Source: Dehalococcoidia bacterium (GTDB taxonomy: Bacteria > Chloroflexota > Dehalococcoidia > Lucifugimonadales > UBA3495). From it: a DNA stretch of 64,000 bases. Made by a program: the position numbers and the translations under genes. The stretch covers positions 80,691-144,690 of the forward strand of contig CBDBGS010000003.1 of the NCBI GenBank assembly GCA_965205385.1, given 5' to 3'. Under the pieces are notes generated by a model, which did not search any database, was not told where the DNA came from, and saw only the letters and a list, made by a program, of their open reading frames with translations. This document shows positions 1 through 64,000 of this stretch, piece after piece (the stretch's first letter is position 1; the number at the start of each line of letters is the position of its first letter).

Positions 1-2
1 CC

Positions 3-335
3 CAACTATGGGAGCAGGACGGTTGGAATGAGAAGTGCGGCATGGCCAGTGAGTCCGGGACTGGACAGGGGATGTCTTCCGAGGAGATCGCCGCCTGGCC
101 AGCGCCGTCCCGCGAGGCTCTAATCGGCTACTACGAGGCCGTCAAGGGCTGCGCCCGGGAGTGGCTGGGATCGGTCACCGACGCCGACCTGGCCGGTACC
201 ATCACCCTGCCAAACAATCCCGAGCCGCGGCCCGTGTCCGACATGTTGGGCACTTTGGTCTACGACAACACGGTCCATGGTGGCCAGATTGCCTACCTTC
301 GCGGATACTATGGAGGGTTGGGCTGGTTCGTGTAA
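3..335 (+). CDS. DinB-family protein, C-terminal part (gene runs off the left edge)
   Basis: The frame is open from base 3 with no stop before the Met at 42. The C-terminal ...NTVHGGQIAYLRGYYG... resembles the last helix and His of DinB-type helical-bundle proteins. Confidence 0.5.
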   Translation, partial: QLWEQDGWNEKCGMASESGTGQGMSSEEIAAWPAPSREALIGYYEAVKGCAREWLGSVTDADLAGTITLPNNPEPRPVSDMLGTLVYDNTVHGGQIAYLRGYYGGLGWFV

Positions 336-383
336 CCTGCCCCGGACCGCCATGAAGAAGCAAGCGCGACAAGGAGCATCGAG

Positions 384-779
384 ATGAGCACACAAGCGCA
401 GGGCACCAAGCCCTACGTGGTGCACGGCCCACAGGAGGCTAACACCACGGCCCAAACGCGGGGAATGGAGCGGCGTCCGGGGATAACCTCCCTGACCGCC
501 GGGGCTTCCAAGATTTGGCTGGGACTGGTTACCGCCGCACCCAACGAGGCGGGTCCGCCCCACCACCACGGAGAGGCCGAGACCGCCGCGTATATCCTCA
601 GCGGACATGTGCGCGTGTATTTTGGCGAGAACTTCGAGGAATTCGTGGAAGCTGGGCCGGGAGACTTCTTATTCGTTCCGGCCAACACGCCTCACATCGA
701 GGCCAACCCCTACGACGAACCGCAGACGGCGGTGCTGGCGCGCTCCCCGGACAACATCGTCATAAACCTGGGAGAGTAG
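384..779 (+). CDS. cupin domain protein
   Basis: 131-aa ORF with a cupin-like metal motif region (PPHHHGEAETAAYILSGHV ... GDFLFVPANTPH). Confidence 0.7.
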   Translation: MSTQAQGTKPYVVHGPQEANTTAQTRGMERRPGITSLTAGASKIWLGLVTAAPNEAGPPHHHGEAETAAYILSGHVRVYFGENFEEFVEAGPGDFLFVPANTPHIEANPYDEPQTAVLARSPDNIVINLGE

Positions 780-897
780 TTCTGATATCCCGCGGCCATC
801 GGACGAATTAGGGCGCGTATTACGTGAATATGATGCGTTACCCAAAACTGCGCGTTAAGCAACCGACGGGCATGATGATATCCGACCGGAATGGATC

Positions 898-1110
898 ATG
901 TGGATAAGAGATGCTCCTCATGATCAGTGGGTGGAGGTGGCCAACGACGGGGAAGTCAGGACGGTCCTGGTAGGGCGGGTGCCCGAATTCGGACAATGGA
1001 TCAAGGTCGTGTTTATCGGAGAGGCGAGAACAGGGGCGCTGCACACTGCGTATGCGGATCGAAGACTGGCGAAGAAATATGGAGGAAGACCGTGGCGGGA
1101 GCTCGAATAG
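898..1110 (+). CDS. small hypothetical protein (possible toxin-like partner of a two-gene cassette)
   Basis: 70-aa ORF in a lower-GC spacer. Its last 19 nt overlap the next small ORF. No family recognised with confidence. Confidence 0.35.
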   Translation: MWIRDAPHDQWVEVANDGEVRTVLVGRVPEFGQWIKVVFIGEARTGALHTAYADRRLAKKYGGRPWRELE

Positions 1111-1367
1111 ACTACCAAGAACTTGAGTCGCTGCCGGAGGTCGTTGCGTCCTACGCGCCAGACACCCCGACTCTCTCCATACACAATGGGCTTAAGACAT
1201 CGGATGGGGAAGAAATCGCGAGAGGCCGGACAGCCTTCTACAATGCCGAAGGCTGTCCGGCCGGGTTTGTTTTGGAGCTGGGGTTTGCGGAATCCGCCGC
1301 ATCGCTGCTCCGGCCATTGGTGGATTTTACTCGATCCAAATCTCAAGGCGGCAACACATTCCCTTAA
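1092..1367 (+). CDS. small hypothetical protein (possible antitoxin-like partner)
   Basis: GTG at 1092 is preceded by GGAGGA (1081-1086) and opens a 91-aa ORF. The ORF track shows this frame only as the tail of 927..1367. The sequence ...LSIHNGLKTSDGEEIARGRTAFYNAEGCPAGFVLELGF... looks like genuine protein. Confidence 0.35.
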   Translation: MAGARIDYQELESLPEVVASYAPDTPTLSIHNGLKTSDGEEIARGRTAFYNAEGCPAGFVLELGFAESAASLLRPLVDFTRSKSQGGNTFP

Positions 1368-1434
1368 CCAACTGACATAGATTAGAACTCCAACTTGGAG
1401 AGACTAGACCAGGTTTCAAGGATTGGTGACAGTA

Positions 1435-2985
1435 ATGAAATACGACCACATCGTCATTGGCTCAGGGTCGGCGGGCTCCATAGTAGCCACCAGGTTGAGC
1501 GAAGACCCTTCCCGCTCGGTATTGTTGCTGGAAGCCGGACCGGACTACCCGGACTTCGAGCAGTTGCCCGAAGAGGTCAAGTTCGGCTATGCAACCGGCA
1601 CCGACATAATGACCAGCGACCACAACTGGCAGTTCACCGGCAAGGCCACCGAGCAAGCCGAGCCGATGCTGGTGCCGAGGGGGAAGGTTACGGGCGGCTC
1701 CAGCGCGATCAACGGTCAAGTGTTCCTGCGTGGTGTGCCCGAGGACTATGAGGCCTGGGCCGCTCTGGGAAACGACCAATGGCGTTTTCAGAACCTCCTG
1801 CAATATTTCCGTATGATCGAGACCGATACGGACTTTGGCGGGGACGACTTCCACAATTCGGACGGTCCGATTATCGTGCGGCGGTTCAAGCAGCAAGAGA
1901 TGTTGCCGGACCAACAGGCGTTCTACGAGGCCTGCCGCGCCATCGGGATTCCAGACAGTCCGGACCATAACCTTCCCGATGCCTCCGGGGTGGGGCCGTG
2001 TCCGGTCAACAACCCCAACGGCATCCGGTGGAGCACCGCGCTGGGCTACTTGAACATGGCCCGGCACAGGTTGAACCTGACACTTCGGCCCAACTGTACG
2101 GTCCACCGGATTATTTTCGAAGGCAAGAGAGCGGTGGGAGTGGAAGTGGAGAGCGGTGGAGAAAGGTTCATCGCGGAAGGCGATGAGATAATCCTCAGCT
2201 CAGGGGCTATCGGATCGCCGCACATCCTGTTACTGTCTGGCATTGGCCCTGCCGGCCAGCTCAGCAGCCTGGGCATCCCGGTGGTCCATGATCTGCCCGG
2301 CGTCGGTCAGAACATGCGGGACCATCCAACCGTTCCGCTAACCTGGAGGACCAAACCCGAACACGAACTGAACGGGCTCGCTCCCAGGATGCAAATGGCC
2401 CTGCGCACTACTGCTGAAGGCTCACACCTGCGCAACGATATCCAGGTATTGATGCAGTCCTTCGCCACCGAACGGATCAACCGGGGCGGCGACCGCATGG
2501 ACCCGCTGGGGATTCGGATGCTCGTAATCCTAAATCTGGCGGTTGGGCATGGAGAGTTGCGGCTGACGTCGAGTGATCCCTCAGTACAGCCATTCCTGGA
2601 CTACCGCTACCTGGAGGAAGAGTTCGACCGGAAGCGGTTGCGGGACGCGGTGCGGATGTGTGTGAGGCTGGCTGAACACCAGCGCTTCCGGGACATAATA
2701 GAGGAACGCACGGAGCCAACAGACACCGAGCTTGCCTCGGACGAAGCGCTGGACCAGTTCCTCTACCGGGAGGTATCCACGGGCCAGCACATCTCATGCA
2801 CATGCAAGATGGGCCCCGCATCGGACCCGATGGCTGTGGTAAGCCAGTACGGCAAGCTCCACGGTCTTGAGGGAATCCGGGTGGTAGACGCATCCATTAT
2901 GCCCAACTGCGTCCGCGCCAACACCAACGTCACGACCATGATGATCGGGGAACACGTCTCCGACTTCATCCGGCAAGGTCAGTAG
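1435..2985 (+). CDS. GMC-family FAD oxidoreductase (choline-dehydrogenase-like)
   Basis: N-terminal FAD fold YDHIVIGSGSAGSIVATRLSEDP. Length and C-terminal ...HISCTCKMG...VVDASIMP... are typical of GMC oxidoreductases. ATG 1435 is preferred over TTG 1423. Confidence 0.85.
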   Translation: MKYDHIVIGSGSAGSIVATRLSEDPSRSVLLLEAGPDYPDFEQLPEEVKFGYATGTDIMTSDHNWQFTGKATEQAEPMLVPRGKVTGGSSAINGQVFLRGVPEDYEAWAALGNDQWRFQNLLQYFRMIETDTDFGGDDFHNSDGPIIVRRFKQQEMLPDQQAFYEACRAIGIPDSPDHNLPDASGVGPCPVNNPNGIRWSTALGYLNMARHRLNLTLRPNCTVHRIIFEGKRAVGVEVESGGERFIAEGDEIILSSGAIGSPHILLLSGIGPAGQLSSLGIPVVHDLPGVGQNMRDHPTVPLTWRTKPEHELNGLAPRMQMALRTTAEGSHLRNDIQVLMQSFATERINRGGDRMDPLGIRMLVILNLAVGHGELRLTSSDPSVQPFLDYRYLEEEFDRKRLRDAVRMCVRLAEHQRFRDIIEERTEPTDTELASDEALDQFLYREVSTGQHISCTCKMGPASDPMAVVSQYGKLHGLEGIRVVDASIMPNCVRANTNVTTMMIGEHVSDFIRQGQ

Positions 2986-3050
2986 AAGCCCAATTTGGGG
3001 ATGCGCTCAAGACGAAAGCAGTGCCGCCTTGAGCGCCGAGCCCATTTTGC

Positions 3051-3497
3051 CTAAACGCCTGTCATATCCGCCAATGGGTCGATCACTTCCAGGAACGGAA
3101 AGCGGCGGAAGCCTCTATGACGAGTGGAAATTCGGGAGAGACCACGTTCTCTCATCAATACCGCTATGTGCAAATCGTGCATCTGGTTACTGGGAACAGT
3201 GGGTAACTCAGATAACACTTGGCTAAGGGTCGCGGCGTGACGGTCAGTGGCCACGAGGGGTCGGAACCCTGGCGAGGTTAATAGACGGTCCAAGAAATCC
3301 CAGGCTAACTCCGGCGTCAGGGGTCTTCCAAAAACCCGAGGGTGGGTGCTGACTCTTAGAAATTCATAACAGACATTCTACGGAATATATCCGATTTCTT
3401 GGCCATCAACGAATTGCTCCAGAAATCGGTAACAATGTTCTTGATACGTTGCGCCATCGTCCGCATCGTATGTGAGCACATTGGTGTCGAATACCAA
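3051..3497 (-). pseudogene. vapC: PIN-domain toxin VapC interrupted by an in-frame TAG (3380..3378)
   Basis: From TTG 3497 the frame reads (M)VFDTNVLTYDADDG...GYIP*NVCYEFLRVSTHPRVF...DLHIAVLMRERGLSRISTRHRGFRRF. This is one continuous frame with a single amber stop. It lies directly downstream of the vapB-like gene. Confidence 0.7.
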
Positions 3498-3501
3498 TAT
3501 C

Positions 3502-3822
3502 CTATACCTTACCATCCGAGTTCAAATGAGAACCATAGATTACGTCTACACCCATAGCCTCGTACAGCGCTTCCCGGTCTGAGATATCTACCAGGTGGCC
3601 GCCGCTGTTCCAGCCTGGAAGCCATATGGCCCCCTGGATTTTCCGGCCGGGTTGTATTTCTGTCATGTCTCCGGCCATGTCTGCGACTTGGGCTGAAGAG
3701 TCAACCAGAAGGAGTCGAAGAGCTTCCTCGACCAGTGATGACATTGTAGTTCCACGTTTGACCGATTCCCGACGCAGCAAGTCATTCAACTTCCCGTCTA
3801 AATTCAGTGCTGTTCTCATCAT
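3502..3822 (-). CDS. vapB: VapB-type (ribbon-helix-helix) antitoxin
   Basis: N-terminus MRTALNLDGKLNDLLRRESVKRGTTMSSLVEEALRLLL is typical of VapB/CopG-like antitoxins. The gene abuts the PIN gene, with its stop at 3504..3502. Confidence 0.7.
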   Translation of the reverse strand: MMRTALNLDGKLNDLLRRESVKRGTTMSSLVEEALRLLLVDSSAQVADMAGDMTEIQPGRKIQGAIWLPGWNSGGHLVDISDREALYEAMGVDVIYGSHLNSDGKV

Positions 3823-3901
3823 TCTTCTGCTTCAAATATGGGACAGGTGAGACCCATTGGTCTCAATGTCGTGGTGGACATATCCACCTTGAGCCAGACG
3901 G

Positions 3902-4987
3902 CTAAAACACCACCACCGACCTTAGCACTTCGCCCCGTTCCATCTTGTGGAACGCTTCTTCGACATCGCCTATGGCGATGGTCTCGGATACGAAGCGTTC
4001 CAGGTCCAGGCGTCCCTGCAGGTAGAGGTCTATGTACATGGGGAAATCGCGGCTGGGCAGACAGTCGCCGTACCAGGACGACTTGAGGGAGCCGCCGCGG
4101 CCGAACACTTCCAGCAACGGCAACTCGATCTTCATGTCTGGGCTGGGGACCCCGACCAGCACAACCGTCCCCGCATGGTCCCTGGCGTAGAAGGCCTGCT
4201 CGAATGTCCTGGGATTGCCGACGGCTTCGATGGCTACGTTGACGCCGTTGCCCCCGGTCAGGTTTCTGATCTCCTCCACGGGGTCGGTTTCGGATGCGTT
4301 GATGGTGTGGGTCGCGCCGAAATCACTGGCCCATTGCAGTTTCCGGGGGTCGATGTCCACGGCGATGATCGTATGGGCTCCCGCCAGCCGCGCGCCGGCT
4401 ATGGCGGCGTCACCCACGCCTCCGCAGCCGATAACGGCCACCGAGTCCCCCCGGCTCACGCCGCCGGTATTGATCGCCGCGCCCAACCCCGCCATTATTC
4501 CGCAGCCAATCAGTCCGGCGGCTTCGGGGCTGGCCTTGGGATCGACTTTCACAGCCTGTCCCGCAGCCACCAGGGTTAGTTCAGCGAAGGCGCCGATCCC
4601 CAACGCCGGAGACAGGGGAGTGCCGTCGGCTAGGGTCATCGGGTTCTTAGCGTTCTGGCTGGCGAAGCAGTACCAAGGACGTCCCCGGAGGCACGACCGG
4701 CAAGTGCCGCACGGAGCCCTCCAGGCGATGACCACGAAGTCGCCCGTAGCCACGTTATCCACCCCGTCTCCCACGGCCTCGACGGTACCCGACGCCTCAT
4801 GCCCAAGCAGAAACGGGAACTCGTCGTTGATCGCCCCCTCCCGGTAGTGGAGGTCGGTGTGGCAGACCCCACAAGCCTTGATCCGTACCAGGACCTCGCC
4901 GGGACCTGGATCGGGGACTAAAATATCCCTGAGTTCGACTGCGGCGCCCTTCGCGCTTGCGATTACTCCGGTAACCTGATGGGGCAT
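3902..4987 (-). CDS. Zn-dependent alcohol dehydrogenase, class III / S-(hydroxymethyl)mycothiol dehydrogenase-like
   Basis: [29 protein letters not shown] zinc motif, GxGxxG Rossmann motif ([12 protein letters not shown]), 361 aa. Confidence 0.85.
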
Positions 4988-5088
4988 AATTTGTTACTCC
5001 GGGATTGCTCTGGGTCTGAATTAGGGGTTGCGGTAGACCGCGGTTACCCGATTGCCTGCCAGCGGAATCGGAACGCAGTCCGGCGATA

Positions 5089-5673
5089 CTATCTGGGGCC
5101 CATGGACTCTTGCAGGTCTTCGATGACCTTGTCGCGGGAACGGGTCTGCCACCTTCTGCGCTGTCCGATGGGGAGATTTTCGATTTCGGGAAAGACCTTC
5201 ATAGCCACAAACACCGGGCCGGGTTGCTCCATGATCTGCGCGATGTTGTTCGTGAAGTCTTCCAGATTGTCGAAGGCGTAGGCCGATGGGTAGCCTGACC
5301 CGCGTGCGATAACGTCGTATTGGACGTTGGCGGCGTTGGGCACCGGCTGTCCCCCGGTGGTGGCGTAGCACTCGTTGTCCAGCATGAAGTGGTAGAAGTT
5401 CTTGGGCGCTTTCTCCGCGATGGTCGGCAGCGCGCCCAGGTTCATGAGCACGTCGCCTTCCGAGTCGAAGAGGACCACCTTTTCATTGGGCCTGGCCAGG
5501 GCAAGACCCAGGCCGAAGGAGGCGTGGCCGCCCATCGCCGGGTCTCCCAATGGGACGTCCCTGGTCTCGTTGGTGCTAACGTTGACCCAGTGGCGGCCAC
5601 CCCGGCCGGGAATAACCACCGCGTCGCCCCGGTACTGCTGGAAGACCTTTAGCATGTCTTCGGTCTGAAACAT
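5089..5673 (-). CDS. TPP-dependent decarboxylase, beta subunit (sulfopyruvate/phosphonopyruvate decarboxylase-like)
   Basis: TPP-binding GDG-type region (LFDSEGDVLMNLGALPT...MLDNECYATTGGQ). ATG 5673 is preceded by AGGAG. The longer track ORF (to 5778) only adds a translated tandem repeat. Confidence 0.6.
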   Translation of the reverse strand: MFQTEDMLKVFQQYRGDAVVIPGRGGRHWVNVSTNETRDVPLGDPAMGGHASFGLGLALARPNEKVVLFDSEGDVLMNLGALPTIAEKAPKNFYHFMLDNECYATTGGQPVPNAANVQYDVIARGSGYPSAYAFDNLEDFTNNIAQIMEQPGPVFVAMKVFPEIENLPIGQRRRWQTRSRDKVIEDLQESMGPR

Positions 5674-5702
5674 CCGCTTTCTCCTATATTCGCGCTTTCT
5701 CC

Positions 5703-5754
5703 TACCGGTATTCGCGCTACCGGTATTCGCGCTACCGGTATTCGCGCTACCGGT
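5703..5754. repeat. 15-bp direct tandem repeat TACCGGTATTCGCGC x3 plus a partial copy
   Basis: Exact copies at 5703-5717, 5718-5732 and 5733-5747, partial copy at 5748-5754, and a related TATTCGCGC at 5687-5695. It fills the spacer between the two decarboxylase subunit genes. Confidence 0.95.
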
Positions 5755-6262
5755 TGAAGCCGTGGTATTCGTCGCCAACCAGGACGGCCACGGGCTTGCT
5801 CGTCTTTTCCGCCTCCTGGAAGGCGATGGAAATGCGCTCCGCGTCTTGGTCGTTCTCCACCAGGAAATACCGAATATTGAAGGCGTTTAAGAACCGTTCC
5901 GTGTAGGTGGCGGCGGTGTCCTGGTCCACGCCGTGCCGCGTATACCCCCGGTAACCCACCATCAACACGACGGGGATGTTCATCCCCATTGCCCAGCCCC
6001 GAAGGGAGTCACCGGACTCCATGAGCCCCGTGTTCTGGATCAAGATAATGGGTTTGGCTCCACCCACCGACAGACCGGCGGCGGTGGAAAATGCCTGACC
6101 CTCACGGCTGACGGAGATCAGGTCCAGGTTAGGTTCGTCCTTCATCAGCAGGTATAGGAAATTGGTCTCGCTGTCTGGAAGCCAGACCACGTGGGTAACG
6201 CCGTTCTTGCGCATGTGGTCCAGCACCACTTCAGGGCTGAACCCTCCCTCTTGCTGGGTCAT
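5747..6262 (-). CDS. TPP-dependent decarboxylase, alpha subunit (sulfopyruvate decarboxylase ComD-like)
   Basis: 171 aa. The pyrimidine-binding-domain-like sequence ...VSREGQAFSTAAGLSVGGAKPIILIQNTGLMESGDSL...IPVVLMVGYRG matches the split alpha-subunit pattern. Confidence 0.6.
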   Translation of the reverse strand: MTQQEGGFSPEVVLDHMRKNGVTHVVWLPDSETNFLYLLMKDEPNLDLISVSREGQAFSTAAGLSVGGAKPIILIQNTGLMESGDSLRGWAMGMNIPVVLMVGYRGYTRHGVDQDTAATYTERFLNAFNIRYFLVENDQDAERISIAFQEAEKTSKPVAVLVGDEYHGFNR

Positions 6263-6457
6263 GTCGGATACCTCTCTCAGGCCGGGCTAAGAATGTCGCG
6301 GCTTGACCGGCCGGCACGAATGATTATATCCCGGCGGAGCAGAGCCGCAAAGTTACGCTATCCCGGACTACTGACCACTCACCACCGGCAACAGCTTTAA
6401 CTGCGCCGCGCAAGGGGTTAGAATCCAGCCAGTGCAGATTCGATTGGGAGTAGTCTT

Positions 6458-6946
6458 ATGCCTCCACCAGAGAGATACAACACGGGATATAACGTCGGCG
6501 TGGGCGGCGCGGTCGTGGATGATGGGCGGCTCCTGTTGGTCCGCAGGGCCTCCCGCCGGGGCCGGGGCAACTGGCAGGTGCCGGGCGGATTCATCGAGCC
6601 CGATGAGACCATCGAGCAAGCGGTTGTGCGGGAAGTGGAAGAGGAGGCTGGCGTTGACTCCGAAGTAGTCGGCGTCCTCGGTATCAGGAACCGTTACGAC
6701 GAGGACAGCGCCAACAGCTTGTACATAGTCCTACTGCTCAAATGGGTAGGACGCGAGCCTAAACCCGACGAACACGAGGTTGACCGCGCCTGCTTCTTTA
6801 CCCTGGATGAGATCTGCGCCCTGGAACAGGTGCCGCCGATCAACGTAGAGATCGCCAAGCGCGCGTTGGACCCTGACCGCAAGCTGCTCAACCCCATGAC
6901 GGTCACCCAGCTCAACCGGACTCCTTACACTTTGTTCGTGGGGTAA
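6458..6946 (+). CDS. NUDIX hydrolase
   Basis: Nudix box GGFIEPDETIEQAVVREVEEEAGV. Confidence 0.85.
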   Translation: MPPPERYNTGYNVGVGGAVVDDGRLLLVRRASRRGRGNWQVPGGFIEPDETIEQAVVREVEEEAGVDSEVVGVLGIRNRYDEDSANSLYIVLLLKWVGREPKPDEHEVDRACFFTLDEICALEQVPPINVEIAKRALDPDRKLLNPMTVTQLNRTPYTLFVG

Positions 6947-6991
6947 CACTGTGGGAGTCCCCCCGCTGCGGCGGGCTGGGACATCCCAGGT

Positions 6992-7020
6992 TTGACGCGG
7001 TTGAACGTGGCTGCTAAACT
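6992..7020 (+). promoter_or_regulatory. sigma70-like promoter candidate (TTGACG-N17-TAAACT) upstream of aconitase
   Basis: Hexamers at 6992-6997 and 7015-7020 with a 17-bp spacer, about 45 bp before the ORF. Confidence 0.4.
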
Positions 7021-7065
7021 CCAACCTGCCGACGTACGACCCTACTCTATTTTGCGATTTTTCCT

Positions 7066-9354
7066 ATGGGGGATTGCCTCATGGTAGCTAGCGATTCGAC
7101 ACCAGAATTCGTAACCAAGGTATACGAAACGATGCAGCGGAATCTGGAAGCCGTCCGCCGCAGAGTTGGCAAACCCATGACCCTGGCCGACAAGCTGCTT
7201 CTTTCCCATCTGGATGACCCTGAGAACCAGGAGTTGATTCCTGGGAGGAGCTACCTTCAGGTGCGGCCCGACCGGGTCATCCTACAGGACGTGCTGGGCC
7301 AGACCGCTGTCCTTCAGTTCATGCAGACAAAGCGCACCAGCACGGCGGTCCCGACTACGGTCCACTGCGACCACCTGATCCAGGCCCGTGTTGAGGGTTC
7401 CCAGGACCTGCGCGAGTCCCTTGTAGAGAATAACGAGGTCTATGACTTCCTCCGGTCCGCCAGCGCCAAGTACGGCATAGGCTTCTGGGGTCCCGGAGCC
7501 GGGATCATTCACCAGGTGAACCTCGAGCAGTACGCGTTTCCTGGCGCGGTGATCATCGGCACCGACTCGCATACACCCAATGGTGGTGGGCTTGGCTCCT
7601 GCTCCGTGGGCGTGGGCGGGGCCGACGCGGTGGAGGCGATGGCCGGACTGCCCTGGGAGGTGCTCTTCCCGACGCGCATCGGCGTGCACCTGACCGGCGA
7701 GATGAACGGCTGGACTGCTCCGAAGGACGTCATCCTCTTTCTGGCGGGGGCGCTCACTGTCTCCGGCGGAACCAACGCGATCATCGAATACTTCGGCCCT
7801 GGGGCCCGGTCCATCAGCTGCACCGGCAAGGCCACCATTACCAACATGGGTGCGGAGCTCGGCGCGACGACTTCGGTCTTCCCGTACGACGAGCGAATGG
7901 CCCGCTATCTCGAAGCCACCGGCCGGGGTGAACTCGCCAACCTGGCCGACCAGCACAAGGAGATGTTGGCGGCCGATCCAGACGTTGAAGCCAACCCTGA
8001 GCAGTACTTCGACCGCATCGTGGAGATAGACCTCTCCACGCTGGAGCCCCATATCGTCGGCCCCCACTCCCCGGACCGGGCGCGGCCCATCTCCCAGTTC
8101 GCCCAGGAGGTGGCTGACCAGTCCAACGGGTTCGTCGACGAAATATCCACCGCCCTCATCGGAAGCTGCACCAACTCATCCTACGAGGACATGAGCCGCT
8201 CCGCCGACGTAGCCGAGCAGGCCAACGCCAAGGGCATCAAGGTAGCGGTGCCGTTCATGGTGACTCCCGGGTCCGAGCAGGTCCGCTCCACCATCGAGCG
8301 CGACGGTCAGCTCTCCACGCTTAGGGACGCTGGAGCCACGGTCCTGGCCAACGCCTGCGGCCCTTGCATCGGCCAGTGGCGGCGGTCGCGGGAGGCTTCG
8401 GAGCAGCCTAACTCCATCGTCACGTCTTACAACCGTAACTTCCCAGCCCGTAACGACGGCCAGGCTTCGACGATGAACTTCATCGCCAGCCCGGAGATCA
8501 CCACCGCTTTCGCTCTGGCGGGTAGGCTTTCCTTCAATCCCTTGACCGACACGATCACCGACGCCCAGGGCAACGAGGTCATGCTCGACCCGCCCAAGCC
8601 GGCCCCGGAGGTCCCGGCCACGGGATTTGACCCCGGCCAGGCGTCCTACTTCCCCCCGCCGGACGACGGCGGCGACATCGAAGTCGTGGTGGACCCCAAC
8701 AGTCAGCGCCTCCAGGTCATGAACCCCTGGCCCGCCTGGGACGGTGAAGACTTCACCGGAATGCCGGTCTTGATGAAGGTCCAGGGCAAGTGCACGACGG
8801 ACCACATTTCCCCGGCTGGTGTATGGCTAAGCCTGCGGGGCCACCTGGACAAGTTCAGCGATAACCTGCTCATGGGCGCGACCAACGCCTACACCGGTGA
8901 CAACGGCAAGGCCGTGGATGTACTTACCAGCGAGACCGGGAAGGCCATTTCCGTCATTGCCCGCAATTACCAGGCCGAGGGCGTCAAGTGGGTGATCGTG
9001 GGAGACGACAACTACGGCGAAGGCAGCAGCCGTGAGCACGCCGCGCTGTCGCCGAGGCTGTTGGGCGGCGCGGCGGTAATCGCCCGCAGCTTCGCCAGGA
9101 TCCACGAGACCAACCTTAAGAAACAGGGATTGCTGCCGCTGACCTTCAGTTCCCGGGACGACTACGACAGGCTCCGCGAGGATGACCGGATCAGCCTTAC
9201 CGGCCTCCAAGACCTAGCTCCCGATAAGCCGGTAATCTGCACCGTCCACCACTCGGACGGGACCACCGAGAACTTGGAACTGAATCACTCCTTCGGTGAG
9301 TCGCAGGTCGTTTGGTTCAGGCTTGGGTCCGCCCTGAACCTGTTCCACCAATAG
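7066..9354 (+). CDS. aconitate hydratase (about 750-aa, mitochondrial-type architecture)
   Basis: Aconitase Fe-S ligand regions (IGTDSHTPNGGG; GSCTNSSYEDM; ANACGPCIGQW) and the swivel domain ...DNYGEGSSREHAA... The start could be ATG 7066 or ATG 7081. Confidence 0.9.
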   Translation: MGDCLMVASDSTPEFVTKVYETMQRNLEAVRRRVGKPMTLADKLLLSHLDDPENQELIPGRSYLQVRPDRVILQDVLGQTAVLQFMQTKRTSTAVPTTVHCDHLIQARVEGSQDLRESLVENNEVYDFLRSASAKYGIGFWGPGAGIIHQVNLEQYAFPGAVIIGTDSHTPNGGGLGSCSVGVGGADAVEAMAGLPWEVLFPTRIGVHLTGEMNGWTAPKDVILFLAGALTVSGGTNAIIEYFGPGARSISCTGKATITNMGAELGATTSVFPYDERMARYLEATGRGELANLADQHKEMLAADPDVEANPEQYFDRIVEIDLSTLEPHIVGPHSPDRARPISQFAQEVADQSNGFVDEISTALIGSCTNSSYEDMSRSADVAEQANAKGIKVAVPFMVTPGSEQVRSTIERDGQLSTLRDAGATVLANACGPCIGQWRRSREASEQPNSIVTSYNRNFPARNDGQASTMNFIASPEITTAFALAGRLSFNPLTDTITDAQGNEVMLDPPKPAPEVPATGFDPGQASYFPPPDDGGDIEVVVDPNSQRLQVMNPWPAWDGEDFTGMPVLMKVQGKCTTDHISPAGVWLSLRGHLDKFSDNLLMGATNAYTGDNGKAVDVLTSETGKAISVIARNYQAEGVKWVIVGDDNYGEGSSREHAALSPRLLGGAAVIARSFARIHETNLKKQGLLPLTFSSRDDYDRLREDDRISLTGLQDLAPDKPVICTVHHSDGTTENLELNHSFGESQVVWFRLGSALNLFHQ

Positions 9355-9404
9355 CGGCAAACGCTTTTTCCGCCCCTGTAGCGGGGAGCGACCGAAAAAC
9401 TATA

Positions 9405-9446
9405 AGTCCTCCGGTCCGGCAACCGCCGAAACCGGGGGACTTTTTT
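9405..9446 (+). terminator. hairpin plus T-tract between convergent aconitase and MFS genes
   Basis: AGTCCTCCGGT...ACCGGGGGACT (one mismatch) followed by TTTTTT. Confidence 0.5.
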
Positions 9447-9502
9447 CACGCTCCAGGTGCGTTCGATTATCCCTATGGGCGAGGGGACTCCAATGCTGTC
9501 CT

Positions 9503-10789
9503 TTACTCCTCCGGCGCGGCGGCAACGGGTGCGGGTCCCGCTATCCGGCCAATCCCGACGCGGAGGGCCCGTACCTCCGGGCTGACTATGAAAACCAATC
9601 CAGCCGAAATGACGATCACTATTGCCCCCGCCGCCACGGCGATGGGCGCGCCCAGGTAGTCGGTGACAATTCCAGCTTGCGACACACTGAGCGGCGACAG
9701 GCTCCAGGTAATGCCGTACAAGCCCATGACCCGGCCCCGCAACTGGTCCGGCACCAGTTGTTGAATCGTGCTTAGGCCGCCCACAAGGTACCACGAGTTG
9801 GCCACGCCCACGACGAACAGCAGGACCATAGACACCCGGTAAAGCTCCTGCCCCGCCGCCAAAGCGAACATAATAAGGGCCAGTCCGTAGAGTACAGCTC
9901 CCCCCAGGATCATCCTTCCCTTGGGGAAACCCTCCTTCAGGGTGCCCACCATCCAGGTGCCAAGTATCGCCCCGACTCCAGACGCGCCCAGGAGCCAGCC
10001 GATCTTCTCCGCCCCCACGTGAAGGACCTCCTCCGCGAACACGGGCATCAACCCGATGTAGGCCATCCCGAACAGGCTGTTGCAAAAGGTGAGCAGCATC
10101 ACGTGAAGGAATATGGGGTGGCGGCGCACGTAGCTCAGGCTTTCGCCTATCTGTTGGAGCACCTGCCCCCTGGACGGAGGACGGGGACGCATACGGAGCA
10201 ACGATACCACCGTGGCCAGGATGTAGAACGTGGCCGCGCTGAAGAACATCGAGGCTTCGATGCTCACCCGCTCGATAATTATCCCGGCGAGGACCGGTCC
10301 GGCGATTCTCACAGTGTTCCAGACCAGGGAGTCCATGGCCACAGCGTTGACGATGTGCTCCGGCCGTACCAGTCTTGGGGACACGCTGGCCCGGCTGGGC
10401 TGGTCTACGGCCTGCCCGGCCCCGATGATGACCGCGGCCAACAGCAGGTGCCAACTCTGGACCACCCCGGTAAATACCGAGATGGCCAGGAGAACCACCA
10501 CGGTAGCCGTGGAGGCCTGGGCCGCGGCCACCAGGAATTTGGGTTCCAACCGGTCGGCAAGCACCCCGCCTAGCAGATTCAGCGCCAGCGCGGGCACGGC
10601 GATCGCCATACCCAGCAGGGCCAGGTCCATCGGCTCGCCGGTCAACTTGAACATCTGCCAGTGCATGGTGAACTGGAGCAGCATTTGATGGCCGGTCACC
10701 CCGGTCATCAGAGCCAACCAGTAATACCGGAAGTGCCCGTAAGTCATCGAGACGGGCAGAATGCGGCTGATAACGCTACTGCCGGTCAT
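9503..10789 (-). CDS. MFS transporter
   Basis: 428 aa with about 12 hydrophobic segments and an MFS-like N-terminus. The overlapping 9285..10454 ORF is an Arg/Gly/Pro-rich out-of-frame artefact. Confidence 0.8.
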   Translation of the reverse strand: MTGSSVISRILPVSMTYGHFRYYWLALMTGVTGHQMLLQFTMHWQMFKLTGEPMDLALLGMAIAVPALALNLLGGVLADRLEPKFLVAAAQASTATVVVLLAISVFTGVVQSWHLLLAAVIIGAGQAVDQPSRASVSPRLVRPEHIVNAVAMDSLVWNTVRIAGPVLAGIIIERVSIEASMFFSAATFYILATVVSLLRMRPRPPSRGQVLQQIGESLSYVRRHPIFLHVMLLTFCNSLFGMAYIGLMPVFAEEVLHVGAEKIGWLLGASGVGAILGTWMVGTLKEGFPKGRMILGGAVLYGLALIMFALAAGQELYRVSMVLLFVVGVANSWYLVGGLSTIQQLVPDQLRGRVMGLYGITWSLSPLSVSQAGIVTDYLGAPIAVAAGAIVIVISAGLVFIVSPEVRALRVGIGRIAGPAPVAAAPEE

Positions 10790-10866
10790 CTTTGCTCCGG
10801 AACCTGTCCAGGTGCGCGCCGGTGGGGGACCAACCCCGCGATGTGGATGCTGAAATGACCACCACG

Positions 10867-12417
10867 TCAGGCTGTGGCGTTGTACAGGGTATGGGGGGCG
10901 GCGTTCTGCGGGACTGTCCCCAGGTAGAACCTGCGCAAATGGGGTTCAACCAATTTGGCCAGGTCCCTCCGCTCGGCCTCCTGTGGTGAGAGGGGCCGGT
11001 CGAGGGCCGCCTTTAGCTCCCGGAACAGTTCTTCTTTGTCGACGCGGGTCAACCGGCCGTCATGAAGCAACACTTCTCCGTCGACCATCACGGTTTCAAC
11101 GTCTATGGCCCTTCCGCGGTGTACCAGGGCGTCAACCATAGAAACCTCCGGGTCAAGGAAGGGCTCCTCTATGTTCCGCAAGTTGACCAGCGTCATGTCG
11201 GCCCTTTTACCCGGCTCCAGCGTGCCGATTCGGTCTCCAAACCAACTGACGTACGCACCGTTCTCGGTGGCCATTTGCAACACCTGGTGGGAAGTGGGTG
11301 GGTCAAGGTCTATGCCGGGCACGCGGTGGATTTTCAACACCAACCGCATCTCTTGAAACAGGTCCTTATCGTCGTTGAGACCGGCTTCGTCGCTGCCGAT
11401 CGCAACCTTGATTCCCGCCGCCAGTATCTTGTTCATGGGGGCGATGCCGCTCTGAAGCCGCAGGTTGGAACTAGCATTGTGACAGATGTTTGTCCCGGTT
11501 TCGGCCATGATCCTCAGGTCTTCGTCGGTGGCCCAGACGCTGTGCCCGCAGGTCACCTCCGGGCCCAGAATCCCTAGTTCATGCAGGTGTTGAAGCGGGG
11601 TCTTGTTCCACGCCTGAAAGCCGTAGAGCTTCTGATAAACGGTCTCCTGCAGGTGGATGTGAATCCCGGTGCTGTACCTGGTGGCAAGGCCCTTCAGCGC
11701 CATCAGAAGCTCATCGCTGCATCGGTGGACGTTACTTGGGGCCATGGTCACCTGGACCCGCTCGTACCGGTGGTTTCCGTACTTGCTACAGATATCGTCC
11801 AACACGGGCATCACTTCGTCCACTGGCCGGTAGCTAGGGGCCATGAAAGCCCGGTAGCGTTCACCCAGGCCGCCGGGCATGGTGGCGGCAAACTCCGCTT
11901 CACCCCCGGCGGCTCCCGCCACCATGGAGTTCTGGTCGGCGATGGAGGGGGCGTAGGAGACCCGCATTCCCGAAGCCTGGTATGCTCCGACGACTTTGTC
12001 GGCTATTTCCATGCTGACCGGACCCACACCCCTTCCCGGAGAGTGGATCGCTTGAACCGTTGTAGTACCCGTTTCAATCATCTGCACCGCGCCGTAGAGT
12101 TGGTCCAGGTAGGGGTCGATGGTCCGGAGGCCGATTCTGGCAAGGCTCCACATCTCCAGGGGCAGGTCGGGGGCGCCCATCTGGAAGGGGGTCAGGCCAA
12201 CGTGGAAGTGATCGTTGACCAATCCGGGCATTACTATGTGATTGCCCGACCCGATGACTTCCATTTCCGGATGCCTGGCCCGAAGCTCTTCAAATCCGCC
12301 TGTCTCGATGATCTCCCCGTCGCGCTGGAACACCGCGCCGTTGTCGATCACTTCCGCCGAATTGGGACCGGTGATCTTGCAGACCACGTACTTTCCACGC
12401 ACTAGAGACGATGCCAT
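10867..12417 (-). CDS. amidohydrolase-superfamily protein (deaminase/chlorohydrolase-like)
   Basis: IVMPGLVNDHFHVG metal motif, later HLQE and GSDEAG motifs, 516 aa. Confidence 0.8.
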   Translation of the reverse strand: MASSLVRGKYVVCKITGPNSAEVIDNGAVFQRDGEIIETGGFEELRARHPEMEVIGSGNHIVMPGLVNDHFHVGLTPFQMGAPDLPLEMWSLARIGLRTIDPYLDQLYGAVQMIETGTTTVQAIHSPGRGVGPVSMEIADKVVGAYQASGMRVSYAPSIADQNSMVAGAAGGEAEFAATMPGGLGERYRAFMAPSYRPVDEVMPVLDDICSKYGNHRYERVQVTMAPSNVHRCSDELLMALKGLATRYSTGIHIHLQETVYQKLYGFQAWNKTPLQHLHELGILGPEVTCGHSVWATDEDLRIMAETGTNICHNASSNLRLQSGIAPMNKILAAGIKVAIGSDEAGLNDDKDLFQEMRLVLKIHRVPGIDLDPPTSHQVLQMATENGAYVSWFGDRIGTLEPGKRADMTLVNLRNIEEPFLDPEVSMVDALVHRGRAIDVETVMVDGEVLLHDGRLTRVDKEELFRELKAALDRPLSPQEAERRDLAKLVEPHLRRFYLGTVPQNAAPHTLYNATA

Positions 12418-12493
12418 TAAGGACTCCCTTCGTCAGGCTCAATAGGACCTTGGCGGCCCGACACCGGCCGAGTATAGCCCAAGTATACAACCC

Positions 12494-12549
12494 CACGGAC
12501 CACCCGCCACGGACCACCCGCCACGGACCACCGGCCACCAACCACCGGC
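12494..12549. repeat. 14-bp tandem repeat x4 (CACGGACCACCCGC, degenerating)
   Basis: Units at 12494-12507 and 12508-12521 are identical. Units at 12522-12535 and 12536-12549 are variants. The repeat lies in the divergent intergenic region. Confidence 0.9.
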
Positions 12550-12636
12550 CACTGGAAGCCCATCGGGGCAAGGGCTATACTGGCCCTGGCTGAGCAACGG
12601 TCCGCAACGACCGCGATAATTGCCACAGGAGGAGCT

Positions 12637-13392
12637 ATGCCGCGGGTAGAAGGCAAGGTAGCCTTGGTCAGCGGAGGCGCCCGGGGAATGGGAGCCGCCG
12701 AAGCCAAAATGCTCGCCCTCGAAGGCGCAAGGGTGGTTATCGGCGACATTCTGGAGGACGAGGGACGCCGCACCGAGGCCGAGATCAACGAGGCCGGCGG
12801 GGAGTGCATATTCGTCCGGCTGGACGTCACCAGCGACGCCGACTGGCAGGACGCGGTGTCCACCGCGGTTACCCGCTTTGGCAAGCTCGATATCCTGGTC
12901 AATAACGCCGGTATTGTGGGCCGGGGTGTGGTGGAGGATTGCACCGAAGAAGAGTGGGACCGGATCATGGCAGTCAACGGCAAAGGTGTTTTTCTCGGGA
13001 CACGGGCGGCGATACCGGAGATGCGTAAGGCCGGGGGAGGCTCAATCATCAATACGTCGTCGATCTCGGGTATGGTGGGCCAGGACTACGTTCAGGCCGC
13101 CTACAATGCTTCCAAGGGCGCGGTGCGTATATTCACCAAGGCCGCCGCGGTGCAGTACGCCAAGGAGGGGATCAGGGTCAATTCGGTCCATACCGGCGCG
13201 GTTGACACCCCCATGGCGGGCCGCAGGCTCAGCGACCCGGACCTGCAGCGGCAGTCAGAGGAACGAATTCCCCTTGGCCGGACGGGCAAGCCCGAGGACA
13301 TCGCTTACGGTGTGTTGTATCTGGCCTCCGACGAGTCTTCATTCGTTACCGGCAGCGAACTGGTGATAGACGGCGGGACGACTGCGCAGTAA
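12637..13392 (+). CDS. SDR-family oxidoreductase (3-alpha/20-beta-hydroxysteroid dehydrogenase-like)
   Basis: VSGGARGMGAA cofactor motif, NNAG, YNASK catalytic motif. AGGAGG lies before the ATG. Confidence 0.9.
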   Translation: MPRVEGKVALVSGGARGMGAAEAKMLALEGARVVIGDILEDEGRRTEAEINEAGGECIFVRLDVTSDADWQDAVSTAVTRFGKLDILVNNAGIVGRGVVEDCTEEEWDRIMAVNGKGVFLGTRAAIPEMRKAGGGSIINTSSISGMVGQDYVQAAYNASKGAVRIFTKAAAVQYAKEGIRVNSVHTGAVDTPMAGRRLSDPDLQRQSEERIPLGRTGKPEDIAYGVLYLASDESSFVTGSELVIDGGTTAQ

Positions 13393-13449
13393 CCAACAAC
13401 CCCGTAAACGACGATTGAGAAACGCGAGAATTAACTAAGGAGCGGCAGC

Positions 13450-14280
13450 GTGGCGGAAGTCTCATACCAGGTTGAAGACCGTGTCGCGGTGGTGCGGCTG
13501 GAATCCCCGGACACGAGCAACGCGTTCACCCCTTCTATGCGCCGGGAGTTGAACCTTTCCTTCATCCGATTCCGGGACGATGAAGACGCCTGGGTGGCCG
13601 TGGTCTGTGGCGACGGCGATGAGTTTTGCGCCGGCTCGTTACCCCAACCCAACCCTTCATACAGTGAGGAACGGGAGCGGGGACTCCTGTGGGCCGGTGG
13701 GCGAGTGGACACGATGAAGCCTATTATCGCCGCCGTGCAGGGAGCTTGCGCCGGAGAGGGGCTTGCCCTGGCCCTTGGTTGCGACCTTCGCATCGCCGAA
13801 GCCGGGGCTTCGTTTCGCGCGCTGCTAGACCAGGACGGGGGTTTCCCCAACATAGCCGCGGCGTGGCTGGTGAACCTAATCGGGTTGTCGGCGGCATTGG
13901 ATGTTCTCTGGACCCGCGAGTCGTTGAATGCCGAATCAGCAATCCGGATGGGTATCGTCAACAGGTTGGTCCGGCAGGGGTATGAAGAGGCCGTCTCGCA
14001 AGAATCAGAGGGGCGCCTGAACATACGGCCTCTGGCTCCCGCCATTACCACCCAGGAGGGAACGGCTTTCTCCGGGGGCATGAAATTGGCCAGGGAATTG
14101 CTGCAATACGCCCCCGTCACCCGCTCTTTTCAGAAGGAGACTGCTTACAGGTCCATTGGTGTGCCTTTCCACTACGCCCAGAGCCTGGAGGTGGGGCCCA
14201 ACCCCTACGCCAGTGAAGACCGGATCGAAGGCACCCGCGCCTTCGTGGAAAACCGCCGCCCGGTGTGGCACAACCGCTAG
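13450..14280 (+). CDS. enoyl-CoA hydratase/isomerase (crotonase) family protein
   Basis: Crotonase fold (VAVVRLESPDTSNAF...FCAGS...PIIAAVQGACAGEGLALALGCDLRIA), GTG start. Confidence 0.8.
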   Translation: MAEVSYQVEDRVAVVRLESPDTSNAFTPSMRRELNLSFIRFRDDEDAWVAVVCGDGDEFCAGSLPQPNPSYSEERERGLLWAGGRVDTMKPIIAAVQGACAGEGLALALGCDLRIAEAGASFRALLDQDGGFPNIAAAWLVNLIGLSAALDVLWTRESLNAESAIRMGIVNRLVRQGYEEAVSQESEGRLNIRPLAPAITTQEGTAFSGGMKLARELLQYAPVTRSFQKETAYRSIGVPFHYAQSLEVGPNPYASEDRIEGTRAFVENRRPVWHNR

Positions 14281-14297
14281 GAGTTGGGAGAAGACTT

Positions 14298-15113
14298 ATG
14301 CAGGATGCCCAGGATTTGAATGACGTCCTCCTGCGGCAACGCCAAGGCCAAGTCCTGATTGCGACCATGAACCGGCCGGAGCGGATGAACGCCCTGGGAG
14401 GAGGGCTCCCCCAGACGTTGAACGAGGCATGGCTGGACTTCCGGGACGACCCGGACCTGAAGGTGATGATAATCACCGGCGCGGGAGACCGTGCGTTCTG
14501 CGCCGGAGCGGACCTGCGGCAAAACGACGAACGCGCCCGCGACCTCGGGGCCCAATCGGCCCAGGCCCTGCTGGATGCCGACCGCTCCCGCAGCGTCCGT
14601 CCATCCTTCAATGGCAACAACTTCGGCCTGTGGAAGCCCGTCATCGCCGCGATCAACGGCTGGTGCCTGGCCGCCGGTTGCGAGATGGCCATGGGCTGCG
14701 ACCTCCGGGTTATGGAAGAGCAGGCCCAGATCGGTCTGCCCGAAGTCAAGCGTGGAATGGGGGCCAAGCAGACGACCCACAAGCTTTATTACCTGACCAA
14801 CCTCAACCTGGGACTGGAAATGGTCTGGACGGGTGACTCGCTCACCGCCGAGCGAGCCTACGATGTGGGGCTGGTCAACGAAGTCGTGCCCCAGGGACAG
14901 AGTGTGGCGCGGGCGAAAGAGATCGCGGAACGAATTTGCCGTTTCCCGTCAACATATCTCAGCTACCACAAGCTGCGGTTGTTCCAGAGCATAGGACTGC
15001 CCCTTGACTACGCCATGGCCCTGGAGCAGCGCTTCCCTCCCCAGGAAGGACCCGATTACATGCCGGGTTTGGAACGGAGCCTGCGGGAAACGAATGGCGA
15101 CACGCCGCGCTAG
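14298..15113 (+). CDS. enoyl-CoA hydratase/isomerase family protein
   Basis: LIATMNRPERMNAL, FCAGADL, GWCLAAGCEMAMGCDLRV...GLPEV. ATG 14298 is preceded by GGGAG. Confidence 0.85.
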   Translation: MQDAQDLNDVLLRQRQGQVLIATMNRPERMNALGGGLPQTLNEAWLDFRDDPDLKVMIITGAGDRAFCAGADLRQNDERARDLGAQSAQALLDADRSRSVRPSFNGNNFGLWKPVIAAINGWCLAAGCEMAMGCDLRVMEEQAQIGLPEVKRGMGAKQTTHKLYYLTNLNLGLEMVWTGDSLTAERAYDVGLVNEVVPQGQSVARAKEIAERICRFPSTYLSYHKLRLFQSIGLPLDYAMALEQRFPPQEGPDYMPGLERSLRETNGDTPR

Positions 15114-15144
15114 TTGGGAATGATACTGTCTATCGAGGCGAACT

Positions 15145-15813
15145 ATGCCCCAGTCTGTTAATTTGACCGAAGATGGCCCCGTACTGCTGGTGGAGATGCG
15201 CCGGGCGGAGCCGGGAAATGCCCTGAGCCGTGAAGTGCAGGAAGGATTGCAATCGGCGTGGGAGGAATTGGAGACCCATGACCACTTGATGGTTGCTGTG
15301 CTGCACGGGGCCGAAGGTGATTTCTCGGTGGGGCACGACGTGGCTGAATTAGTCGGTCTAGGGGCTCCGCCTGAGCCGGTTGACGGGTTGTTTCCATACG
15401 TCTTGTCCAGGCCGGTCATCGCCGCGGTCGAGGGCAGATGCTACGGCCTAGGGTTCGAGCTTGCCCTGGCCTGCGATCTGCGGGTGGCAGCCGAAGGCGC
15501 GTCTTTCGGGTTTCCAGACACCAACTTGGCCGTCAGTTACCGGCTCGCCTCCGCGTTGTTGCCCCGGATGACGAACCTGGGGGCCAGCCTGGACTTGCTG
15601 CTCACGGGCATGCCGATGGACGGTTCACGGCTGGAAAAGTTGAGGCTCGTAAACCGGACGGCCCCCAATGGCCGGGTCGTATCCACGGCGGTGGAAATGG
15701 CTAAAGACATGGCCCAACGCTTCGGCTCGGCGGCTGCTTTCCAAAAGGAACGGATCTGGCAATTGACCGGGCTTCCCCTGCCTACCGCTTTGAACTTTGC
15801 CCGGACCCGTTAG
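15145..15813 (+). CDS. enoyl-CoA hydratase/isomerase family protein (short, 222 aa)
   Basis: GRCYGLGFELALACDLRVAAEGASFGFPD crotonase core. Confidence 0.75.
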   Translation: MPQSVNLTEDGPVLLVEMRRAEPGNALSREVQEGLQSAWEELETHDHLMVAVLHGAEGDFSVGHDVAELVGLGAPPEPVDGLFPYVLSRPVIAAVEGRCYGLGFELALACDLRVAAEGASFGFPDTNLAVSYRLASALLPRMTNLGASLDLLLTGMPMDGSRLEKLRLVNRTAPNGRVVSTAVEMAKDMAQRFGSAAAFQKERIWQLTGLPLPTALNFARTR

Positions 15814-15822
15814 TCCGCCGGA

Positions 15823-16263
15823 CTAGACCGTCGGCTCCCCCAGTCCGCCGCGCTCGGCAGGATGGGCCTCATCAGGACCGGGCCATGGCGGGGAGGTGTA
15901 GCAGAGGAACCGGAGCGGCCCTGCTTTGTCGGCGCTGAACTGGAACCTCCATCCGGTGGGAATCGTCAAAGCGTCTCCGGGCCCCACCAGCGTCGACTCA
16001 ACCGTGTCCGCGGCATTGGCGGGCGGACAACGCCAGACCCGCCCATGCCCTTCCAGCACGTACCATATCTCTTCTACTGTCCGGTGCCACACGGGGCGGG
16101 ACACTCCGCCCGCCGGAAGGCGGACTTCAACGAGGCTGGCGCGGGACGCTTCGTGTCTCCTGTCGACCAGGAGGCGAATTTCCGAGCCGTCCGGGGCTAT
16201 TACGTCGGCGGAGTCGCTGCGGTGACCGATCATTGGAGAGTCGGGGGGTCCATGTTGCGGCAT
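15823..16263 (-). CDS. cupin domain protein
   Basis: Only the C-terminal 147 aa of the 371-aa track ORF look real (...PVWHRTVEEIWYVLEGHG...GDALTIPTGWRFQF). ATG 16263 is preceded by GGAG. The rest of that ORF is antisense to the transporter gene. Confidence 0.65.
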   Translation of the reverse strand: MPQHGPPDSPMIGHRSDSADVIAPDGSEIRLLVDRRHEASRASLVEVRLPAGGVSRPVWHRTVEEIWYVLEGHGRVWRCPPANAADTVESTLVGPGDALTIPTGWRFQFSADKAGPLRFLCYTSPPWPGPDEAHPAERGGLGEPTV

Positions 16264-16280
16264 TGAAGTCTCCAGTGTGG

Positions 16281-17726
16281 CTAAATCGTCAGCCCTTCTC
16301 CGAGCCAACTCCAATAGGGCAGGACGATCAGCATCAGGACGGCGATGGCTACCAGGGTCATGACCAGACCGAACCTGAACACCTCCGGAGCGCCAATGTT
16401 GGCCCGCTGGTAGATGAACACGCTGGCGGTGGCACCGGCGGGATAGTAGACCAGCGCGTCGCCCACGACCACCACGGCCAGGCCGCAGACCAAGGGGTTG
16501 AGCCCCAGGGACTGCCCGGTGGACATGGCCACCGGTATCATGAACGCCAGGTAGCCCGAGATGTTCGGCATCATCAACCGGACGACCGCCGAGGCCGCGC
16601 CCAGTGCCAAGAGCAACAGTAATGGATAACTCCCGATCCCGGCCACCGCTCCAACCAACATTTGCGCGAACCAACCCGCCGCTCCGCTGGTGGCAAGGGC
16701 GTGAGCCAGAGACAGAGACGAGGCGATGACGAAGAAGTTGCTCCACCCAAGGCCCTGCTCGAACTCCCGCCAGGAGAGCAGTCCGAGGCCGGGAATCAGT
16801 ATGATCGTCATGGCGATGAAGGCGGGCACGGCAGGCGGCAAACCGTGAGCGAAGTCGGTGAACCAAAGAAGCGCGGTACAGAGCGCGATCACCGCGGCCT
16901 TCTTCTCCGGAAGGGTGATGGGGCCGAGTGGCAGGCATGCGCTACCGCGTGGGCCGTCCGAAGAAAACCCCGAGCGGTACATGAGGAAGAGAATCGCTCC
17001 CCCAATGGCCAACATGGTGTAGAAGGGCAGCGCCATCATGATAAACCATCGGGTCCAGGAAAAGTCTCCGATCAGGGCGGAAGCCACCACGGGGGTGATT
17101 CCCCCAGCCAAAAGCGCGGTGGAGGCCAGCCTGTTCAGCGAACCCATGGCCAACATCACAACCTTGTTTAGCGCCTCTCCCTTGGTAATCCCCCAATGGT
17201 CCAGCACCTCTTCGTAGATATGGACCATGATGGCCCCCCTGGTGGAGGCGGACGGGAGGGCAAAGGTCAACGCGGCGAACGACACCAGCATCTGGACGTA
17301 GAGGATTCGTGGGGCCCCACCGGCCAGACGGATGATCTGCGCCGCCATGCGTTGGGCCAGCCCTGAGTTGTGGACCGCCAGGCCGAGAGTCAGAATGCCG
17401 ACCAGAAAGTAGGTGACCGGCTGGGCAAAGCCGTAAAGGCCCGCGCCCATGTCTGGGACCGCTCCGAGCAATACCAGGAGCAGTATGCTGGCCATCCCGG
17501 TGACGGCTATGGGCACGGCCTCGGTGGCCCACAGTACAACCGCCATGGCCATTACCGCAAGCGCGCGTTGCCCCTCCGGAGTCAGGGTTTCGGGCGAGGG
17601 AGCCAACAGGACCGCGCCCAGGGCCAGTAAAGGAGGAGCAGCTTTGACGATTACGACTGACGGGCGAACGGCCGTAGTGGTTGGAGCCTCTGTCAACTTG
17701 TTGACGGCTTTTCTCCTAAAAAACAA
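16281..17726 (-). CDS. SLC13/DASS-family anion permease
   Basis: 481 aa, polytopic, with sequence typical of Na+/dicarboxylate or sulfate symporters (...AMAVVLWATEAVPIAVTGM...). Confidence 0.8.
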   Translation of the reverse strand: MFFRRKAVNKLTEAPTTTAVRPSVVIVKAAPPLLALGAVLLAPSPETLTPEGQRALAVMAMAVVLWATEAVPIAVTGMASILLLVLLGAVPDMGAGLYGFAQPVTYFLVGILTLGLAVHNSGLAQRMAAQIIRLAGGAPRILYVQMLVSFAALTFALPSASTRGAIMVHIYEEVLDHWGITKGEALNKVVMLAMGSLNRLASTALLAGGITPVVASALIGDFSWTRWFIMMALPFYTMLAIGGAILFLMYRSGFSSDGPRGSACLPLGPITLPEKKAAVIALCTALLWFTDFAHGLPPAVPAFIAMTIILIPGLGLLSWREFEQGLGWSNFFVIASSLSLAHALATSGAAGWFAQMLVGAVAGIGSYPLLLLLALGAASAVVRLMMPNISGYLAFMIPVAMSTGQSLGLNPLVCGLAVVVVGDALVYYPAGATASVFIYQRANIGAPEVFRFGLVMTLVAIAVLMLIVLPYWSWLGEGLTI

Positions 17727-17797
17727 TAGTCCCCGGTATCACTACCGGGGACTCGATGTTTGGTTTACTGTTGTTGGCCGCTGGTCCCCATTCCCGC

Positions 17798-18571
17798 TTA
17801 AGAGACCTGGGGTTTTCGCCCCTTTCGATCTAGGAAGTCCTTGAACCCCTCTTCCACCGACAGTCCCCTGAATCGGCCAGAGCGTGCGCCGATTTCGTTC
17901 TGGTATTGTTCTTCCAGGGACAGGCCCGTGTGCTCAAGGAGCATCTGCTTAATGTTGGCCACGCCCTGGACTCTGTTCTTGGCGAAGCCCGCGCCCACTT
18001 CGATCGCCTTGTCCAACAGATCTTCGGAAGGCACGAGGTGGTTGAGCAGACCGATGCGGTATGCTTCTTCGGCGAAAATTTCACGACCGCTGTAGAGCAG
18101 CTCTTTGGCCCTGGGCCAACCCACCATCATGGGAAGGCTCCAGGTGGCGTTCATCTGTCCGTAGTTGACGGCGAGGAACCGGAAACTGGACTTCTCGCAA
18201 CCAATCAGCATGTCCAAGGATGTCGCCATGACCGTGCCGCCGCCGTAGCAGAGGCCGTTGATCGCGCCGATGACCGGTTTGGCAACAGTGGCTAGACGCC
18301 AGGTATAGTCGGACCGGATTCCGGTAATGCGTTCTCTCTCTTCGTCACCCAGCTCACGGTTTTCGTGAATGTCGGCTCCGGCGGAGAAGGCCCGTTCCCC
18401 GTCACCGGTAATTACAATGGCTCCGACACCGTCGTCTTCTTCCATTGCCCCGATAACCTGGTCAAGCTCGGTGACCAGCTTGAAATTCAACGCGTTCAAG
18501 ACCTCGGGCCGGCTGAGGGTGATTATGGCCACTCGGTCTACCTGGTCGGTCTTTATGGCCTCATAAACCAT
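17798..18571 (-). CDS. enoyl-CoA hydratase/isomerase family protein
   Basis: VAIITLSRPEVLNALN, FSAGADI, GLCYGGGTVMATSLDMLIG. Confidence 0.85.
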   Translation of the reverse strand: MVYEAIKTDQVDRVAIITLSRPEVLNALNFKLVTELDQVIGAMEEDDGVGAIVITGDGERAFSAGADIHENRELGDEERERITGIRSDYTWRLATVAKPVIGAINGLCYGGGTVMATSLDMLIGCEKSSFRFLAVNYGQMNATWSLPMMVGWPRAKELLYSGREIFAEEAYRIGLLNHLVPSEDLLDKAIEVGAGFAKNRVQGVANIKQMLLEHTGLSLEEQYQNEIGARSGRFRGLSVEEGFKDFLDRKGRKPQVS

Positions 18572-18966
18572 GCTATTTCTCCTTTACTAGGGACTGCAGA
18601 CAGGAATGAAGGGTCTGCAGCGTGGATCGGTGTTTATGATAATCCACAGCCCAAAGGCAAGGCAAATTTAGGTGACTTAGCCGCAGGGTCCTTTAATTGT
18701 CCGCCCATAAAACCATTCTCCCCCTTTTCCGAAAAGGGGCGATGATGTAATGGCCGACGGCGCCAACGATTAAGATGCCTGGTTTAGCCACATTGGGGTC
18801 TGTTTTCCGCGCTTGGTCCAGCGCGCGAGGGCGTAGACAGAGTAGGTCTTCTGGAACTTGGCGTGGAGATGCCGCCGGCGGGTGTCACGGGGCATGGATC
18901 GTTGCGTCATGTGGGCGCTGCTAGTATGCTTTTCTGGCTTCAAGAACCAGGGACCAGGAGAACGCC

Positions 18967-20295
18967 ATGGGTTTCGCGCACCGGTTGGCCGAGTGGGTCG
19001 AAGGGACCTCATTCGATCAACTGCCCCCTCGCGTGCTGGATGCTTCCAAGGAGATGATGGTCAACGCGGCTGCCGTGGCTCTGGCGGGCGCGGCCCAGCC
19101 CGACGGCCTGGCGGTGACCAAGTTTGCTCAGGAAATGCGGGGCAATGGTAAATGCACCATCATCGGCATGGGGCTTCGCTCATCGCCGGTGTATTCGTGC
19201 CTGGCCAACGGGACGATGGTCAGGATGCTGGACTTCGACGACGAGTTGGCGGACTCGGCTGCCCACCCCAGTTGCGTGGTCTTTCCAGTGGTAATGGCCC
19301 TGGGCGAAATGCACGGGTTCTCCGGGGCTGATGTCCTGAACGCTTTTGCCCTAGGCTGCGAGGTGCTGTGCAAGCTATCCCGGAGCGGTGAGGCCCGCGT
19401 TGACGGGGCTATGGGAGGGATTTCCGCCGGACCCGTGGCAGCCGCGTCGGCGGCGGGCAGGTTGTTGGGGTTGGGCAACGACCAGCTTGGGGCGGCAATC
19501 GCCTCCGCGATGAAAGGCCCTCGGATAGATGAACCGGGTGCGGTCTCACTGGCCAGGGCCGTCCAAAGTGGGCAGGCGGCCATGAACGGCGTGGCGGCGG
19601 CTCTGCTGGCCCAGGAGGACTTCGGGAGAGTGGGTCTAGGTGTAGAGTCTCCCAACTCCGCAGGCCGCGACGAATACGGCGGTTTCTTCGCCAGCCTGGA
19701 CGCATCTCATAGCCTGGTAGACCCAGGGGTGGTATTAAAGCCATTCGCCTGCAACACTGCTTCCCATGCCACGGTCGACGCCGTGCTGCAACTGGCGCAG
19801 CAGTACCGGATCGAAGCGGACGACGTTGACTCGGTGCGGGTTGAAGCCCCTGTCTCGGCGGTCGATGCCCTGGCCTTCCCCAACCCACGAGACGGCTGGG
19901 AGGCCCGGGAGAGTCTGCACTACGTGGTAGCGGCGTCGCTGCTCTACGGACACCCTTTGATAGAACAGTTCAGCGATCTAGCCGTCCAGGAACCGGACGT
20001 TCTCGCTCTCATGGACCGGATCACCGTTGCGCCGTCACTGGAGCCATTGGCCTTCGCGCCACAGGCAAGCGAAGTCAGCGTGGTCCTGAGAGGCGGGCGG
20101 ACCCTTCAGCACCGGGTTGAGTTTCCCCGAGGCCACCCGGAAATGCCCCTGGAGAGGCAGGAGTTGGACGCCAAATTCCTGTACTGCAGCCGATACATCT
20201 TGCCTCCGGACCACATTGAGGGAGCGTTGGAGCAGTTCTGGGACCTGGAGAACGTTGCCGACGTTACCGGGTTGGCATCCATCCTGGGAGGGTGA
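18967..20295 (+). CDS. MmgE/PrpD-family protein (2-methylcitrate-dehydratase-like)
   Basis: 442 aa. The N-terminus ...LAEWVEGTSFDQLPPRVLDASKEMMVNAAAVALAG... and overall pattern are typical of the PrpD family. Confidence 0.8.
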   Translation: MGFAHRLAEWVEGTSFDQLPPRVLDASKEMMVNAAAVALAGAAQPDGLAVTKFAQEMRGNGKCTIIGMGLRSSPVYSCLANGTMVRMLDFDDELADSAAHPSCVVFPVVMALGEMHGFSGADVLNAFALGCEVLCKLSRSGEARVDGAMGGISAGPVAAASAAGRLLGLGNDQLGAAIASAMKGPRIDEPGAVSLARAVQSGQAAMNGVAAALLAQEDFGRVGLGVESPNSAGRDEYGGFFASLDASHSLVDPGVVLKPFACNTASHATVDAVLQLAQQYRIEADDVDSVRVEAPVSAVDALAFPNPRDGWEARESLHYVVAASLLYGHPLIEQFSDLAVQEPDVLALMDRITVAPSLEPLAFAPQASEVSVVLRGGRTLQHRVEFPRGHPEMPLERQELDAKFLYCSRYILPPDHIEGALEQFWDLENVADVTGLASILGG

Positions 20296-20335
20296 TCCTC
20301 CTGGCGAAATCACACGAATTTTTAGGAGGGACGCG

Positions 20336-21304
20336 ATGAAAGCGGTCCAAGCACACGAGGTTGGCGGCCCGGAGGTATTGCGCTACGAGGACGTTGCCGC
20401 ACCCGCGCCTGGCCCCGGCGAAGCCCTGGTGGACATCCGGTCCATAGGCGTCAACTACACGGACGTTTCCAGCCGGCGGGGCACCAATCCTCCGGCCAGT
20501 TTTCCGTGGACTCCAGGCAGGGAAGCGGCGGGAGTGGTCGCGGCGGTCGGTGAGGGGGTTAGCGAAGTGGCGGTGGGAGACCGGGTGGCCTACGCCATGC
20601 ACACCGGCTCATACGCCGAACAAGCCGTGGTCCCCTCTTGGTTGCTTGTGGGTCTGCCCGAGCAGACCGACTTCGCCACCGGAGCGTCGGCCATGCTGCA
20701 GGGTATGACCGCCCACTTCCTGGTCTTCGGCATCACGCGGCTTAACCCCGGAGACATGGCCCTGGTCCATGCCGGAGCGGGCGGCATGGGACTGCTGCTG
20801 ATCCAAATGTTGAAGCGTTTGGGAGTCCACGTTTTCACCACCGTTTCAACCGAAGCCAAAGGAGAGCTGGCGTCGGAAGCCGGAGCGGACAAGGTGATCT
20901 ACTACACCCGGCAAGACTTCGAGGAGGAGATAAAGAAGGCCGCGGGCGGAGAGGGGTTACGCATTATTTTCGACGCGGTGGGCCAGACCACATTCGCCAA
21001 GGGATTGAATTGTTTGGGACGCCGCGGCTATATGGCGCTGTACGGCCAGGCAAGCGGTCCCGTGGGACCCATAGACTCGGGATCACTCCGCAACGGCTCG
21101 CTTTTCTTGACCCGGCCTAGCCTGGGAGACTACACCGCCACGCGCGACGAGCTGTTGCAGAGGGCGGGCGAAGTGTTGCAATGGGTAGGGTCCGGGGAAT
21201 TGAACCTGCACGTTGGCCTCAGATTGCCCCTGTCCCAGGCGGAGGAGGCGCACCGGCAATTGGAAGGCCGTCAGACCGTTGGGAAGATACTGCTAACTCC
21301 CTAA
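20336..21304 (+). CDS. NADPH:quinone oxidoreductase-like medium-chain dehydrogenase
   Basis: MKAVQAHEVGGPEVLRYEDV..., AGAGGMGLLLIQ cofactor motif. ATG 20336 is preceded by AGGAGG. The track ORF start at 20117 overlaps the PrpD-like gene. Confidence 0.85.
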   Translation: MKAVQAHEVGGPEVLRYEDVAAPAPGPGEALVDIRSIGVNYTDVSSRRGTNPPASFPWTPGREAAGVVAAVGEGVSEVAVGDRVAYAMHTGSYAEQAVVPSWLLVGLPEQTDFATGASAMLQGMTAHFLVFGITRLNPGDMALVHAGAGGMGLLLIQMLKRLGVHVFTTVSTEAKGELASEAGADKVIYYTRQDFEEEIKKAAGGEGLRIIFDAVGQTTFAKGLNCLGRRGYMALYGQASGPVGPIDSGSLRNGSLFLTRPSLGDYTATRDELLQRAGEVLQWVGSGELNLHVGLRLPLSQAEEAHRQLEGRQTVGKILLTP

Positions 21305-21322
21305 CCCTCAACTGGCGATTTC

Positions 21323-22075
21323 CTACTGGGCGACCCAGCCTCCGTCGATTATCAGTTCGCTGCCGGTCATAAACGAGGACTCGTCGCTGGCGAGGAATAG
21401 CACGCCGTAGGCCACGTCTTCGGGCTCACCGTAGCGGCCCAACGGGATGCGGGAGACGGTCAAATCGTACCGTTCCTGGTCCGCCCGTCCAGCTTCGGTC
21501 ATGGGTGTGACGATGGGTCCTGGGTGGACCGAGTTGGCCCTGATCCCTTCCCTGGCGTATTGGATGGCGGTGGACTTGGTGAGCAACCGCACCGCTCCCT
21601 TGGACGCCTGATACTGTGGGCTGCTGTTGTCGACTCCCACGATGCCAAGTTGGGACGATATATTGATTATGGAGCCGCCCCCTGACCGGCGCATGGCGGG
21701 AATGGCTGTTTTCGTGCCGAGGAACACGCCCTTGGCATTGATGTCCATGGTGCGGTCCCAGTCGGCTTCGGTGGTTTCCTCGACGTTGCCGCCTCCGCCG
21801 ATGCCGGCGTTGTTCACGAGCACGTCCAGCCTGCCAAACGTGGATACCGCGGCGTCGATGGCGTTCCGCCACTGGGACTCGCTTGTCACATCCAGGGCAA
21901 TGAATAGCGCTTGACCGCCGGCCTCGCCGATCTCGGCGGTAACCCGGCGGCCCTCATCTTCCAGGACGTCTCCGATCACAACGCTTGCACCCTCGCTGGC
22001 GAACATTCGGGCTTCAGCAGCGCCCATCCCGCGAGCGCCCCCGCTGATTAAAGCCACTTTACCTTCAAGTCTCAT
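21323..22075 (-). CDS. SDR-family oxidoreductase
   Basis: MRLEGKVALISGGARGMGAA..., NNAG, YQASK. A paralogue of 12637..13392. Confidence 0.9.
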   Translation of the reverse strand: MRLEGKVALISGGARGMGAAEARMFASEGASVVIGDVLEDEGRRVTAEIGEAGGQALFIALDVTSESQWRNAIDAAVSTFGRLDVLVNNAGIGGGGNVEETTEADWDRTMDINAKGVFLGTKTAIPAMRRSGGGSIINISSQLGIVGVDNSSPQYQASKGAVRLLTKSTAIQYAREGIRANSVHPGPIVTPMTEAGRADQERYDLTVSRIPLGRYGEPEDVAYGVLFLASDESSFMTGSELIIDGGWVAQ

Positions 22076-22348
22076 CGTTCGACTCCTTGCTAAATCCCCG
22101 CGTTCGCGGGAGTTCTTGGTCTCTGAAGGGTCTCCGTTGCAGCCCTGGGCCTCAAGGGCCATGGCGAGTCGACCAGGGGACCCGTCGTCTTTATACAGGA
22201 TATGGATGAATGGTTGAAGATTCTGGCGCATTCAGGTCCGAACCGGGGATTTGGCCAGACAATGTAAGGATCCCACACATCTCCTCGAGATGAAGGACCA
22301 TGCGAATATTGGTTAAAGTTTAAGACTTGGGATATACTTTGCTCGTGC

Positions 22349-23665
22349 TTGGAATGGCCGTCAGGCCCACAATCGAGGGATTTGTTGAAGTATACCCGAA
22401 GTCCGAGAGCAGCCATACACCAGGTGCGTGAGCATTTGGGCCCTGGTATCCCGGAGCGTCTCTTGGCCCGGCTGTGGCAGAAGCGGGCGGCCCGGCAGGA
22501 ATGGTTTCGCACCCAGGCCGGGGCCAGAGTGCGAGTGTTATATCCGGGGCGGCCCGGCATCTCGGCGGGACCAGACTTCCGCAACGCAATCCTGGAAATG
22601 GAGGGTGTTGGCCGGGTCCAGGGGGACGTGGAAATTCACGTCCGTCAGCAGGACTGGGACGCCCACGGCCACACCGGCGACCCGAGGTACAACGGCGTCG
22701 TGCTGCATGTGGCTCTGGACGAACCTGCCGCTCCCACTGGTCTGGAAAGCGGCCGCAACACCCCGGTAGTCTCCATGTCGCCGCTGCTTACCCCGGAGGA
22801 CTCCGGAGCTGTTGGCCCCCACCCCGGACTGTGGCAACTTTTGGCGGAGCGTGGTTACCAACGCCCCGACACGGAAGGGGAGTTGGTCCGGTTGTTGGAC
22901 TATGCTGGAGACGTGCGGTTCTTGGACAAAAGCCGCCAGTACGCACGTTTCCTAGAGGAACAACCCGCGGCCCAGACCCTCTACGAAGGACTGCTGGAGG
23001 GGCTGGGCTACCAGCACAATCAACACCCGTTTTCCCTTTTGGCCCATCGCGCCCCCTACCAGGCACTCGCCGACGCGGCCCTGCGCCTGCCATCGGGGAG
23101 CCGGGTTGCGGCGGTAGAGGCATGGCTTGCTCATCTATCCGGTCTGCGCCCCGGAAACTGTGTCAGTGACGCGCCGGGAATTCCGAAAGGGTTGGGTCCG
23201 CGGATGGACCCGGACTTCTGGAACTGTTTTCGGGTCCGGCCCGCCAACCATCCCTTGCGGAGGATAGCCGGGGCCGCCGGTCTGATTGACAGGTCCCTGG
23301 AAACAGGGTTGGTGGAGGCTCTGTGCCGTGAGGCTGAATCGCGTACGCCGAAGATCCTGACCGCAGCCCTATCGGTGGTGGGTCAGGGAAAGGCTTCCGC
23401 TGCCATCGGACAGGCCCGCGCCAGAGACCTGGCAATTAACGTGGTCTTGCCGTTGCTACACGCGTTGGCGGAGGGGGCGGAAGATTCTGGAAGGTCCGAG
23501 GACTGCTTGGAGTTGTATTCCCGTTTTGGCAAAGGGCAGGAAAACGAATTGACGCAGGAGATGATGGCGCGCCTGCTGGAGCCAGACTGGAGGGGGCTTG
23601 TATCCACCGCCCGGCGCCAGCAGGGGTTGCTGCATCTTCACCACGTCTTGACGGTCCCCGGCTGA
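22349..23665 (+). CDS. DUF2851-like protein
   Basis: ...YPGRPGISAGPDFRNAILEMEGVGRVQGDVEIHVRQQDWDAHGHTGDPRYNGVVLHVAL matches my memory of the DUF2851 signature. The start is uncertain (TTG 22349 or GTG 22424). Confidence 0.6.
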   Translation: MEWPSGPQSRDLLKYTRSPRAAIHQVREHLGPGIPERLLARLWQKRAARQEWFRTQAGARVRVLYPGRPGISAGPDFRNAILEMEGVGRVQGDVEIHVRQQDWDAHGHTGDPRYNGVVLHVALDEPAAPTGLESGRNTPVVSMSPLLTPEDSGAVGPHPGLWQLLAERGYQRPDTEGELVRLLDYAGDVRFLDKSRQYARFLEEQPAAQTLYEGLLEGLGYQHNQHPFSLLAHRAPYQALADAALRLPSGSRVAAVEAWLAHLSGLRPGNCVSDAPGIPKGLGPRMDPDFWNCFRVRPANHPLRRIAGAAGLIDRSLETGLVEALCREAESRTPKILTAALSVVGQGKASAAIGQARARDLAINVVLPLLHALAEGAEDSGRSEDCLELYSRFGKGQENELTQEMMARLLEPDWRGLVSTARRQQGLLHLHHVLTVPG

Positions 23666-23694
23666 GCGACGGTAGACGGGCCAAAGCCGGATAT

Positions 23695-24033
23695 CTATTC
23701 GGCGAGAGGCACCGCTAGGGAGACCCGGAAATCCTCGCCGAGACTGCGGGCAATGTGACCGTGGCCCGTCAGGTCTTCAGCCACAAGCACGTCTCCGGGA
23801 ACCAACTGGACTTTGGCGCCGTCGGCAACCTCGAACTCCGCGGTCCCTGAGAGGTTCACCACATACTGACGCCGGGGCGCGGTGTGGTAGTCGGAGAACG
23901 ACGGGGAGGTGCGCTGGTTCAAGTTGATGTCCCCACCACCTATCGGGAACACTAGCTTGGCAAATTCGTCGCCTGTCAGGTCCTGGAAGTGGGACTCTCC
24001 ATCGTCGCCGGAGTAAACACGGACTATACGCAT
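23695..24033 (-). CDS. small cupin-like protein
   Basis: 112-aa beta-rich ORF (...YVVNLSGTAEFEVADGAKVQLVPGDVLVAEDLTGHGH...). Confidence 0.6.
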   Translation of the reverse strand: MRIVRVYSGDDGESHFQDLTGDEFAKLVFPIGGGDINLNQRTSPSFSDYHTAPRRQYVVNLSGTAEFEVADGAKVQLVPGDVLVAEDLTGHGHIARSLGEDFRVSLAVPLAE

Positions 24034-24211
24034 AACGGTCCTCCTTGTGGCTTAAATAGGCTGCCGCCAAACAGCTTAGCGGCAAGATGCAAGGGAAGCA
24101 ACTTTCCATGAAAATCATGCTGGACTCCTTTTCCCGCCGTGTTCCGGTTTATAATTACGCTACGAGAAGCACGGAGAGTGCAATCGGATAGCGGGAACCA
24201 AGGTGGCCAAT

Positions 24212-24496
24212 ATGAAGGAATGGATTACGCCAATAGGTGTAATTGCCATAATTGCGCTTCTCTCGTGGTTTATTTGGGACGATCTGAAAGACCTTCGGAA
24301 TGACGTACATTCAATCGAGGTGCGTCTTGCGGTTGTCGAAACGGACTTTGCCCATCTGAAGGAATACGTTGCCGAAATCAAGGACGACATAAAGAGCATC
24401 AAGGAAATCTTGGAAAGTATGCAATCAACCCGTGCCGCACATTCGGAACCATTACCTGGGGCGTCTCTGGCTTCTTACGCGGAATACGGGCAATAG
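24212..24496 (+). CDS. small membrane-anchored coiled-coil protein
   Basis: One N-terminal TM segment (WITPIGVIAIIALLSWFIW) is followed by a heptad-like charged helix. AAGGTGG precedes ATG 24212. Lies in the lower-GC islet. Confidence 0.5.
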   Translation: MKEWITPIGVIAIIALLSWFIWDDLKDLRNDVHSIEVRLAVVETDFAHLKEYVAEIKDDIKSIKEILESMQSTRAAHSEPLPGASLASYAEYGQ

Positions 24497-24513
24497 GGGG
24501 CTGCTTGCCGCAA

Positions 24514-25398
24514 TTACAGCGGCGTGTAAATCCAGCCTTCGCGTTTGGCTGCTTCCTCCTCAGTCATAGTCAACGCTTCCTCAGATGCCCGGTTACACCG
24601 GTTGGGGTCCGGCAACTTGCCGCAATCTTTTCGTGTGTCTGTCGGGTGATGGAACTCGCTCTTAGCCAACTCCCATCGAGCGGCCACAACCGCCGCAACC
24701 AAGGAGTCTAGGCCGTCGTGGCTTGTGAGATAGATTCCCCTGAAGGCGTCGAGATTGGCTATCCCTACATTCGATCTAGAGGCCAATTCCCGCAAGATTT
24801 CCTTTCGGTTTTCTTTAATCTCATTTGCATCCCCGTTGTCCTTGTATGGCCCATACAAGAGACCGAAAGACTCCATCGCTGCCCCCGGCATGACTTCAAG
24901 CAACGCTGGCCCGTTGCGTCCTGAGTCATCAAGCGGCGGAACTCGGAAGCCGGATGTGGACTCCCAAAGCCGGTGCAACATCTGCATCCCGTAGAAGGTC
25001 ATTGGCCTTATTCGAGTGTTCAAGCAGGACAAAGGCCTGATGGAGTAAAGGTCGCCTATGCGTAGTGGATGTTTCTTGCCCTTCTCCATCTGCGCCGCAT
25101 AGCCTTCACACTTGGCGTTGAAGTCACAAAGCTTCATGTTGGTAGCGGTGCTCCACAGATCAGGCATTTCGCCTGAATCAGGCTGCCAATACCTCGCGAA
25201 GGCTATAGGAACGGAAAACGGGAAGTCCATAGCCGCCACTGCATAGCTTTCTACCCTTAATTTCCCTATCAGGTCAGCTCGCTTGATGGAGCGGCAGTCA
25301 CTGATTGTCAACTCGGCACCTTGAAGCTGCCCCTCGGTTATCCAAGTATTGGTGTCGCGTTTGTCGCCGCTGAAGTCTACGCCGATTATCTTAACCAT
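24514..25398 (-). CDS. DUF429-like protein (predicted RNase-H-fold nuclease)
   Basis: N-terminal IIGVDFSGD, LLEVMPGAAM and HDGLDSLVAAVVA resemble the three conserved acidic motifs of DUF429 (memory-based). Lower-GC gene. Confidence 0.55.
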   Translation of the reverse strand: MVKIIGVDFSGDKRDTNTWITEGQLQGAELTISDCRSIKRADLIGKLRVESYAVAAMDFPFSVPIAFARYWQPDSGEMPDLWSTATNMKLCDFNAKCEGYAAQMEKGKKHPLRIGDLYSIRPLSCLNTRIRPMTFYGMQMLHRLWESTSGFRVPPLDDSGRNGPALLEVMPGAAMESFGLLYGPYKDNGDANEIKENRKEILRELASRSNVGIANLDAFRGIYLTSHDGLDSLVAAVVAARWELAKSEFHHPTDTRKDCGKLPDPNRCNRASEEALTMTEEEAAKREGWIYTPL

Positions 25399-25421
25399 GG
25401 TTTTCAGTTCGCAAGTTTGCG

Positions 25422-25865
25422 CTATAGAGTTAGTTCGGCGGGAATCAGGCGGCGATTTTTTGCGTCGGCGGCTAAGGCAAACGCCTCCAGCGCCATTGCT
25501 CCCAGCAATACCTTTTCGCTGTCAACGCCAAAGATGACGTGTACGTCGTCGGATTGACCTTCCAGTTCCAAGTTGGCCCGCCCAATGGAAAGCTCCCTTT
25601 TTGAACCATCAGCCAGGCTGAATAAACGTGATCGAATTCGTTCTATACCCAATTCCTCCAGGATGGACGCCGGAATCAGGGTATAAGACGCGCCTGTGTC
25701 AACCAACGCGTTCAGAGTACGGGATTGAGTCCTGCCCTGGTTCCAGATGACGAAATCGACGTAGAATGTCCCCACTTCGCCTCCAACTGTGGTTCCCGGG
25801 AGGATAATCCACTCCTCGGGCGGCTGGTGTTCTGGGGCCTTTGCAGTACTGCTTACCGTATCCAT
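25422..25865 (-). CDS. retropepsin-like (clan AA) aspartic protease
   Basis: ALVDTGASYTLIP active-site D-T-G motif in a 147-aa protein, 23 bp upstream of the DUF429-like gene. Confidence 0.65.
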   Translation of the reverse strand: MDTVSSTAKAPEHQPPEEWIILPGTTVGGEVGTFYVDFVIWNQGRTQSRTLNALVDTGASYTLIPASILEELGIERIRSRLFSLADGSKRELSIGRANLELEGQSDDVHVIFGVDSEKVLLGAMALEAFALAADAKNRRLIPAELTL

Positions 25866-25958
25866 TGGCCTATCCTCTTTATGATAGAATGGGCCACGGC
25901 CTGAAGCCTGCCGTTTCCGACTGTGACCGCCAGTATATCATCGCATAAGAGGAGCGAT

Positions 25959-26819
25959 ATGAACCTGACCGACCGAAGAGAGAGATACCGGGCTATTCTG
26001 GCCGGGGACAAGTGCGTCCACCCGGCTTCGGTGTTTGACCCTATATCGGCGCGGGTGGCCGAGGACCTGGGATTTGAAGTCGGCATGTTGGCGGGTTCCA
26101 TCGCCTCGTTTACTGTGCTGGGCGCTCCCGACATCATCGTGTTGACTCTCACCGAATTCGCCCAGCAAATTCACCGCATCTGCCGCGCCGGTAACCTGAG
26201 TTTGATGGTGGATGCCGACCATGGTTACGGCAACGCCTTCAACGTCAAGCGAACAGTTGAAGAGCTGGAGAGCGCCGGCGTATCGGCGCTGACCATCGAG
26301 GATACCGATCTCCCCCGTCCCTTCGGCAGCGGCGGCGCCGCTCTGATCTCCATTGAAGAGGGCGTGGGCAAGATGAAAGCGGCCTTGGCGGGCAGGCAGG
26401 ACCCGTCCCTGGTTATCGCCGGGCGCACCAGCGCGGCGCAGATCGTGGGAGTGGAAGAAGCCATACGCCGCACCAACGCCTATGCGGCGGTTGGCGTGGA
26501 CGCCATGTTCCTGGCCGGAGTTAGCACTCGCGCCCAACTGGAGCAAATCCACGCCGAGACCGACATCCCCCTGATAGCCGGAGGTGGCGGCGGAGAGTTG
26601 GCGGACTTGGACTTACTGGCGGCCAACGGGGTTCGTGTGGCCCTGCAAGGTCACCTGTCCTTCCAGGCTTCGGTCAAGGCGGTATACGATACGCTAAAGG
26701 CACTGCGAGAGGGCGTATCACCCGCCGACCTGCGTGACACACTGGCCTCCCCGGACCTAATGAACCAGGTTACCCGGCAGGCCGACTACAACAGCTGGAC
26801 CGAGGAATTCCTCAAGTAA
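25959..26819 (+). CDS. PEP mutase/isocitrate lyase superfamily protein (oxaloacetate decarboxylase PA4872-like)
   Basis: ...HPASVFDPISARVAEDLGFEVGMLAGS...VDADHGYGNAFNVKRTVEELESAGVSALTIEDT... AAGAGGAG precedes ATG 25959. Confidence 0.75.
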   Translation: MNLTDRRERYRAILAGDKCVHPASVFDPISARVAEDLGFEVGMLAGSIASFTVLGAPDIIVLTLTEFAQQIHRICRAGNLSLMVDADHGYGNAFNVKRTVEELESAGVSALTIEDTDLPRPFGSGGAALISIEEGVGKMKAALAGRQDPSLVIAGRTSAAQIVGVEEAIRRTNAYAAVGVDAMFLAGVSTRAQLEQIHAETDIPLIAGGGGGELADLDLLAANGVRVALQGHLSFQASVKAVYDTLKALREGVSPADLRDTLASPDLMNQVTRQADYNSWTEEFLK

Positions 26820-26858
26820 GTTTTCCCCGTCGTTCCGGACTTGCGCCGGAACGACGGG

Positions 26859-27716
26859 CTAAGCGGCAAGCCCGTAGAAGAAGTCGGGGGATACCTCTTC
26901 CCCCGGCTGGACCGCCGGAATTTCCCTGATGTAGAATTCCCGGCCCAGAACGGTCATGGCAACTTCCCTGGGTACGCGGTGGTAGGGCCAGTCCGCCGCC
27001 ACCTGGGTGCGGTGGCAAAGGATACACGCCATCTTGGTTTCCAGTTGCTCGTCTAGGTGCATTTCCAGATGGATGTCTTCGAGGGAAACTCCCTCGTTGG
27101 CCCTCTCCGGCGAGGGCAACGGGAAGTCGATTCCCGCCGAGCGCACCGCCTGGGCCCACTCCATTCTGAAACCTTTGGGCCGACAGCTATAGAAGAGCCG
27201 GTCCGGCTGGTGCGGAGTCACACCGTGGGCCAACTGGCCGGGAAAACACCCTGGATCGGCGGCGCGTTGAAAAGCCTCGGTCGTTTGATGGCAGATGGCG
27301 ATGTGGTCGGGATGCCCATAGAGGCCGTCCCTTCCGAAGGTCAACACCACCTGGGGGCGGAACCGGCGTATTTCCTCGACCAGTTGCTCCACCACCTCTT
27401 CCGCGGGGATATTGATGTACGCCAGCGGGTCGGCGTTGGCGTCTGTGCCGGCCATTCCCGAGTCCCGGTAGCGCAAGACCCGGTGCGCGGCGAGTCCCAG
27501 GGCGCGGACAGCGCAGGAAAGCTCGGTCCTGCGGATCTGTCCCAGGGTCTCCCGGGTGGCCGCGCCCTCCTGCCTGATCTCCCCCTCTTCCCCGGATGTA
27601 GCGGTCACCAGGCGCACCTCGACGCCCCGGGAGGCGTGGGCCGCCAATGCGCCGCCAACGGGAAAGGCTTCATCGTCGGGGTGGGCGAAGCATACCAACA
27701 AGCGTTGCCCTGCCAT
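26859..27716 (-). CDS. PIG-L/LmbE-family deacetylase
   Basis: LLVCFAHPDDEAF and HPDHIA motifs. Confidence 0.8.
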   Translation of the reverse strand: MAGQRLLVCFAHPDDEAFPVGGALAAHASRGVEVRLVTATSGEEGEIRQEGAATRETLGQIRRTELSCAVRALGLAAHRVLRYRDSGMAGTDANADPLAYINIPAEEVVEQLVEEIRRFRPQVVLTFGRDGLYGHPDHIAICHQTTEAFQRAADPGCFPGQLAHGVTPHQPDRLFYSCRPKGFRMEWAQAVRSAGIDFPLPSPERANEGVSLEDIHLEMHLDEQLETKMACILCHRTQVAADWPYHRVPREVAMTVLGREFYIREIPAVQPGEEVSPDFFYGLAA

Positions 27717-27783
27717 ACGGCCTCCTAGGATGTCAGCGGATATCCGGGTATATCCAGGAATATCCGGCTGTATCGTTGATCGT

Positions 27784-29412
27784 CTACCACGCTGCGGCCT
27801 GGCCGTCGCCGCGGGGGTCGGACGCTCCCATCAGGACTCCCCGTTCCTGGTCCAATACGATGAGCTGGACCTTGCCATCGTAGACTCCAGGACGCCGCCG
27901 GGCGACCTTGTGCCCCCGGGCTTCCAGACCAGCGATAGCCTCTTCCGGCATTCCCGGCTCCACCCGTAGTTCAATGGGAGTCCCGATTGTGGCGGGGTCG
28001 GTGCCGGGGAAGCTCCACCAGCGAGGGGCTTCCACTGCCTGCTGAGGGTTTATGCCGAAGTCGATCAGGTTGGTTAGGATTTGCACTCCGCATTGGGGCT
28101 GATAGTCGCCGCCGGGGGTGCCGCCGACTATGGCAGGCAGGCCGTTCCTGGTAGTTAGGTAGCAATTGAGGGTGTGCATGGTGCGCTTGCCGGGTGCGAT
28201 GGCATTGGGATGACCTGGTCTCAGGCTGAAACCCCTGCCCGCCCGGTTGTTGAACAGCACGCCGGTGCCGGGCGCCACAAACCCTGAACCGAACCCGTTG
28301 GAGAGGCTGTGGATCCAGGAGACGCAGTTGCCCGCTCCGTCGGCGACACAGAAATAGGTCGTGTCACCGTCGCCGTCCACCGGGAGTAGCTGGCGTTCGA
28401 TGGCCGAGGCGCGACTCAGGTCGATCTCCCCGCGCTTACCGTCGGCGTAGCCCTTGGATATAAGCTCGTGAAGGGGCCATTCAATGAATTTCGGGTCTCC
28501 CGCCAGGCGGTTGCGGTCGTCGTAGGCGATCTTCTTGGCTTCGACCATCAGATGGATGGCGTCGGCGGAGTTATGTCCCATCGGGGCCACGTCAAACCCT
28601 TCGATCAGGTTTAGCATTTCAAGGGTTATCAGGCCCTGGGAAGGGGGACGGGTCTGGTACACAGTGTGGTCCCGGTACGTGGTGGCAATCGGATCGTAGA
28701 TTTCCGCCTGGTGTCCGGCGAAGTCGTCGAGAGAGAACACTCCGCCCGCGTCGTTCAACCCCTGGACCATCTCCCCGGCCAGCCCGCCCCGGTAGAACTC
28801 ATCCGCGCCCCCTTCGATTACCCGGTTGAGGCTGCGCGCCAGGTCAAGATTGGCCAGCATGTCCCCCTCGGCGGGGGGACGGCCATCCTGGAAATACACG
28901 GAAGTGGTGGAGGGGAACCGGGCGAGCTTATTGAGGCTGCCCTTGAAGCCTCGTCCTATTCCCGGAGGCAGCGGAAATCCTTCGTGGGCGTAACCGATGG
29001 CCGTGTCCAATAGCTGGCCGAATGGCCTGGTGCAAAACCGCTGATGAAACAGCTCCCATGCCGCGACTTCGCCCGGCACGGAGACGGCGTGAGGGCCTTC
29101 CAGGGGCATTTCGCTGAATCCCTTGCCGTGGTAATAGTCTAGCGTGGCTCCCGCGGCGGCGGCTCCGCTGCTATTTATCCCGGTGACCTGGCCTGTGGCG
29201 GCTTCATAGACAACGATGAATGAGTCTCCGCCCATGCCACACGAGGGGATAATGGTAACGGCCTCGGTCGCGGCCACCGCGAGGGCGGCATCGAAGGCGT
29301 TCCCGCCATCCTGGAGTACCTTGATCCCCGCTGAGGCTGCCAGCGGAGAGTTGGAGCACACCATTCCGCGGTTTCCGTAGACTAATTCTCTCGAAAGTCT
29401 GTCGTTCGTCAT
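27784..29412 (-). CDS. ggt: gamma-glutamyltransferase
   Basis: 542 aa, with the autoprocessing/nucleophile region GDTTYFCVAD and C-terminal GGTPGGDYQPQ. Confidence 0.85.
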   Translation of the reverse strand: MTNDRLSRELVYGNRGMVCSNSPLAASAGIKVLQDGGNAFDAALAVAATEAVTIIPSCGMGGDSFIVVYEAATGQVTGINSSGAAAAGATLDYYHGKGFSEMPLEGPHAVSVPGEVAAWELFHQRFCTRPFGQLLDTAIGYAHEGFPLPPGIGRGFKGSLNKLARFPSTTSVYFQDGRPPAEGDMLANLDLARSLNRVIEGGADEFYRGGLAGEMVQGLNDAGGVFSLDDFAGHQAEIYDPIATTYRDHTVYQTRPPSQGLITLEMLNLIEGFDVAPMGHNSADAIHLMVEAKKIAYDDRNRLAGDPKFIEWPLHELISKGYADGKRGEIDLSRASAIERQLLPVDGDGDTTYFCVADGAGNCVSWIHSLSNGFGSGFVAPGTGVLFNNRAGRGFSLRPGHPNAIAPGKRTMHTLNCYLTTRNGLPAIVGGTPGGDYQPQCGVQILTNLIDFGINPQQAVEAPRWWSFPGTDPATIGTPIELRVEPGMPEEAIAGLEARGHKVARRRPGVYDGKVQLIVLDQERGVLMGASDPRGDGQAAAW

Positions 29413-29543
29413 GGCCTCTCGTCAATCCAGTCGGTTATGGCCGCACGCCAAGTCTAGGGCCAGTTTACGGGGGCCGTTTCTATGCGTCAATGGCGGAGCG
29501 CGGCGCGGCGACAGCGTCATGGAGGCACGAAAAACAGCTTCAA

Positions 29544-29572
29544 TTGACAGCCCGTTTTGCTACCCATACAAT
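29544..29572 (+). promoter_or_regulatory. sigma70-like promoter candidate TTGACA-N17-TACAAT
   Basis: Hexamers at 29544-29549 and 29567-29572, about 50 bp upstream of the LigB-like gene. Confidence 0.5.
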
Positions 29573-29624
29573 CCAGCAAATAGGCGCAATCTGGCTTTGA
29601 GAATAGAGCTGGTAGGAGGACACA

Positions 29625-30596
29625 ATGGCTGAACTATTGGGGCTAGGCTGCTCCCACGGCCCGATCATACTTACTCCTCCCGAGGTGTGGTCCAAGGGCC
29701 GGGAACGGGTATTCGCCAGAATACCGGACTACGAAGGCCCCGCTCAATTGCTGGAAGAATTGGGGCAGGACAACGGGCTGAGCCAGGACATAAGCGACCA
29801 GAAGAAGGTGATCGAGTCCTTCCGGGTGCTCCGGGAAAAGCTGCACGAGTGGAATCCGGATGTCCTGATGGTCATCGGTGACGACCAGGCGGAGAACTTC
29901 CTGCAAGATAATCTGCCGCCCTTCTGCCTCTACACAGGCGCGGAAGTGGATGGGTATCCGTTCCAACGGGGAGCGGCCCGCACCAACCTTTGGGACGCGG
30001 AACCTGAGACCAAGTTTTCTTTTAACTGCCCGAAAGAGTTCTCCAGAGACATGCGGAATTACCTGATCCGGGACGGCTTCGACATGTCCTCCTCCAGCTC
30101 CCTCAAAGGTTGGGACTGGGGATTGGCCCACGCCATCATCAACCCGTTGGTGTTCCTGGACCCTGACGGCAAGTTCCCACTTTTGCCCCTGTTCGTCAAC
30201 TGTTATGGCGAGGAAGCGGGGCCGGACTACCCTCCCCGCCCAACGCCCAGGCGGTGCTACGAGCTGGGCCAGGGGATTCGCCGGTTCCTGGACACCAGGG
30301 ACGAACGTGTGGCGGTGGTAGCCTCGTCCAGTTGGTCCCATAGCTTCTTGGCGCACAAATTCCAGTGCCGCTCAATCGACATCGAGACTGACCGGCGCAA
30401 TCTTGAGTTGGTGCGGACCGGCCAGGGCAGCAAGCTGGCTGAACTTTCCCCAGAGGAGATCCAGGAGTCGGGTGACCACGAAATTCTCAATTGGGTGATT
30501 GCCCTGGGTATCCTCGGAGACGTTCCCGCGGAGATCGTCGATGTCCGGGAGTCCCATACTCAACTGGCGTACCGTATCGCCGCTATTTGGAACTAA
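29625..30596 (+). CDS. class III extradiol dioxygenase (LigB-family) protein
   Basis: N-terminal LGLGCSHGP, ...VIGDDQAENF..., ...VVASSSWSHSF... follow the LigB-subunit pattern. Confidence 0.6.
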   Translation: MAELLGLGCSHGPIILTPPEVWSKGRERVFARIPDYEGPAQLLEELGQDNGLSQDISDQKKVIESFRVLREKLHEWNPDVLMVIGDDQAENFLQDNLPPFCLYTGAEVDGYPFQRGAARTNLWDAEPETKFSFNCPKEFSRDMRNYLIRDGFDMSSSSSLKGWDWGLAHAIINPLVFLDPDGKFPLLPLFVNCYGEEAGPDYPPRPTPRRCYELGQGIRRFLDTRDERVAVVASSSWSHSFLAHKFQCRSIDIETDRRNLELVRTGQGSKLAELSPEEIQESGDHEILNWVIALGILGDVPAEIVDVRESHTQLAYRIAAIWN

Positions 30597-30635
30597 GGTC
30601 CGGGCTGGGCCTCGCGCCCGGAAGGGAGAAAACCA

Positions 30636-31718
30636 ATGCATCTTGGCTTGATTATGGAATGCGACTACCGGTACGGCTCCACGCTGCAGGACTCCTTCGA
30701 AGAGGCCTTTAATCTTGTGGATGCCGCCGAGCGCGGGGAACTGGATGGGGTCTGGTTGGCCGAACGCCACTTCGCCGCGCCCCGGAACCCGTTGGATGAT
30801 GCGGGCGCGGGAATTCCTTCCGTGGTGTCGGCCCCGCTGATTTGGGCGAGTGCCATCGCCGCCCGCACCGAGCATCTGCGCATCGGTGTAGCGGTAAACG
30901 TCCTCCCATTGAACCATCCCATACGCATGGCCGAAGAGGTTGCCACCGTCGACCAGGTCAGCAAGGGGCGGTTCGACTTCGGTGTGGGCCGCAGCGGTTT
31001 TGCCCGGTCATACGAAGGGTATGGAATCCCGTACGGCGAGAGCCGGGAGCGGTTCCAAGAGTGTCTGGACGTGATCCTGGCCGCCTGGTCCAACGAGAGG
31101 TTTTCCCACCAGGGGAAGTATTATACGTTTGACAACGTGTGCGTGCTGCCCAAGCCCTACCAGCAGCCCTACCCTCCAGTCCGCATTGCCGCCACCACCA
31201 AGGAGACTTTCCCCAGGGTTGGGGCACAGGGTCACAACATCTTCGTGGGCTTGCGCGGCATGGACCGGCCTGACCTGGTAAAGGCGCTGGGAGAATATCA
31301 GCAGGCGTGGAGCGACTCGGGTCACGAGGGCAAAGGCGACGTCTTGCTGCGTATTCCGGTTTACGTGGCGGAGTCCGACCAGATGGCACTGGAAGAGGCG
31401 GAAGCCAGCACGATGCGTTCCTACCGCCGCATGGCGCAGAACTTTGCGGCTTCGGCGGCCGTATCCGGCGCCACTGCCGACGAAGAAAGGGCCGAACGGG
31501 GACAGCGGTTGGCGGCAATCACCTACCAGGACCTTTTGAAGGACAGGCTGGCCTACGGAAGCCCGGAGTCGGTCTCTCAGCAACTACAGGCCATCCAGGA
31601 AGAGTTGCAGCTCTCCGGGTTCATTTGCGAGATGAACGTGGGAGGGTTGGTGCCCAGGGAGCGGGTCTTGAACTCGGTGGAGCTGTTCGCTAAAGAGGTC
31701 GCGCCCTCCCTGCGTTAA
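30636..31718 (+). CDS. LLM-class (luciferase-like) flavin/F420-dependent oxidoreductase
   Basis: ...LDGVWLAERHF...RIGVAVNVLPLNHPIRMAEEVATVDQVSKGRFDFGVGRS... Confidence 0.85.
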   Translation: MHLGLIMECDYRYGSTLQDSFEEAFNLVDAAERGELDGVWLAERHFAAPRNPLDDAGAGIPSVVSAPLIWASAIAARTEHLRIGVAVNVLPLNHPIRMAEEVATVDQVSKGRFDFGVGRSGFARSYEGYGIPYGESRERFQECLDVILAAWSNERFSHQGKYYTFDNVCVLPKPYQQPYPPVRIAATTKETFPRVGAQGHNIFVGLRGMDRPDLVKALGEYQQAWSDSGHEGKGDVLLRIPVYVAESDQMALEEAEASTMRSYRRMAQNFAASAAVSGATADEERAERGQRLAAITYQDLLKDRLAYGSPESVSQQLQAIQEELQLSGFICEMNVGGLVPRERVLNSVELFAKEVAPSLR

Positions 31719-32476
31719 TCGGTGGCAAGCGGCTGGGCACTGGACAAAATTAGCCGTTTTATGGCCACGGCTACCCCGTCTTCGTCCGCCGTGGGGACTA
31801 TATGGTCTGCCACGGCGGCAACCGCTGGCGGTGCGTTACCCATCGCCACCGCCAAGCCGCAGTACTCCAGCAGCGGTATGTCGTTGTAGCTGTCCCCAAT
31901 TGCCGCGATTTCGTGTCCCTCTACTCCCAGCATACCTGCCACACGGCGGGCTGCTGTCCCTTTATCGACGCCTCGGGGCGTGATGTCCACCGCCCAGAGG
32001 TCTTCGTCTGGTAGGTATGACTTGTTGGTCTCGACCCAACACGAGACCGCCAGTCGTGCCGCGAGGGCATCGGCCGAGTCTTCAATAAACCCCAGGGCCG
32101 AGACCCGAGTGATGTTCCAGTCGGGTAGTTCGCTCACGTGCCTGCCGGAGCCGCCCGGATAGGTGGCGTGAAACCGTGTGTCGGTCCTGGCGAATTCCGT
32201 GATCATGGCCCTGGCGTCGTGGGCAGGCTGTGAGGCGGACCAGAGGAATTCACCGGTCACCGGGTCGAGAATCACAGCTCCGCCGTCCCCGATCTGCGGT
32301 GTTCTTAGCCCCAATTGCCGGGCATAGTAGATAACGTGCGAGGGTTCACGCCCGGTGGCGATGGACACCCACATCTTTTTGGAGACTTCGGCTGCCGTTC
32401 GTTGAACTCTAGCGGAGATGCCTCCGGTGTGGTTGATCAAAGTCCCGTCAAGGTCCAAATACAGAGCGCGAATCAA
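31715..32476 (-). CDS. Cof-type HAD-IIB hydrolase
   Basis: YLDLDGTLIN and GDSYNDIPLLEYCGLAVAMGNA motifs. TTG 32476 with GGGAGG 5 nt upstream is preferred over ATG 32503, which directly abuts a terminator U-tract. Confidence 0.8.
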   Translation of the reverse strand: MIRALYLDLDGTLINHTGGISARVQRTAAEVSKKMWVSIATGREPSHVIYYARQLGLRTPQIGDGGAVILDPVTGEFLWSASQPAHDARAMITEFARTDTRFHATYPGGSGRHVSELPDWNITRVSALGFIEDSADALAARLAVSCWVETNKSYLPDEDLWAVDITPRGVDKGTAARRVAGMLGVEGHEIAAIGDSYNDIPLLEYCGLAVAMGNAPPAVAAVADHIVPTADEDGVAVAIKRLILSSAQPLATD

Positions 32477-32505
32477 GCTCGCCTCCCACCGTTTTGAAGA
32501 CATGA

Positions 32506-32535
32506 AAAAGGGACCGGTATGTTCCGGTCCCTTTT
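32506..32535 (-). terminator. rho-independent terminator of the VOC gene
   Basis: AAAAGGGACCGG / CCGGTCCCTTTT is a perfect 12-bp inverted repeat. On the minus strand the GC stem is followed by TTTTT. Confidence 0.65.
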
Positions 32536-32566
32536 AGAAAGGCCAGGTTTCTGCGAGTAAGGGGGT

Positions 32567-33016
32567 CTAGCTGAAGACTAGCTCGGCGTTCTTCCGCCCA
32601 GGGCGTCGCATCTCGTCCAAGCCTTCCTCCGCGGTCTCGAAGGAGTTGCAGAAGAGCTCGATGCCGTTGCCGTCCGGGTCTTTGATGTAGATACTCTTCG
32701 TCATGCTGTGGTCGGTGGTGCGCATCTCCGCGCCCATCGCCGTGAGCTTGTGATAGTACTGGGTGAGCATGTCGAAGTCTTCCACCTGGAGGGCCATGTG
32801 GTTCAAGCCCAATGCACCTTCCTTGATTGGCTCGGCGTCGGGGGCGGCCTGGAAGAGGGCCAGGTCGTGGTGAATCCTACCGCATGTTAGGAACGTGCCG
32901 AACCCAGGCCGCTCAACGGCGATCTCGAAGCCCAATACTTCAGTGTAGAACTTGGTGGATGCGTCCTGGTCCTTGACGTTGATAACCAGATGTCCCACTC
33001 GCTTCGGTTGGACCAT
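32567..33016 (-). CDS. VOC-family protein (glyoxalase/extradiol-dioxygenase fold)
   Basis: 149 aa. VGHLVINVKD...FYTEVLGFE...LNHMALQVED... is a typical paired beta-alpha-beta-beta-beta module. Confidence 0.8.
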   Translation of the reverse strand: MVQPKRVGHLVINVKDQDASTKFYTEVLGFEIAVERPGFGTFLTCGRIHHDLALFQAAPDAEPIKEGALGLNHMALQVEDFDMLTQYYHKLTAMGAEMRTTDHSMTKSIYIKDPDGNGIELFCNSFETAEEGLDEMRRPGRKNAELVFS

Positions 33017-33234
33017 TGTCTAATCCTCCTGCAAATTCAGGCGATTACCAGCCTGGTGGTCGGGCCTCACCCATATTGTCAATAATATACTCGGTTTGAA
33101 GTAATCTGCCAAGATTGGGTATGGCGCGCAGGCGGATTTTTGTGGATTGGTTACCCTGTGCGCTAACCGTGTGGTGTGGTATCGTTACGTAAATCAGCTG
33201 ATGGGTGCACCGTCGCCTAAGGAGGAGATTCGTT

Positions 33235-34335
33235 ATGATGGGACGAGTGGTGGTTCTCAAAGAGTACGGAAAGCCCTTTGAAATCGAAGAGTACGAGGTT
33301 CCTGACCCCGAACCGGGAGCGGTTATCTTACGCATGACCCAGGCGGGGATTTGCGGGTCCGACCTCCACACATGGCGGGGTGACCAGATCAACAATCCGT
33401 TGCCGCCCACAGGCCGGTTGATGGGCCACGAGGGCACGGGCGTAGTCGAGCGGCTGGGTGAAGGTGTCTTGACAGACACTTTGGGAGTGCCAATAGAAGA
33501 AGGAGACCGCATCGTCTACTCGGCGGTCTTTCCCTGCTATCACTGTCACCTATGCCTGAAAGGCGACACCAACTGGTGTGTCAACCGGGGTGGAGCGGGG
33601 GCCGGGACCTGGCCGTATTTCAGGGCGACCTACGCCGACTACTTGTATCTGCCGCCGCGACACCCGTTGTTCCGGGTGCCCGACGTGCTGCCTGACGACA
33701 TCCTGGGGCCGGTCAACTGCGCTATGGGCACCGTTACCACCGGGTTGATGCGCGCCGGAGCAAGGGAAGGCCACAACGTGGTTATCCAAGGCGCGGGCGG
33801 TTTGGGGCTGAACGCCACGGCCATGGCCAAGGATATGGGCGCTGACAGGGTAATCGTCCTGGACCGTTTAGAGAACCGCCTGGAGCTGGCCGAGGAGTTT
33901 GGAGCGGACTACACGATTAACATCGAGGAATTCAACACGGTTGAGATGCGTGTCCAGCGGGTGAAGGAACTCACGGGCGGCCGCGGCGCGGACACGGTAA
34001 TGGAGCTGGTGGGCCGGGCCGAGCTTTTGGCCGAGGGGATAGACATGCTCAGCAACGGCGGGACATTCGTGGAGATCGGCGACATCGTCCGAGGCCGTGA
34101 AGTGTCCATCGACCCATCGAAGTTGCTGCCGGGGAAGAACATCGTTGGATCATTGATGTACCGCCCCGACCTGTTGCCGACTCTGCTCAACTTCCTGGTA
34201 CGCAACCTGGATAAGCTGCCCTTTGACAAAGTCGTTTCCCACAAGTTCCCGCTGGCCGACATCAACGAAGCCTTCCCCCAAGCCGAGTGGGACCAGCGCC
34301 AAACCACGGTTACGCGGGCCATGCTGGTGCCGTAG
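33235..34335 (+). CDS. Zn-dependent alcohol dehydrogenase family protein
   Basis: ICGSDLH...GHEGTG zinc motif, structural-zinc Cys cluster (CYHCHLCLKGDTNWC), GAGGLG. AGGAGG precedes ATG 33235. Confidence 0.85.
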   Translation: MMGRVVVLKEYGKPFEIEEYEVPDPEPGAVILRMTQAGICGSDLHTWRGDQINNPLPPTGRLMGHEGTGVVERLGEGVLTDTLGVPIEEGDRIVYSAVFPCYHCHLCLKGDTNWCVNRGGAGAGTWPYFRATYADYLYLPPRHPLFRVPDVLPDDILGPVNCAMGTVTTGLMRAGAREGHNVVIQGAGGLGLNATAMAKDMGADRVIVLDRLENRLELAEEFGADYTINIEEFNTVEMRVQRVKELTGGRGADTVMELVGRAELLAEGIDMLSNGGTFVEIGDIVRGREVSIDPSKLLPGKNIVGSLMYRPDLLPTLLNFLVRNLDKLPFDKVVSHKFPLADINEAFPQAEWDQRQTTVTRAMLVP

Positions 34336-34423
34336 GGGTGGTCATAGACAACAATCTATCTTAGCTCCGAGCGCAACGTGGCCGGGGAGGAACTTCCTTC
34401 CCCGGAAGAAGGAGATCACTGCC

Positions 34424-35494
34424 ATGAAATTCGGCCTGATGTATGAGATTCAGATACCGGAACCGCATTACCCGGGGGTGGAGCAGGAGCGGTACAAGCA
34501 GGTTTTGGCCCAGGTGGACCTGGCGGACGAGGTTGGTTTCGATTACTTCTGGACGGTTGAACACCATTTTCTACGGGAGTTTTCCCACTGCTCCGCGCCC
34601 GAGGTGCTCTACGGGGCAATATCACAACGCACCAAGCGGATCCGCATCGGCCATGCGGTGGCGCTGCTGCCGGGCCAGTACAACCACCCCGTTAGGGTGG
34701 CGGAACGGGCCGCGGTGCTGGATATCCTGAGCGATGGACGCATGGACCTGGGCACGGGCCGGTCGACGACGCTCATCGAGATGGACGGCTTTGAGGTAGA
34801 CCCGGAGCAAACCAGGGCCCAGTGGCGGGAAGCCATTGGCATGATTCCCAAGATGTGGACGGAGGACCGCTTCTCCCACCAGGGAGAGTTCTTTAACATC
34901 CCGGAACGGTCGGTGATCCCTAAGCCGGTGCAGCAACCTCATCCTCCGATGTGGGTGGCGTGCAGCCAACCCGACTCCTTCCGCCAAGCAGGGGAATTGG
35001 GGCTGGGCGTGCTGTGCTTCAACCTGGGCGGCTACGCACAGATGGAGGAACGGGTCGCCGCCTATCGGGAAGCGATTAAGACCGCCAACCCTGTCGGCAA
35101 GTTCGTCAACAACCAGGTTGCCGCGCTTTGCATCGTGCATTGCGGGGAAGACGACGAGGAAGCCCGCCGCGTCGGCGGCCAGGAAGGGGCCTGGTTCGTG
35201 CAGCAGGCGGAAAATTTGTATGCGCCGTGGGCGGGACGCCAGGTGCCCGATTCCTACAAGTTTGCGGTTGACGCCGTGCAGACCGAGCGCGCGGACAAGA
35301 CCGTCGAGGACCACATTGCGTCAGGGGCATTCGCCATGGGCAACCCGGATACGGTCATCGAAGTGATGAAGAAATACCAGGAAGTGGGTGTGGACCAGGT
35401 ATTGTGTTTCGTTCAGCCCGGAAGGTTGGAGCACACGCGGATCATGGATTCAATCAAGCTGATGGGCCGCCACGTGATCCCCTACTTCAGGTAG
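34424..35494 (+). CDS. LLM-class flavin/F420-dependent oxidoreductase
   Basis: MKFGLMYEIQ...FDYFWTVEHHF...RIGHAVALLP... AAGGAG precedes ATG 34424. Confidence 0.85.
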   Translation: MKFGLMYEIQIPEPHYPGVEQERYKQVLAQVDLADEVGFDYFWTVEHHFLREFSHCSAPEVLYGAISQRTKRIRIGHAVALLPGQYNHPVRVAERAAVLDILSDGRMDLGTGRSTTLIEMDGFEVDPEQTRAQWREAIGMIPKMWTEDRFSHQGEFFNIPERSVIPKPVQQPHPPMWVACSQPDSFRQAGELGLGVLCFNLGGYAQMEERVAAYREAIKTANPVGKFVNNQVAALCIVHCGEDDEEARRVGGQEGAWFVQQAENLYAPWAGRQVPDSYKFAVDAVQTERADKTVEDHIASGAFAMGNPDTVIEVMKKYQEVGVDQVLCFVQPGRLEHTRIMDSIKLMGRHVIPYFR

Positions 35495-35522
35495 AGAAAT
35501 AAGGGACCTAGCCGCAAAATGC

Positions 35523-35552
35523 GAAACACCCCGGAGCGCTCCGGGGTGTTTC
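35523..35552. terminator. bidirectional hairpin between convergent genes
   Basis: GAAACACCCCGGAG cg CTCCGGGGTGTTTC, a perfect 14-bp inverted repeat. Confidence 0.6.
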
Positions 35553-35580
35553 TCTTATCAGTGTATCCGGAGCAGAAGCG

Positions 35581-35724
35581 CTAGTCTGAAGAGGGCAATT
35601 TGCGTGGTTGTTGCAGCTCCATCTCGCCCTCGCAGCAATTCACGACTCCTTCGCCGCCCTTGGTGCACAGAACGCTGCTGCCGCAGGTGCCGCACACATA
35701 ACGCTTGCCTAACTCGTTCGCCAT
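35581..35724 (-). CDS. desulforedoxin-like mini-protein (47 aa)
   Basis: MANELGKRYVCGTCGSSVLCTKGGEGVVNCCEGEM... has the C-x2-C-x15-CC spacing of desulforedoxin. AGGAGG precedes ATG 35724. Confidence 0.65.
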   Translation of the reverse strand: MANELGKRYVCGTCGSSVLCTKGGEGVVNCCEGEMELQQPRKLPSSD

Positions 35725-35776
35725 TGGAGGGTCCTCCTTTGGACCAAGTCTCAGGACTTGGGTAATTTTGCGGTTG

Positions 35777-35893
35777 TTACTTTTGCTGCATCGGTTCGCT
35801 GCAGCAGACAACCGTGCCCTCGCCGCCCTTGGTCACGATGAATTCGGATCCGCATTTCGCGCAGTTATATCGTTTACCGGTCTGGTTGGCCAC
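35777..35893 (-). CDS. desulforedoxin-like mini-protein (38 aa, GTG start)
   Basis: (V)ANQTGKRYNCAKCGSEFIVTKGGEGTVVCCSEPMQQK shows the same C-x2-C-x15-CC pattern. AGGGGG precedes GTG 35893. Confidence 0.6.
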   Translation of the reverse strand: MANQTGKRYNCAKCGSEFIVTKGGEGTVVCCSEPMQQK

Positions 35894-36114
35894 GGGATTG
35901 ACCCCCTTTGCCAGCAAGCTGGCGGAGTTATTAGGGCAATTATAGACAAGAGCTGTGCGGCGTTCAACTCTGGTAGGGCGCCGTCGAGCCCGCGATTTAC
36001 GCATGTCAAATATTGTCGCACCCGCCTTCGATCTCTACTGACTCGCCAAAATTTCCGGTGGGTTACTCTCCACGATATTCGTGGCCCCATGAACAGATAA
36101 GTCAATACTTGGTG

Positions 36115-36142
36115 TTGACGTTTCAGATAGCATGCGTATACT
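36115..36142 (+). promoter_or_regulatory. sigma70-like promoter candidate TTGACG-N16-TATACT in an AT-rich patch
   Basis: Hexamers at 36115-36120 and 36137-36142. It would drive a long leader toward 36277 and 36675. Confidence 0.35.
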
Positions 36143-36276
36143 TACCATTAAATATCATATAGCCATTGTACGTAAATAAGTGGCTAGGCTCGGAATGCGC
36201 TGGCACGGAGTCAGGGCCAGAGTGTCGACCCGGGCTAGGGTCAACCGCGCCGGATCACTGAGTCATGGAGGGGCTC

Positions 36277-36507
36277 ATGACACCCGTATTTCCGTATCAG
36301 GTCCGTCGTGCCGAGGATGGCTGGGGCGCGGAGTTGCTTCTTCGTCTCAAGAAGGGAAAGTCGGCATACGTTGCGCATCTGTCCTTGGAGCAGGCCCGGA
36401 TGTTGGCGATTGAGATGCGCGGGCTGGCTACCTCCCATTGTCCCCAAATCACCTTGCGTTGCTTTTGGCCAAATCGCTGGGAGGCCATATTAGCCATGTG
36501 GTTTTGA
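36277..36507 (+). CDS. hypothetical small protein (76 aa), weakly supported
   Basis: ATG 36277 is preceded by GGAGGGG. The sequence MTPVFPYQVRRAEDGWGAELLLRLKKGKSAYVAHLSLEQARMLAIEM... is plausible protein, but no family was recognised. Confidence 0.3.
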   Translation: MTPVFPYQVRRAEDGWGAELLLRLKKGKSAYVAHLSLEQARMLAIEMRGLATSHCPQITLRCFWPNRWEAILAMWF

Positions 36508-36674
36508 AACTCCTGGACTCGACTGGAGGTGTGCTGGGAATTTTGAGGGTGGTCTCCGGCGGCGAGACGCATTCGATGATACGGATTTCCAGCTACCGGA
36601 CGCGGACTCCGGAACTTAAACACCAGACTCGACCAAACTTAAGCCCAGGGGATGATGCCGTGACAAATAGAGAT

Positions 36675-37241
36675 ATGCAAGAAGTTGGAGTTTACCAGGC
36701 GATTTACGGGCGAAGAATGGCGTGGGAATTTGAGGATTCCCCGGTGTCCACATCTGCTATCGAGAGGATGTTGGACGCCGCTGTTTGGGCGCCCAACCAC
36801 AGGTTGACCGAGCCGTGGAGGTTCTTTGTCTTGCAGAAGGATAGCCCGGCGAGGCTGCAAGCAGCGGAATTGGCCCGGGAGACAGTCCTGGAACGGTCAG
36901 GGAATTCCCGCCGGGCCGAAGCCGCCAGCCAGATGGTGTTGGACCCTCCTTACGTGGTCTATGTGTATTGCGTTCCCGGTGACAACGAAGAGCAAACCCG
37001 GGAGAATTATGCAGCGGTCTGTTGTGCCGTACAGAACATGGCGTTAGCTGGTGTTGCCGAGGGGTTGGCGGTTACCTGGGAAACCGGAGGGGTGACTCGC
37101 GCCCCCGGCCTCATTGACCTTTTGGGTGCGGACAAGGATTGGACGCTTGCGACCATGCTATCCATCGGCGTTCACGGGGACCACACAGCCTCCCGCCGCA
37201 CACCGGCGTCCCAATTCGCGCGTTGGTTTATGCGAGAGTAA
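36675..37241 (+). CDS. nitroreductase-family protein
   Basis: ...AIERMLDAAVWAPNHRLTEPWRFFVL... and C-terminal ...LATMLSIG... The internal ATG 36675 is used because the upstream part of the track ORF looks non-coding. Confidence 0.8.
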   Translation: MQEVGVYQAIYGRRMAWEFEDSPVSTSAIERMLDAAVWAPNHRLTEPWRFFVLQKDSPARLQAAELARETVLERSGNSRRAEAASQMVLDPPYVVYVYCVPGDNEEQTRENYAAVCCAVQNMALAGVAEGLAVTWETGGVTRAPGLIDLLGADKDWTLATMLSIGVHGDHTASRRTPASQFARWFMRE

Positions 37242-37483
37242 TGTGTGGGACCTGACCCGCTAGCGGTGGACGTTCCTCCGGGACCGGCTGGCCCAGAGAC
37301 TCCGATCAGTAGGGCGTCGAATCGTGGCGTACCGCTGCCAATGCCGCGAGACTCAGGAAATCCGAGACCCTCGGCGAACCCACGTTACGGAACGTCCGCC
37401 CGGCTACCCGTGGCGTGTGTCACATTTGCGGGCCCGCGGTGTTTCGTATCGGCAAGCGCTAAGTGTTGCATGTTTCCTGCCGC

Positions 37484-37921
37484 TTAATCGGATTCCGCGC
37501 CATCGTATTTGAGCCTCACCAGGAAGCTGGCTTCGCCCAACGGTGTCCCGTCCAGCAGGATGGCGGCGGCATGATACCCTGGCCGCTGGACCGGTATCCG
37601 GAATAGCTTGATCCAGCGCTGGAATATGATGCCTTCTTCCCAGTTGATTAGCTGTGGCGGAGGAAGGTCCAGCGGCGCTCCCGGCGCTTTGATCGCGACC
37701 AGGAGATGGTGGGGTCCCGGCGCGGCTCCGGAGATGCAAAATGCCAACTGGACGTCGAGTTCCGCAAGCAGCGGGTCAGTCCCTTCAGTGTTCTCCTTAG
37801 ACGGGGCCAAGTCTATCAGGTCTATGACCCCCTTGAGCACTAATTCGCCGTTCGGGTCGTCTTCCGTGTCGTGACAAAATATGGCGTATTTTAACTGAGG
37901 GCCATTGTTCTCGGTTGCCAA
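37484..37921 (-). CDS. hypothetical protein
   Basis: 145-aa ORF with a TTG start and balanced composition. No motif assigned. Confidence 0.5.
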   Translation of the reverse strand: MATENNGPQLKYAIFCHDTEDDPNGELVLKGVIDLIDLAPSKENTEGTDPLLAELDVQLAFCISGAAPGPHHLLVAIKAPGAPLDLPPPQLINWEEGIIFQRWIKLFRIPVQRPGYHAAAILLDGTPLGEASFLVRLKYDGAESD

Positions 37922-38199
37922 CTGGGATACCCCTCCCTGGGGAATAAGACGTAGCTGGGCACAATTCTAGCACGGCTCATCCCCGCCGTTAACCATCCCC
38001 TCACGGGCGTAACTATTCAGACTCGAGGACGCGGATTGGTTGAACCCCACATCGGGTATCCCCATGATGATTCTCGAACGATGTCCCTCAGCCGCAACCA
38101 GTCATTCCCGTGCGGGGAGACCTTTGCGTGACCTTCCGCGACTCCCGCGAAAGCGAGAATCCAGAGTGCGCCCAAATACGGAGGACGCCCTCACCCTAA

Positions 38200-38220
38200 C
38201 CCTCTCCCGGAGGGAGAGGG
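38200..38220. repeat. REP-like perfect palindrome CCCTCTCCC-gga-GGGAGAGGG
   Basis: 9-bp stem with a 3-nt loop, flanked by degenerate ATTCCCGC...GCGGGAAT-type palindromes at about 38104-38160. Confidence 0.8.
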
Positions 38221-38297
38221 GATTATTCAAAGGTCTCCGCAGGCGGGAACCCAGAAATGCCAATGAAGTGACCGTTGCTGGTTGCAAAGGTTTCTGG

Positions 38298-38318
38298 ATT
38301 CCGGGTCAAACCCGGAAT
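38298..38318. repeat. REP-like perfect palindrome ATTCCGGGT-caa-ACCCGGAAT
   Basis: 9-bp stem with a 3-nt loop in the same non-coding stretch. Confidence 0.8.
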
Positions 38319-38448
38319 AACGGGCTGGGAATAGGAAGGACACATCAAGTCTGAACAGTTACTCACGGGCAGTTGTGTTGTGTACCCCGCCCATTGCCAA
38401 GCCGGTGTATTGCTGAGAAACTACGCCTGTCAGTCCTAGATCAGGAGG

Positions 38449-39084
38449 ATGAAAGCCATGTCGTTAAATGCGGGTAAATTCAATCAAGGGATGACTGTCC
38501 AGCAGTACATCGATCAGATTAAGGTCAACAAGCAGCCGTTTGTGGACATCTACGAGGCGCTCCAGGTCCCCGAGTCGGCTAAGTCTCTATTCGACGGTCT
38601 GCCAGGGCCGGTTAATCTGGCTGTGTTCACCGCGGACTGGTGCGGGGACGCGGTTAGCACGACGCCGGTGATACTACGCCTGGCCGAGAGTTCGCCGAAC
38701 ATCTCGGTGCAGGTGTTCAACCGGGACGATGAATTGGAGCTAACCAACAGCTTCTTGCCCGAAAACCGGGCTGGGACTGTTCCGGTGTTTGTGGTCATGG
38801 ACTCGAACATGGGCGAGATTGCCCGTTTTGTGGAGACCGCCCTCGAGTTGGTTCCGTCGATCGACGCTATGGACGACGCCATCGCCGGGGAAGTTGCCGC
38901 CGAGAGCGAGGAGAACCGCAGGGCCGCCAGCCGGGGCAAACGCATGGCGTTCCGGGTGTCCCACGCCCAGGAATGGGGAGAGGTTATCTTGGGCGCGTTC
39001 GGCAGGACGGTGACGGAAGGCCTGGATATGGCCTCGTCGGACAGGCCAGCGGTGGGCGGCACCAAATGGCCGCCGGAAGATTAG
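38449..39084 (+). CDS. thioredoxin-fold protein with a monothiol WCGDA motif
   Basis: ...NLAVFTADWCGDAVSTTPVILRLAE... occupies the position of a WCxxC active site. Confidence 0.6.
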   Translation: MKAMSLNAGKFNQGMTVQQYIDQIKVNKQPFVDIYEALQVPESAKSLFDGLPGPVNLAVFTADWCGDAVSTTPVILRLAESSPNISVQVFNRDDELELTNSFLPENRAGTVPVFVVMDSNMGEIARFVETALELVPSIDAMDDAIAGEVAAESEENRRAASRGKRMAFRVSHAQEWGEVILGAFGRTVTEGLDMASSDRPAVGGTKWPPED

Positions 39085-39102
39085 GCGGCCGGGGTTTCCA
39101 AC

Positions 39103-39369
39103 ATGCCTGACGAGATAATCAACATGGCCGACATGGGGGCCATCTTCTCGGTTACCGACCAGATGGGAATTCACCGGGAGTCGGTCCGGGTGGAATTGAC
39201 CAAGGAAGACCCCGGCTCCATTGGAAGCGCCCCCGGCGGCATCATCGAGATCACGGTGCCGGAAAGCGGGACCGTCCAGGAATTCTCCCAACGCCTCCAG
39301 TCAGAACTTGAGGCGTTGGGCTACGAGTTCCAAGAGCTGGACGACCTCGACGAAGACGAGGACGAGTAA
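39103..39369 (+). CDS. small acidic hypothetical protein
   Basis: 88 aa with the C-terminal run ELDDLDEDEDE. Lies 18 bp after the thioredoxin-fold gene. Confidence 0.5.
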   Translation: MPDEIINMADMGAIFSVTDQMGIHRESVRVELTKEDPGSIGSAPGGIIEITVPESGTVQEFSQRLQSELEALGYEFQELDDLDEDEDE

Positions 39370-39390
39370 CCAGAGCCGGGACGGGTCTTT

Positions 39391-39921
39391 TTAATAGGCG
39401 GTTGACCGCCACTCGAAAGCCAGAGTGGCGTACCGGACGAACACGGCTCCGCCCGGCGCCCCCAGGGGACCATTGATCGCCAGCAAAGCGATGGTGTGTT
39501 CCCCGCCCGGTTGAGGCTCGGCGGTGACGACGACCCTTTGCGGAACGTTGAAGCCCTGGACGGCGCCGAGTTGCCGATTGCAGTCGCCGTCGATCCAAAG
39601 CTCGCCGTAGTCGTCGATGCAGGTCTCGAAAAGGACCCTTGTGTCTCGGATGTCGTGGCCGTCCACGGTTTCGGGCAAGGTAACCTTGGTGCGGTACCAG
39701 GCGAAGGTTAGGCCGTGGGAGCGCCACTCTCCCAGGTCGTCGATGGCCTCCCAGCCGGAATCGTCGTAGTCCGGTAGGCGGGCCGGGCTTCCGGCCAACT
39801 GCGAGACCAGTCCTTCGTTGGGCTCACCCGGGACCAGGCCCTGGGCGAAGCGCCATTGTCCCCTGAGGTACGCCAGGGTCTGCGGGTCTGACAGGTCCAA
39901 ACTTGCTCTTGGCATCGGCAT
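39391..39921 (-). CDS. hypothetical protein with a galactose-binding-domain-like (GH2 N-terminal-like) sequence
   Basis: ...WEAIDDLGEW...FAWYRTKVTLPE...VLFETCIDDYGELWIDGDC... resembles jelly-roll sugar-binding domains (weak). Confidence 0.45.
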   Translation of the reverse strand: MPMPRASLDLSDPQTLAYLRGQWRFAQGLVPGEPNEGLVSQLAGSPARLPDYDDSGWEAIDDLGEWRSHGLTFAWYRTKVTLPETVDGHDIRDTRVLFETCIDDYGELWIDGDCNRQLGAVQGFNVPQRVVVTAEPQPGGEHTIALLAINGPLGAPGGAVFVRYATLAFEWRSTAY

Positions 39922-39975
39922 ACACTCCTGAACGGCTTTGTTGTTGCTACCGGTAATAACCCTATGGCTGCGCCT

Positions 39976-40623
39976 TTAGACGCCCACTATCTTAATCCCC
40001 GCGTGGATTCTGTATATCCGGTTGATGTTAACCAACATCGGGGTGATCTGCTCCACGTATTTTGAGTTGAACAACGCCCCGCCGTCCACCGCGCGGAGGT
40101 TGGGGATCTTACCGACCAACTCCATTACGCGTGTTTTGGGCTTGGCGTGGTCCGAGCAGACCACGACGTCGCCTTCCATCGTTGTGTCCGGCTCCTGAAG
40201 CTCTTCGGCGCTAATATTCTGGAAGGCGGACACGACCAGGGAATCGGGCAGAAGCTCCTGCGCTTCCTGGGCGGCGGACCCTGCCTCTACCTCTACCGCG
40301 CTGGCCCCGATCCCTCTCTGGAACTGCATCGGGGCTATGACGTCCACAACGATTTTTCCGGCCATCGCCTCGGGAATCGATTCCAGGGTGGGACGCTGTC
40401 CTTCGTAAGGGAAGGCTAGGAACACGACGTCTGCCGCGGCTGCGGCGTCAGCGTTGGCCGCGCCTTCGATGCGTGAACCGGGGGCGAGTTCCTTCAGCTC
40501 CTCCGCTGCCGTAGCGGCGCGTGAGGCGTCCCTGGAGCCGATTATCACATCCTCCCCCGCCAGTGCGAACCGCAGCGCGAGGCCCCGCCCCTCGGGGCCA
40601 GTGCCTCCCAGAAATGCAAGCAT
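39976..40623 (-). CDS. npdG: NADPH-dependent F420 reductase
   Basis: LAFLGGTGPEGRGLALRFALAGEDVIIGSRD Rossmann N-terminus and a length (215 aa) typical of Fno/NpdG. Confidence 0.75.
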   Translation of the reverse strand: MLAFLGGTGPEGRGLALRFALAGEDVIIGSRDASRAATAAEELKELAPGSRIEGAANADAAAAADVVFLAFPYEGQRPTLESIPEAMAGKIVVDVIAPMQFQRGIGASAVEVEAGSAAQEAQELLPDSLVVSAFQNISAEELQEPDTTMEGDVVVCSDHAKPKTRVMELVGKIPNLRAVDGGALFNSKYVEQITPMLVNINRIYRIHAGIKIVGV

Positions 40624-40781
40624 CAGTCCTCCAAAAACCCGTTGTCCAAGGTCAGAACCTACTATATCGGCTATGTTGATGAATAGGAAGAGTCCATGTA
40701 GATGCTCCGTCCCCGGCCGTTGTCTCGACGACCCCTGTGCCGCGAACAGTAGCTCGGATTCCGAGTCTCGAACATTCCCAA

Positions 40782-40810
40782 TTGACCGGATATAGGCGGC
40801 GCGCTATGAT
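40782..40810 (+). promoter_or_regulatory. sigma70-like promoter candidate TTGACC-N17-TATGAT
   Basis: Hexamers at 40782-40787 and 40805-40810, about 110 nt upstream of the Cys-rich mini-ORF. Confidence 0.45.
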
Positions 40811-40926
40811 TGCGCGGAGCCTTCCAGTCCCGGTGACGCGGTGAAGAGCTCTATTTCCAAGATGTTCTGGTCACATGGCCGGAACAGTTTCTCAAGGGTG
40901 GCTGGGGCCCGGAGAGGAGAAGCGAT

Positions 40927-41082
40927 ATGTGCCTGAGTTGTGGATGCGGTGAACCAGACGACAATCATGGTGATGACCGGCATATCATCCTTGCGGACCT
41001 GCAAGCAGCAGCCGAGGCGGCGGAGATTAGCGCCGAGGAGGCCGCCAACAATATAGTCGCGGCGCTGAGCGCCGGCGAGTAA
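40927..41082 (+). CDS. Cys-rich mini-protein (51 aa), not in the ORF track
   Basis: ATG 40927 is preceded by GGAGAGGAGA. The ORF reads MCLSCGCGEPDDNHGDDRHIILADLQAAAEAAEISAEEAANNIVAALSAGE and ends at TAA 41080-41082. Confidence 0.55.
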   Translation: MCLSCGCGEPDDNHGDDRHIILADLQAAAEAAEISAEEAANNIVAALSAGE

Positions 41083-41160
41083 GGATAGTTGTAACAGGGA
41101 CCCGATCCTGATCTAGGACCACAAACGAGCCTCCGAAGGGTGGTTTGATGTGACACAAAC

Positions 41161-41691
41161 ATGAGCATCAAAGATATTTTGCAAGGTAAGCCATTGGGGC
41201 ATCCCAGCCACCCCATGTTTGTCCACTTTCCGACCGCCCTTTTCCCCACGAGCCTGCTCTTTGATATTCTCTCCTGGGTGTTCTTACAGCCCGAACTGGT
41301 AATCGCGGCTTTCTTCAACATCGTCGTTGGCCTCGTTGGGGCTCTGCTGGCGATGGTTACTGGATTCGTGGACTATTTTGGCATGGTGCCGGGCTCTCGC
41401 AAGCGCCGGGTCACCACGTGGCACATGCTCGCAAACCTGTCCCTTGTATCGGTCTTCGCCTTAAGCCTCGCGCTTAGAGTCCCAGACTTAGACGCAAGCC
41501 GGACTGCTCCACACGCATTGGCGCTCTCCCTCTTGGGGATGCCGCTCCTTTTGGTGGGAAATTACTTCGGCGCCGAGCTAGTGTACCGGATGGGGATGAG
41601 GGTTAACACTGGCAGGCTTCGTGAAGCTCCATTGGTTCACAGGATCGTGGCCAATGTCCAAAATAGGTTCAGACCCAGACCGTCAGCCTGA
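41161..41691 (+). CDS. DUF2231-like membrane protein
   Basis: GHPSHPMFVHFPTALFPTSLLFD N-terminal signature and four hydrophobic segments. Confidence 0.65.
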   Translation: MSIKDILQGKPLGHPSHPMFVHFPTALFPTSLLFDILSWVFLQPELVIAAFFNIVVGLVGALLAMVTGFVDYFGMVPGSRKRRVTTWHMLANLSLVSVFALSLALRVPDLDASRTAPHALALSLLGMPLLLVGNYFGAELVYRMGMRVNTGRLREAPLVHRIVANVQNRFRPRPSA

Positions 41692-41731
41692 AGACCAGTG
41701 TCCGAGCCAGATAGAGAGGGGCTTTGACTTC

Positions 41732-42913
41732 ATGCCCGACCTGAAACGCACCGCTGCAATCGTCGGTATACACGAACACATCACCCGTTACGCTCCGGAT
41801 AAGAGCGAGCTGCAAATCCAGGGAGAGAGCGTTGTCAAGGCCCTGGAGGACGCGGGTCTGACCAAGTCGGACGTGGATGGCCTGCTCACAGCTTCAAGCT
41901 CCGCCCGCAACAGCGGCCTAAACCTGGCCGACTACCTGAATATGTACCCCAGCTACGTCGACAACACGACTGTAGGCGGAGGTTCGTTCGAGTTCCATCT
42001 TTCCCACTGTCTGAACGCCATCGCCGCCGGGCGGATGAACTGCGCCGTGATCACATATAGCAGTCTGGCGCGGTCCGGAGGCGTATCGGTGGGCACCGGG
42101 GGAGTGGCCAGGTTCGGACACCCAAGGCTGGAGCCTTCCCCTGACAGCTTCGAAGAACTCTATGGGCTAACTACGGTGGGTCTCTACGCCATGATCGCGA
42201 AGCGGCACATGCACCTTTACGGCACCACGTCTGAGCAACTTGCCGAGATCGCCGTGGCGGTACGTCACCATGCCTCGATGAACCCGGAAGCCCTGTTCCG
42301 CAACCCTGTGACGGTCGAAGACATAGTAAACTCCAGGATGATTTCCGATCCGCTGCATCTGCCCGACTGTTGCGTGATTACCGACGGGGGAGGGGCCGTG
42401 GTGGTTGCCTCAGCGGAGGTTGCGAGGAACTGCCGGCACACTCCGGTCTGGGTGCTCGGCGCGGGAGAAGCGGTGGCACACCAGGGCGCGGGCAAACGGG
42501 ACCTGCAATACATCGCGGCGAGGCAGAGCCACGGGCCAGCCTTTGCTATGGCAGGCGTTACCCACGAAGACATAGACATGGCTATGATCTACGATTCCTT
42601 TACCATCACTGTGCTGGAGACTCTGGAGGACCTGGGGTTCTGCCAGAAAGGCGAAGGCGGGGACTTCGTGACCGGGGGAAGATTGCAGATTGGCGGCGAA
42701 TTGCCGATCAACACCGACGGTGGCGGCCTCTCCTCCAACCACCCGGGGATGCGGGGCATATTCCTGCTGATGGAAGCCACGCGCCAGCTCAGACACCAGT
42801 TCGATGGGACCCCAAGGCAGGTGCCCGACTGCAACATCGCACTGTGCCACGGCACGGGAGGCGCGCTGGGTACGCGGCACAGCGGCGGGACCGCCATCCT
42901 GGGGAGGGATTAG
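41732..42913 (+). CDS. thiolase-fold protein (SCP-x/lipid-transfer-type)
   Basis: AAIVGIHEH..., ...CCVITDGGGAVVV..., ...NTDGGGLSSNHPG.... Paired with a DUF35 OB-fold gene, as is usual for this type. Confidence 0.8.
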   Translation: MPDLKRTAAIVGIHEHITRYAPDKSELQIQGESVVKALEDAGLTKSDVDGLLTASSSARNSGLNLADYLNMYPSYVDNTTVGGGSFEFHLSHCLNAIAAGRMNCAVITYSSLARSGGVSVGTGGVARFGHPRLEPSPDSFEELYGLTTVGLYAMIAKRHMHLYGTTSEQLAEIAVAVRHHASMNPEALFRNPVTVEDIVNSRMISDPLHLPDCCVITDGGGAVVVASAEVARNCRHTPVWVLGAGEAVAHQGAGKRDLQYIAARQSHGPAFAMAGVTHEDIDMAMIYDSFTITVLETLEDLGFCQKGEGGDFVTGGRLQIGGELPINTDGGGLSSNHPGMRGIFLLMEATRQLRHQFDGTPRQVPDCNIALCHGTGGALGTRHSGGTAILGRD

Positions 42914-42916
42914 ACC

Positions 42917-43327
42917 ATGCCGGACTGGAACAAGCCCCTGCCGACGGTTTCAGGGGAGACCAAGCCATTCTGGGACGCCTGCCGCCGCGGGCAGCTATTG
43001 ATTCAGAAGTGCGACCGCTGCGACGAGTACCAGTTCTATCCCCGGGGAATTTGCGCCAACTGTTGGTCGGAAGACATTAAGTGGGTCACCGCCAGCGGGA
43101 AGGGCACGCTCTGGACCTACACCGTCACCTACCAGAACCGCACCCCAGGATTCGCTGAAGACGTGCCATATGTGTTGGCCCTGGTGGAGCTGGAGGAGGG
43201 AGTGAAGATGTTCACCAACATCATCGAATGCCCGCCCAGCGACGTGAGCATCGGCATGCCGGTGGAGGTCACTTTCAGGCAGGCCAACAACCAGATTTCG
43301 GTCCCTTACTTCAAACCGGCGGGGTAG
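42917..43327 (+). CDS. Zn-ribbon/OB-fold protein (DUF35 family)
   Basis: FWDACRRGQLLIQKCDRCDEYQFYPRGICANC rubredoxin-like knuckle followed by an OB-fold region. Confidence 0.8.
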   Translation: MPDWNKPLPTVSGETKPFWDACRRGQLLIQKCDRCDEYQFYPRGICANCWSEDIKWVTASGKGTLWTYTVTYQNRTPGFAEDVPYVLALVELEEGVKMFTNIIECPPSDVSIGMPVEVTFRQANNQISVPYFKPAG

Positions 43328-43345
43328 GTCACCGGTCCCGACCTA

Positions 43346-43957
43346 TTACCCAGCCGCCTCCGGCTGGGAATTGATGGCGGCGACATGTTTACGTCGTTGG
43401 TAGGACTGGACGGTCCATGCGAGGTTGAGCCCGGCGATTACCAGAGCCGCTACCCAGAAGATAGAAGCGGCCGGGAGATTGTCCGTGCCGAAGGGGTGAG
43501 ACCAGCCCAGTAGGGCCACGTAGAAGGCAGCGAGGAATACCAGCGCCTGAACGAATATAGTTTTTCTCTCCTTCGGATTAGACTCTCGGCGGCGCAGTAA
43601 TAGGACCACCCAAACCGCATTCAGGCTGAGAAGCGCCAGAATCAAAATCACGATCAAATGAAAGCCAAATGGTAATAGACCGGGGGACGGGTAAACATTG
43701 AGGGTCCAACCCAGATAGAACGCGGCAATCGCCAGGACCAATAGCGGCAGATGGCGAAACGAGACGATTGTTCCGACCACGTTTAGCACCACCAGAGCCG
43801 AGGCCACGGTGAATCGAAAGGACCCAAGGACGTTTGTGAACTCGAGAGACGTGTGGATGGCCGCCCAAATCCCGAGGAAACCCAGATAGAAAAACGGCCA
43901 GGCCGCGAGCAAGAGCAATCCAGAGACGAAAATTCTGAGCGCTTTCAAAATGAACAT
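43346..43957 (-). CDS. hypothetical polytopic membrane protein
   Basis: 203 aa with 5-6 hydrophobic segments. Confidence 0.55.
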   Translation of the reverse strand: MFILKALRIFVSGLLLLAAWPFFYLGFLGIWAAIHTSLEFTNVLGSFRFTVASALVVLNVVGTIVSFRHLPLLVLAIAAFYLGWTLNVYPSPGLLPFGFHLIVILILALLSLNAVWVVLLLRRRESNPKERKTIFVQALVFLAAFYVALLGWSHPFGTDNLPAASIFWVAALVIAGLNLAWTVQSYQRRKHVAAINSQPEAAG

Positions 43958-44051
43958 CCGGTGTCACATATTCGTGAGAGCAACGACTCCTGGGCAAGCG
44001 GCTCCATTCCATGCGCTGCCGATGCGGCTCTCTGGCAGACTCGTCCAAGCC

Positions 44052-44843
44052 CTACATGACAGACCTTACCAGTCCCCCGTCCACCAGGATGGTCGTGCCG
44101 GTAATGTAACTGGACTTGGTGGAGGCCAGGAAGGCCACCAGGTTGGCGAGTTCCACTGGCTGTCCTACACGGCCCAGGGCCGTTTCTGAGGCGCGTTGGG
44201 CCAGGGCTTCCTCTACCGGGATGCCCAGCTCGTTGGCGCGGGACGTGACGTTGGAAAGCATCCGATCACTTAGAATAGAGCCTGGGCACACGTTATTGAC
44301 CAGGATGTTGTCGCGTCCCACCTCGTCGGCCAGGCTCTTTGCCCAGGCAACCACGCCCATACGGGTTGCGCCGGACAGGGCTAGATTGTCTATCGGCTGG
44401 TAGACGGTGCTGGCCAGGATGTTGATGATGCGGCCCCCGCCCTGGTTCCGCAGGTGGGGAAGGGCCTCGCGGGACATCCTCGCGAAAAAAAGCAAAGACC
44501 TTTGGACGGCCACGGCCCACTGGTCTTCGTCGGCGGTGGCTGCCCTTGCGAGCGGGGGACCGCCAGAGTTGTTGACCATGACGTCCAGGCGGCCGAACCG
44601 CTCCACCGTGGCTGCCACCAGGTCGATAATGGTGGAGTGGCTGTCCAGGTCGCCGGGAAATGACAGGACTTCCCCGCCCGTTGCCTCCCGGATTTCGTCC
44701 GCCGCGGTGTCCAAGTCGGCCTTTGTACGGCTGCACATGGCGACCTTGACACCCTCCTGCGCCAGGACATCGGCGCATGCCCTCCCCAATCCCTTGCTGG
44801 CCCCGCCAATGATCGCTACTTTGCCTTCTAATTCTAGCTCCAT
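44052..44843 (-). CDS. SDR-family oxidoreductase
   Basis: [20 protein letters not shown], and a C-terminal ...[14 protein letters not shown]. Confidence 0.85.
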
Positions 44844-44992
44844 ATGTGTCCCCCTCTCATGGTCCGATAGGCGGACTGAATTCCGTCCATCTGGCCGCAC
44901 TTTTAATCATGACTCGGCAACCGATTATATCAGCGGTGAAATCTCCGGCCAAATTGGTGGTGTTATACTTGGGCACCTGATGGCGGGAGCCC

Positions 44993-45985
44993 GTGATGAT
45001 TGAGTTGACGCCCGTACATTCCATTCTTCCCGATGATCGTGTCCTCCAGGAGATAGAGGCTTCAGCGGTCAAGTTCGCGCACGGTGTGGGGGAGATCTTG
45101 TCAGGGCGGTTCGGCCGCCAGATTTCCATCGAGTACAAGGACAAAGAACAGCGCGACCCCGTCACCGATGTAGATAAGGCCTGCCAGGAATACCTGACCA
45201 GAGCGATAAGCGCGGAGTATCCGGACCATAGCATCCTTGGCGAGGAAAGCTCCGGCGAAGAGTCAGGGGAGTCTGAGTCTCCCTGTGGCGATTTCCTGTG
45301 GGTGCTCGATCCGCTGGATGGCACGACCAACTACCTCAACGGCTTGCCGGTATATGCTTCATCCATCGGTGTGCTATACAGGGGACGTTTGGTGGCGGGC
45401 GCGCTGTTCATTCCGTGGCCAACAGAGGGCGGCGGGTTTGTGCTCCATTGCAGGCGGGGCGCGGGGTGCTTCGCGGGAGAGAAGCGGGTTGGCGTCCACG
45501 AGTCCGAAGAAATCGTCAACAACCGGCTCGTGGGGCTACCGGGATTCTTCGGCATGGGCACCCGGTTTGGGCCTGGGATGAAAGGCAGGACCGGAGAGGT
45601 CCGCACCACCGGCAGCATCGCCTACGAGCTGGCCATGACCGCCTGTGGAGTGCTGCAATATGCGGTCATAGGCGGACCCAGGATGTGGGACATGGCCGCT
45701 GGGGCGCTAGCGGTCTCAGAGGCGGGCGGCGCAGTGATGACGCGCCTGCGCGGGCAGAAAAAATGGGGTCGCATGGACTCGCTGGTGCCGTCCTGGAACG
45801 ATAGGCCCCCCACTCTAAAGGAGCTTCGCCAATGGGTCGCTCCCCTGGTCGCGGGAAACCAGCACGTGGCCCCTCTGGTCGCTAATAACCTGAAATCCCG
45901 CTTCCGGCCCCTGGTCAGCCTCCGCCGGAATTACCGCCGGGTCAAGTCCCGCTGGGCGCGGAAAAACCCGTCGAGTCCAGGCTAA
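44993..45985 (+). CDS. inositol monophosphatase-family protein
   Basis: ILGEES... and WVLDPLDGTTNY metal-binding motifs. Confidence 0.8.
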   Translation: MMIELTPVHSILPDDRVLQEIEASAVKFAHGVGEILSGRFGRQISIEYKDKEQRDPVTDVDKACQEYLTRAISAEYPDHSILGEESSGEESGESESPCGDFLWVLDPLDGTTNYLNGLPVYASSIGVLYRGRLVAGALFIPWPTEGGGFVLHCRRGAGCFAGEKRVGVHESEEIVNNRLVGLPGFFGMGTRFGPGMKGRTGEVRTTGSIAYELAMTACGVLQYAVIGGPRMWDMAAGALAVSEAGGAVMTRLRGQKKWGRMDSLVPSWNDRPPTLKELRQWVAPLVAGNQHVAPLVANNLKSRFRPLVSLRRNYRRVKSRWARKNPSSPG

Positions 45986-46057
45986 GGGACCGGTCTTAGG
46001 CAGAAGACCAAAACCCGTCTAGTCCGAAAAGTCCGGCGAACTGAACGCTTGCCGCCG

Positions 46058-47230
46058 CTACGCCTGGTCCGGTTCCCAGCCCCAGGGGCGGGGGCCCCAT
46101 CCGGCTTCGAACACCTCGCCTCTTTTCACGGTGACGACGGGGACCACCGCCTTGTCGTGGCGGCGTGAGTCGCCTAGCACGTCGTAGAGCAGCCAGTCCC
46201 CTTCCTCGATTCGAATGACCGAGATGTCGGCCTGCTTGCCGACCTGAAGACTGCCAAGGCGGCCGTCCTCCCCGATCGCCTTGGCCGGGTTCAGTGTGGA
46301 CATGGTGACGACCTGGTCCATCGTGAAGCCCATGGCCAGGAACCGGGTCATCATCTCGGTCATGCTGTGGACCGTGCGCTGCCTTCCCGGAAGGGTGAGG
46401 TCGGTGCTGATGCAGTGGGGCATCAACCCCTGGTCCAGGATGCGTTGGCCCACGTCGAAGCTGAAGTTCCCCCGTCCGTGGGCCGTGTCCAGCCAGACTC
46501 CGCGGTCCCGCGCTTCCTGGGCTTCGGGGACCAAGTTGCCGTTGGCGTCCACCACGCCGCCGGGGTTGGCGGTGAATAGGTGGGTAACAATGTCGCCCTC
46601 TTCCATGATGGGGAGCAAGTCGCGTATCACGTTGGGATCATAGCGTTTCTCGGTGTCGCCGATGTGGACCATCAGCTTGACCCCGGCCTCCCTCGCCGCC
46701 CTCTTGGCCAACCTGGGCATCTCCATGCCCATGATCTCCAGGGCCGGGGAGACCATGCGTGCCTTGATGCCCGAGATGGCGTTGCTTTCGGAAGCGACCT
46801 GAATGGTCTTGTCCAGGTCGATGCTGGCTGGGCTGAATATGTCAGGAGTAGTGGCCAGCCCCGTCCGGCATATATGTAGGAAGCAGATGATCTCCGTGGC
46901 GCTGTTGGGGATGATGTGGCGGGGGAAACCGCCAAAGGTGTCGCAGCCGGAGCTTCCGGCGTCCACCATGGTCGTCACCCCCGCCCGAACACCGCCGAGG
47001 TCGGCTTCCACGCCGTTGCCGTTCACGCCGTCGTAGACGTGGGTGTGGAGGTCGATCAGTCCCGGAAGCACCAGGTTACCCTTTACCTCCAGAACGCGGG
47101 CAGCTTCGTCGGATAAGATATCCGGGGCGACAAGCGCGATTTTGCCGTCTTCCACGGCTATGTCATTCAAGCCGTTGAGACCCTGGGAAGGATCGATCAC
47201 CGTTCCGCCTTTGACAATCAGGTCGTACAT
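46058..47230 (-). CDS. amidohydrolase-superfamily metallohydrolase (dihydroorotase/deacetylase-like)
   Basis: MYDLIVKGGTVIDP...LPGLIDLHTHVY. Confidence 0.8.
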   Translation of the reverse strand: MYDLIVKGGTVIDPSQGLNGLNDIAVEDGKIALVAPDILSDEAARVLEVKGNLVLPGLIDLHTHVYDGVNGNGVEADLGGVRAGVTTMVDAGSSGCDTFGGFPRHIIPNSATEIICFLHICRTGLATTPDIFSPASIDLDKTIQVASESNAISGIKARMVSPALEIMGMEMPRLAKRAAREAGVKLMVHIGDTEKRYDPNVIRDLLPIMEEGDIVTHLFTANPGGVVDANGNLVPEAQEARDRGVWLDTAHGRGNFSFDVGQRILDQGLMPHCISTDLTLPGRQRTVHSMTEMMTRFLAMGFTMDQVVTMSTLNPAKAIGEDGRLGSLQVGKQADISVIRIEEGDWLLYDVLGDSRRHDKAVVPVVTVKRGEVFEAGWGPRPWGWEPDQA

Positions 47231-47250
47231 ATCAGGAAGGACCTCCCGGC

Positions 47251-48204
47251 TTATTTGTCGAACATCTCGCCTATCGACTTTCCCTGATGTATCCGTGCAA
47301 TGGCCTCGCCCAGCAGGGGAGCAACCGATAGGACGGTCAACTTGCCGTTCCGCTTCTCTTCCGGCATGGGAATGGTGTCAGCCACCACGACTTCGCTGAA
47401 GGGGCTGTTGGACATGCGCTCAGGACCTTCACGGGACAATACGGGGTGTGTCACGCAGCAGTAGACTTCTTTGACGCCGCGTTCCACCAGGACTTCGGCG
47501 GCGTTGAGCACGGTCCCGCCTGTGTCGATCTCGTCGTCGAAGGTAAGTGCGACCTTGCCCTTAACGTCGCCGATAACGTTCATGATCTCGGTGGCGTCGT
47601 TGTTGCTGACGCGGCGTTTCTCGATGATCGCCAGGGGCGCGTGCAGGCGTTCGGCCACGTCTCTGGCCTTCTTGCTAATGCCGATATCCACCGCCACCAC
47701 CACCAGGTCGGAGAGCTCTTTGTTGTTGAAATAGTCGGTCAAGATTGGCAGGGCGGTTAGCTCGTCTACCGGGATATTGAAGAACCCCTGAATCTGGCCC
47801 GCGTGGAGGTCTACGGTCAGGAGCCGGTCGGCCCCGGCGGCGGTCAGCAGGTCTGCCACGAGCCGGGCCGTAATCGGCACCCGGGGTTGGTCTTTCTTGT
47901 CGGTGCGTCCGTAGCCATAGTAGGGCACCACGGCCGTAATTCGTCCCGCCGACGCCCTCTTGCAGGCGTCGATCATGATCAGAAGCTCCATCAGGTTGTC
48001 GTTCACCGGCGCGCATGTCGGTTGAACGATGAAGACATCTCTTTGCCGGATGTTTTCCAGAATACGGACGAAGGTGTTGTCGTTGGCGAATTTGAACACT
48101 TCCGCCTGGCCCAGCGGGATGTTCAAGTAATGGCAAACGTCCTCAGCAAGCTGCCGGTGCGCATTGCCGGTAAATACCCTGAGCTCGTCCATCACCGGAA
48201 TCAT
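47251..48204 (-). CDS. prs: ribose-phosphate pyrophosphokinase
   Basis: ...VFTGNAHRQLAEDV...RDVFIVQ...PYYGYGRTDKK...DLHAGQIQGFF...DDEIDTGGT. ATG 48204 follows GAGGG. TTG 48210 and ATG 48192 are alternative starts. Confidence 0.9.
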   Translation of the reverse strand: MIPVMDELRVFTGNAHRQLAEDVCHYLNIPLGQAEVFKFANDNTFVRILENIRQRDVFIVQPTCAPVNDNLMELLIMIDACKRASAGRITAVVPYYGYGRTDKKDQPRVPITARLVADLLTAAGADRLLTVDLHAGQIQGFFNIPVDELTALPILTDYFNNKELSDLVVVAVDIGISKKARDVAERLHAPLAIIEKRRVSNNDATEIMNVIGDVKGKVALTFDDEIDTGGTVLNAAEVLVERGVKEVYCCVTHPVLSREGPERMSNSPFSEVVVADTIPMPEEKRNGKLTVLSVAPLLGEAIARIHQGKSIGEMFDK

Positions 48205-48480
48205 AATCAACCCTCTTGTTACGGATTCCCGGGCCTGCTCTTCCCTGTTCCGATGGGTAAGCGCGATGATCGCCGGAAAGAGCCCGGCGGCCCAAGCGCA
48301 TAGTTGGTGTGTTGGAAGATGATGATGGGGTTTCCACCTTGAGGGGGCCTCCAGCCACAGGTCTCCTCAAGCGGGGCGTGGCGCGAAATTATAGCATATT
48401 GAGACGGGCTTGGAGTATCATAAGCACGATACCCACTACTTTTCCGGGGGCATTCGCTCCCCTTCCGGTGCTATGTATAT

Positions 48481-49659
48481 ATGACCAGTTACGTGGACCA
48501 CCTACAGTGCAGCCAATGCGGAGCCACCTACCCGCACAATCTGGCCAGCAAGATGAGCGCCTGCTGCGGCAAGGTGTTGCTAGCGAGATACGACCTGGCC
48601 CGAATGCGCCGGGAAGTCGACCGGGACGCTATGCCGGGACGCGGCGACACCATGTGGCGTTTCTCGGAATTTCTCCCCGTCGAAGACCCGCAGTACGTCA
48701 TCACCCTCGGCGAGGGCGGGACTCCGCTCCTGCACGCCCGGAATCTGGCCAATGACCTTGGACTTGAGAGCCTGTACGTGAAGGAAGAAGGGCTCAACCC
48801 CACCGGGACTTTCAAGGCAAGGGGAATATCCGCCGCCATATCCAGGGCGTGGGAGTTGGGTTCCACGGGGTTCACCATGCCCTCGGCGGGTAACGCAGCC
48901 GGGGCCGCGGCCGCATACTGTGCCAGAGCGGGGCTGGATATCCGGGTGTTCATGCCACAGGACGCTCCCGACGCCAACCAGAAGGAGTGCCTAGTCACGG
49001 GTTCCCAACTCAACCTGGTGGACGGTCACATCGGTGACGCCGGGCGGGAAGCCGTGGCGGTGTCCGAGGAGCAAGGACTTTTCGACCTCTCGACTCTCAA
49101 GGAACCCTACCGGGCCGAGGGTAAAAAGACGATGGGGTTGGAAATCGCGATGCAGCTCAATTGGAGCCTGCCAGACACGATCATATACCCTACCGGAGGC
49201 GGCACCGGAATAATCGGGATGCACAAGGGTTTCCAGGAGTTGCTGGAGTTGGGGTGGGTGGAAGGCAAGATGCCCCGGTTCATCGCAGTTCAGGCGGCGG
49301 GATGCCAGCCCATAGTCAGGGCTTTTCATAACGGGTCTGAGACTGCCGAGCCATGGGCCAACGCGCAGACAATCGCCGATGGTCTCCGCGTTCCGGGGCC
49401 TTTCGCCGATTATATGATCCTGTCGATATTGAGGGAGACCGGCGGCACGGCTTTGGCGGTAGAAGACAAGGACATGGTCGACGCTATGTACCAGTTGGCC
49501 ACCGCCGAAGGAATCATCGCCTGTCCCGAGGGGGCGGCAACACTCTGCGGTCTGAAGAGGCTTCTCGACGACGGCACAATACGGAAGGATGAGACGGTGG
49601 TCCTCCTCAATACCGGATCTGGTTACAAATACATGCACCTGCTGCAAGGTTCAAATTAG
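48481..49659 (+). CDS. thrC: threonine synthase-like PLP enzyme
   Basis: N-terminal Zn-ribbon-like LQCSQCGATY...CCG and the PLP lysine region NPTGTFKARG. Other ThrC-fold activities cannot be excluded. Confidence 0.65.
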   Translation: MTSYVDHLQCSQCGATYPHNLASKMSACCGKVLLARYDLARMRREVDRDAMPGRGDTMWRFSEFLPVEDPQYVITLGEGGTPLLHARNLANDLGLESLYVKEEGLNPTGTFKARGISAAISRAWELGSTGFTMPSAGNAAGAAAAYCARAGLDIRVFMPQDAPDANQKECLVTGSQLNLVDGHIGDAGREAVAVSEEQGLFDLSTLKEPYRAEGKKTMGLEIAMQLNWSLPDTIIYPTGGGTGIIGMHKGFQELLELGWVEGKMPRFIAVQAAGCQPIVRAFHNGSETAEPWANAQTIADGLRVPGPFADYMILSILRETGGTALAVEDKDMVDAMYQLATAEGIIACPEGAATLCGLKRLLDDGTIRKDETVVLLNTGSGYKYMHLLQGSN

Positions 49660-49705
49660 ACTTCTCGGATAGCGCTTAAATTACTGCCTTTCCAGGAGGC
49701 TCAAG

Positions 49706-50605
49706 GTGGAAGTAACACTCAGTTCGCCCCGGGGTTTCTGTGCGGGTGTCGTCCGGGCTATCGAGGTCGTTGAGATTTGCTTGGAGCGGTACGGCGCGCC
49801 GGTGTACGTGAAACACCAGATCGTCCACAACCCACACGTGGTAACCGACTTGGAAAGGAAGGGCGCGATCACTGTGGAGACTATTGAGGAGATTCCGGCC
49901 GGGTCTCTGGTGGTGTTTTCGGCCCACGGCTCTCCTCCGGAGGACTTCCGCAAGGCCCAAGAGCGGGACCTTAAGGTGATAGACGCCGTATGTCCTCTTG
50001 TTACGCGGGTCCACAATGAGGCAAAGAAGTACCACGGAGAGGGCAAGAAGGTGCTGCTTGTCGGCCATCGGGGCCACCAGGAAGTCCGGGGCACCATGGG
50101 GCAGGTGGAGATGACCCTGGTGAACGACGGCGACGACCGGGAGTTGCCGGAATGGGACAGTGACTCTGAAGTCGCTGTCTTGACCCAGACTACCCTTTCG
50201 GTGAGGGACACAGCCCATGCCATCGATGCCATCCGGGACCAGTTCCCTTCGGCCACGGTGCGCAATGACATTTGTTACGCAACCACCAACCGCCAGGAGG
50301 CCGTCACCGAGATGGCGGAGTCGGTCGACCTGGTGCTGGTTATAGGGGCGGACAATAGCTCCAACTGCAACCGGCTCCGGGAGGTCGCGGAAGCCCAGGG
50401 AGTCCCGTCCTATCTGATCAACGGCCCGGAAGAGATCGATCCCGCCTGGTTGGAAGGAATGGAGAAAGTGGGTATTACATCTGGCGCATCCACTCCCGAG
50501 GTGCTGGTTGAGAGCGTGATCGAGTATCTGGCCCCTGAGAAAGTGACCGTTCTAACCGGGGTGGAAGAGGACGTCACCTTCACCCTGCCCCGAGAACTGC
50601 GTTAG
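49706..50605 (+). CDS. ispH: 4-hydroxy-3-methylbut-2-enyl diphosphate reductase
   Basis: SPRGFCAGVVRAIE, ...DAVCPLVTRVH..., ...ICYATTNRQ... (three Cys ligands), 299 aa. Confidence 0.9.
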   Translation: MEVTLSSPRGFCAGVVRAIEVVEICLERYGAPVYVKHQIVHNPHVVTDLERKGAITVETIEEIPAGSLVVFSAHGSPPEDFRKAQERDLKVIDAVCPLVTRVHNEAKKYHGEGKKVLLVGHRGHQEVRGTMGQVEMTLVNDGDDRELPEWDSDSEVAVLTQTTLSVRDTAHAIDAIRDQFPSATVRNDICYATTNRQEAVTEMAESVDLVLVIGADNSSNCNRLREVAEAQGVPSYLINGPEEIDPAWLEGMEKVGITSGASTPEVLVESVIEYLAPEKVTVLTGVEEDVTFTLPRELR

Positions 50606-50643
50606 GGTCCCGGTCCCCGGTTAACCTGGAATTCCGCGCTTCG

Positions 50644-51687
50644 ATGTCCCCATCGCCGCGGAATTCCAGCGGCCCGCCGGCAGTCAGACGGCTGGCGCTG
50701 TCTTTGCCGACACTGATATCGTTCAGCTTGGCGGCGCTCTTCTTGAGTTTTCTGGCATTCCGGTTTGAAGTCGACCCGGAAGTCATCTGGGTTGAAGTGA
50801 GTTCCAGCCACTGGTGGTACCTGGCGTTAGCCTTCCCCCTGCACTACACGACTTTCCTCTTTCGCGGCGCCAGGTGGCGTTTGCTGCTGCGAAACGTCCA
50901 AGGTGATGGCCAGCCGGCGCCGGGAGCGCTGTACTGCGCGCAGTTGGTGTTTCTGGGCTGGTTTGCGAACTCCGTGGCCTGGCTCCGCCTGGGCGACGCC
51001 TACCGCGCCTATCTCTACCGGGATGAGCAGTCCGCTTCCTTCTCTCGGACCATAGGCACGATTCTCGCCGAGCGGGTGCTGGATACAATACTCGTCACGT
51101 TATTGCTCCTGGCGGCGGTCCCATTCCTGATTCAGGGCAGCGACAGCGCGGCGTGGCCGGTGCTGGCAGTGTCGGTTGCACTCGCCTGCGTGCTATTGCT
51201 GGTAATCGCCGGGATTGGCCTCGCGGGCGGAGTGGCGGCTAGAATCATGCCCGGTTGGTTGGCGGAACGATACGAGAGGCTGCGGGAAGGGACCCGCGGG
51301 GTGTCGAGTGATGTCTTTCCGGTGTCGGCCTGGGGCCTGCTGGGTTGGCTTGCCGAAATAGGGCGATTGTACCTGGTGTCCCAAGCCCTGGGACTGGACG
51401 CGAGTGTACCCCTGGTGGTCTTCATTGCCCTAGCCAACTCCTTGCTCACGTTGGCGCCTACTCCGGGAGGCGTTGGCGCGGTGGAGTCGGGAGTGCCCGC
51501 GCTTCTGGTGCAACTATCTAGCATACCGGTTAGCAGCGCCGCCGCCCTTGTTCTGGTGGACCGGACAATATCCTACGTAAGCGTCGTGGTCCTTGGCGGG
51601 GCGCTGCTCTTGATGAGGCACATTTTCGGACGAAGCCTCCGAGGGCAAGGCCGGGAGATCCGGTCCCGGAAGGTGGAGAAGGTATGA
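50644..51687 (+). CDS. flippase-like/lysylphosphatidylglycerol-synthase-TM-region (UPF0104-type) membrane protein
   Basis: 347 aa, polytopic, with a ...LAPTPGGVGAVE... motif. Confidence 0.6.
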   Translation: MSPSPRNSSGPPAVRRLALSLPTLISFSLAALFLSFLAFRFEVDPEVIWVEVSSSHWWYLALAFPLHYTTFLFRGARWRLLLRNVQGDGQPAPGALYCAQLVFLGWFANSVAWLRLGDAYRAYLYRDEQSASFSRTIGTILAERVLDTILVTLLLLAAVPFLIQGSDSAAWPVLAVSVALACVLLLVIAGIGLAGGVAARIMPGWLAERYERLREGTRGVSSDVFPVSAWGLLGWLAEIGRLYLVSQALGLDASVPLVVFIALANSLLTLAPTPGGVGAVESGVPALLVQLSSIPVSSAAALVLVDRTISYVSVVVLGGALLLMRHIFGRSLRGQGREIRSRKVEKV

Positions 51688-52076
51688 CCGCCGAGGGACG
51701 GGTAATTCTCCACACGGCGAGCTTCTACGCTGCCGACGATTGGCGCGGGGTCCGTTACCGGGTATCCCGGGGCCACCCTCGCGGACGTAAGACCGATTGG
51801 GAGGCCCTGCCCTTTCTGTACCCGGCCCGGGAACTCCTGGTGGCGTACCGGGCGGGCATTCTAGACTTCGAAGGGCTATCCCAGGAGTATTTGGCGGGCC
51901 TGGAGGAGCAGAACCGGGGGTCCAAGCAGTTCCGGCAATGGCTTGAAACAGTCCCATCGCTGGGGGAGTTTACCCTGCTCTGTTTTGAAAGAGCCGGGGA
52001 GAATTGCCACCGGCGGGTCTTGGCCCAGTGGCTTCTGGCAAATGTGACGGGACTGGAACTTGGTCACATGCGGTGA
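51684..52076 (+). CDS. DUF488-family protein
   Basis: ...FTLLCFERAGENCHRRVLAQWL... is typical of the DUF488 C-terminus. The ATGA start overlaps the upstream stop. Confidence 0.65.
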   Translation: MTAEGRVILHTASFYAADDWRGVRYRVSRGHPRGRKTDWEALPFLYPARELLVAYRAGILDFEGLSQEYLAGLEEQNRGSKQFRQWLETVPSLGEFTLLCFERAGENCHRRVLAQWLLANVTGLELGHMR

Positions 52077-52128
52077 TGCGCCGCGCCTTATCAACCCCGT
52101 CGAGGCAGGATTGGAGGGCTGCGCCGGT

Positions 52129-53145
52129 CTACCATTCGGAGCGGGGCGGCCGCTCCATCAACTCTACGATTGCGTCGCGGGGCGAAAGCCCTTCGAACAG
52201 CACCCGGTGGGTGGCCTGGGCTATGGGAAGTTCCACGTTCAACTCCGCGGCCATCGCCAGCGCGGACTTGGTGGTGTTCACACCTTCGGCCACGTTTTTC
52301 ATTGAGTCCCTGATTTCAGGCCATGAGCGGCCCTGCGCCAACTGCTCTCCCACGTAGCGGTTGCGGCTCAACCGGCTGGCGCAAGTTGCGATCAAATCTC
52401 CCAGGCCGGCCAGCCCGGCGAAGGTCAGGGGATGGGCTCCGGCGGCTATGCCGAGGCGGGTAATCTCGGCCAGGCCCCGGGTGATGAACGCGGCCTTTCC
52501 GTTGTCACCGATGTTCAAGCCATCGGCGATTCCCGCCCCCAGGGCAATTATGTTCTTCAACGCACCACCCAACTCCACGCCGGTAACGTCATCGCTGGTG
52601 TAGACGCGGAACGACGGCGACATCAATACCGCCTGGGCATGTTCGGTCATGGCCGCGTCCCGGCCCGCCACCACCGTCGAAGCGATCTTGCCGTCCACGA
52701 TCTCTCTGGCGAAATTCGGGCCTGAGAGGGTGCATATCCCGTCGTGAAGGTGTGGGGGCAGGGATTCTTCCATGACCCGGCTCATCCGCTTCCCATCGGG
52801 CCATTCCAGCCCTTTTGCGGCGTTGAGGAGGACGGCGCCGGGCGTGATGCTGTCCCTCACAGCTTCCAGGTTTTGCCGCAAAGTCGGGGACGGCACGGCG
52901 AGGACCAGCATTTGAGCGGGGGGCACCGAGTCGGATACGGAAGCGGTCACGCTCATAGCATCCGGGAAGGCCACCCCGGGGAGGAAACGCGTGTTTTCGC
53001 GCTGCGAACCGAGCAAGTCAGACTCTTGCTCGTTGCGGACCACCAGGTCGACGGGAATGTCGTTTCGCGCCAGGATAATGCCAAGGGCGGTGCCCCAGGT
53101 GGTTGCGCCGATGACCGCGACCCTTCCCTGAGAAGCTTGGGTCAT
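52129..53145 (-). CDS. gpsA: NAD(P)H-dependent glycerol-3-phosphate dehydrogenase
   Basis: VAVIGATTWGTALG, ...GALKNIIALGAG..., and synteny with plsY and der. Confidence 0.9.
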   Translation of the reverse strand: MTQASQGRVAVIGATTWGTALGIILARNDIPVDLVVRNEQESDLLGSQRENTRFLPGVAFPDAMSVTASVSDSVPPAQMLVLAVPSPTLRQNLEAVRDSITPGAVLLNAAKGLEWPDGKRMSRVMEESLPPHLHDGICTLSGPNFAREIVDGKIASTVVAGRDAAMTEHAQAVLMSPSFRVYTSDDVTGVELGGALKNIIALGAGIADGLNIGDNGKAAFITRGLAEITRLGIAAGAHPLTFAGLAGLGDLIATCASRLSRNRYVGEQLAQGRSWPEIRDSMKNVAEGVNTTKSALAMAAELNVELPIAQATHRVLFEGLSPRDAIVELMERPPRSEW

Positions 53146-53313
53146 TGGAAGTGTTTCAATCCTGGAGCTTCTCCGGAGCTCATCATTGCCATGTCTCCCT
53201 CAATGAGAGGGTGCTGGTGAGGGTGGAATGCCCGTTGATAGCCAGAGGCCGCGCCGTTGGTAACAAGCGTCCGTCCTCTTCCAGCGGGACAGGCTGCTCC
53301 GCGCTTCTGAGGA

Positions 53314-54033
53314 TCAGTTGGTCTTGGCGGCTGGCCTGCCCAAGCGCCGCTCGTTGCCAGCCAGGATGCGTTGGATGTTGTCCCGGTGCTGCCAGATGAT
53401 GATAGCGCCCCCCACCAGGGTATACGCGGCGTAGGCCGGAGAGTATTTTCCCATCCAGGCTAGGGCGGAGGTAACCAGGAAGGCGATGATAACCCCGATA
53501 ATGTTGCCTAGGGACACGTAACGGCTGATGAGAGTGATCACCAACATGACAGCCGCGGCTATAGCGGCCACCGGAGGGGCGATAACCCACAGGCCGCCAA
53601 ACGCGGTAAGAATGCCTCTCCCGCCCCGGAACTGCAAGAACACCGGCCAGTTGTGGCCCGCCAGGGCGAGCAACCCCGCGATTACTTCGCCTTCAGTTGC
53701 GCCAATCACTTGTCTGGCCAGAAAGACGGACAAGATACCTTTCCCCATATCCAGCGCTAGGACCAGGGCGGCTACCTTCACGCCCGCCGTCCGCAGCACG
53801 TTGGTCATGCCGGTGCGCCCGCTGCCCTGTTCCCGGATGTCCACTCCTTCGCGCCAGAGGATCATCATGTATCCCCACGGGATGGAGCCCAGGAGATAGG
53901 AGATGGTGAGAACGGCGGCGTACCGGGCTATGGGGGCCTGGTGCGGCATCGTGAGGAGAGCCAAGACGACGGCCGCGGCGATGACCGGCAGCACCGTCAG
54001 AGTGAATACGAGGGGTGTAAGGCGGAAGATCAT
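53314..54033 (-). CDS. plsY: glycerol-3-phosphate acyltransferase PlsY
   Basis: YLLGSIPWGY..., GSGRTGMTNVLR, ...GHNWPVF...GGRG. Confidence 0.85.
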   Translation of the reverse strand: MIFRLTPLVFTLTVLPVIAAAVVLALLTMPHQAPIARYAAVLTISYLLGSIPWGYMMILWREGVDIREQGSGRTGMTNVLRTAGVKVAALVLALDMGKGILSVFLARQVIGATEGEVIAGLLALAGHNWPVFLQFRGGRGILTAFGGLWVIAPPVAAIAAAVMLVITLISRYVSLGNIIGVIIAFLVTSALAWMGKYSPAYAAYTLVGGAIIIWQHRDNIQRILAGNERRLGRPAAKTN

Positions 54034-55541
54034 CGTCTTCTAAACACCAGCTTGAGATGGGTATGGTCGAAACCGAAGTTGCTCCGGATCCTGTTCTCCA
54101 AATACCTCTCGTAAGAGAAGTGTACCAGGTTGGGGTTATCCACGGTAAATAAGAATGTGGGCGGGTTTGTACCTATCTGCCGGAGGCGGTTGATACGCAA
54201 GCGCTCCCGGCGGTGGCGTTTCATGGTGGGCGGGGTGTGGTCTGCCAGGGCGTCGGCGAGAACGTATTGCAACTCCCGCGCCGGAATGAACCGGGACCGC
54301 TCTTGCCGCAACTCCAACGCCGTCCCCATAAGTCGGGCGATACCCTGTTGATGCAGGGCGGAGGTAAAGCAGACAGGCACGTAGGGCATGAAGTGGAGCT
54401 TTTCCCGAACGATAGAGGCTGCGCGGTCCTGGGCCCGGCGGCTGCCGTCCGAAGCCAGGTCCCACTTGTTGACCACGACGATCAGGCCTCGGCACATCTC
54501 CCAAGCCAGGCCCGCGATATGCGAGTCCTGGGCGGTGGCCAGTTCACTGGCGTCGGTGATCAGAAGGGTGATATCGCTGCGCTGCACCGCGTTGACCGAT
54601 CGCATCACGCTGAACTTTTCGATCCCTCGCTGGACACGTCCTGGACGCCGTATTCCGGCGGTGTCGATCAACACAACGTCCTGGCCATTGTAGTTTACGT
54701 AGGTATCCAGGGCGTCTCTGGTGGTACCGGCTTCGGGGGTGACGATAGAGCGTTCGTGTCCCAAGATAGAATTGAGGAGCATAGACTTGCCCACGTTGGT
54801 CCGGCCAACGATGGCTAACTTTAGCTCTTCGGCCTGGGGTGTGACTGCCCCTCCGAGGTCCGCTTCTTCGTCATCCGGGAAAGTGGGTGTGAAATGGGAG
54901 CAGACGCGGTCCATGAGTTGATATATGCCCAGGTTGTGGTAGGCGCTAATGGGTAACGGTGCGTCCAATCCAAGCTGGAAGAACTCGGATGCGGCGAATT
55001 CCCGGGTTTCGTTGTCGACCTTGTTCACCGCCAGGATCACCGGTTTTTGGGTGCGCCTAAGCCGGTCCGCGGCGAGGGAATCGGTGGAAGTGATCCCTTC
55101 CGAGCCGTCAGTCAGGAAAATCACCACGTCGGCGTCGCCCACGGCCATGTCCGCCTGTTCTTGGACCTTGGTCTGGATCGTACCCTCGGGGCGGGTCTCA
55201 AGACCTCCGGTATCAACCAGTATGAATTGATAGTCGTCCCACCAGGCTTCGGCCATGAGGCGGTCACGGGTCGTCCCGGCCACGTCGGTAACTATGGCCT
55301 GGCGGCGGTTCAGAATGCGGTTGAAGAGGGAGGACTTGCCAACGTTGGGTCGCCCCACGATTGCCACCACGGGTATCCTGTCTTCGATGCTCTGGGCCGC
55401 GGCGTCGGGCGGGGTAGGCGAAGGCGCGGCGTCCTCCAATACCCGGAGCCGCCTTGCCGGGTAAAGGCCGGCAAGTTCCGGGGGTTGCATTGGTTCGACA
55501 TCGAATTCTGGCTGCTGGAGTAATTCTGGCTCGTGTTCCAT
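54030..55541 (-). CDS. der: ribosome-biogenesis GTPase Der (EngA)
   Basis: Two G domains (GRPNVGKSSLFN...DTGG; GRTNVGKSMLLN...DTAG...NKWD) plus a KH-like C-terminus. Confidence 0.9.
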   Translation of the reverse strand: MEHEPELLQQPEFDVEPMQPPELAGLYPARRLRVLEDAAPSPTPPDAAAQSIEDRIPVVAIVGRPNVGKSSLFNRILNRRQAIVTDVAGTTRDRLMAEAWWDDYQFILVDTGGLETRPEGTIQTKVQEQADMAVGDADVVIFLTDGSEGITSTDSLAADRLRRTQKPVILAVNKVDNETREFAASEFFQLGLDAPLPISAYHNLGIYQLMDRVCSHFTPTFPDDEEADLGGAVTPQAEELKLAIVGRTNVGKSMLLNSILGHERSIVTPEAGTTRDALDTYVNYNGQDVVLIDTAGIRRPGRVQRGIEKFSVMRSVNAVQRSDITLLITDASELATAQDSHIAGLAWEMCRGLIVVVNKWDLASDGSRRAQDRAASIVREKLHFMPYVPVCFTSALHQQGIARLMGTALELRQERSRFIPARELQYVLADALADHTPPTMKRHRRERLRINRLRQIGTNPPTFLFTVDNPNLVHFSYERYLENRIRSNFGFDHTHLKLVFRRR

Positions 55542-55555
55542 ATTTTAACGCCCCG

Positions 55556-56479
55556 TCACTCTCCGCCCAGAAGCAGTTCCATTATGGCTTTCTGGGCATG
55601 GAGGCGGTTATGGGCCTGGGAATAGGCCACCGACTGAGGGTGGTCCAACATCCCAGGCACGACTTCTTCGCCGTAGTGGACCGGCATGTCGTGCATGAAC
55701 AAAGCTCCGGGACCCGCCATTTCCATCAAGGCTCCATCTACCGTGTACCCTTGAAATGCTCCTCGGCGGACTTCCGCTTCCGCTTCCTGACCCATGCTGG
55801 TCCAAGCATCGGTATAGATGACGTCCACACCCTGGACCGCTTCCGCGGGCTCGGTAAGGGTCTGGACCCGGGGTTCCGATGCGGCGGCCCGACTCCGGGC
55901 TAAGTCTAGGGTCCCCTGGTCCAGGCAATAGCCACCCGGAGCGGCGATGGTGAAACCCATCCCGACGGGAGGAAGCGCCAGGCAAAGACTCCGGGCAACG
56001 TTGTTGCCGTCGCCTACGAAGGTCAGATTGAGGCCTTCCAGGTTATGCTTGTTCTCCTGGATCGTAAGCAAGTCCGCTAGTATCTGACAGGGATGCTCCC
56101 AGTCGGATAGAGCATTGATGACCGGGACGGTGGAGTTGGCAGCCAACTCTTCCAGAGACTCGTGAGAGAAAACACGCGCTACGATGCAGTCCACGTAGCC
56201 GGAGAGGACCCGCGCTACATCGGACGGGGGCTCCCGAGTCCCCAGGCCCACTTCCTCGGGGCCCAGGTAGAAGGAGAACCCACCTAGCTGTTGGATTCCG
56301 ACCTGAAAGCTGGACCTGGTCCGTAGAGAAGGCTTCTCGAAGAGCAGGGCAATGCTCTTGCCCTGGAGGGGTCTGGGACCACCACCGCCGGACTTCATCT
56401 CTGTCGCCCTTCGCAGGACGTGTAGTGTCTCGTCAGCGTTGAGGTCGGTTACGGAAAGCAGGTCTCTTTTCGTTGACAT
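55556..56479 (-). CDS. argF: ornithine-carbamoyltransferase-like protein with atypical active-site motifs
   Basis: FEKPSLRTRSSF, EHPCQILADL, VGDGNNV, DAWTSMGQE, and FMHDMPV in place of the usual HCLP. ATG 56479 was chosen because the track ORF extends upstream. Confidence 0.7.
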   Translation of the reverse strand: MSTKRDLLSVTDLNADETLHVLRRATEMKSGGGGPRPLQGKSIALLFEKPSLRTRSSFQVGIQQLGGFSFYLGPEEVGLGTREPPSDVARVLSGYVDCIVARVFSHESLEELAANSTVPVINALSDWEHPCQILADLLTIQENKHNLEGLNLTFVGDGNNVARSLCLALPPVGMGFTIAAPGGYCLDQGTLDLARSRAAASEPRVQTLTEPAEAVQGVDVIYTDAWTSMGQEAEAEVRRGAFQGYTVDGALMEMAGPGALFMHDMPVHYGEEVVPGMLDHPQSVAYSQAHNRLHAQKAIMELLLGGE

Positions 56480-56615
56480 ATCATGCCCACTCCGACCGCC
56501 AGCATCATATCCTAATATAGGTACCCATTCAAGCTTGGGTAACCCCGCCGCCAGCGGCTCATCTGTTATGATACATCTCCGGGACCCATTTTGACTGAAA
56601 CGGAGGCACAGGTGT

Positions 56616-56969
56616 ATGGCAAGCCCTGGAATTGCCACCGGACTGAAGGGAGAGCGGCAGACCATAGTCTGCGAACACAACGTTGCCACTCACGTGAACA
56701 AGTTCAGCACCCCGTCCATGATCGGTCTGATGGAGGGGGCGTCCATAGAGGCTGTCAGGGGAACGCTGGATGATAGCCAGACCTCGGTGGGGTACGAAGT
56801 CAATGTCCGTCACATGGCTCCGGCCGACATAGGCGCGACCATCACCGCGCATGCGGAGTTGGTTGAGGTGGACCGCAACCGGCTATTGTTCAACGTGGTG
56901 GCCTTCGATGGCGAGACCAAGATCGGCGAAGGGACTCACCGGAGGGCGATTATCGCCGTCAACCGGTGA
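56616..56969 (+). CDS. hotdog-fold thioesterase-family protein
   Basis: 117 aa; ...FSTPSMIGLMEGASIEAV...GYEVNVRHMAPADIGATITAHAELVEVDRNRLLFNV. Confidence 0.65.
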   Translation: MASPGIATGLKGERQTIVCEHNVATHVNKFSTPSMIGLMEGASIEAVRGTLDDSQTSVGYEVNVRHMAPADIGATITAHAELVEVDRNRLLFNVVAFDGETKIGEGTHRRAIIAVNR

Positions 56970-57074
56970 GATTCGAGGGTGTCTGGAGCCAATTCACGAT
57001 TCAACTCGCATAAGAGCGTATGCTAAAATTCCATCTGCTAAGTCCTAATTCGGTTGTCGTTTGGAGCGGCTGAT

Positions 57075-58343
57075 ATGGCCAACATGGAACACGTACAACT
57101 CGTAAAGCGGGGCCGGGATACCGTGGCCCGTTGGCGTGAGGAGCACCCCGGCGAGAACCTGGACCTCAACGCCTCATACATGAGCTATGCGCGCATCCCA
57201 CAGGTGGACCTATCCGGAGCGGACATCCGGAATTCCGACTTAATGGGCGCGACACTGCCCCGGGCCAACCTCTCCGGGTGCCGGATGAACCCCTGCCACA
57301 TGTACCGGGCCGACTTGCGCCAGGCCAACGTGACACGCGCCCTCTTGAACGGGGCGAACCTGCGGGGGGCCAGGTCTTCCCGGGCCGACTTTTCCGGTTC
57401 GGATATGGACCGCATCGTCCTCTCGGACGCCGACCTGTCGGGCGCGAACCTATCGGGCACCAACCTTTCCCGCGCCAACCTGACCGGGACCAACCTCAGC
57501 GGCGCGGACCTAACTGGGGCTGTCCTGAACCGGGCAAATTTGACCAGGACCGACCTGACCGACGCCATCCTGGACGGCTCCGACTTCTACGAGGCTATTT
57601 TCAACAACGTCGGGATGCAGGGCACGCAGTTTAGCGGCAGTATCGTTGGCTACACGGTGTTTCAAAACTGCGACTTCAGCGGAGCCCAGGGGTTGGATGC
57701 GGTCCGGCATGACGGCCCCAGCACGATCGGAATTGACTCCTTCTACAGGTCCAGGGGTCAAATCGCCGAGGCGTTCCTAAGAAACTCCGGCGTTCCCGAA
57801 GGAATGGCGGAGTTTCAGGCATCCATAGTGGGTGCGCAGATCGCCTTGGGAGACTGTTTCATCTCATGCGCGGACGAGGATGAGCCGTTCGCGGTGACCC
57901 TGAGAAACGATCTGCAAGGTCATGGAGTCCGCTGCTGGGTGTTTGCCGAGGGTGCCAGGGGCAGCGCCCTGGTGGAGAGGCACAGCACTTCGGACCAGGA
58001 AGAAGTGGAGCGGTGGGTCCGGCCATATGACAAGCTGGTGGTCATTTCTTCGTCGCACACTCTGGAGAGCGAGAGCGTGCGCAACGACCTTCGACAGGCG
58101 CAGGAGCAGCAGGAGTCCAAGGACCAATGGCTTCTGTTCCTAGCAGCCTCAGACGGAGCTTTTTCAACCCAGAGCCGGAACCGCCAGGCCCGCAATATCG
58201 CGACGGAGCACGTCGTGTTCAATCTCCAAACCAGGGAGTCGGACTCGGAGACCTACCAGCAACAATTAGCCCGGTTGGCGGATGCGCTGAAGCAGACGCA
58301 ACCCCGCAGCGCGGGAGTCCCGGTGGTGGACCTCCAGCTCTAG
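57075..58343 (+). CDS. pentapeptide-repeat protein fused to a C-terminal TIR-like domain
   Basis: About 30 A(D/N)LxG-type pentapeptide repeats span residues about 45-215. From about nt 57855, CFISCADEDEPFAVTLRNDLQGHGVRCWVF...DKLVVISSSHTLESESVRNDLRQA resembles bacterial TIR domains. Confidence 0.7.
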   Translation: MANMEHVQLVKRGRDTVARWREEHPGENLDLNASYMSYARIPQVDLSGADIRNSDLMGATLPRANLSGCRMNPCHMYRADLRQANVTRALLNGANLRGARSSRADFSGSDMDRIVLSDADLSGANLSGTNLSRANLTGTNLSGADLTGAVLNRANLTRTDLTDAILDGSDFYEAIFNNVGMQGTQFSGSIVGYTVFQNCDFSGAQGLDAVRHDGPSTIGIDSFYRSRGQIAEAFLRNSGVPEGMAEFQASIVGAQIALGDCFISCADEDEPFAVTLRNDLQGHGVRCWVFAEGARGSALVERHSTSDQEEVERWVRPYDKLVVISSSHTLESESVRNDLRQAQEQQESKDQWLLFLAASDGAFSTQSRNRQARNIATEHVVFNLQTRESDSETYQQQLARLADALKQTQPRSAGVPVVDLQL

Positions 58344-58387
58344 TCGTATGCGGGCCTCTCAAGGAGGCTATCCCGCGTATAATAATG

Positions 58388-58421
58388 GCCCCGCCCCTGA
58401 ATAAGGGCGGGGCTATCTTTT
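58388..58421 (+). terminator. rho-independent terminator after the TIR-fusion gene
   Basis: GCCCCGCCC-ctgaataa-GGGCGGGGC followed by TATCTTTT. Confidence 0.65.
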
Positions 58422-58435
58422 GCCGTTGGGTTGGC

Positions 58436-58459
58436 GGATGAGGGGTTTGCCCCTCATCC
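58436..58459 (-). terminator. perfect 10-bp hairpin 24 nt downstream of RdhA/QueG-like copy 1 (no clear U-tract)
   Basis: GGATGAGGGG-tttg-CCCCTCATCC. Confidence 0.4.
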
Positions 58460-58483
58460 GATAGTCATGAGCGCTGGGGAAGG

Positions 58484-59758
58484 CTAGATGTAGTCTTCCT
58501 CTTCGTACATCATTTCCAGGTTGTCCCTGCTCTGTGCCGCGCCGCGGGAGACTTCCTCCTTGAGGAGTTCCATCATCTCATCGGTGATGACGCCGCCGGA
58601 GGCGCGAGCCTGGTCCTTGAACTGGCTGAAGGCCCACTCTTCGGTGTCGCCAGCAGGCATTTCAAAGAAGTCGCGGTCGAATACCGGCATGTCGCCAGGG
58701 CCGAAGTAGCCCTTGCCCTCGAGGATGTAACCTTCGAGGTCGTGGGTGCCCTTACCCAGGACCTGACCTGTGTCGGCATAGTGTTCCATGACGTTCTTCA
58801 GGCCGTACTTCTGGATGGGGCATACCTTCATGCAGACACCGCAACCGAGGTAGCGGGCCATGACGGGGCGGCAGCGCTTGAAGTAGAGCTTGTTCTTCTC
58901 AAGACCGCGCCACCAGATCTTGTCGCGCATGAGGGCGCGGCCGGGGCAGCGGTTGACGCACACCTGACAGACCTGGCAGAAAGCGTGGATGCCATAGTCG
59001 ACGGGCTTGTCATAGCCAACGTTGGCGTCGGTGGTGATCATCATGATCCGGCAGCGGGAGCCCTCATGGGGGGTCAACAGGTAGCCGCAGGCTCCGAGCT
59101 GGCCGAGGCCGGCTTCCACGAACATTGGGATATAAGGACCGGTGTTGTCGTTGGGGCTGTGGACCTGGGCGCGATAGCCGAGGGAGTTGATGAAGTTGCC
59201 CAGTTCGAGTCCCGCCGCACCCTCTGTCCGGTAGGTGCTGGAGTGGACGATCTCAGCGTCGACGCTGGGGATGGTCTGGGTGGGCTCGTAGTCTTGTTCA
59301 AAGGCCAAGCATATAACGTGGGGGAACTTCACCCAATCCTTTTTGCTCTGGTACGTGTAGCGGTGATCGTAGTAGGTGATACCGACTTCCAAGAAACCAA
59401 GTTCACGGGCCTTGGACTTGATCTGTTCGGTGACGTCGTCGCCGGTTGGCTCGACGGAGGGTTCCTGGTCGCCCGTCAGCCGTGCGGCCATAATCAGGGG
59501 CCTGTTGAGCTTATCGTGTTCCTTGCGGATCTCACGCATCTCAACATGCTGGTCCCGGAATGTGTTGGCCCAGTCGCGGGACGCCCGCTCGGTGATGTTC
59601 ATGGTTTCCAGCGGGTATTCGCGGGCGTACCAGTCGACTTCGCGCTGGTTGAGGGGAATTCCGGGCACGGATTCCAATTCTTCGGGAACGGGGATCGTTA
59701 CTGATGGTTCCCCGGGGAACTTGCCAGGTCGTACGACCTCGTGGCCTATCTTTAGCAT
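58484..59758 (-). CDS. RdhA/QueG-superfamily 2x[4Fe-4S] protein, copy 1 (no signal peptide)
   Basis: FCQVCQVCVNRCP and CRPVMARYLGCGVCMKVCP motifs, preceded by VEAGLGQLGACGYLLTPHEGSRCRIMMITTDA. GGGAGGAG precedes ATG 59758. 424 aa. Confidence 0.75.
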   Translation of the reverse strand: MLKIGHEVVRPGKFPGEPSVTIPVPEELESVPGIPLNQREVDWYAREYPLETMNITERASRDWANTFRDQHVEMREIRKEHDKLNRPLIMAARLTGDQEPSVEPTGDDVTEQIKSKARELGFLEVGITYYDHRYTYQSKKDWVKFPHVICLAFEQDYEPTQTIPSVDAEIVHSSTYRTEGAAGLELGNFINSLGYRAQVHSPNDNTGPYIPMFVEAGLGQLGACGYLLTPHEGSRCRIMMITTDANVGYDKPVDYGIHAFCQVCQVCVNRCPGRALMRDKIWWRGLEKNKLYFKRCRPVMARYLGCGVCMKVCPIQKYGLKNVMEHYADTGQVLGKGTHDLEGYILEGKGYFGPGDMPVFDRDFFEMPAGDTEEWAFSQFKDQARASGGVITDEMMELLKEEVSRGAAQSRDNLEMMYEEEDYI

Positions 59759-59812
59759 GCGCTCCTCCCTGTATGTTCGGTTCTAGGGTATGGTAAATCC
59801 AAGATATGGCCA

Positions 59813-59841
59813 AACATACTTGCTCGTCATATATTTGTCAA
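59813..59841 (-). promoter_or_regulatory. near-consensus promoter TTGACA-N17-TATGTT for copy 1
   Basis: -35 at 59841..59836 and -10 at 59818..59813, giving a leader of about 48 nt. Confidence 0.55.
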
Positions 59842-59957
59842 CCCTATTGGGATGGAACACTTATATTATGTTTCGTGATATGGATAAGCGCGTATTTTGA
59901 TGGTCACGCCCGTCGTAGCTCTATCCCGCTTTGTCTATGCCGGAACGAGAAGGGATG

Positions 59958-59994
59958 AACGAAAAGTAAGGGGCCGACAAGCTGTCGGCCCCTT
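59958..59994 (-). terminator. rho-independent terminator of copy 2
   Basis: AAGGGGCCGACA-agc-TGTCGGCCCCTT (12-bp stem), followed on the minus strand by ACTTTTCG. Confidence 0.65.
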
Positions 59995-60054
59995 GTGGTT
60001 GCCTGCTTGACACCGTGGTGGGGGATCCCACCTGGGCGCCGGGTTGGCCAAGGT

Positions 60055-61341
60055 TTAGATGTAGTCTGCGTCGATGTTGTTCATCTCGTCCATCATCGCG
60101 ACGACGTCGTATTCCTGGCCGAGAGCCTTGACCATCTCGCCCTTGAGCGCTTCGAGCATCTCCTCCGTGACCTCGCCGCCGGTGCTGCGGGCCTTGGATT
60201 TGAACTCTTCGAACGCATGGTCTTCGATGGTGCCGGTGGGCATGTCGAAGAAGTCGCGGTCGAATACTGGCATCTCACCAGGACCGAAGTAGCCCTTGCC
60301 CTCGAGGGTGTAGCCTTCGAGGTCGTGGGTGCCCTTACCCAAGACCTGACCTGTGTCGGCATAATGTTCCATGACATTCTTCAGGCCGTACTTCTGGATG
60401 GGGCATACCTTCATGCAGACACCGCAACCGAGGTAGCGGGCCATTACGGGACGGCAGCGCTTGAAGTAGAGCTTGTTCTTCTCAAGACCACGCCACCAGA
60501 TCTTGTCGCGCATGAGAGCGCGGCCGGGGCAGCGGTTGACGCACACCTGACAGACCTGGCAGAAAGCGTGGATGCCATAGTCGACGGGCTTGTCATAGGC
60601 AACATTGGCGTCGGTGGTGACCATCATCAGCCGACAGCGGTTGCCCTGGTGAGGGGTCAACAGGTAGCCGCAGGCTCCGAGCTGGCCGAGGCCGGCTTCC
60701 ACAAACATGGGGATGACCGGGCCGGTGGCGTCGCTGGAGTGGATTACGTGGGCCTTGTAACCCAGGGAGCGGATGAAGTTGCCCAGCTCTAGACCGGCGG
60801 CGGCCTGCGTCCGGTAGGTGCTGGAGTGGACGATCTCCGCGTCGACGCTGGGGATGGTCTGTGTGGGTTCGAAGTCCTGCTCATAGGCCAAGCAGATGGC
60901 GTGGGGCAGGAAGGTGAAATTCTTCTTGCTCTGGAACTCATAGCGATGGTCGTAGGGGGCAATTCCTACTTCCAAATAACCGAGCTCGCGAGCCTTGTCT
61001 TTGATCTGCTGGGTTACGTCATCACCGGAGGGCGCGCTGGCGGGCTCCATCTCGGCGGTGGCGCGGCCCGCAAGGATCAGACCGCGGTTGAGCTTGTCGT
61101 GCTCTTTGCGGATCTCACGCATCTCAACGTGAAGGTCGCGCATGGCGTTGGACCAGTCACGGGAGGCGCGCTCCGTGTAGTTGATCGATTCCAGCGGGTA
61201 TTCGCGGGCATACCAGTCGACTTCCCGGTTGTTGAGAGGAATACCGGGTACGGTTTCCAACTCCTCGGGTACGGGAATGGTGACGTCTACCTCGCCCCAT
61301 TTTGATCCGGGCCTTACGACCTCATGGCCGATCTTTAGCAT
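60055..61341 (-). CDS. RdhA/QueG-superfamily 2x[4Fe-4S] protein, copy 2
   Basis: Same motifs as copy 1. GGGAGGAG precedes ATG 61341. The track ORF start at 61413 adds 24 unlikely residues. 428 aa. Confidence 0.75.
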   Translation of the reverse strand: MLKIGHEVVRPGSKWGEVDVTIPVPEELETVPGIPLNNREVDWYAREYPLESINYTERASRDWSNAMRDLHVEMREIRKEHDKLNRGLILAGRATAEMEPASAPSGDDVTQQIKDKARELGYLEVGIAPYDHRYEFQSKKNFTFLPHAICLAYEQDFEPTQTIPSVDAEIVHSSTYRTQAAAGLELGNFIRSLGYKAHVIHSSDATGPVIPMFVEAGLGQLGACGYLLTPHQGNRCRLMMVTTDANVAYDKPVDYGIHAFCQVCQVCVNRCPGRALMRDKIWWRGLEKNKLYFKRCRPVMARYLGCGVCMKVCPIQKYGLKNVMEHYADTGQVLGKGTHDLEGYTLEGKGYFGPGEMPVFDRDFFDMPTGTIEDHAFEEFKSKARSTGGEVTEEMLEALKGEMVKALGQEYDVVAMMDEMNNIDADYI

Positions 61342-61409
61342 ATCTTCTCCTCCCAATAAAATCCCTCTATGGACGCACACGGGACGCACGCATCCGAGTT
61401 CTGCCCACC

Positions 61410-61438
61410 ACAATATATGCCGACGTTGCGGATGTCAA
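61410..61438 (-). promoter_or_regulatory. near-consensus promoter TTGACA-N17-TATTGT for copy 2
   Basis: -35 at 61438..61433 and -10 at 61415..61410, giving a leader of about 62 nt. Confidence 0.55.
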
Positions 61439-61658
61439 TAGTGTACAGAGAGCAATTTTCATATCCCTTGGATATTTCACAATCCTAGCCGAGGTGAGAT
61501 AGTGATTGGTAGAAAACAAGGCCGCAAGGTCTACGCGAATCGTAATGAATGTACGAACTCTTCCAGTCTCGGCTACGTCTTGCTTGGCCGGTTGCACCAG
61601 GGGCATTCCGCAGCGGTGGGAAGGTAGGCCCCGAAAAGTCACGGGCCGGTGTTTCCCC

Positions 61659-61699
61659 CAGAAAATAGGCTGTCCGGGGGAATTACCCCCGGACAGCCT
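61659..61699 (-). terminator. rho-independent terminator of copy 3
   Basis: AGGCTGTCCGGGGG-aatta-CCCCCGGACAGCCT (14-bp stem), followed on the minus strand by ATTTTCTG. Confidence 0.7.
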
Positions 61700-61742
61700 G
61701 TCTTGCGAGGTTGCCAAGACCGGGTATTATTACCCGTTACAA

Positions 61743-63023
61743 TTAGATGTAGTCTTGGTCCTGGTCCATCATGAGCAACTGGTCGGTGGTCTCCCGGCTG
61801 AGATGGTTTTGGATCTCACTGCGGAATTCCTCCATCAGCTCGTCCGTGATCTCCCCGCCGGTGCCCTTGATCCGGTCCTTGAACCGGTCGAAGGCCCATT
61901 CGAACTCGGAACCGTGAGGCATGTTGAAGAAGTCCCGGTCGAAGGTCGGGAGCTCCCCGGGGCCGAAGTAGCCCTTTCCTTCCAGCGTGTAGCCTTCGAG
62001 GTCGTGGGTGCCTTTGCCCAACACCTGACCGGTAAGGGCGTAGTGCTCCATGACGCTTTTCAGGCCGTACTTCTGGATCGGGCATACCTTCATGCAGACG
62101 CCGCAACCCAGGTATCGGGCCATTACGGGGCGGCAGCGCTTGAAGTAGAGCTTGTTCTTCTCAAGTCCCCGCCACCAGATCTTATCGCGCATTAGGGCGC
62201 GGCCCGGGCAGCGGTTGACGCAGACCTGGCACACCTGGCAAAAGGCGTGAATGCCGTAGTCGACGGGCTTGTCGTAGGTGACGGCCGCGTCTGTGGTGAC
62301 CGAGACGAGGCGGCACCGGTTTCCCACGTGGGGAGTCAAGAGGTAGCCGCAAGCGCCCAACTGGCCCACGCCGGCTTCGACGAACATGGGTATGTAGGGG
62401 CCGGGGGCGTCGCCGGAACCGGTTACCTGGGCATGGTAGCCGTGGGAGCGGATGAAGTTACCCAACTCCAGGGCCGCCGCGCCTTCCGTCCGGTAGGTGC
62501 TGGAGTGGACGATCTCGGCGTCGACGCTGGGGATGGTCTGAGTGGGCTCAAAGTCCTGCTCGTACACCAGGCAAATGACGCTGGGGTAGTAGGAGAGCAG
62601 GCTCTTCTTGCTCTGGTAAGTGTAGCGGTGGTCGAAGGCGGTGATTCCGACTTCGCAGAAACCCAGTTCCCGGGCCTTCTGCTTGATTAACTCGGTGAGG
62701 TCTTCACCGTTGGGTTCAGCTGTTGGCTCCAAGTCGGAAGTCAACCGGCTGGCCATAATCAAGGCGCGGTTGAGTTTCTCGTGTTCTTTGCGGATCTCGC
62801 GCATTTCCGCGTGTTGATCGCGCAGAGTGTTTGCCCAGTCGCGGGACGCGCGCTCGGTGACGTTCATGCTTTCCAGGGGGTACTCCCGCGCGTACCAGTC
62901 GACCTCCCGGTTGTTGAGAGGAATGCCAGGAACGGTTTCCAGCTCTTCAGGCACGGGGATATTAACTTCCGGTTCGCCCAACCTTTGGCCGGGCCGGACT
63001 ACTTCATGGCCGATCTTAAGCAT
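61743..63023 (-). CDS. RdhA/QueG-superfamily 2x[4Fe-4S] protein, copy 3
   Basis: Same motifs as copies 1 and 2. GGGAGGAG precedes ATG 63023. 426 aa. Confidence 0.75.
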   Translation of the reverse strand: MLKIGHEVVRPGQRLGEPEVNIPVPEELETVPGIPLNNREVDWYAREYPLESMNVTERASRDWANTLRDQHAEMREIRKEHEKLNRALIMASRLTSDLEPTAEPNGEDLTELIKQKARELGFCEVGITAFDHRYTYQSKKSLLSYYPSVICLVYEQDFEPTQTIPSVDAEIVHSSTYRTEGAAALELGNFIRSHGYHAQVTGSGDAPGPYIPMFVEAGVGQLGACGYLLTPHVGNRCRLVSVTTDAAVTYDKPVDYGIHAFCQVCQVCVNRCPGRALMRDKIWWRGLEKNKLYFKRCRPVMARYLGCGVCMKVCPIQKYGLKSVMEHYALTGQVLGKGTHDLEGYTLEGKGYFGPGELPTFDRDFFNMPHGSEFEWAFDRFKDRIKGTGGEITDELMEEFRSEIQNHLSRETTDQLLMMDQDQDYI

Positions 63024-63072
63024 GTCTGCTCCTCCCAGGGTCGTTTAGTTGATGAAATGAGCCGTGAGCAAA

Positions 63073-63101
63073 ACAATATACTTGGTGCCCAGGATTGTCA
63101 A
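63073..63101 (-). promoter_or_regulatory. near-consensus promoter TTGACA-N17-TATTGT for copy 3
   Basis: -35 at 63101..63096 and -10 at 63078..63073, giving a leader of about 43 nt. Confidence 0.55.
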
Positions 63102-63215
63102 CGGAAATTCGTGTCCCCGGATGATAATATCCTGGTAACGGCAGAACTGTTCTATTGGTGTCCGTGATTCGTAACGAGATCAGTTCTCATGGTCTAGTTC
63201 TCCGCCAAGCGGTGG

Positions 63216-64000
63216 CTACTGCCCGGTGCGCCGCGCGATCATGGCGTCGGCCAGAGGGCTCGCGCCGGAGCGGACGACCACGTTTACCAAAGATGGCAGG
63301 CCGGAACCGAAGGCGCGTTCCACAGCGGGCGCCACGTCGTCGGGTTTCTCCACGTATTCGGAGTAGCCGCCGATTGCGTCGACCAGTTTGTCGTATCTAA
63401 TGAATCGAAGGTCCGTGCCCACGGCGCGGTCGAAATAGGCCAACTGGAAAGTCTTGTCGATCCCCCAGGTGGAATCGTTGCCCATGACCACGGTGATGGG
63501 GAGGTTGTGCCGGATGCAGGTGTCGTACTCCATGGTATAAAAGCCGAACGAACCGTCGCCCATTAGGACCAGCACCTTGCTTTCAGGATGGGCCAGCTTG
63601 GCGGCCATACCGTAAGGGATACCTGCCCCCAAGTGGCTGAGAGGGCCCAAGCGAATGAACCTGCCCGGTTTTCGCGCCTTCAGATAGGAACGGCCCCACT
63701 GGACGTAGTCGCCGCCGTCCATGACGATGAACGTGTCGTCGTCCACCAGGCTTTCTATCCTGGTGTATATGTCCAGCGGGTGCATCGGCTCCTCGCCGGT
63801 GGCCCTGGAACGCAGTTCATCCATCCAGCCGTTCCGGTCCGCTTCCAACTGGTCGGTCCATGCTGAAATGTCGGACTTCGCCCCTCGCTTCGCCGCGGCG
63901 GTAAGCTGCTCGACGATTGCGCCGAGGTCTCCGAGGAGACTGACGGATACGCCGCGGTTGCGGCCTATTTCCGCCTCTGAAGGGTCGGCTTGGATTATTT
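63216..64000 (-). CDS. thiamine-pyrophosphate enzyme (acetolactate-synthase/oxalyl-CoA-decarboxylase-like), C-terminal part; runs off the right edge
   Basis: TPP-binding motif GAGIPYGMAAKLA...LMGDGSFGF...NDSTWG. The frame stays open upstream of the listed TTG (...IIQADPSEAEIGRNRGV...) to the window end. Confidence 0.8.
   Translation of the reverse strand, partial: IIQADPSEAEIGRNRGVSVSLLGDLGAIVEQLTAAAKRGAKSDISAWTDQLEADRNGWMDELRSRATGEEPMHPLDIYTRIESLVDDDTFIVMDGGDYVQWGRSYLKARKPGRFIRLGPLSHLGAGIPYGMAAKLAHPESKVLVLMGDGSFGFYTMEYDTCIRHNLPITVVMGNDSTWGIDKTFQLAYFDRAVGTDLRFIRYDKLVDAIGGYSEYVEKPDDVAPAVERAFGSGLPSLVNVVVRSGASPLADAMIARRTGQ

Follow-up and report, generated by a model that had tools for sequence, protein, structure and literature searches.

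We found that three tandem paralogous genes in the window (the whole 64,000-nt stretch of marine SAR202 (Dehalococcoidia) DNA that was analyzed), here called g1, g2 and g3, very probably encode cytoplasmic RdhA-type reductases with a putative corrinoid cofactor and two Fe-S clusters. We lean, with slightly better than even confidence, towards an organohalide as their substrate, and to the same modest degree we favor the whole reading, in which they are soluble cytoplasmic RdhA-type enzymes acting in catabolism or detoxification of organohalides.

Three intact paralogous genes

The first-pass annotation had described three co-oriented genes of 424–428 aa that were roughly 80% identical, and this was borne out: all three were intact on the minus strand (Table 1), with the g2 and g3 proteins sharing 79 and 78% identity with that of g1. 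The N-terminus of the proteins reads MLKIGHEVVRPG. The mechanically called ORF of g2 opens at a TTG at 61413, upstream of the ATG that we chose since most of the 120 closest homologues begin with MLKIGHEV. A promoter-like site and a terminator-like hairpin were found separately for each gene. The dN/dS values of 0.15–0.24 among the paralogues, together with more than 1800 database relatives, argue that these are real genes.

Table 1. Coordinates of the array, its predicted parts and its neighbors in the window.
Feature	Coordinates	Strand	Remarks
g1, RdhA-like gene	58484..59758	-	424 aa; terminal gene of array
g2, RdhA-like gene	60055..61341	-	428 aa; chosen start ATG (MLKIGH), preceded by GGGAGGAG
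g3, RdhA-like gene	61743..63023	-	426 aa; intact ORF
g1 N-terminal module, aa 1–99	59462..59758	-	beta-hairpin and helices, high-confidence model
g1 core, aa 100–320	58799..59461	-	predicted corrinoid-binding nitroreductase-like domain and 2x[4Fe-4S] ferredoxin domain
g1 C-terminal module, aa 321–424	58487..58798	-	
g1 first cluster motif CQVCQVCVNRCP	58943..58978	-	C261, C264, C267, C271
g1 second cluster motif CRPVMARYLGCGVCMKVCP	58817..58873	-	C296, C306, C309, C313
g1 Tyr176 codon	59231..59233	-	profile-aligned to PceA Tyr246, proton donor
g1 Arg237 codon	59048..59050	-	profile-aligned to PceA Arg305 and NpRdhA Lys488
Gene-conversion tract, g1 copy	58658..59131	-	codons 210–367
Gene-conversion tract, g2 copy	60241..60714	-	
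Promoter-like site 5′ of g1	59813..59841	-	TTGACA-17-TATGTT
Promoter-like site 5′ of g2	61410..61438	-	TTGACA-17-TATTGT
Promoter-like site 5′ of g3	63073..63101	-	TTGACA-17-TATTGT
Terminator-like hairpin 3′ of g1	58388..58413	-	
Terminator-like hairpin 3′ of g2	59968..59994	-	
Terminator-like hairpin 3′ of g3	61667..61699	-	
Acetolactate-synthase-like ThDP enzyme	63216..64000	-	cut by window end; upstream neighbor in 45/80 loci
Pentapeptide-repeat and TIR_2 protein	57054..58343	+	convergent neighbor in 65/80 loci

Placement on the RdhA side of the superfamily

The RDH model TIGR02486 matched the three proteins with E-values of 1e-27 to 3e-30 (98–106 bits, covering approximately aa 134–317), although none reached its cutoff of 160.35 bits; the Pfam Dehalogenase model (PF13486) gave no match to them at E ≤ 1, and the Pfam matches that did appear were to Fer4-type models only, all below threshold. 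When a single sequence was compared with the PDB, PceA matched at 8e-24, NpRdhA at 4e-20 and QueG at 1e-3, the top match being the respiratory PceA of D. hafniense, while a profile of the family gave 8e-43 for NpRdhA, 3e-39 and 1e-34 for PceA and 5e-11 for QueG. The AF2 model (pLDDT 95.1, pTM 0.92) returned RdhAs as all 36 of its 36 best PDB structure matches. Reduced to its core, the model aligned with PceA at TMq 0.85–0.90 and with NpRdhA at 0.81–0.84 (rmsd 2.9 Å), with a probability of 1.0, compared with 0.58–0.66 for QueG and 0.40 for the B12 chaperone CblD. These comparisons bear out the membership in the RdhA/QueG superfamily proposed from the first reading (TIGR02486 at E ~1e-30, the PDB and profile matches, and the core fold), and by sequence and model they place the proteins clearly on the RdhA side of it. 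The predicted architecture is a nitroreductase-like corrinoid domain joined to a ferredoxin domain in the manner of PceA and NpRdhA.

The two Fe-S motifs and the conserved blocks ahead of them were present in the translations exactly as first quoted: FCQVCQVCVNRCP reads C261-x2-C-x2-C-x3-CP, CRPVMARYLGCGVCMKVCP reads C296-x9-C-x2-C-x3-CP, and both IKxKARELGxxEVGI and VEAG(L/V)GQLGACGYLLTPHxGxRCR....TTDA were found. Both cluster motifs (CX2CX2CX3CP and CX(n)CX2CX3CP) occur in all three proteins, and the cluster Cys columns showed no variation in 101 aligned sequences.

The catalytic roles of the RdhA Tyr and its Arg/Lys partner are documented (PMC7565698), and profile alignment points to such a pair here in Tyr176 and Arg237, the basic residue being Arg, as in PceA, and not Lys, as in NpRdhA; Tyr426 of NpRdhA was offset from Tyr176 by one profile position in that protein's own alignment. 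Both residues were kept in 35 of 35 relatives with at least 50% identity. Below 50% identity Tyr176 was found in only 24 of 66 relatives and Arg237 in 48 of 66, so the wider clade may differ in its chemistry.

Terminal modules

The N-terminal module is common to relatives at 35–49% identity from about aa 20 on, and no PDB sequence aligned to about the first 80 residues of the g1 protein. The same relatives align up to about aa 360–372 (YGL..V.EHY..TG.VLGKGT..LEGY), and the C-terminal helices beyond that point, with an acidic tail ending in DYI, are specific to the subfamily; DYI formed the final residues of all 120 closest homologues.

The first-pass annotation had regarded an N-terminal stretch of about 110 aa and a C-terminal one of about 95 aa as extra modules, on the view that classical RdhAs end soon after the second cluster. 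This did not hold. PceA likewise has ~133 residues ahead of its equivalent of the KARELG helix, and in the solved chains the second cluster is followed by ~73 residues in PceA of S. multivorans, ~65 in PceA of D. hafniense and ~135 in NpRdhA, where we counted 110 after the second-cluster CP in the present proteins. Because TM-scores to solved RdhAs were 0.50–0.56 over the full length compared with 0.81–0.90 for the core alone, the modules are different rather than additional: family-specific replacements of the RdhA termini.

History of the paralogues

Orthologues of g1, g2 and g3 are each present in other species and form separate clades across SAR202 genomes. The triplication is therefore ancient, and the local expansion suggested earlier stands as an array of three but not as a recent event. 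Related loci, which were picked by similarity to g1, contained a g1 orthologue in 80 of 80 cases; they carried one to four diverged paralogues each, plus a second paralogous family at 53–61% identity. The paralogues are under purifying selection, with the dN/dS values given above and a pN of 0 over the Fe-S domain. A gene-conversion tract of 474 nt is common to g1 and g2: it had 94.1% identity between them compared with 80% overall, and its pS was 0.08–0.16 compared with 0.5–0.7 elsewhere.

Differences among the paralogues fall in the N-terminal region, the linker, a loop at aa 200–209 by the presumed active site, and the C-terminal tail, while the Fe-S domain is kept identical, a pattern that suggests different substrates served by a common electron-transfer machinery.

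Conservation, neighborhood and probable function

The subfamily is restricted to SAR202/Dehalococcoidia, and SAR202 MAGs of sponge-associated or pelagic origin make up many of its carriers. Across one set of 22 genomes its median identity was 85% and that of Der and OTC 66–67%, and it was the most conserved gene within the syntenic block, although selection of the loci by similarity to g1 inflates this apparent conservation. The ThDP enzyme upstream is co-oriented with the array (556 aa in locus L001), and the other neighbors are RsmI, an MFS transporter, OTC and Der; directly beside the array we found no gene for a ferredoxin, a reductase, a regulator or a transporter. The segment had been called rich in catabolic enzymes, which fits 1–45 kb of the window; the flank at 45–58 kb holds mostly housekeeping genes. 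The 53–61% identity family is likewise solitary among housekeeping genes, and distant relatives are located in catabolic clusters with uptake transporters.

In the reading that we favor, a soluble low-potential donor of the ferredoxin or flavodoxin type, with no gene nearby, would pass single electrons to the outer [4Fe-4S] cluster, and the inner cluster would relay them to a corrinoid in the nitroreductase-like core. The reduced cobalt would attack the carbon-halogen bond of an imported organohalide, and Tyr176, tuned by Arg237, would protonate the carbon. The invariant DYI tail may serve in docking. Natural aromatics carrying bromine or chlorine, derived from sponge hosts or from the dissolved organic matter of the sea, would be the likeliest substrates, and the enzymes would serve catabolism or detoxification rather than respiration. 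In a speculation by Bayer et al. (PMC6306507), the abundance of SAR202 tracks the host sponge's aromatic natural products. Several observations count against this reading: the conservation of the family greatly exceeds that of typical substrate-specialized RdhAs, its housekeeping surroundings look more like those of a core function, TIGR02486 scored below cutoff, and the Pfam Dehalogenase model did not match at E ≤ 1.

The same fold and cofactors could instead serve another chemistry, in a core SAR202 B12/Fe-S reductase with a non-halogenated substrate, comparable to epoxide reduction by QueG. We consider this a possible but rather less probable explanation. It would accommodate the 85% median identity at the top of the syntenic block, the invariant termini (a MLKIGHEV start in most homologues and the DYI end in all 120), the isolation of both paralogous families among housekeeping genes, the two profile results just named, and the failure of the N- and C-terminal modules to superpose on solved RdhA termini. 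However, within the subfamily the RdhA-specific proton-donor pair of Tyr and Arg never varies, QueG is a far more distant match to the core than PceA and NpRdhA are, substrate diversification would better explain why a locus has one to four diverged paralogues and why a second paralogous family exists, and part of the apparent conservation reflects the g1-based choice of loci.

A bolder proposal, which we offer tentatively and think improbable, is that the DYI-tailed family is no ordinary substrate-specialized dehalogenase but supplies SAR202 with a core B12-dependent reductase system, dating from before the radiation of the clade, dimeric, with a tail-docked partner and a ubiquitous class of marine substrates. 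The family would then be older than the clade radiation and more conserved than enzymes of central metabolism; a dedicated redox partner would dock via the invariant acidic ...DYI tail, and the substrate would be either dissolved organic matter that is halogenated or a compound without halogen. The paralogues might form homo- or heterodimers, since catabolic RdhAs owe their monomeric state to a vestigial domain that is missing here. If true, this would amount to a significant overlooked route in the carbon and halogen cycles of the deep ocean and of sponges.

Localization

The first reading had reported neither a twin-arginine signal nor an rdhB gene in the flanks, and scans for RR pairs, Kyte-Doolittle hydrophobicity and ORFs agreed with it. 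None of the three proteins has an RR pair in its first 60 residues, where the maximum 19-residue Kyte-Doolittle average was 0.14–0.59, and no 19-residue window in any of them reached 1.6, which also sets them apart from the transmembrane RdhA type with its one to three fused N-terminal TM helices. Of the 55 ORFs ≥40 aa long between 56900 and 64000, none had two or more hydrophobic segments, and we therefore found no rdhB-like gene there. The N-terminus was modeled as a folded beta-hairpin with pLDDT >90.

These results make it very unlikely that the genes encode respiratory RdhAs whose export signal or membrane anchor went unrecognized or is encoded elsewhere, even though the closest single-sequence PDB match was the D. 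hafniense PceA and the host belongs to the Dehalococcoidia. In addition, genes for O2-dependent enzymes (a GMC oxidoreductase, a LigB dioxygenase and luciferase-like monooxygenases) lie elsewhere in the window, and the literature describes SAR202 as aerobic heterotrophs (PMC5395668).

Integrity of the predicted cofactor domain

The exclusively Fer4-type, sub-threshold Pfam matches would also be expected of ferredoxin-like electron carriers that have lost the corrinoid and keep a relic cofactor domain, an explanation to which we give little credence. The model contains a complete RdhA-type cofactor domain, not a ferredoxin domain alone; this domain was modeled throughout at pLDDT >90 and superposes on corrinoid-loaded RdhAs, and the active-site Tyr and Arg, like the AGLGQLG loop, are invariant and subject to strong purifying selection.

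Comparison with known systems

By their described traits the proteins fit the "simplified cytosolic" class of RdhA-like proteins reported from Chloroflexota and Desulfobacterota, with an average length of 395 aa (Han et al., 2025, Microbiome, PMC12219181), a likeness of description; that set came from cold-seep sediments. Shared traits are a Chloroflexota host, a length of ~400 aa (424–428 here) and the lack of a TAT signal, TM helix, RdhB, vestigial second cobalamin domain and reductase domain. The architecture is already known from surveys; in the text of PMC12219181 we did not find SAR202-wide orthologous arrays, an invariant DYI tail, conserved neighbors or extreme conservation. What is new is this uncharacterized, highly conserved SAR202 subfamily.

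The catabolic RdhAs (NpRdhA, 4RAS/6ZXU; BhbA; JtRdhA) are likewise cytoplasmic proteins of aerobic marine bacteria with no TAT signal or RdhB, and NpRdhA shares the dyad of Tyr and a basic residue, the top profile match and a similar core. In contrast to the present proteins, NpRdhA is monomeric owing to a vestigial second copy of the cobalamin domain, which adds ~320 residues at its N-terminus; the family profile matched NpRdhA twice (vestigial, 73–221; active, 321–571) and g1, g2 and g3 proteins once. JtRdhA and BhbA have an added PDR-like reductase domain, and genes for a ferredoxin and a ferredoxin reductase lie close to that of NpRdhA (PMC10463259), whereas we found neither a fused PDR-like domain in profile searches of the proteins nor such genes in the flanks.

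Respiratory PceA (S. multivorans, 4UQU; D. hafniense, 8Q4H) shares a single cobalamin core with 2x[4Fe-4S], a similar overall length, and Tyr246/Arg305 aligned to Tyr176/Arg237, but is distinguished by its TAT signal, RdhB anchor and periplasmic-face topology, and by termini (~133 aa N-terminal, ~73 aa C-terminal) that do not align in sequence here, with full-length TMq values of 0.50–0.54.

QueG (5D08, 5D6S) is a cytoplasmic member of the superfamily with a cobalamin core and two [4Fe-4S] clusters, and has an Asp-based catalytic loop and a tRNA-binding C-terminal domain. That g1, g2 and g3 are orthologues of this epoxyqueuosine reductase, as the name given by JGI to several homologues and a weak TIGR00276 match to the Fe-S region might suggest, is hardly credible, since that match scored 33–36 bits against a cutoff of 200 (E 1e-8 to 1e-9, aa 214–321 only) and the proteins, which also fell below the TIGR02486 cutoff, scored as no characterized family over their full length, the Pfam search matched no DUF1730 or other QueG-specific model, QueG structures ranked below every RdhA (TMq 0.35 for the full-length model), three to four paralogues occur per locus, and the RdhA-type Tyr/Arg pair is conserved here.

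Organisation and expression signals of the RdhA-like array

The three co-oriented genes described in the first-pass annotation were recovered as three minus-strand ORFs, named g1, g2 and g3 (g1 being the last gene of the array), and the mutual identity of about 80% estimated there agreed with the values that we obtained relative to g1, namely 79% for g2 and 78% for g3. All of the motifs quoted in that annotation were found in the translations, including FCQVCQVCVNRCP and CRPVMARYLGCGVCMKVCP, and both IKxKARELGxxEVGI and VEAG(L/V)GQLGACGYLLTPHxGxRCR....TTDA were found in g1–g3. The N-terminus of these proteins, which resemble the reductive dehalogenase catalytic subunit RdhA, is MLKIGHEVVRPG. 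For g2, we did not adopt the mechanical ORF start, an upstream TTG at 61413. A ribosome-binding site, GGGAGGAG, lies ahead of each gene, and since a separate promoter-like site (TTGACA-17-TATxxT, 10/12 matches) and a separate terminator-like hairpin accompany every one of the three, the array looks like three monocistronic units. Rfam gave no match anywhere in the window, so neither a cobalamin riboswitch nor another known RNA precedes the genes. The paralogues showed dN/dS values of 0.15–0.24.

Features of the RdhA-like array, its neighbours, its distant relatives and other genes of the window
Feature	Sequence	Coordinates	Strand	Remarks
g1	window	58484–59758	minus	424 aa
g2	window	60055–61341	minus	428 aa; start taken at the ATG giving MLKIGH
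g3	window	61743–63023	minus	426 aa
474-nt tract	window	58658–59131 (g1); 60241–60714 (g2)	minus	
ThDP enzyme	window; L001 (complete)	63216–64000; 4872–6542	minus	556 aa in L001; TPP_enzyme_N/M/C; strand given for the window copy
Pentapeptide-repeat/TIR_2 protein	window	57054–58343	plus	429 aa; N-terminal repeats, Pfam E 1e-42; C-terminal TIR_2, E 2e-8
FlK-like hotdog-fold protein	window	56616–56969	plus	117 aa; Pfam E 4e-32
Overlapping ThDP-domain ORFs	window	5089–6262	minus	C-terminal domain 5089–5778; N-terminal domain 5747–6262
Enoyl-CoA hydratase/isomerase paralogues	window	13450–18571		four in 5 kb
MmgE/PrpD protein	window	18967–20295		
Low-GC stretch	window	~23700–25900		GC 0.526 vs ~0.61 for the window
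LigB dioxygenase	window	29625–30596		
Luciferase-like monooxygenases	window	30636–31718; 34223–35494		
RdhA-like/ABC ATPase fusion	L081	2082–4370		
Distant relatives	L082	6522–7679; 10001–11158		385 aa each
Second-family member (P0361)	L083	10001–11248		~415 aa

Predicted fold and active-site residues

Membership of the RdhA/QueG superfamily, as proposed in the first-pass annotation, was confirmed, with the proteins falling on the RdhA side. A PDB search with a 101-sequence family profile returned the solved RdhAs NpRdhA (8e-43) and PceA (3e-39 and 1e-34) well ahead of the epoxyqueuosine reductase QueG (5e-11), and single-sequence searches gave PceA of D. hafniense at 8e-24, NpRdhA at 4e-20, PceA of S. 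multivorans at 7e-16 and QueG at 1e-3. Searched as single proteins, g1–g3 matched the NCBIfam model TIGR02486 with E-values of 1e-27 to 3e-30 and 98–106 bits, which is below its cutoff of 160, and only aa ~134–317 were covered. Pfam gave Fer4 models alone on g1–g3, all sub-threshold, with no Dehalogenase and no DUF1730, and is thus uninformative outside the Fe-S domain. Source annotations of the family disagree ("hypothetical protein", "reductive dehalogenase domain-containing protein", "epoxyqueuosine reductase", "ferredoxin", "PreA subunit"), and it is covered by no curated family.

The AlphaFold2 model of g1 had a mean pLDDT of 95.1 and a pTM of 0.92. When the full model was compared with the PDB, the top 36 matches were all RdhAs, with TM scores of superposition (TMq) of 0.48–0.56, followed by QueG at 0.35 and, below it, by a nitroreductase and the B12 chaperone CblD. 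A model of the core only (aa 100–320; pLDDT 93.7) reached TMq values of 0.85–0.90 against PceA, 0.81–0.84 against NpRdhA (rmsd 2.9 Å) and 0.40 against CblD, from which the cofactor and Fe-S core is predicted to be structurally close to that of bona fide reductive dehalogenases.

Active-site residues were mapped by profile alignment of the 101-sequence profile to PDB chains. PceA Tyr246 aligned on g1 Tyr176, within an STYRT motif, while NpRdhA Tyr426 fell one profile position off Tyr176 in a separate alignment; g1 Arg237 (GSRCR) was the aligned counterpart of PceA Arg305 and NpRdhA Lys488, and g1 Asp204 that of PceA Asn272. All three residues were unchanged in the 35 aligned relatives with at least 50% identity; of the 66 relatives below that level, 24 had the Tyr and 48 the Arg. 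In RdhAs, a Tyr/Lys(Arg) dyad is proposed to donate protons (PMC7565698), and the aligned Tyr/Arg dyad is the strongest argument, drawn from alignment, that dehalogenase-type chemistry may be retained in the subfamily. The best-supported reading of g1–g3 is a putative cytoplasmic RdhA-type reductase that would depend on a corrinoid and on 2x[4Fe-4S].

Genomic context and conservation

The main rival to a dehalogenase is a reductase with the same fold and cofactors acting on another substrate; the aligned dyad speaks for the former, and the latter is prompted by conservation at a housekeeping-like level and by a housekeeping-like gene context. When the genes of the syntenic block were compared in 22 genomes of other species, at loci picked by their similarity to g1, the g1 orthologue ranked first in conservation (median identity 85%), followed by IspH (80%), the ThDP enzyme (79%), OTC (67%), Der (66%) and RsmI (61%). 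The last of these is the upstream TP_methylase, which had been considered as a corrin methylase and was rejected as such. The first-pass annotation had placed the array in a segment rich in catabolic enzymes, a description that fits 1–45 kb of the window and fails for 45–58 kb, which is mostly housekeeping.

Across 80 loci of 21 kb around the closest g1 relatives, the recurring order was an acetolactate synthase (ALS)-like ThDP enzyme, then 1–4 RdhA-like genes, then a convergent pentapeptide-repeat/TIR_2 gene, which could reflect either functional linkage or mere inherited synteny. The ThDP gene, itself conserved to an unusual degree, was directly upstream in the same orientation in 45/80 loci (68–99% identity to the window's copy, which is complete in L001, one of these loci); it reached no NCBIfam cutoff, and its nearest models were acetolactate synthase, 2-hydroxyacyl-CoA lyase and oxalyl-CoA decarboxylase. 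The pentapeptide-repeat/TIR_2 gene was convergent to the array in 65/80 loci; its product had 45–66% identity outside the window's closest relatives, persisted where other synteny was gone, and had no match in PADLOC. Two genes away from the array, and in 24 of the 80 loci, lies a hotdog-fold protein matching the Pfam fluoroacetyl-CoA-specific thioesterase FlK; a tie to halogenated substrates is possible.

Loci of distant relatives offered a suggestive pointer short of naming a substrate: the L081 and L082 contexts were catabolic clusters with transporters, and those of L083 and L084 were lone genes amid housekeeping genes. In L081, as in P0138 and P0310, a relative (~40% identity) is fused to an Opp/Dpp-type ABC-transporter ATPase C-terminus, here within a transporter operon followed by amidohydrolase, HMGL-like, amidase and HpcH/HpaI aldolase genes. 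Around the two relatives in L082 lie genes for TonB-dependent receptors and MFS transporters together with SDRs, MaoC dehydratases, a nitroreductase and amidohydrolases, making this a catabolic island, in an apparently Gram-negative host. The L083 gene belongs to a second paralogous family, 53–61% identical to g1 and mostly ending in GDE instead of DYI. In this one context, on a 4.19-Mb contig, it is a lone gene by the ATP synthase operon, RsmG and IlvD; further members come from Mb-scale contigs and from a marine fosmid of deep-sea origin (HF4000).

Domain architecture and terminal modules

That g1–g3 are respiratory RdhAs is unlikely: they lack an RR motif and a hydrophobic N-terminus (aa 4–25 of g1 are modelled as a beta-hairpin), none has a TM segment, and no ORF in 56.9–64 kb has at least two hydrophobic segments, so that the lack of a twin-arginine signal and of an rdhB-like gene in the flanks, both noted from the sequence earlier, held. 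A vestigial second cobalamin domain and a reductase domain are likewise absent from g1–g3, and no ferredoxin, flavodoxin or reductase gene was found near the array. The proteins match none of the four domain organisations of Fisher et al. (PMC10463259) and, compared by description only, fit the "simplified cytosolic type" (Han et al., 2025; PMC12219181), whose members, from Chloroflexota and Desulfobacterota, have a mean length of 395 aa and are without the vestigial domain. Identity with QueG is also unlikely, given 33–36 bits against a cutoff of 200 for TIGR00276 (NCBIfam, single proteins) and a core TMq of 0.58–0.66 vs 0.85–0.90 for PceA. A corrinoid-free, ferredoxin-only relic is unlikely as well, since the cofactor core is modelled too and superposes on PceA and NpRdhA.

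The first-pass annotation had described the N- and C-terminal modules as extra. After the second cluster, g1 has 110 residues and the solved chains ~73 (PceA of S. multivorans), ~65 (PceA of D. hafniense) and ~135 (NpRdhA), and ahead of the KARELG-equivalent helix there are ~133 in PceA and ~105 in g1, so the module lengths are ordinary. What stood was their distinctness in sequence and, by the drop in TM score, in structure: aa 1–99 and 321–424 of g1 (203 residues) were modelled with confidence, evidently pack against the core in the model, and failed to superpose with the outer regions of solved RdhAs. Because relatives with 35–49% identity covered query residues ~20–370, most of both modules marks a broader clade, whose members are mainly Chloroflexi; one homologue was labelled Euryarchaeota and some were fused to Opp-type ABC ATPases. 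The final ~55 residues, three helices and an acidic tail, are peculiar to the SAR202 subfamily. The C-terminal DYI was found in 120/120 closest homologues, and the N-terminus was exactly MLKIGHEVVRPG in 87 of these. We infer that the acidic tail, the sole low-confidence region of the g1 model, is a putative docking peptide.

Distribution and history

The g1 protein was 100% identical to a match on OZ250155.1, the 5.12-Mb chromosome of an uncultured Dehalococcoidia MAG. A species-representative genome collection held 221 relatives, of which the best 80 (80–100% identical to g1) were all from Dehalococcoidia, SAR202 or Chloroflexota MAGs. Several of these appear, from isolate names (RHO, IRC, SB06xx, bin22, bin87), to be sponge-derived; one homologue was deposited under the sponge Geodia barretti, and other carriers were pelagic (Io17-Chloro-G4, casp150, UBA).

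A neighbour-joining tree of 125 copies resolved three clades: that of g1, represented once per locus in all 80 loci, and the sister clades of g2 (35 copies, 33 loci) and g3 (10 loci). Since these clades recur across loci of other species, the duplications are older than the divergence of these species, and the local expansion first proposed is not recent. Over the 474-nt tract, g1 and g2 were 94% identical vs 80% overall, with synonymous differences of 0.08–0.16 inside vs 0.5–0.7 outside, which marks gene conversion spanning the Fe-S domain. At the protein level, the paralogues diverged most at aa ~61–160 (including the linker), in the first ~20 residues, in the C-terminal tail, and at aa 181–240, including a loop (aa 200–209) adjoining the aligned active-site residues.

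Proposed role and significance

An RdhA-type reductase of this kind would take electrons from a soluble low-potential donor and would most likely dehalogenate imported natural organohalides as its putative substrates, for catabolism or detoxification, and the three paralogues may differ in substrate. As a compact, soluble protein of a single domain, it invites heterologous expression, something hard to achieve with respiratory RdhAs. The type has already been met in metagenomic surveys, and the subfamily is a reasonable candidate for expression and assay.

RdhA-like genes without TAT or RdhB have been known in marine Dehalococcoidia since single-cell genome studies (summarised in PMC7506110), and a name for the compact cytosolic architecture followed in 2025 (PMC12219181); the SAR202 genome studies that we consulted do not mention a reductive dehalogenase gene in SAR202. 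We therefore regard g1–g3 as an uncharacterised, strikingly conserved subfamily of an already described type and not as a categorically new system. SAR202 has been described as a dark-ocean clade that is abundant and spread worldwide (PMC5864207), several sponge genera harbour SAR202 Chloroflexi as abundant symbionts (PMC6306507), and a role in degrading recalcitrant organic matter has been proposed from their expanded oxidative enzyme families. If natural organobromines or organochlorines are dehalogenated by these proteins, aerobic SAR202 would contribute to marine halogen cycling through a B12-dependent reductive route unconnected with respiration and would raise the B12 demand in the ocean.

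Other genes of the window

The 1–45 kb region encodes a GMC oxidoreductase, four enoyl-CoA hydratases, two luciferase-like monooxygenases, LigB, SDRs, ADHs, a nitroreductase and amidohydrolases, which are oxidative/catabolic paralogue families known from SAR202. The enoyl-CoA hydratase group adjoins the MmgE/PrpD protein and a Na/sulfate-type symporter and, with the LigB dioxygenase and luciferase-like monooxygenases further along the window, resembles the paralogue expansions described for SAR202. The low-GC stretch, which may be an acquired islet, carries ORFs for a small cupin-like protein, a DUF429-like protein (294 aa, sub-threshold) and a retropepsin-like aspartyl protease (147 aa). The overlapping ORFs with separate ThDP domains could be a two-subunit decarboxylase of the sulfopyruvate/phosphonopyruvate decarboxylase type or a frameshifted gene.
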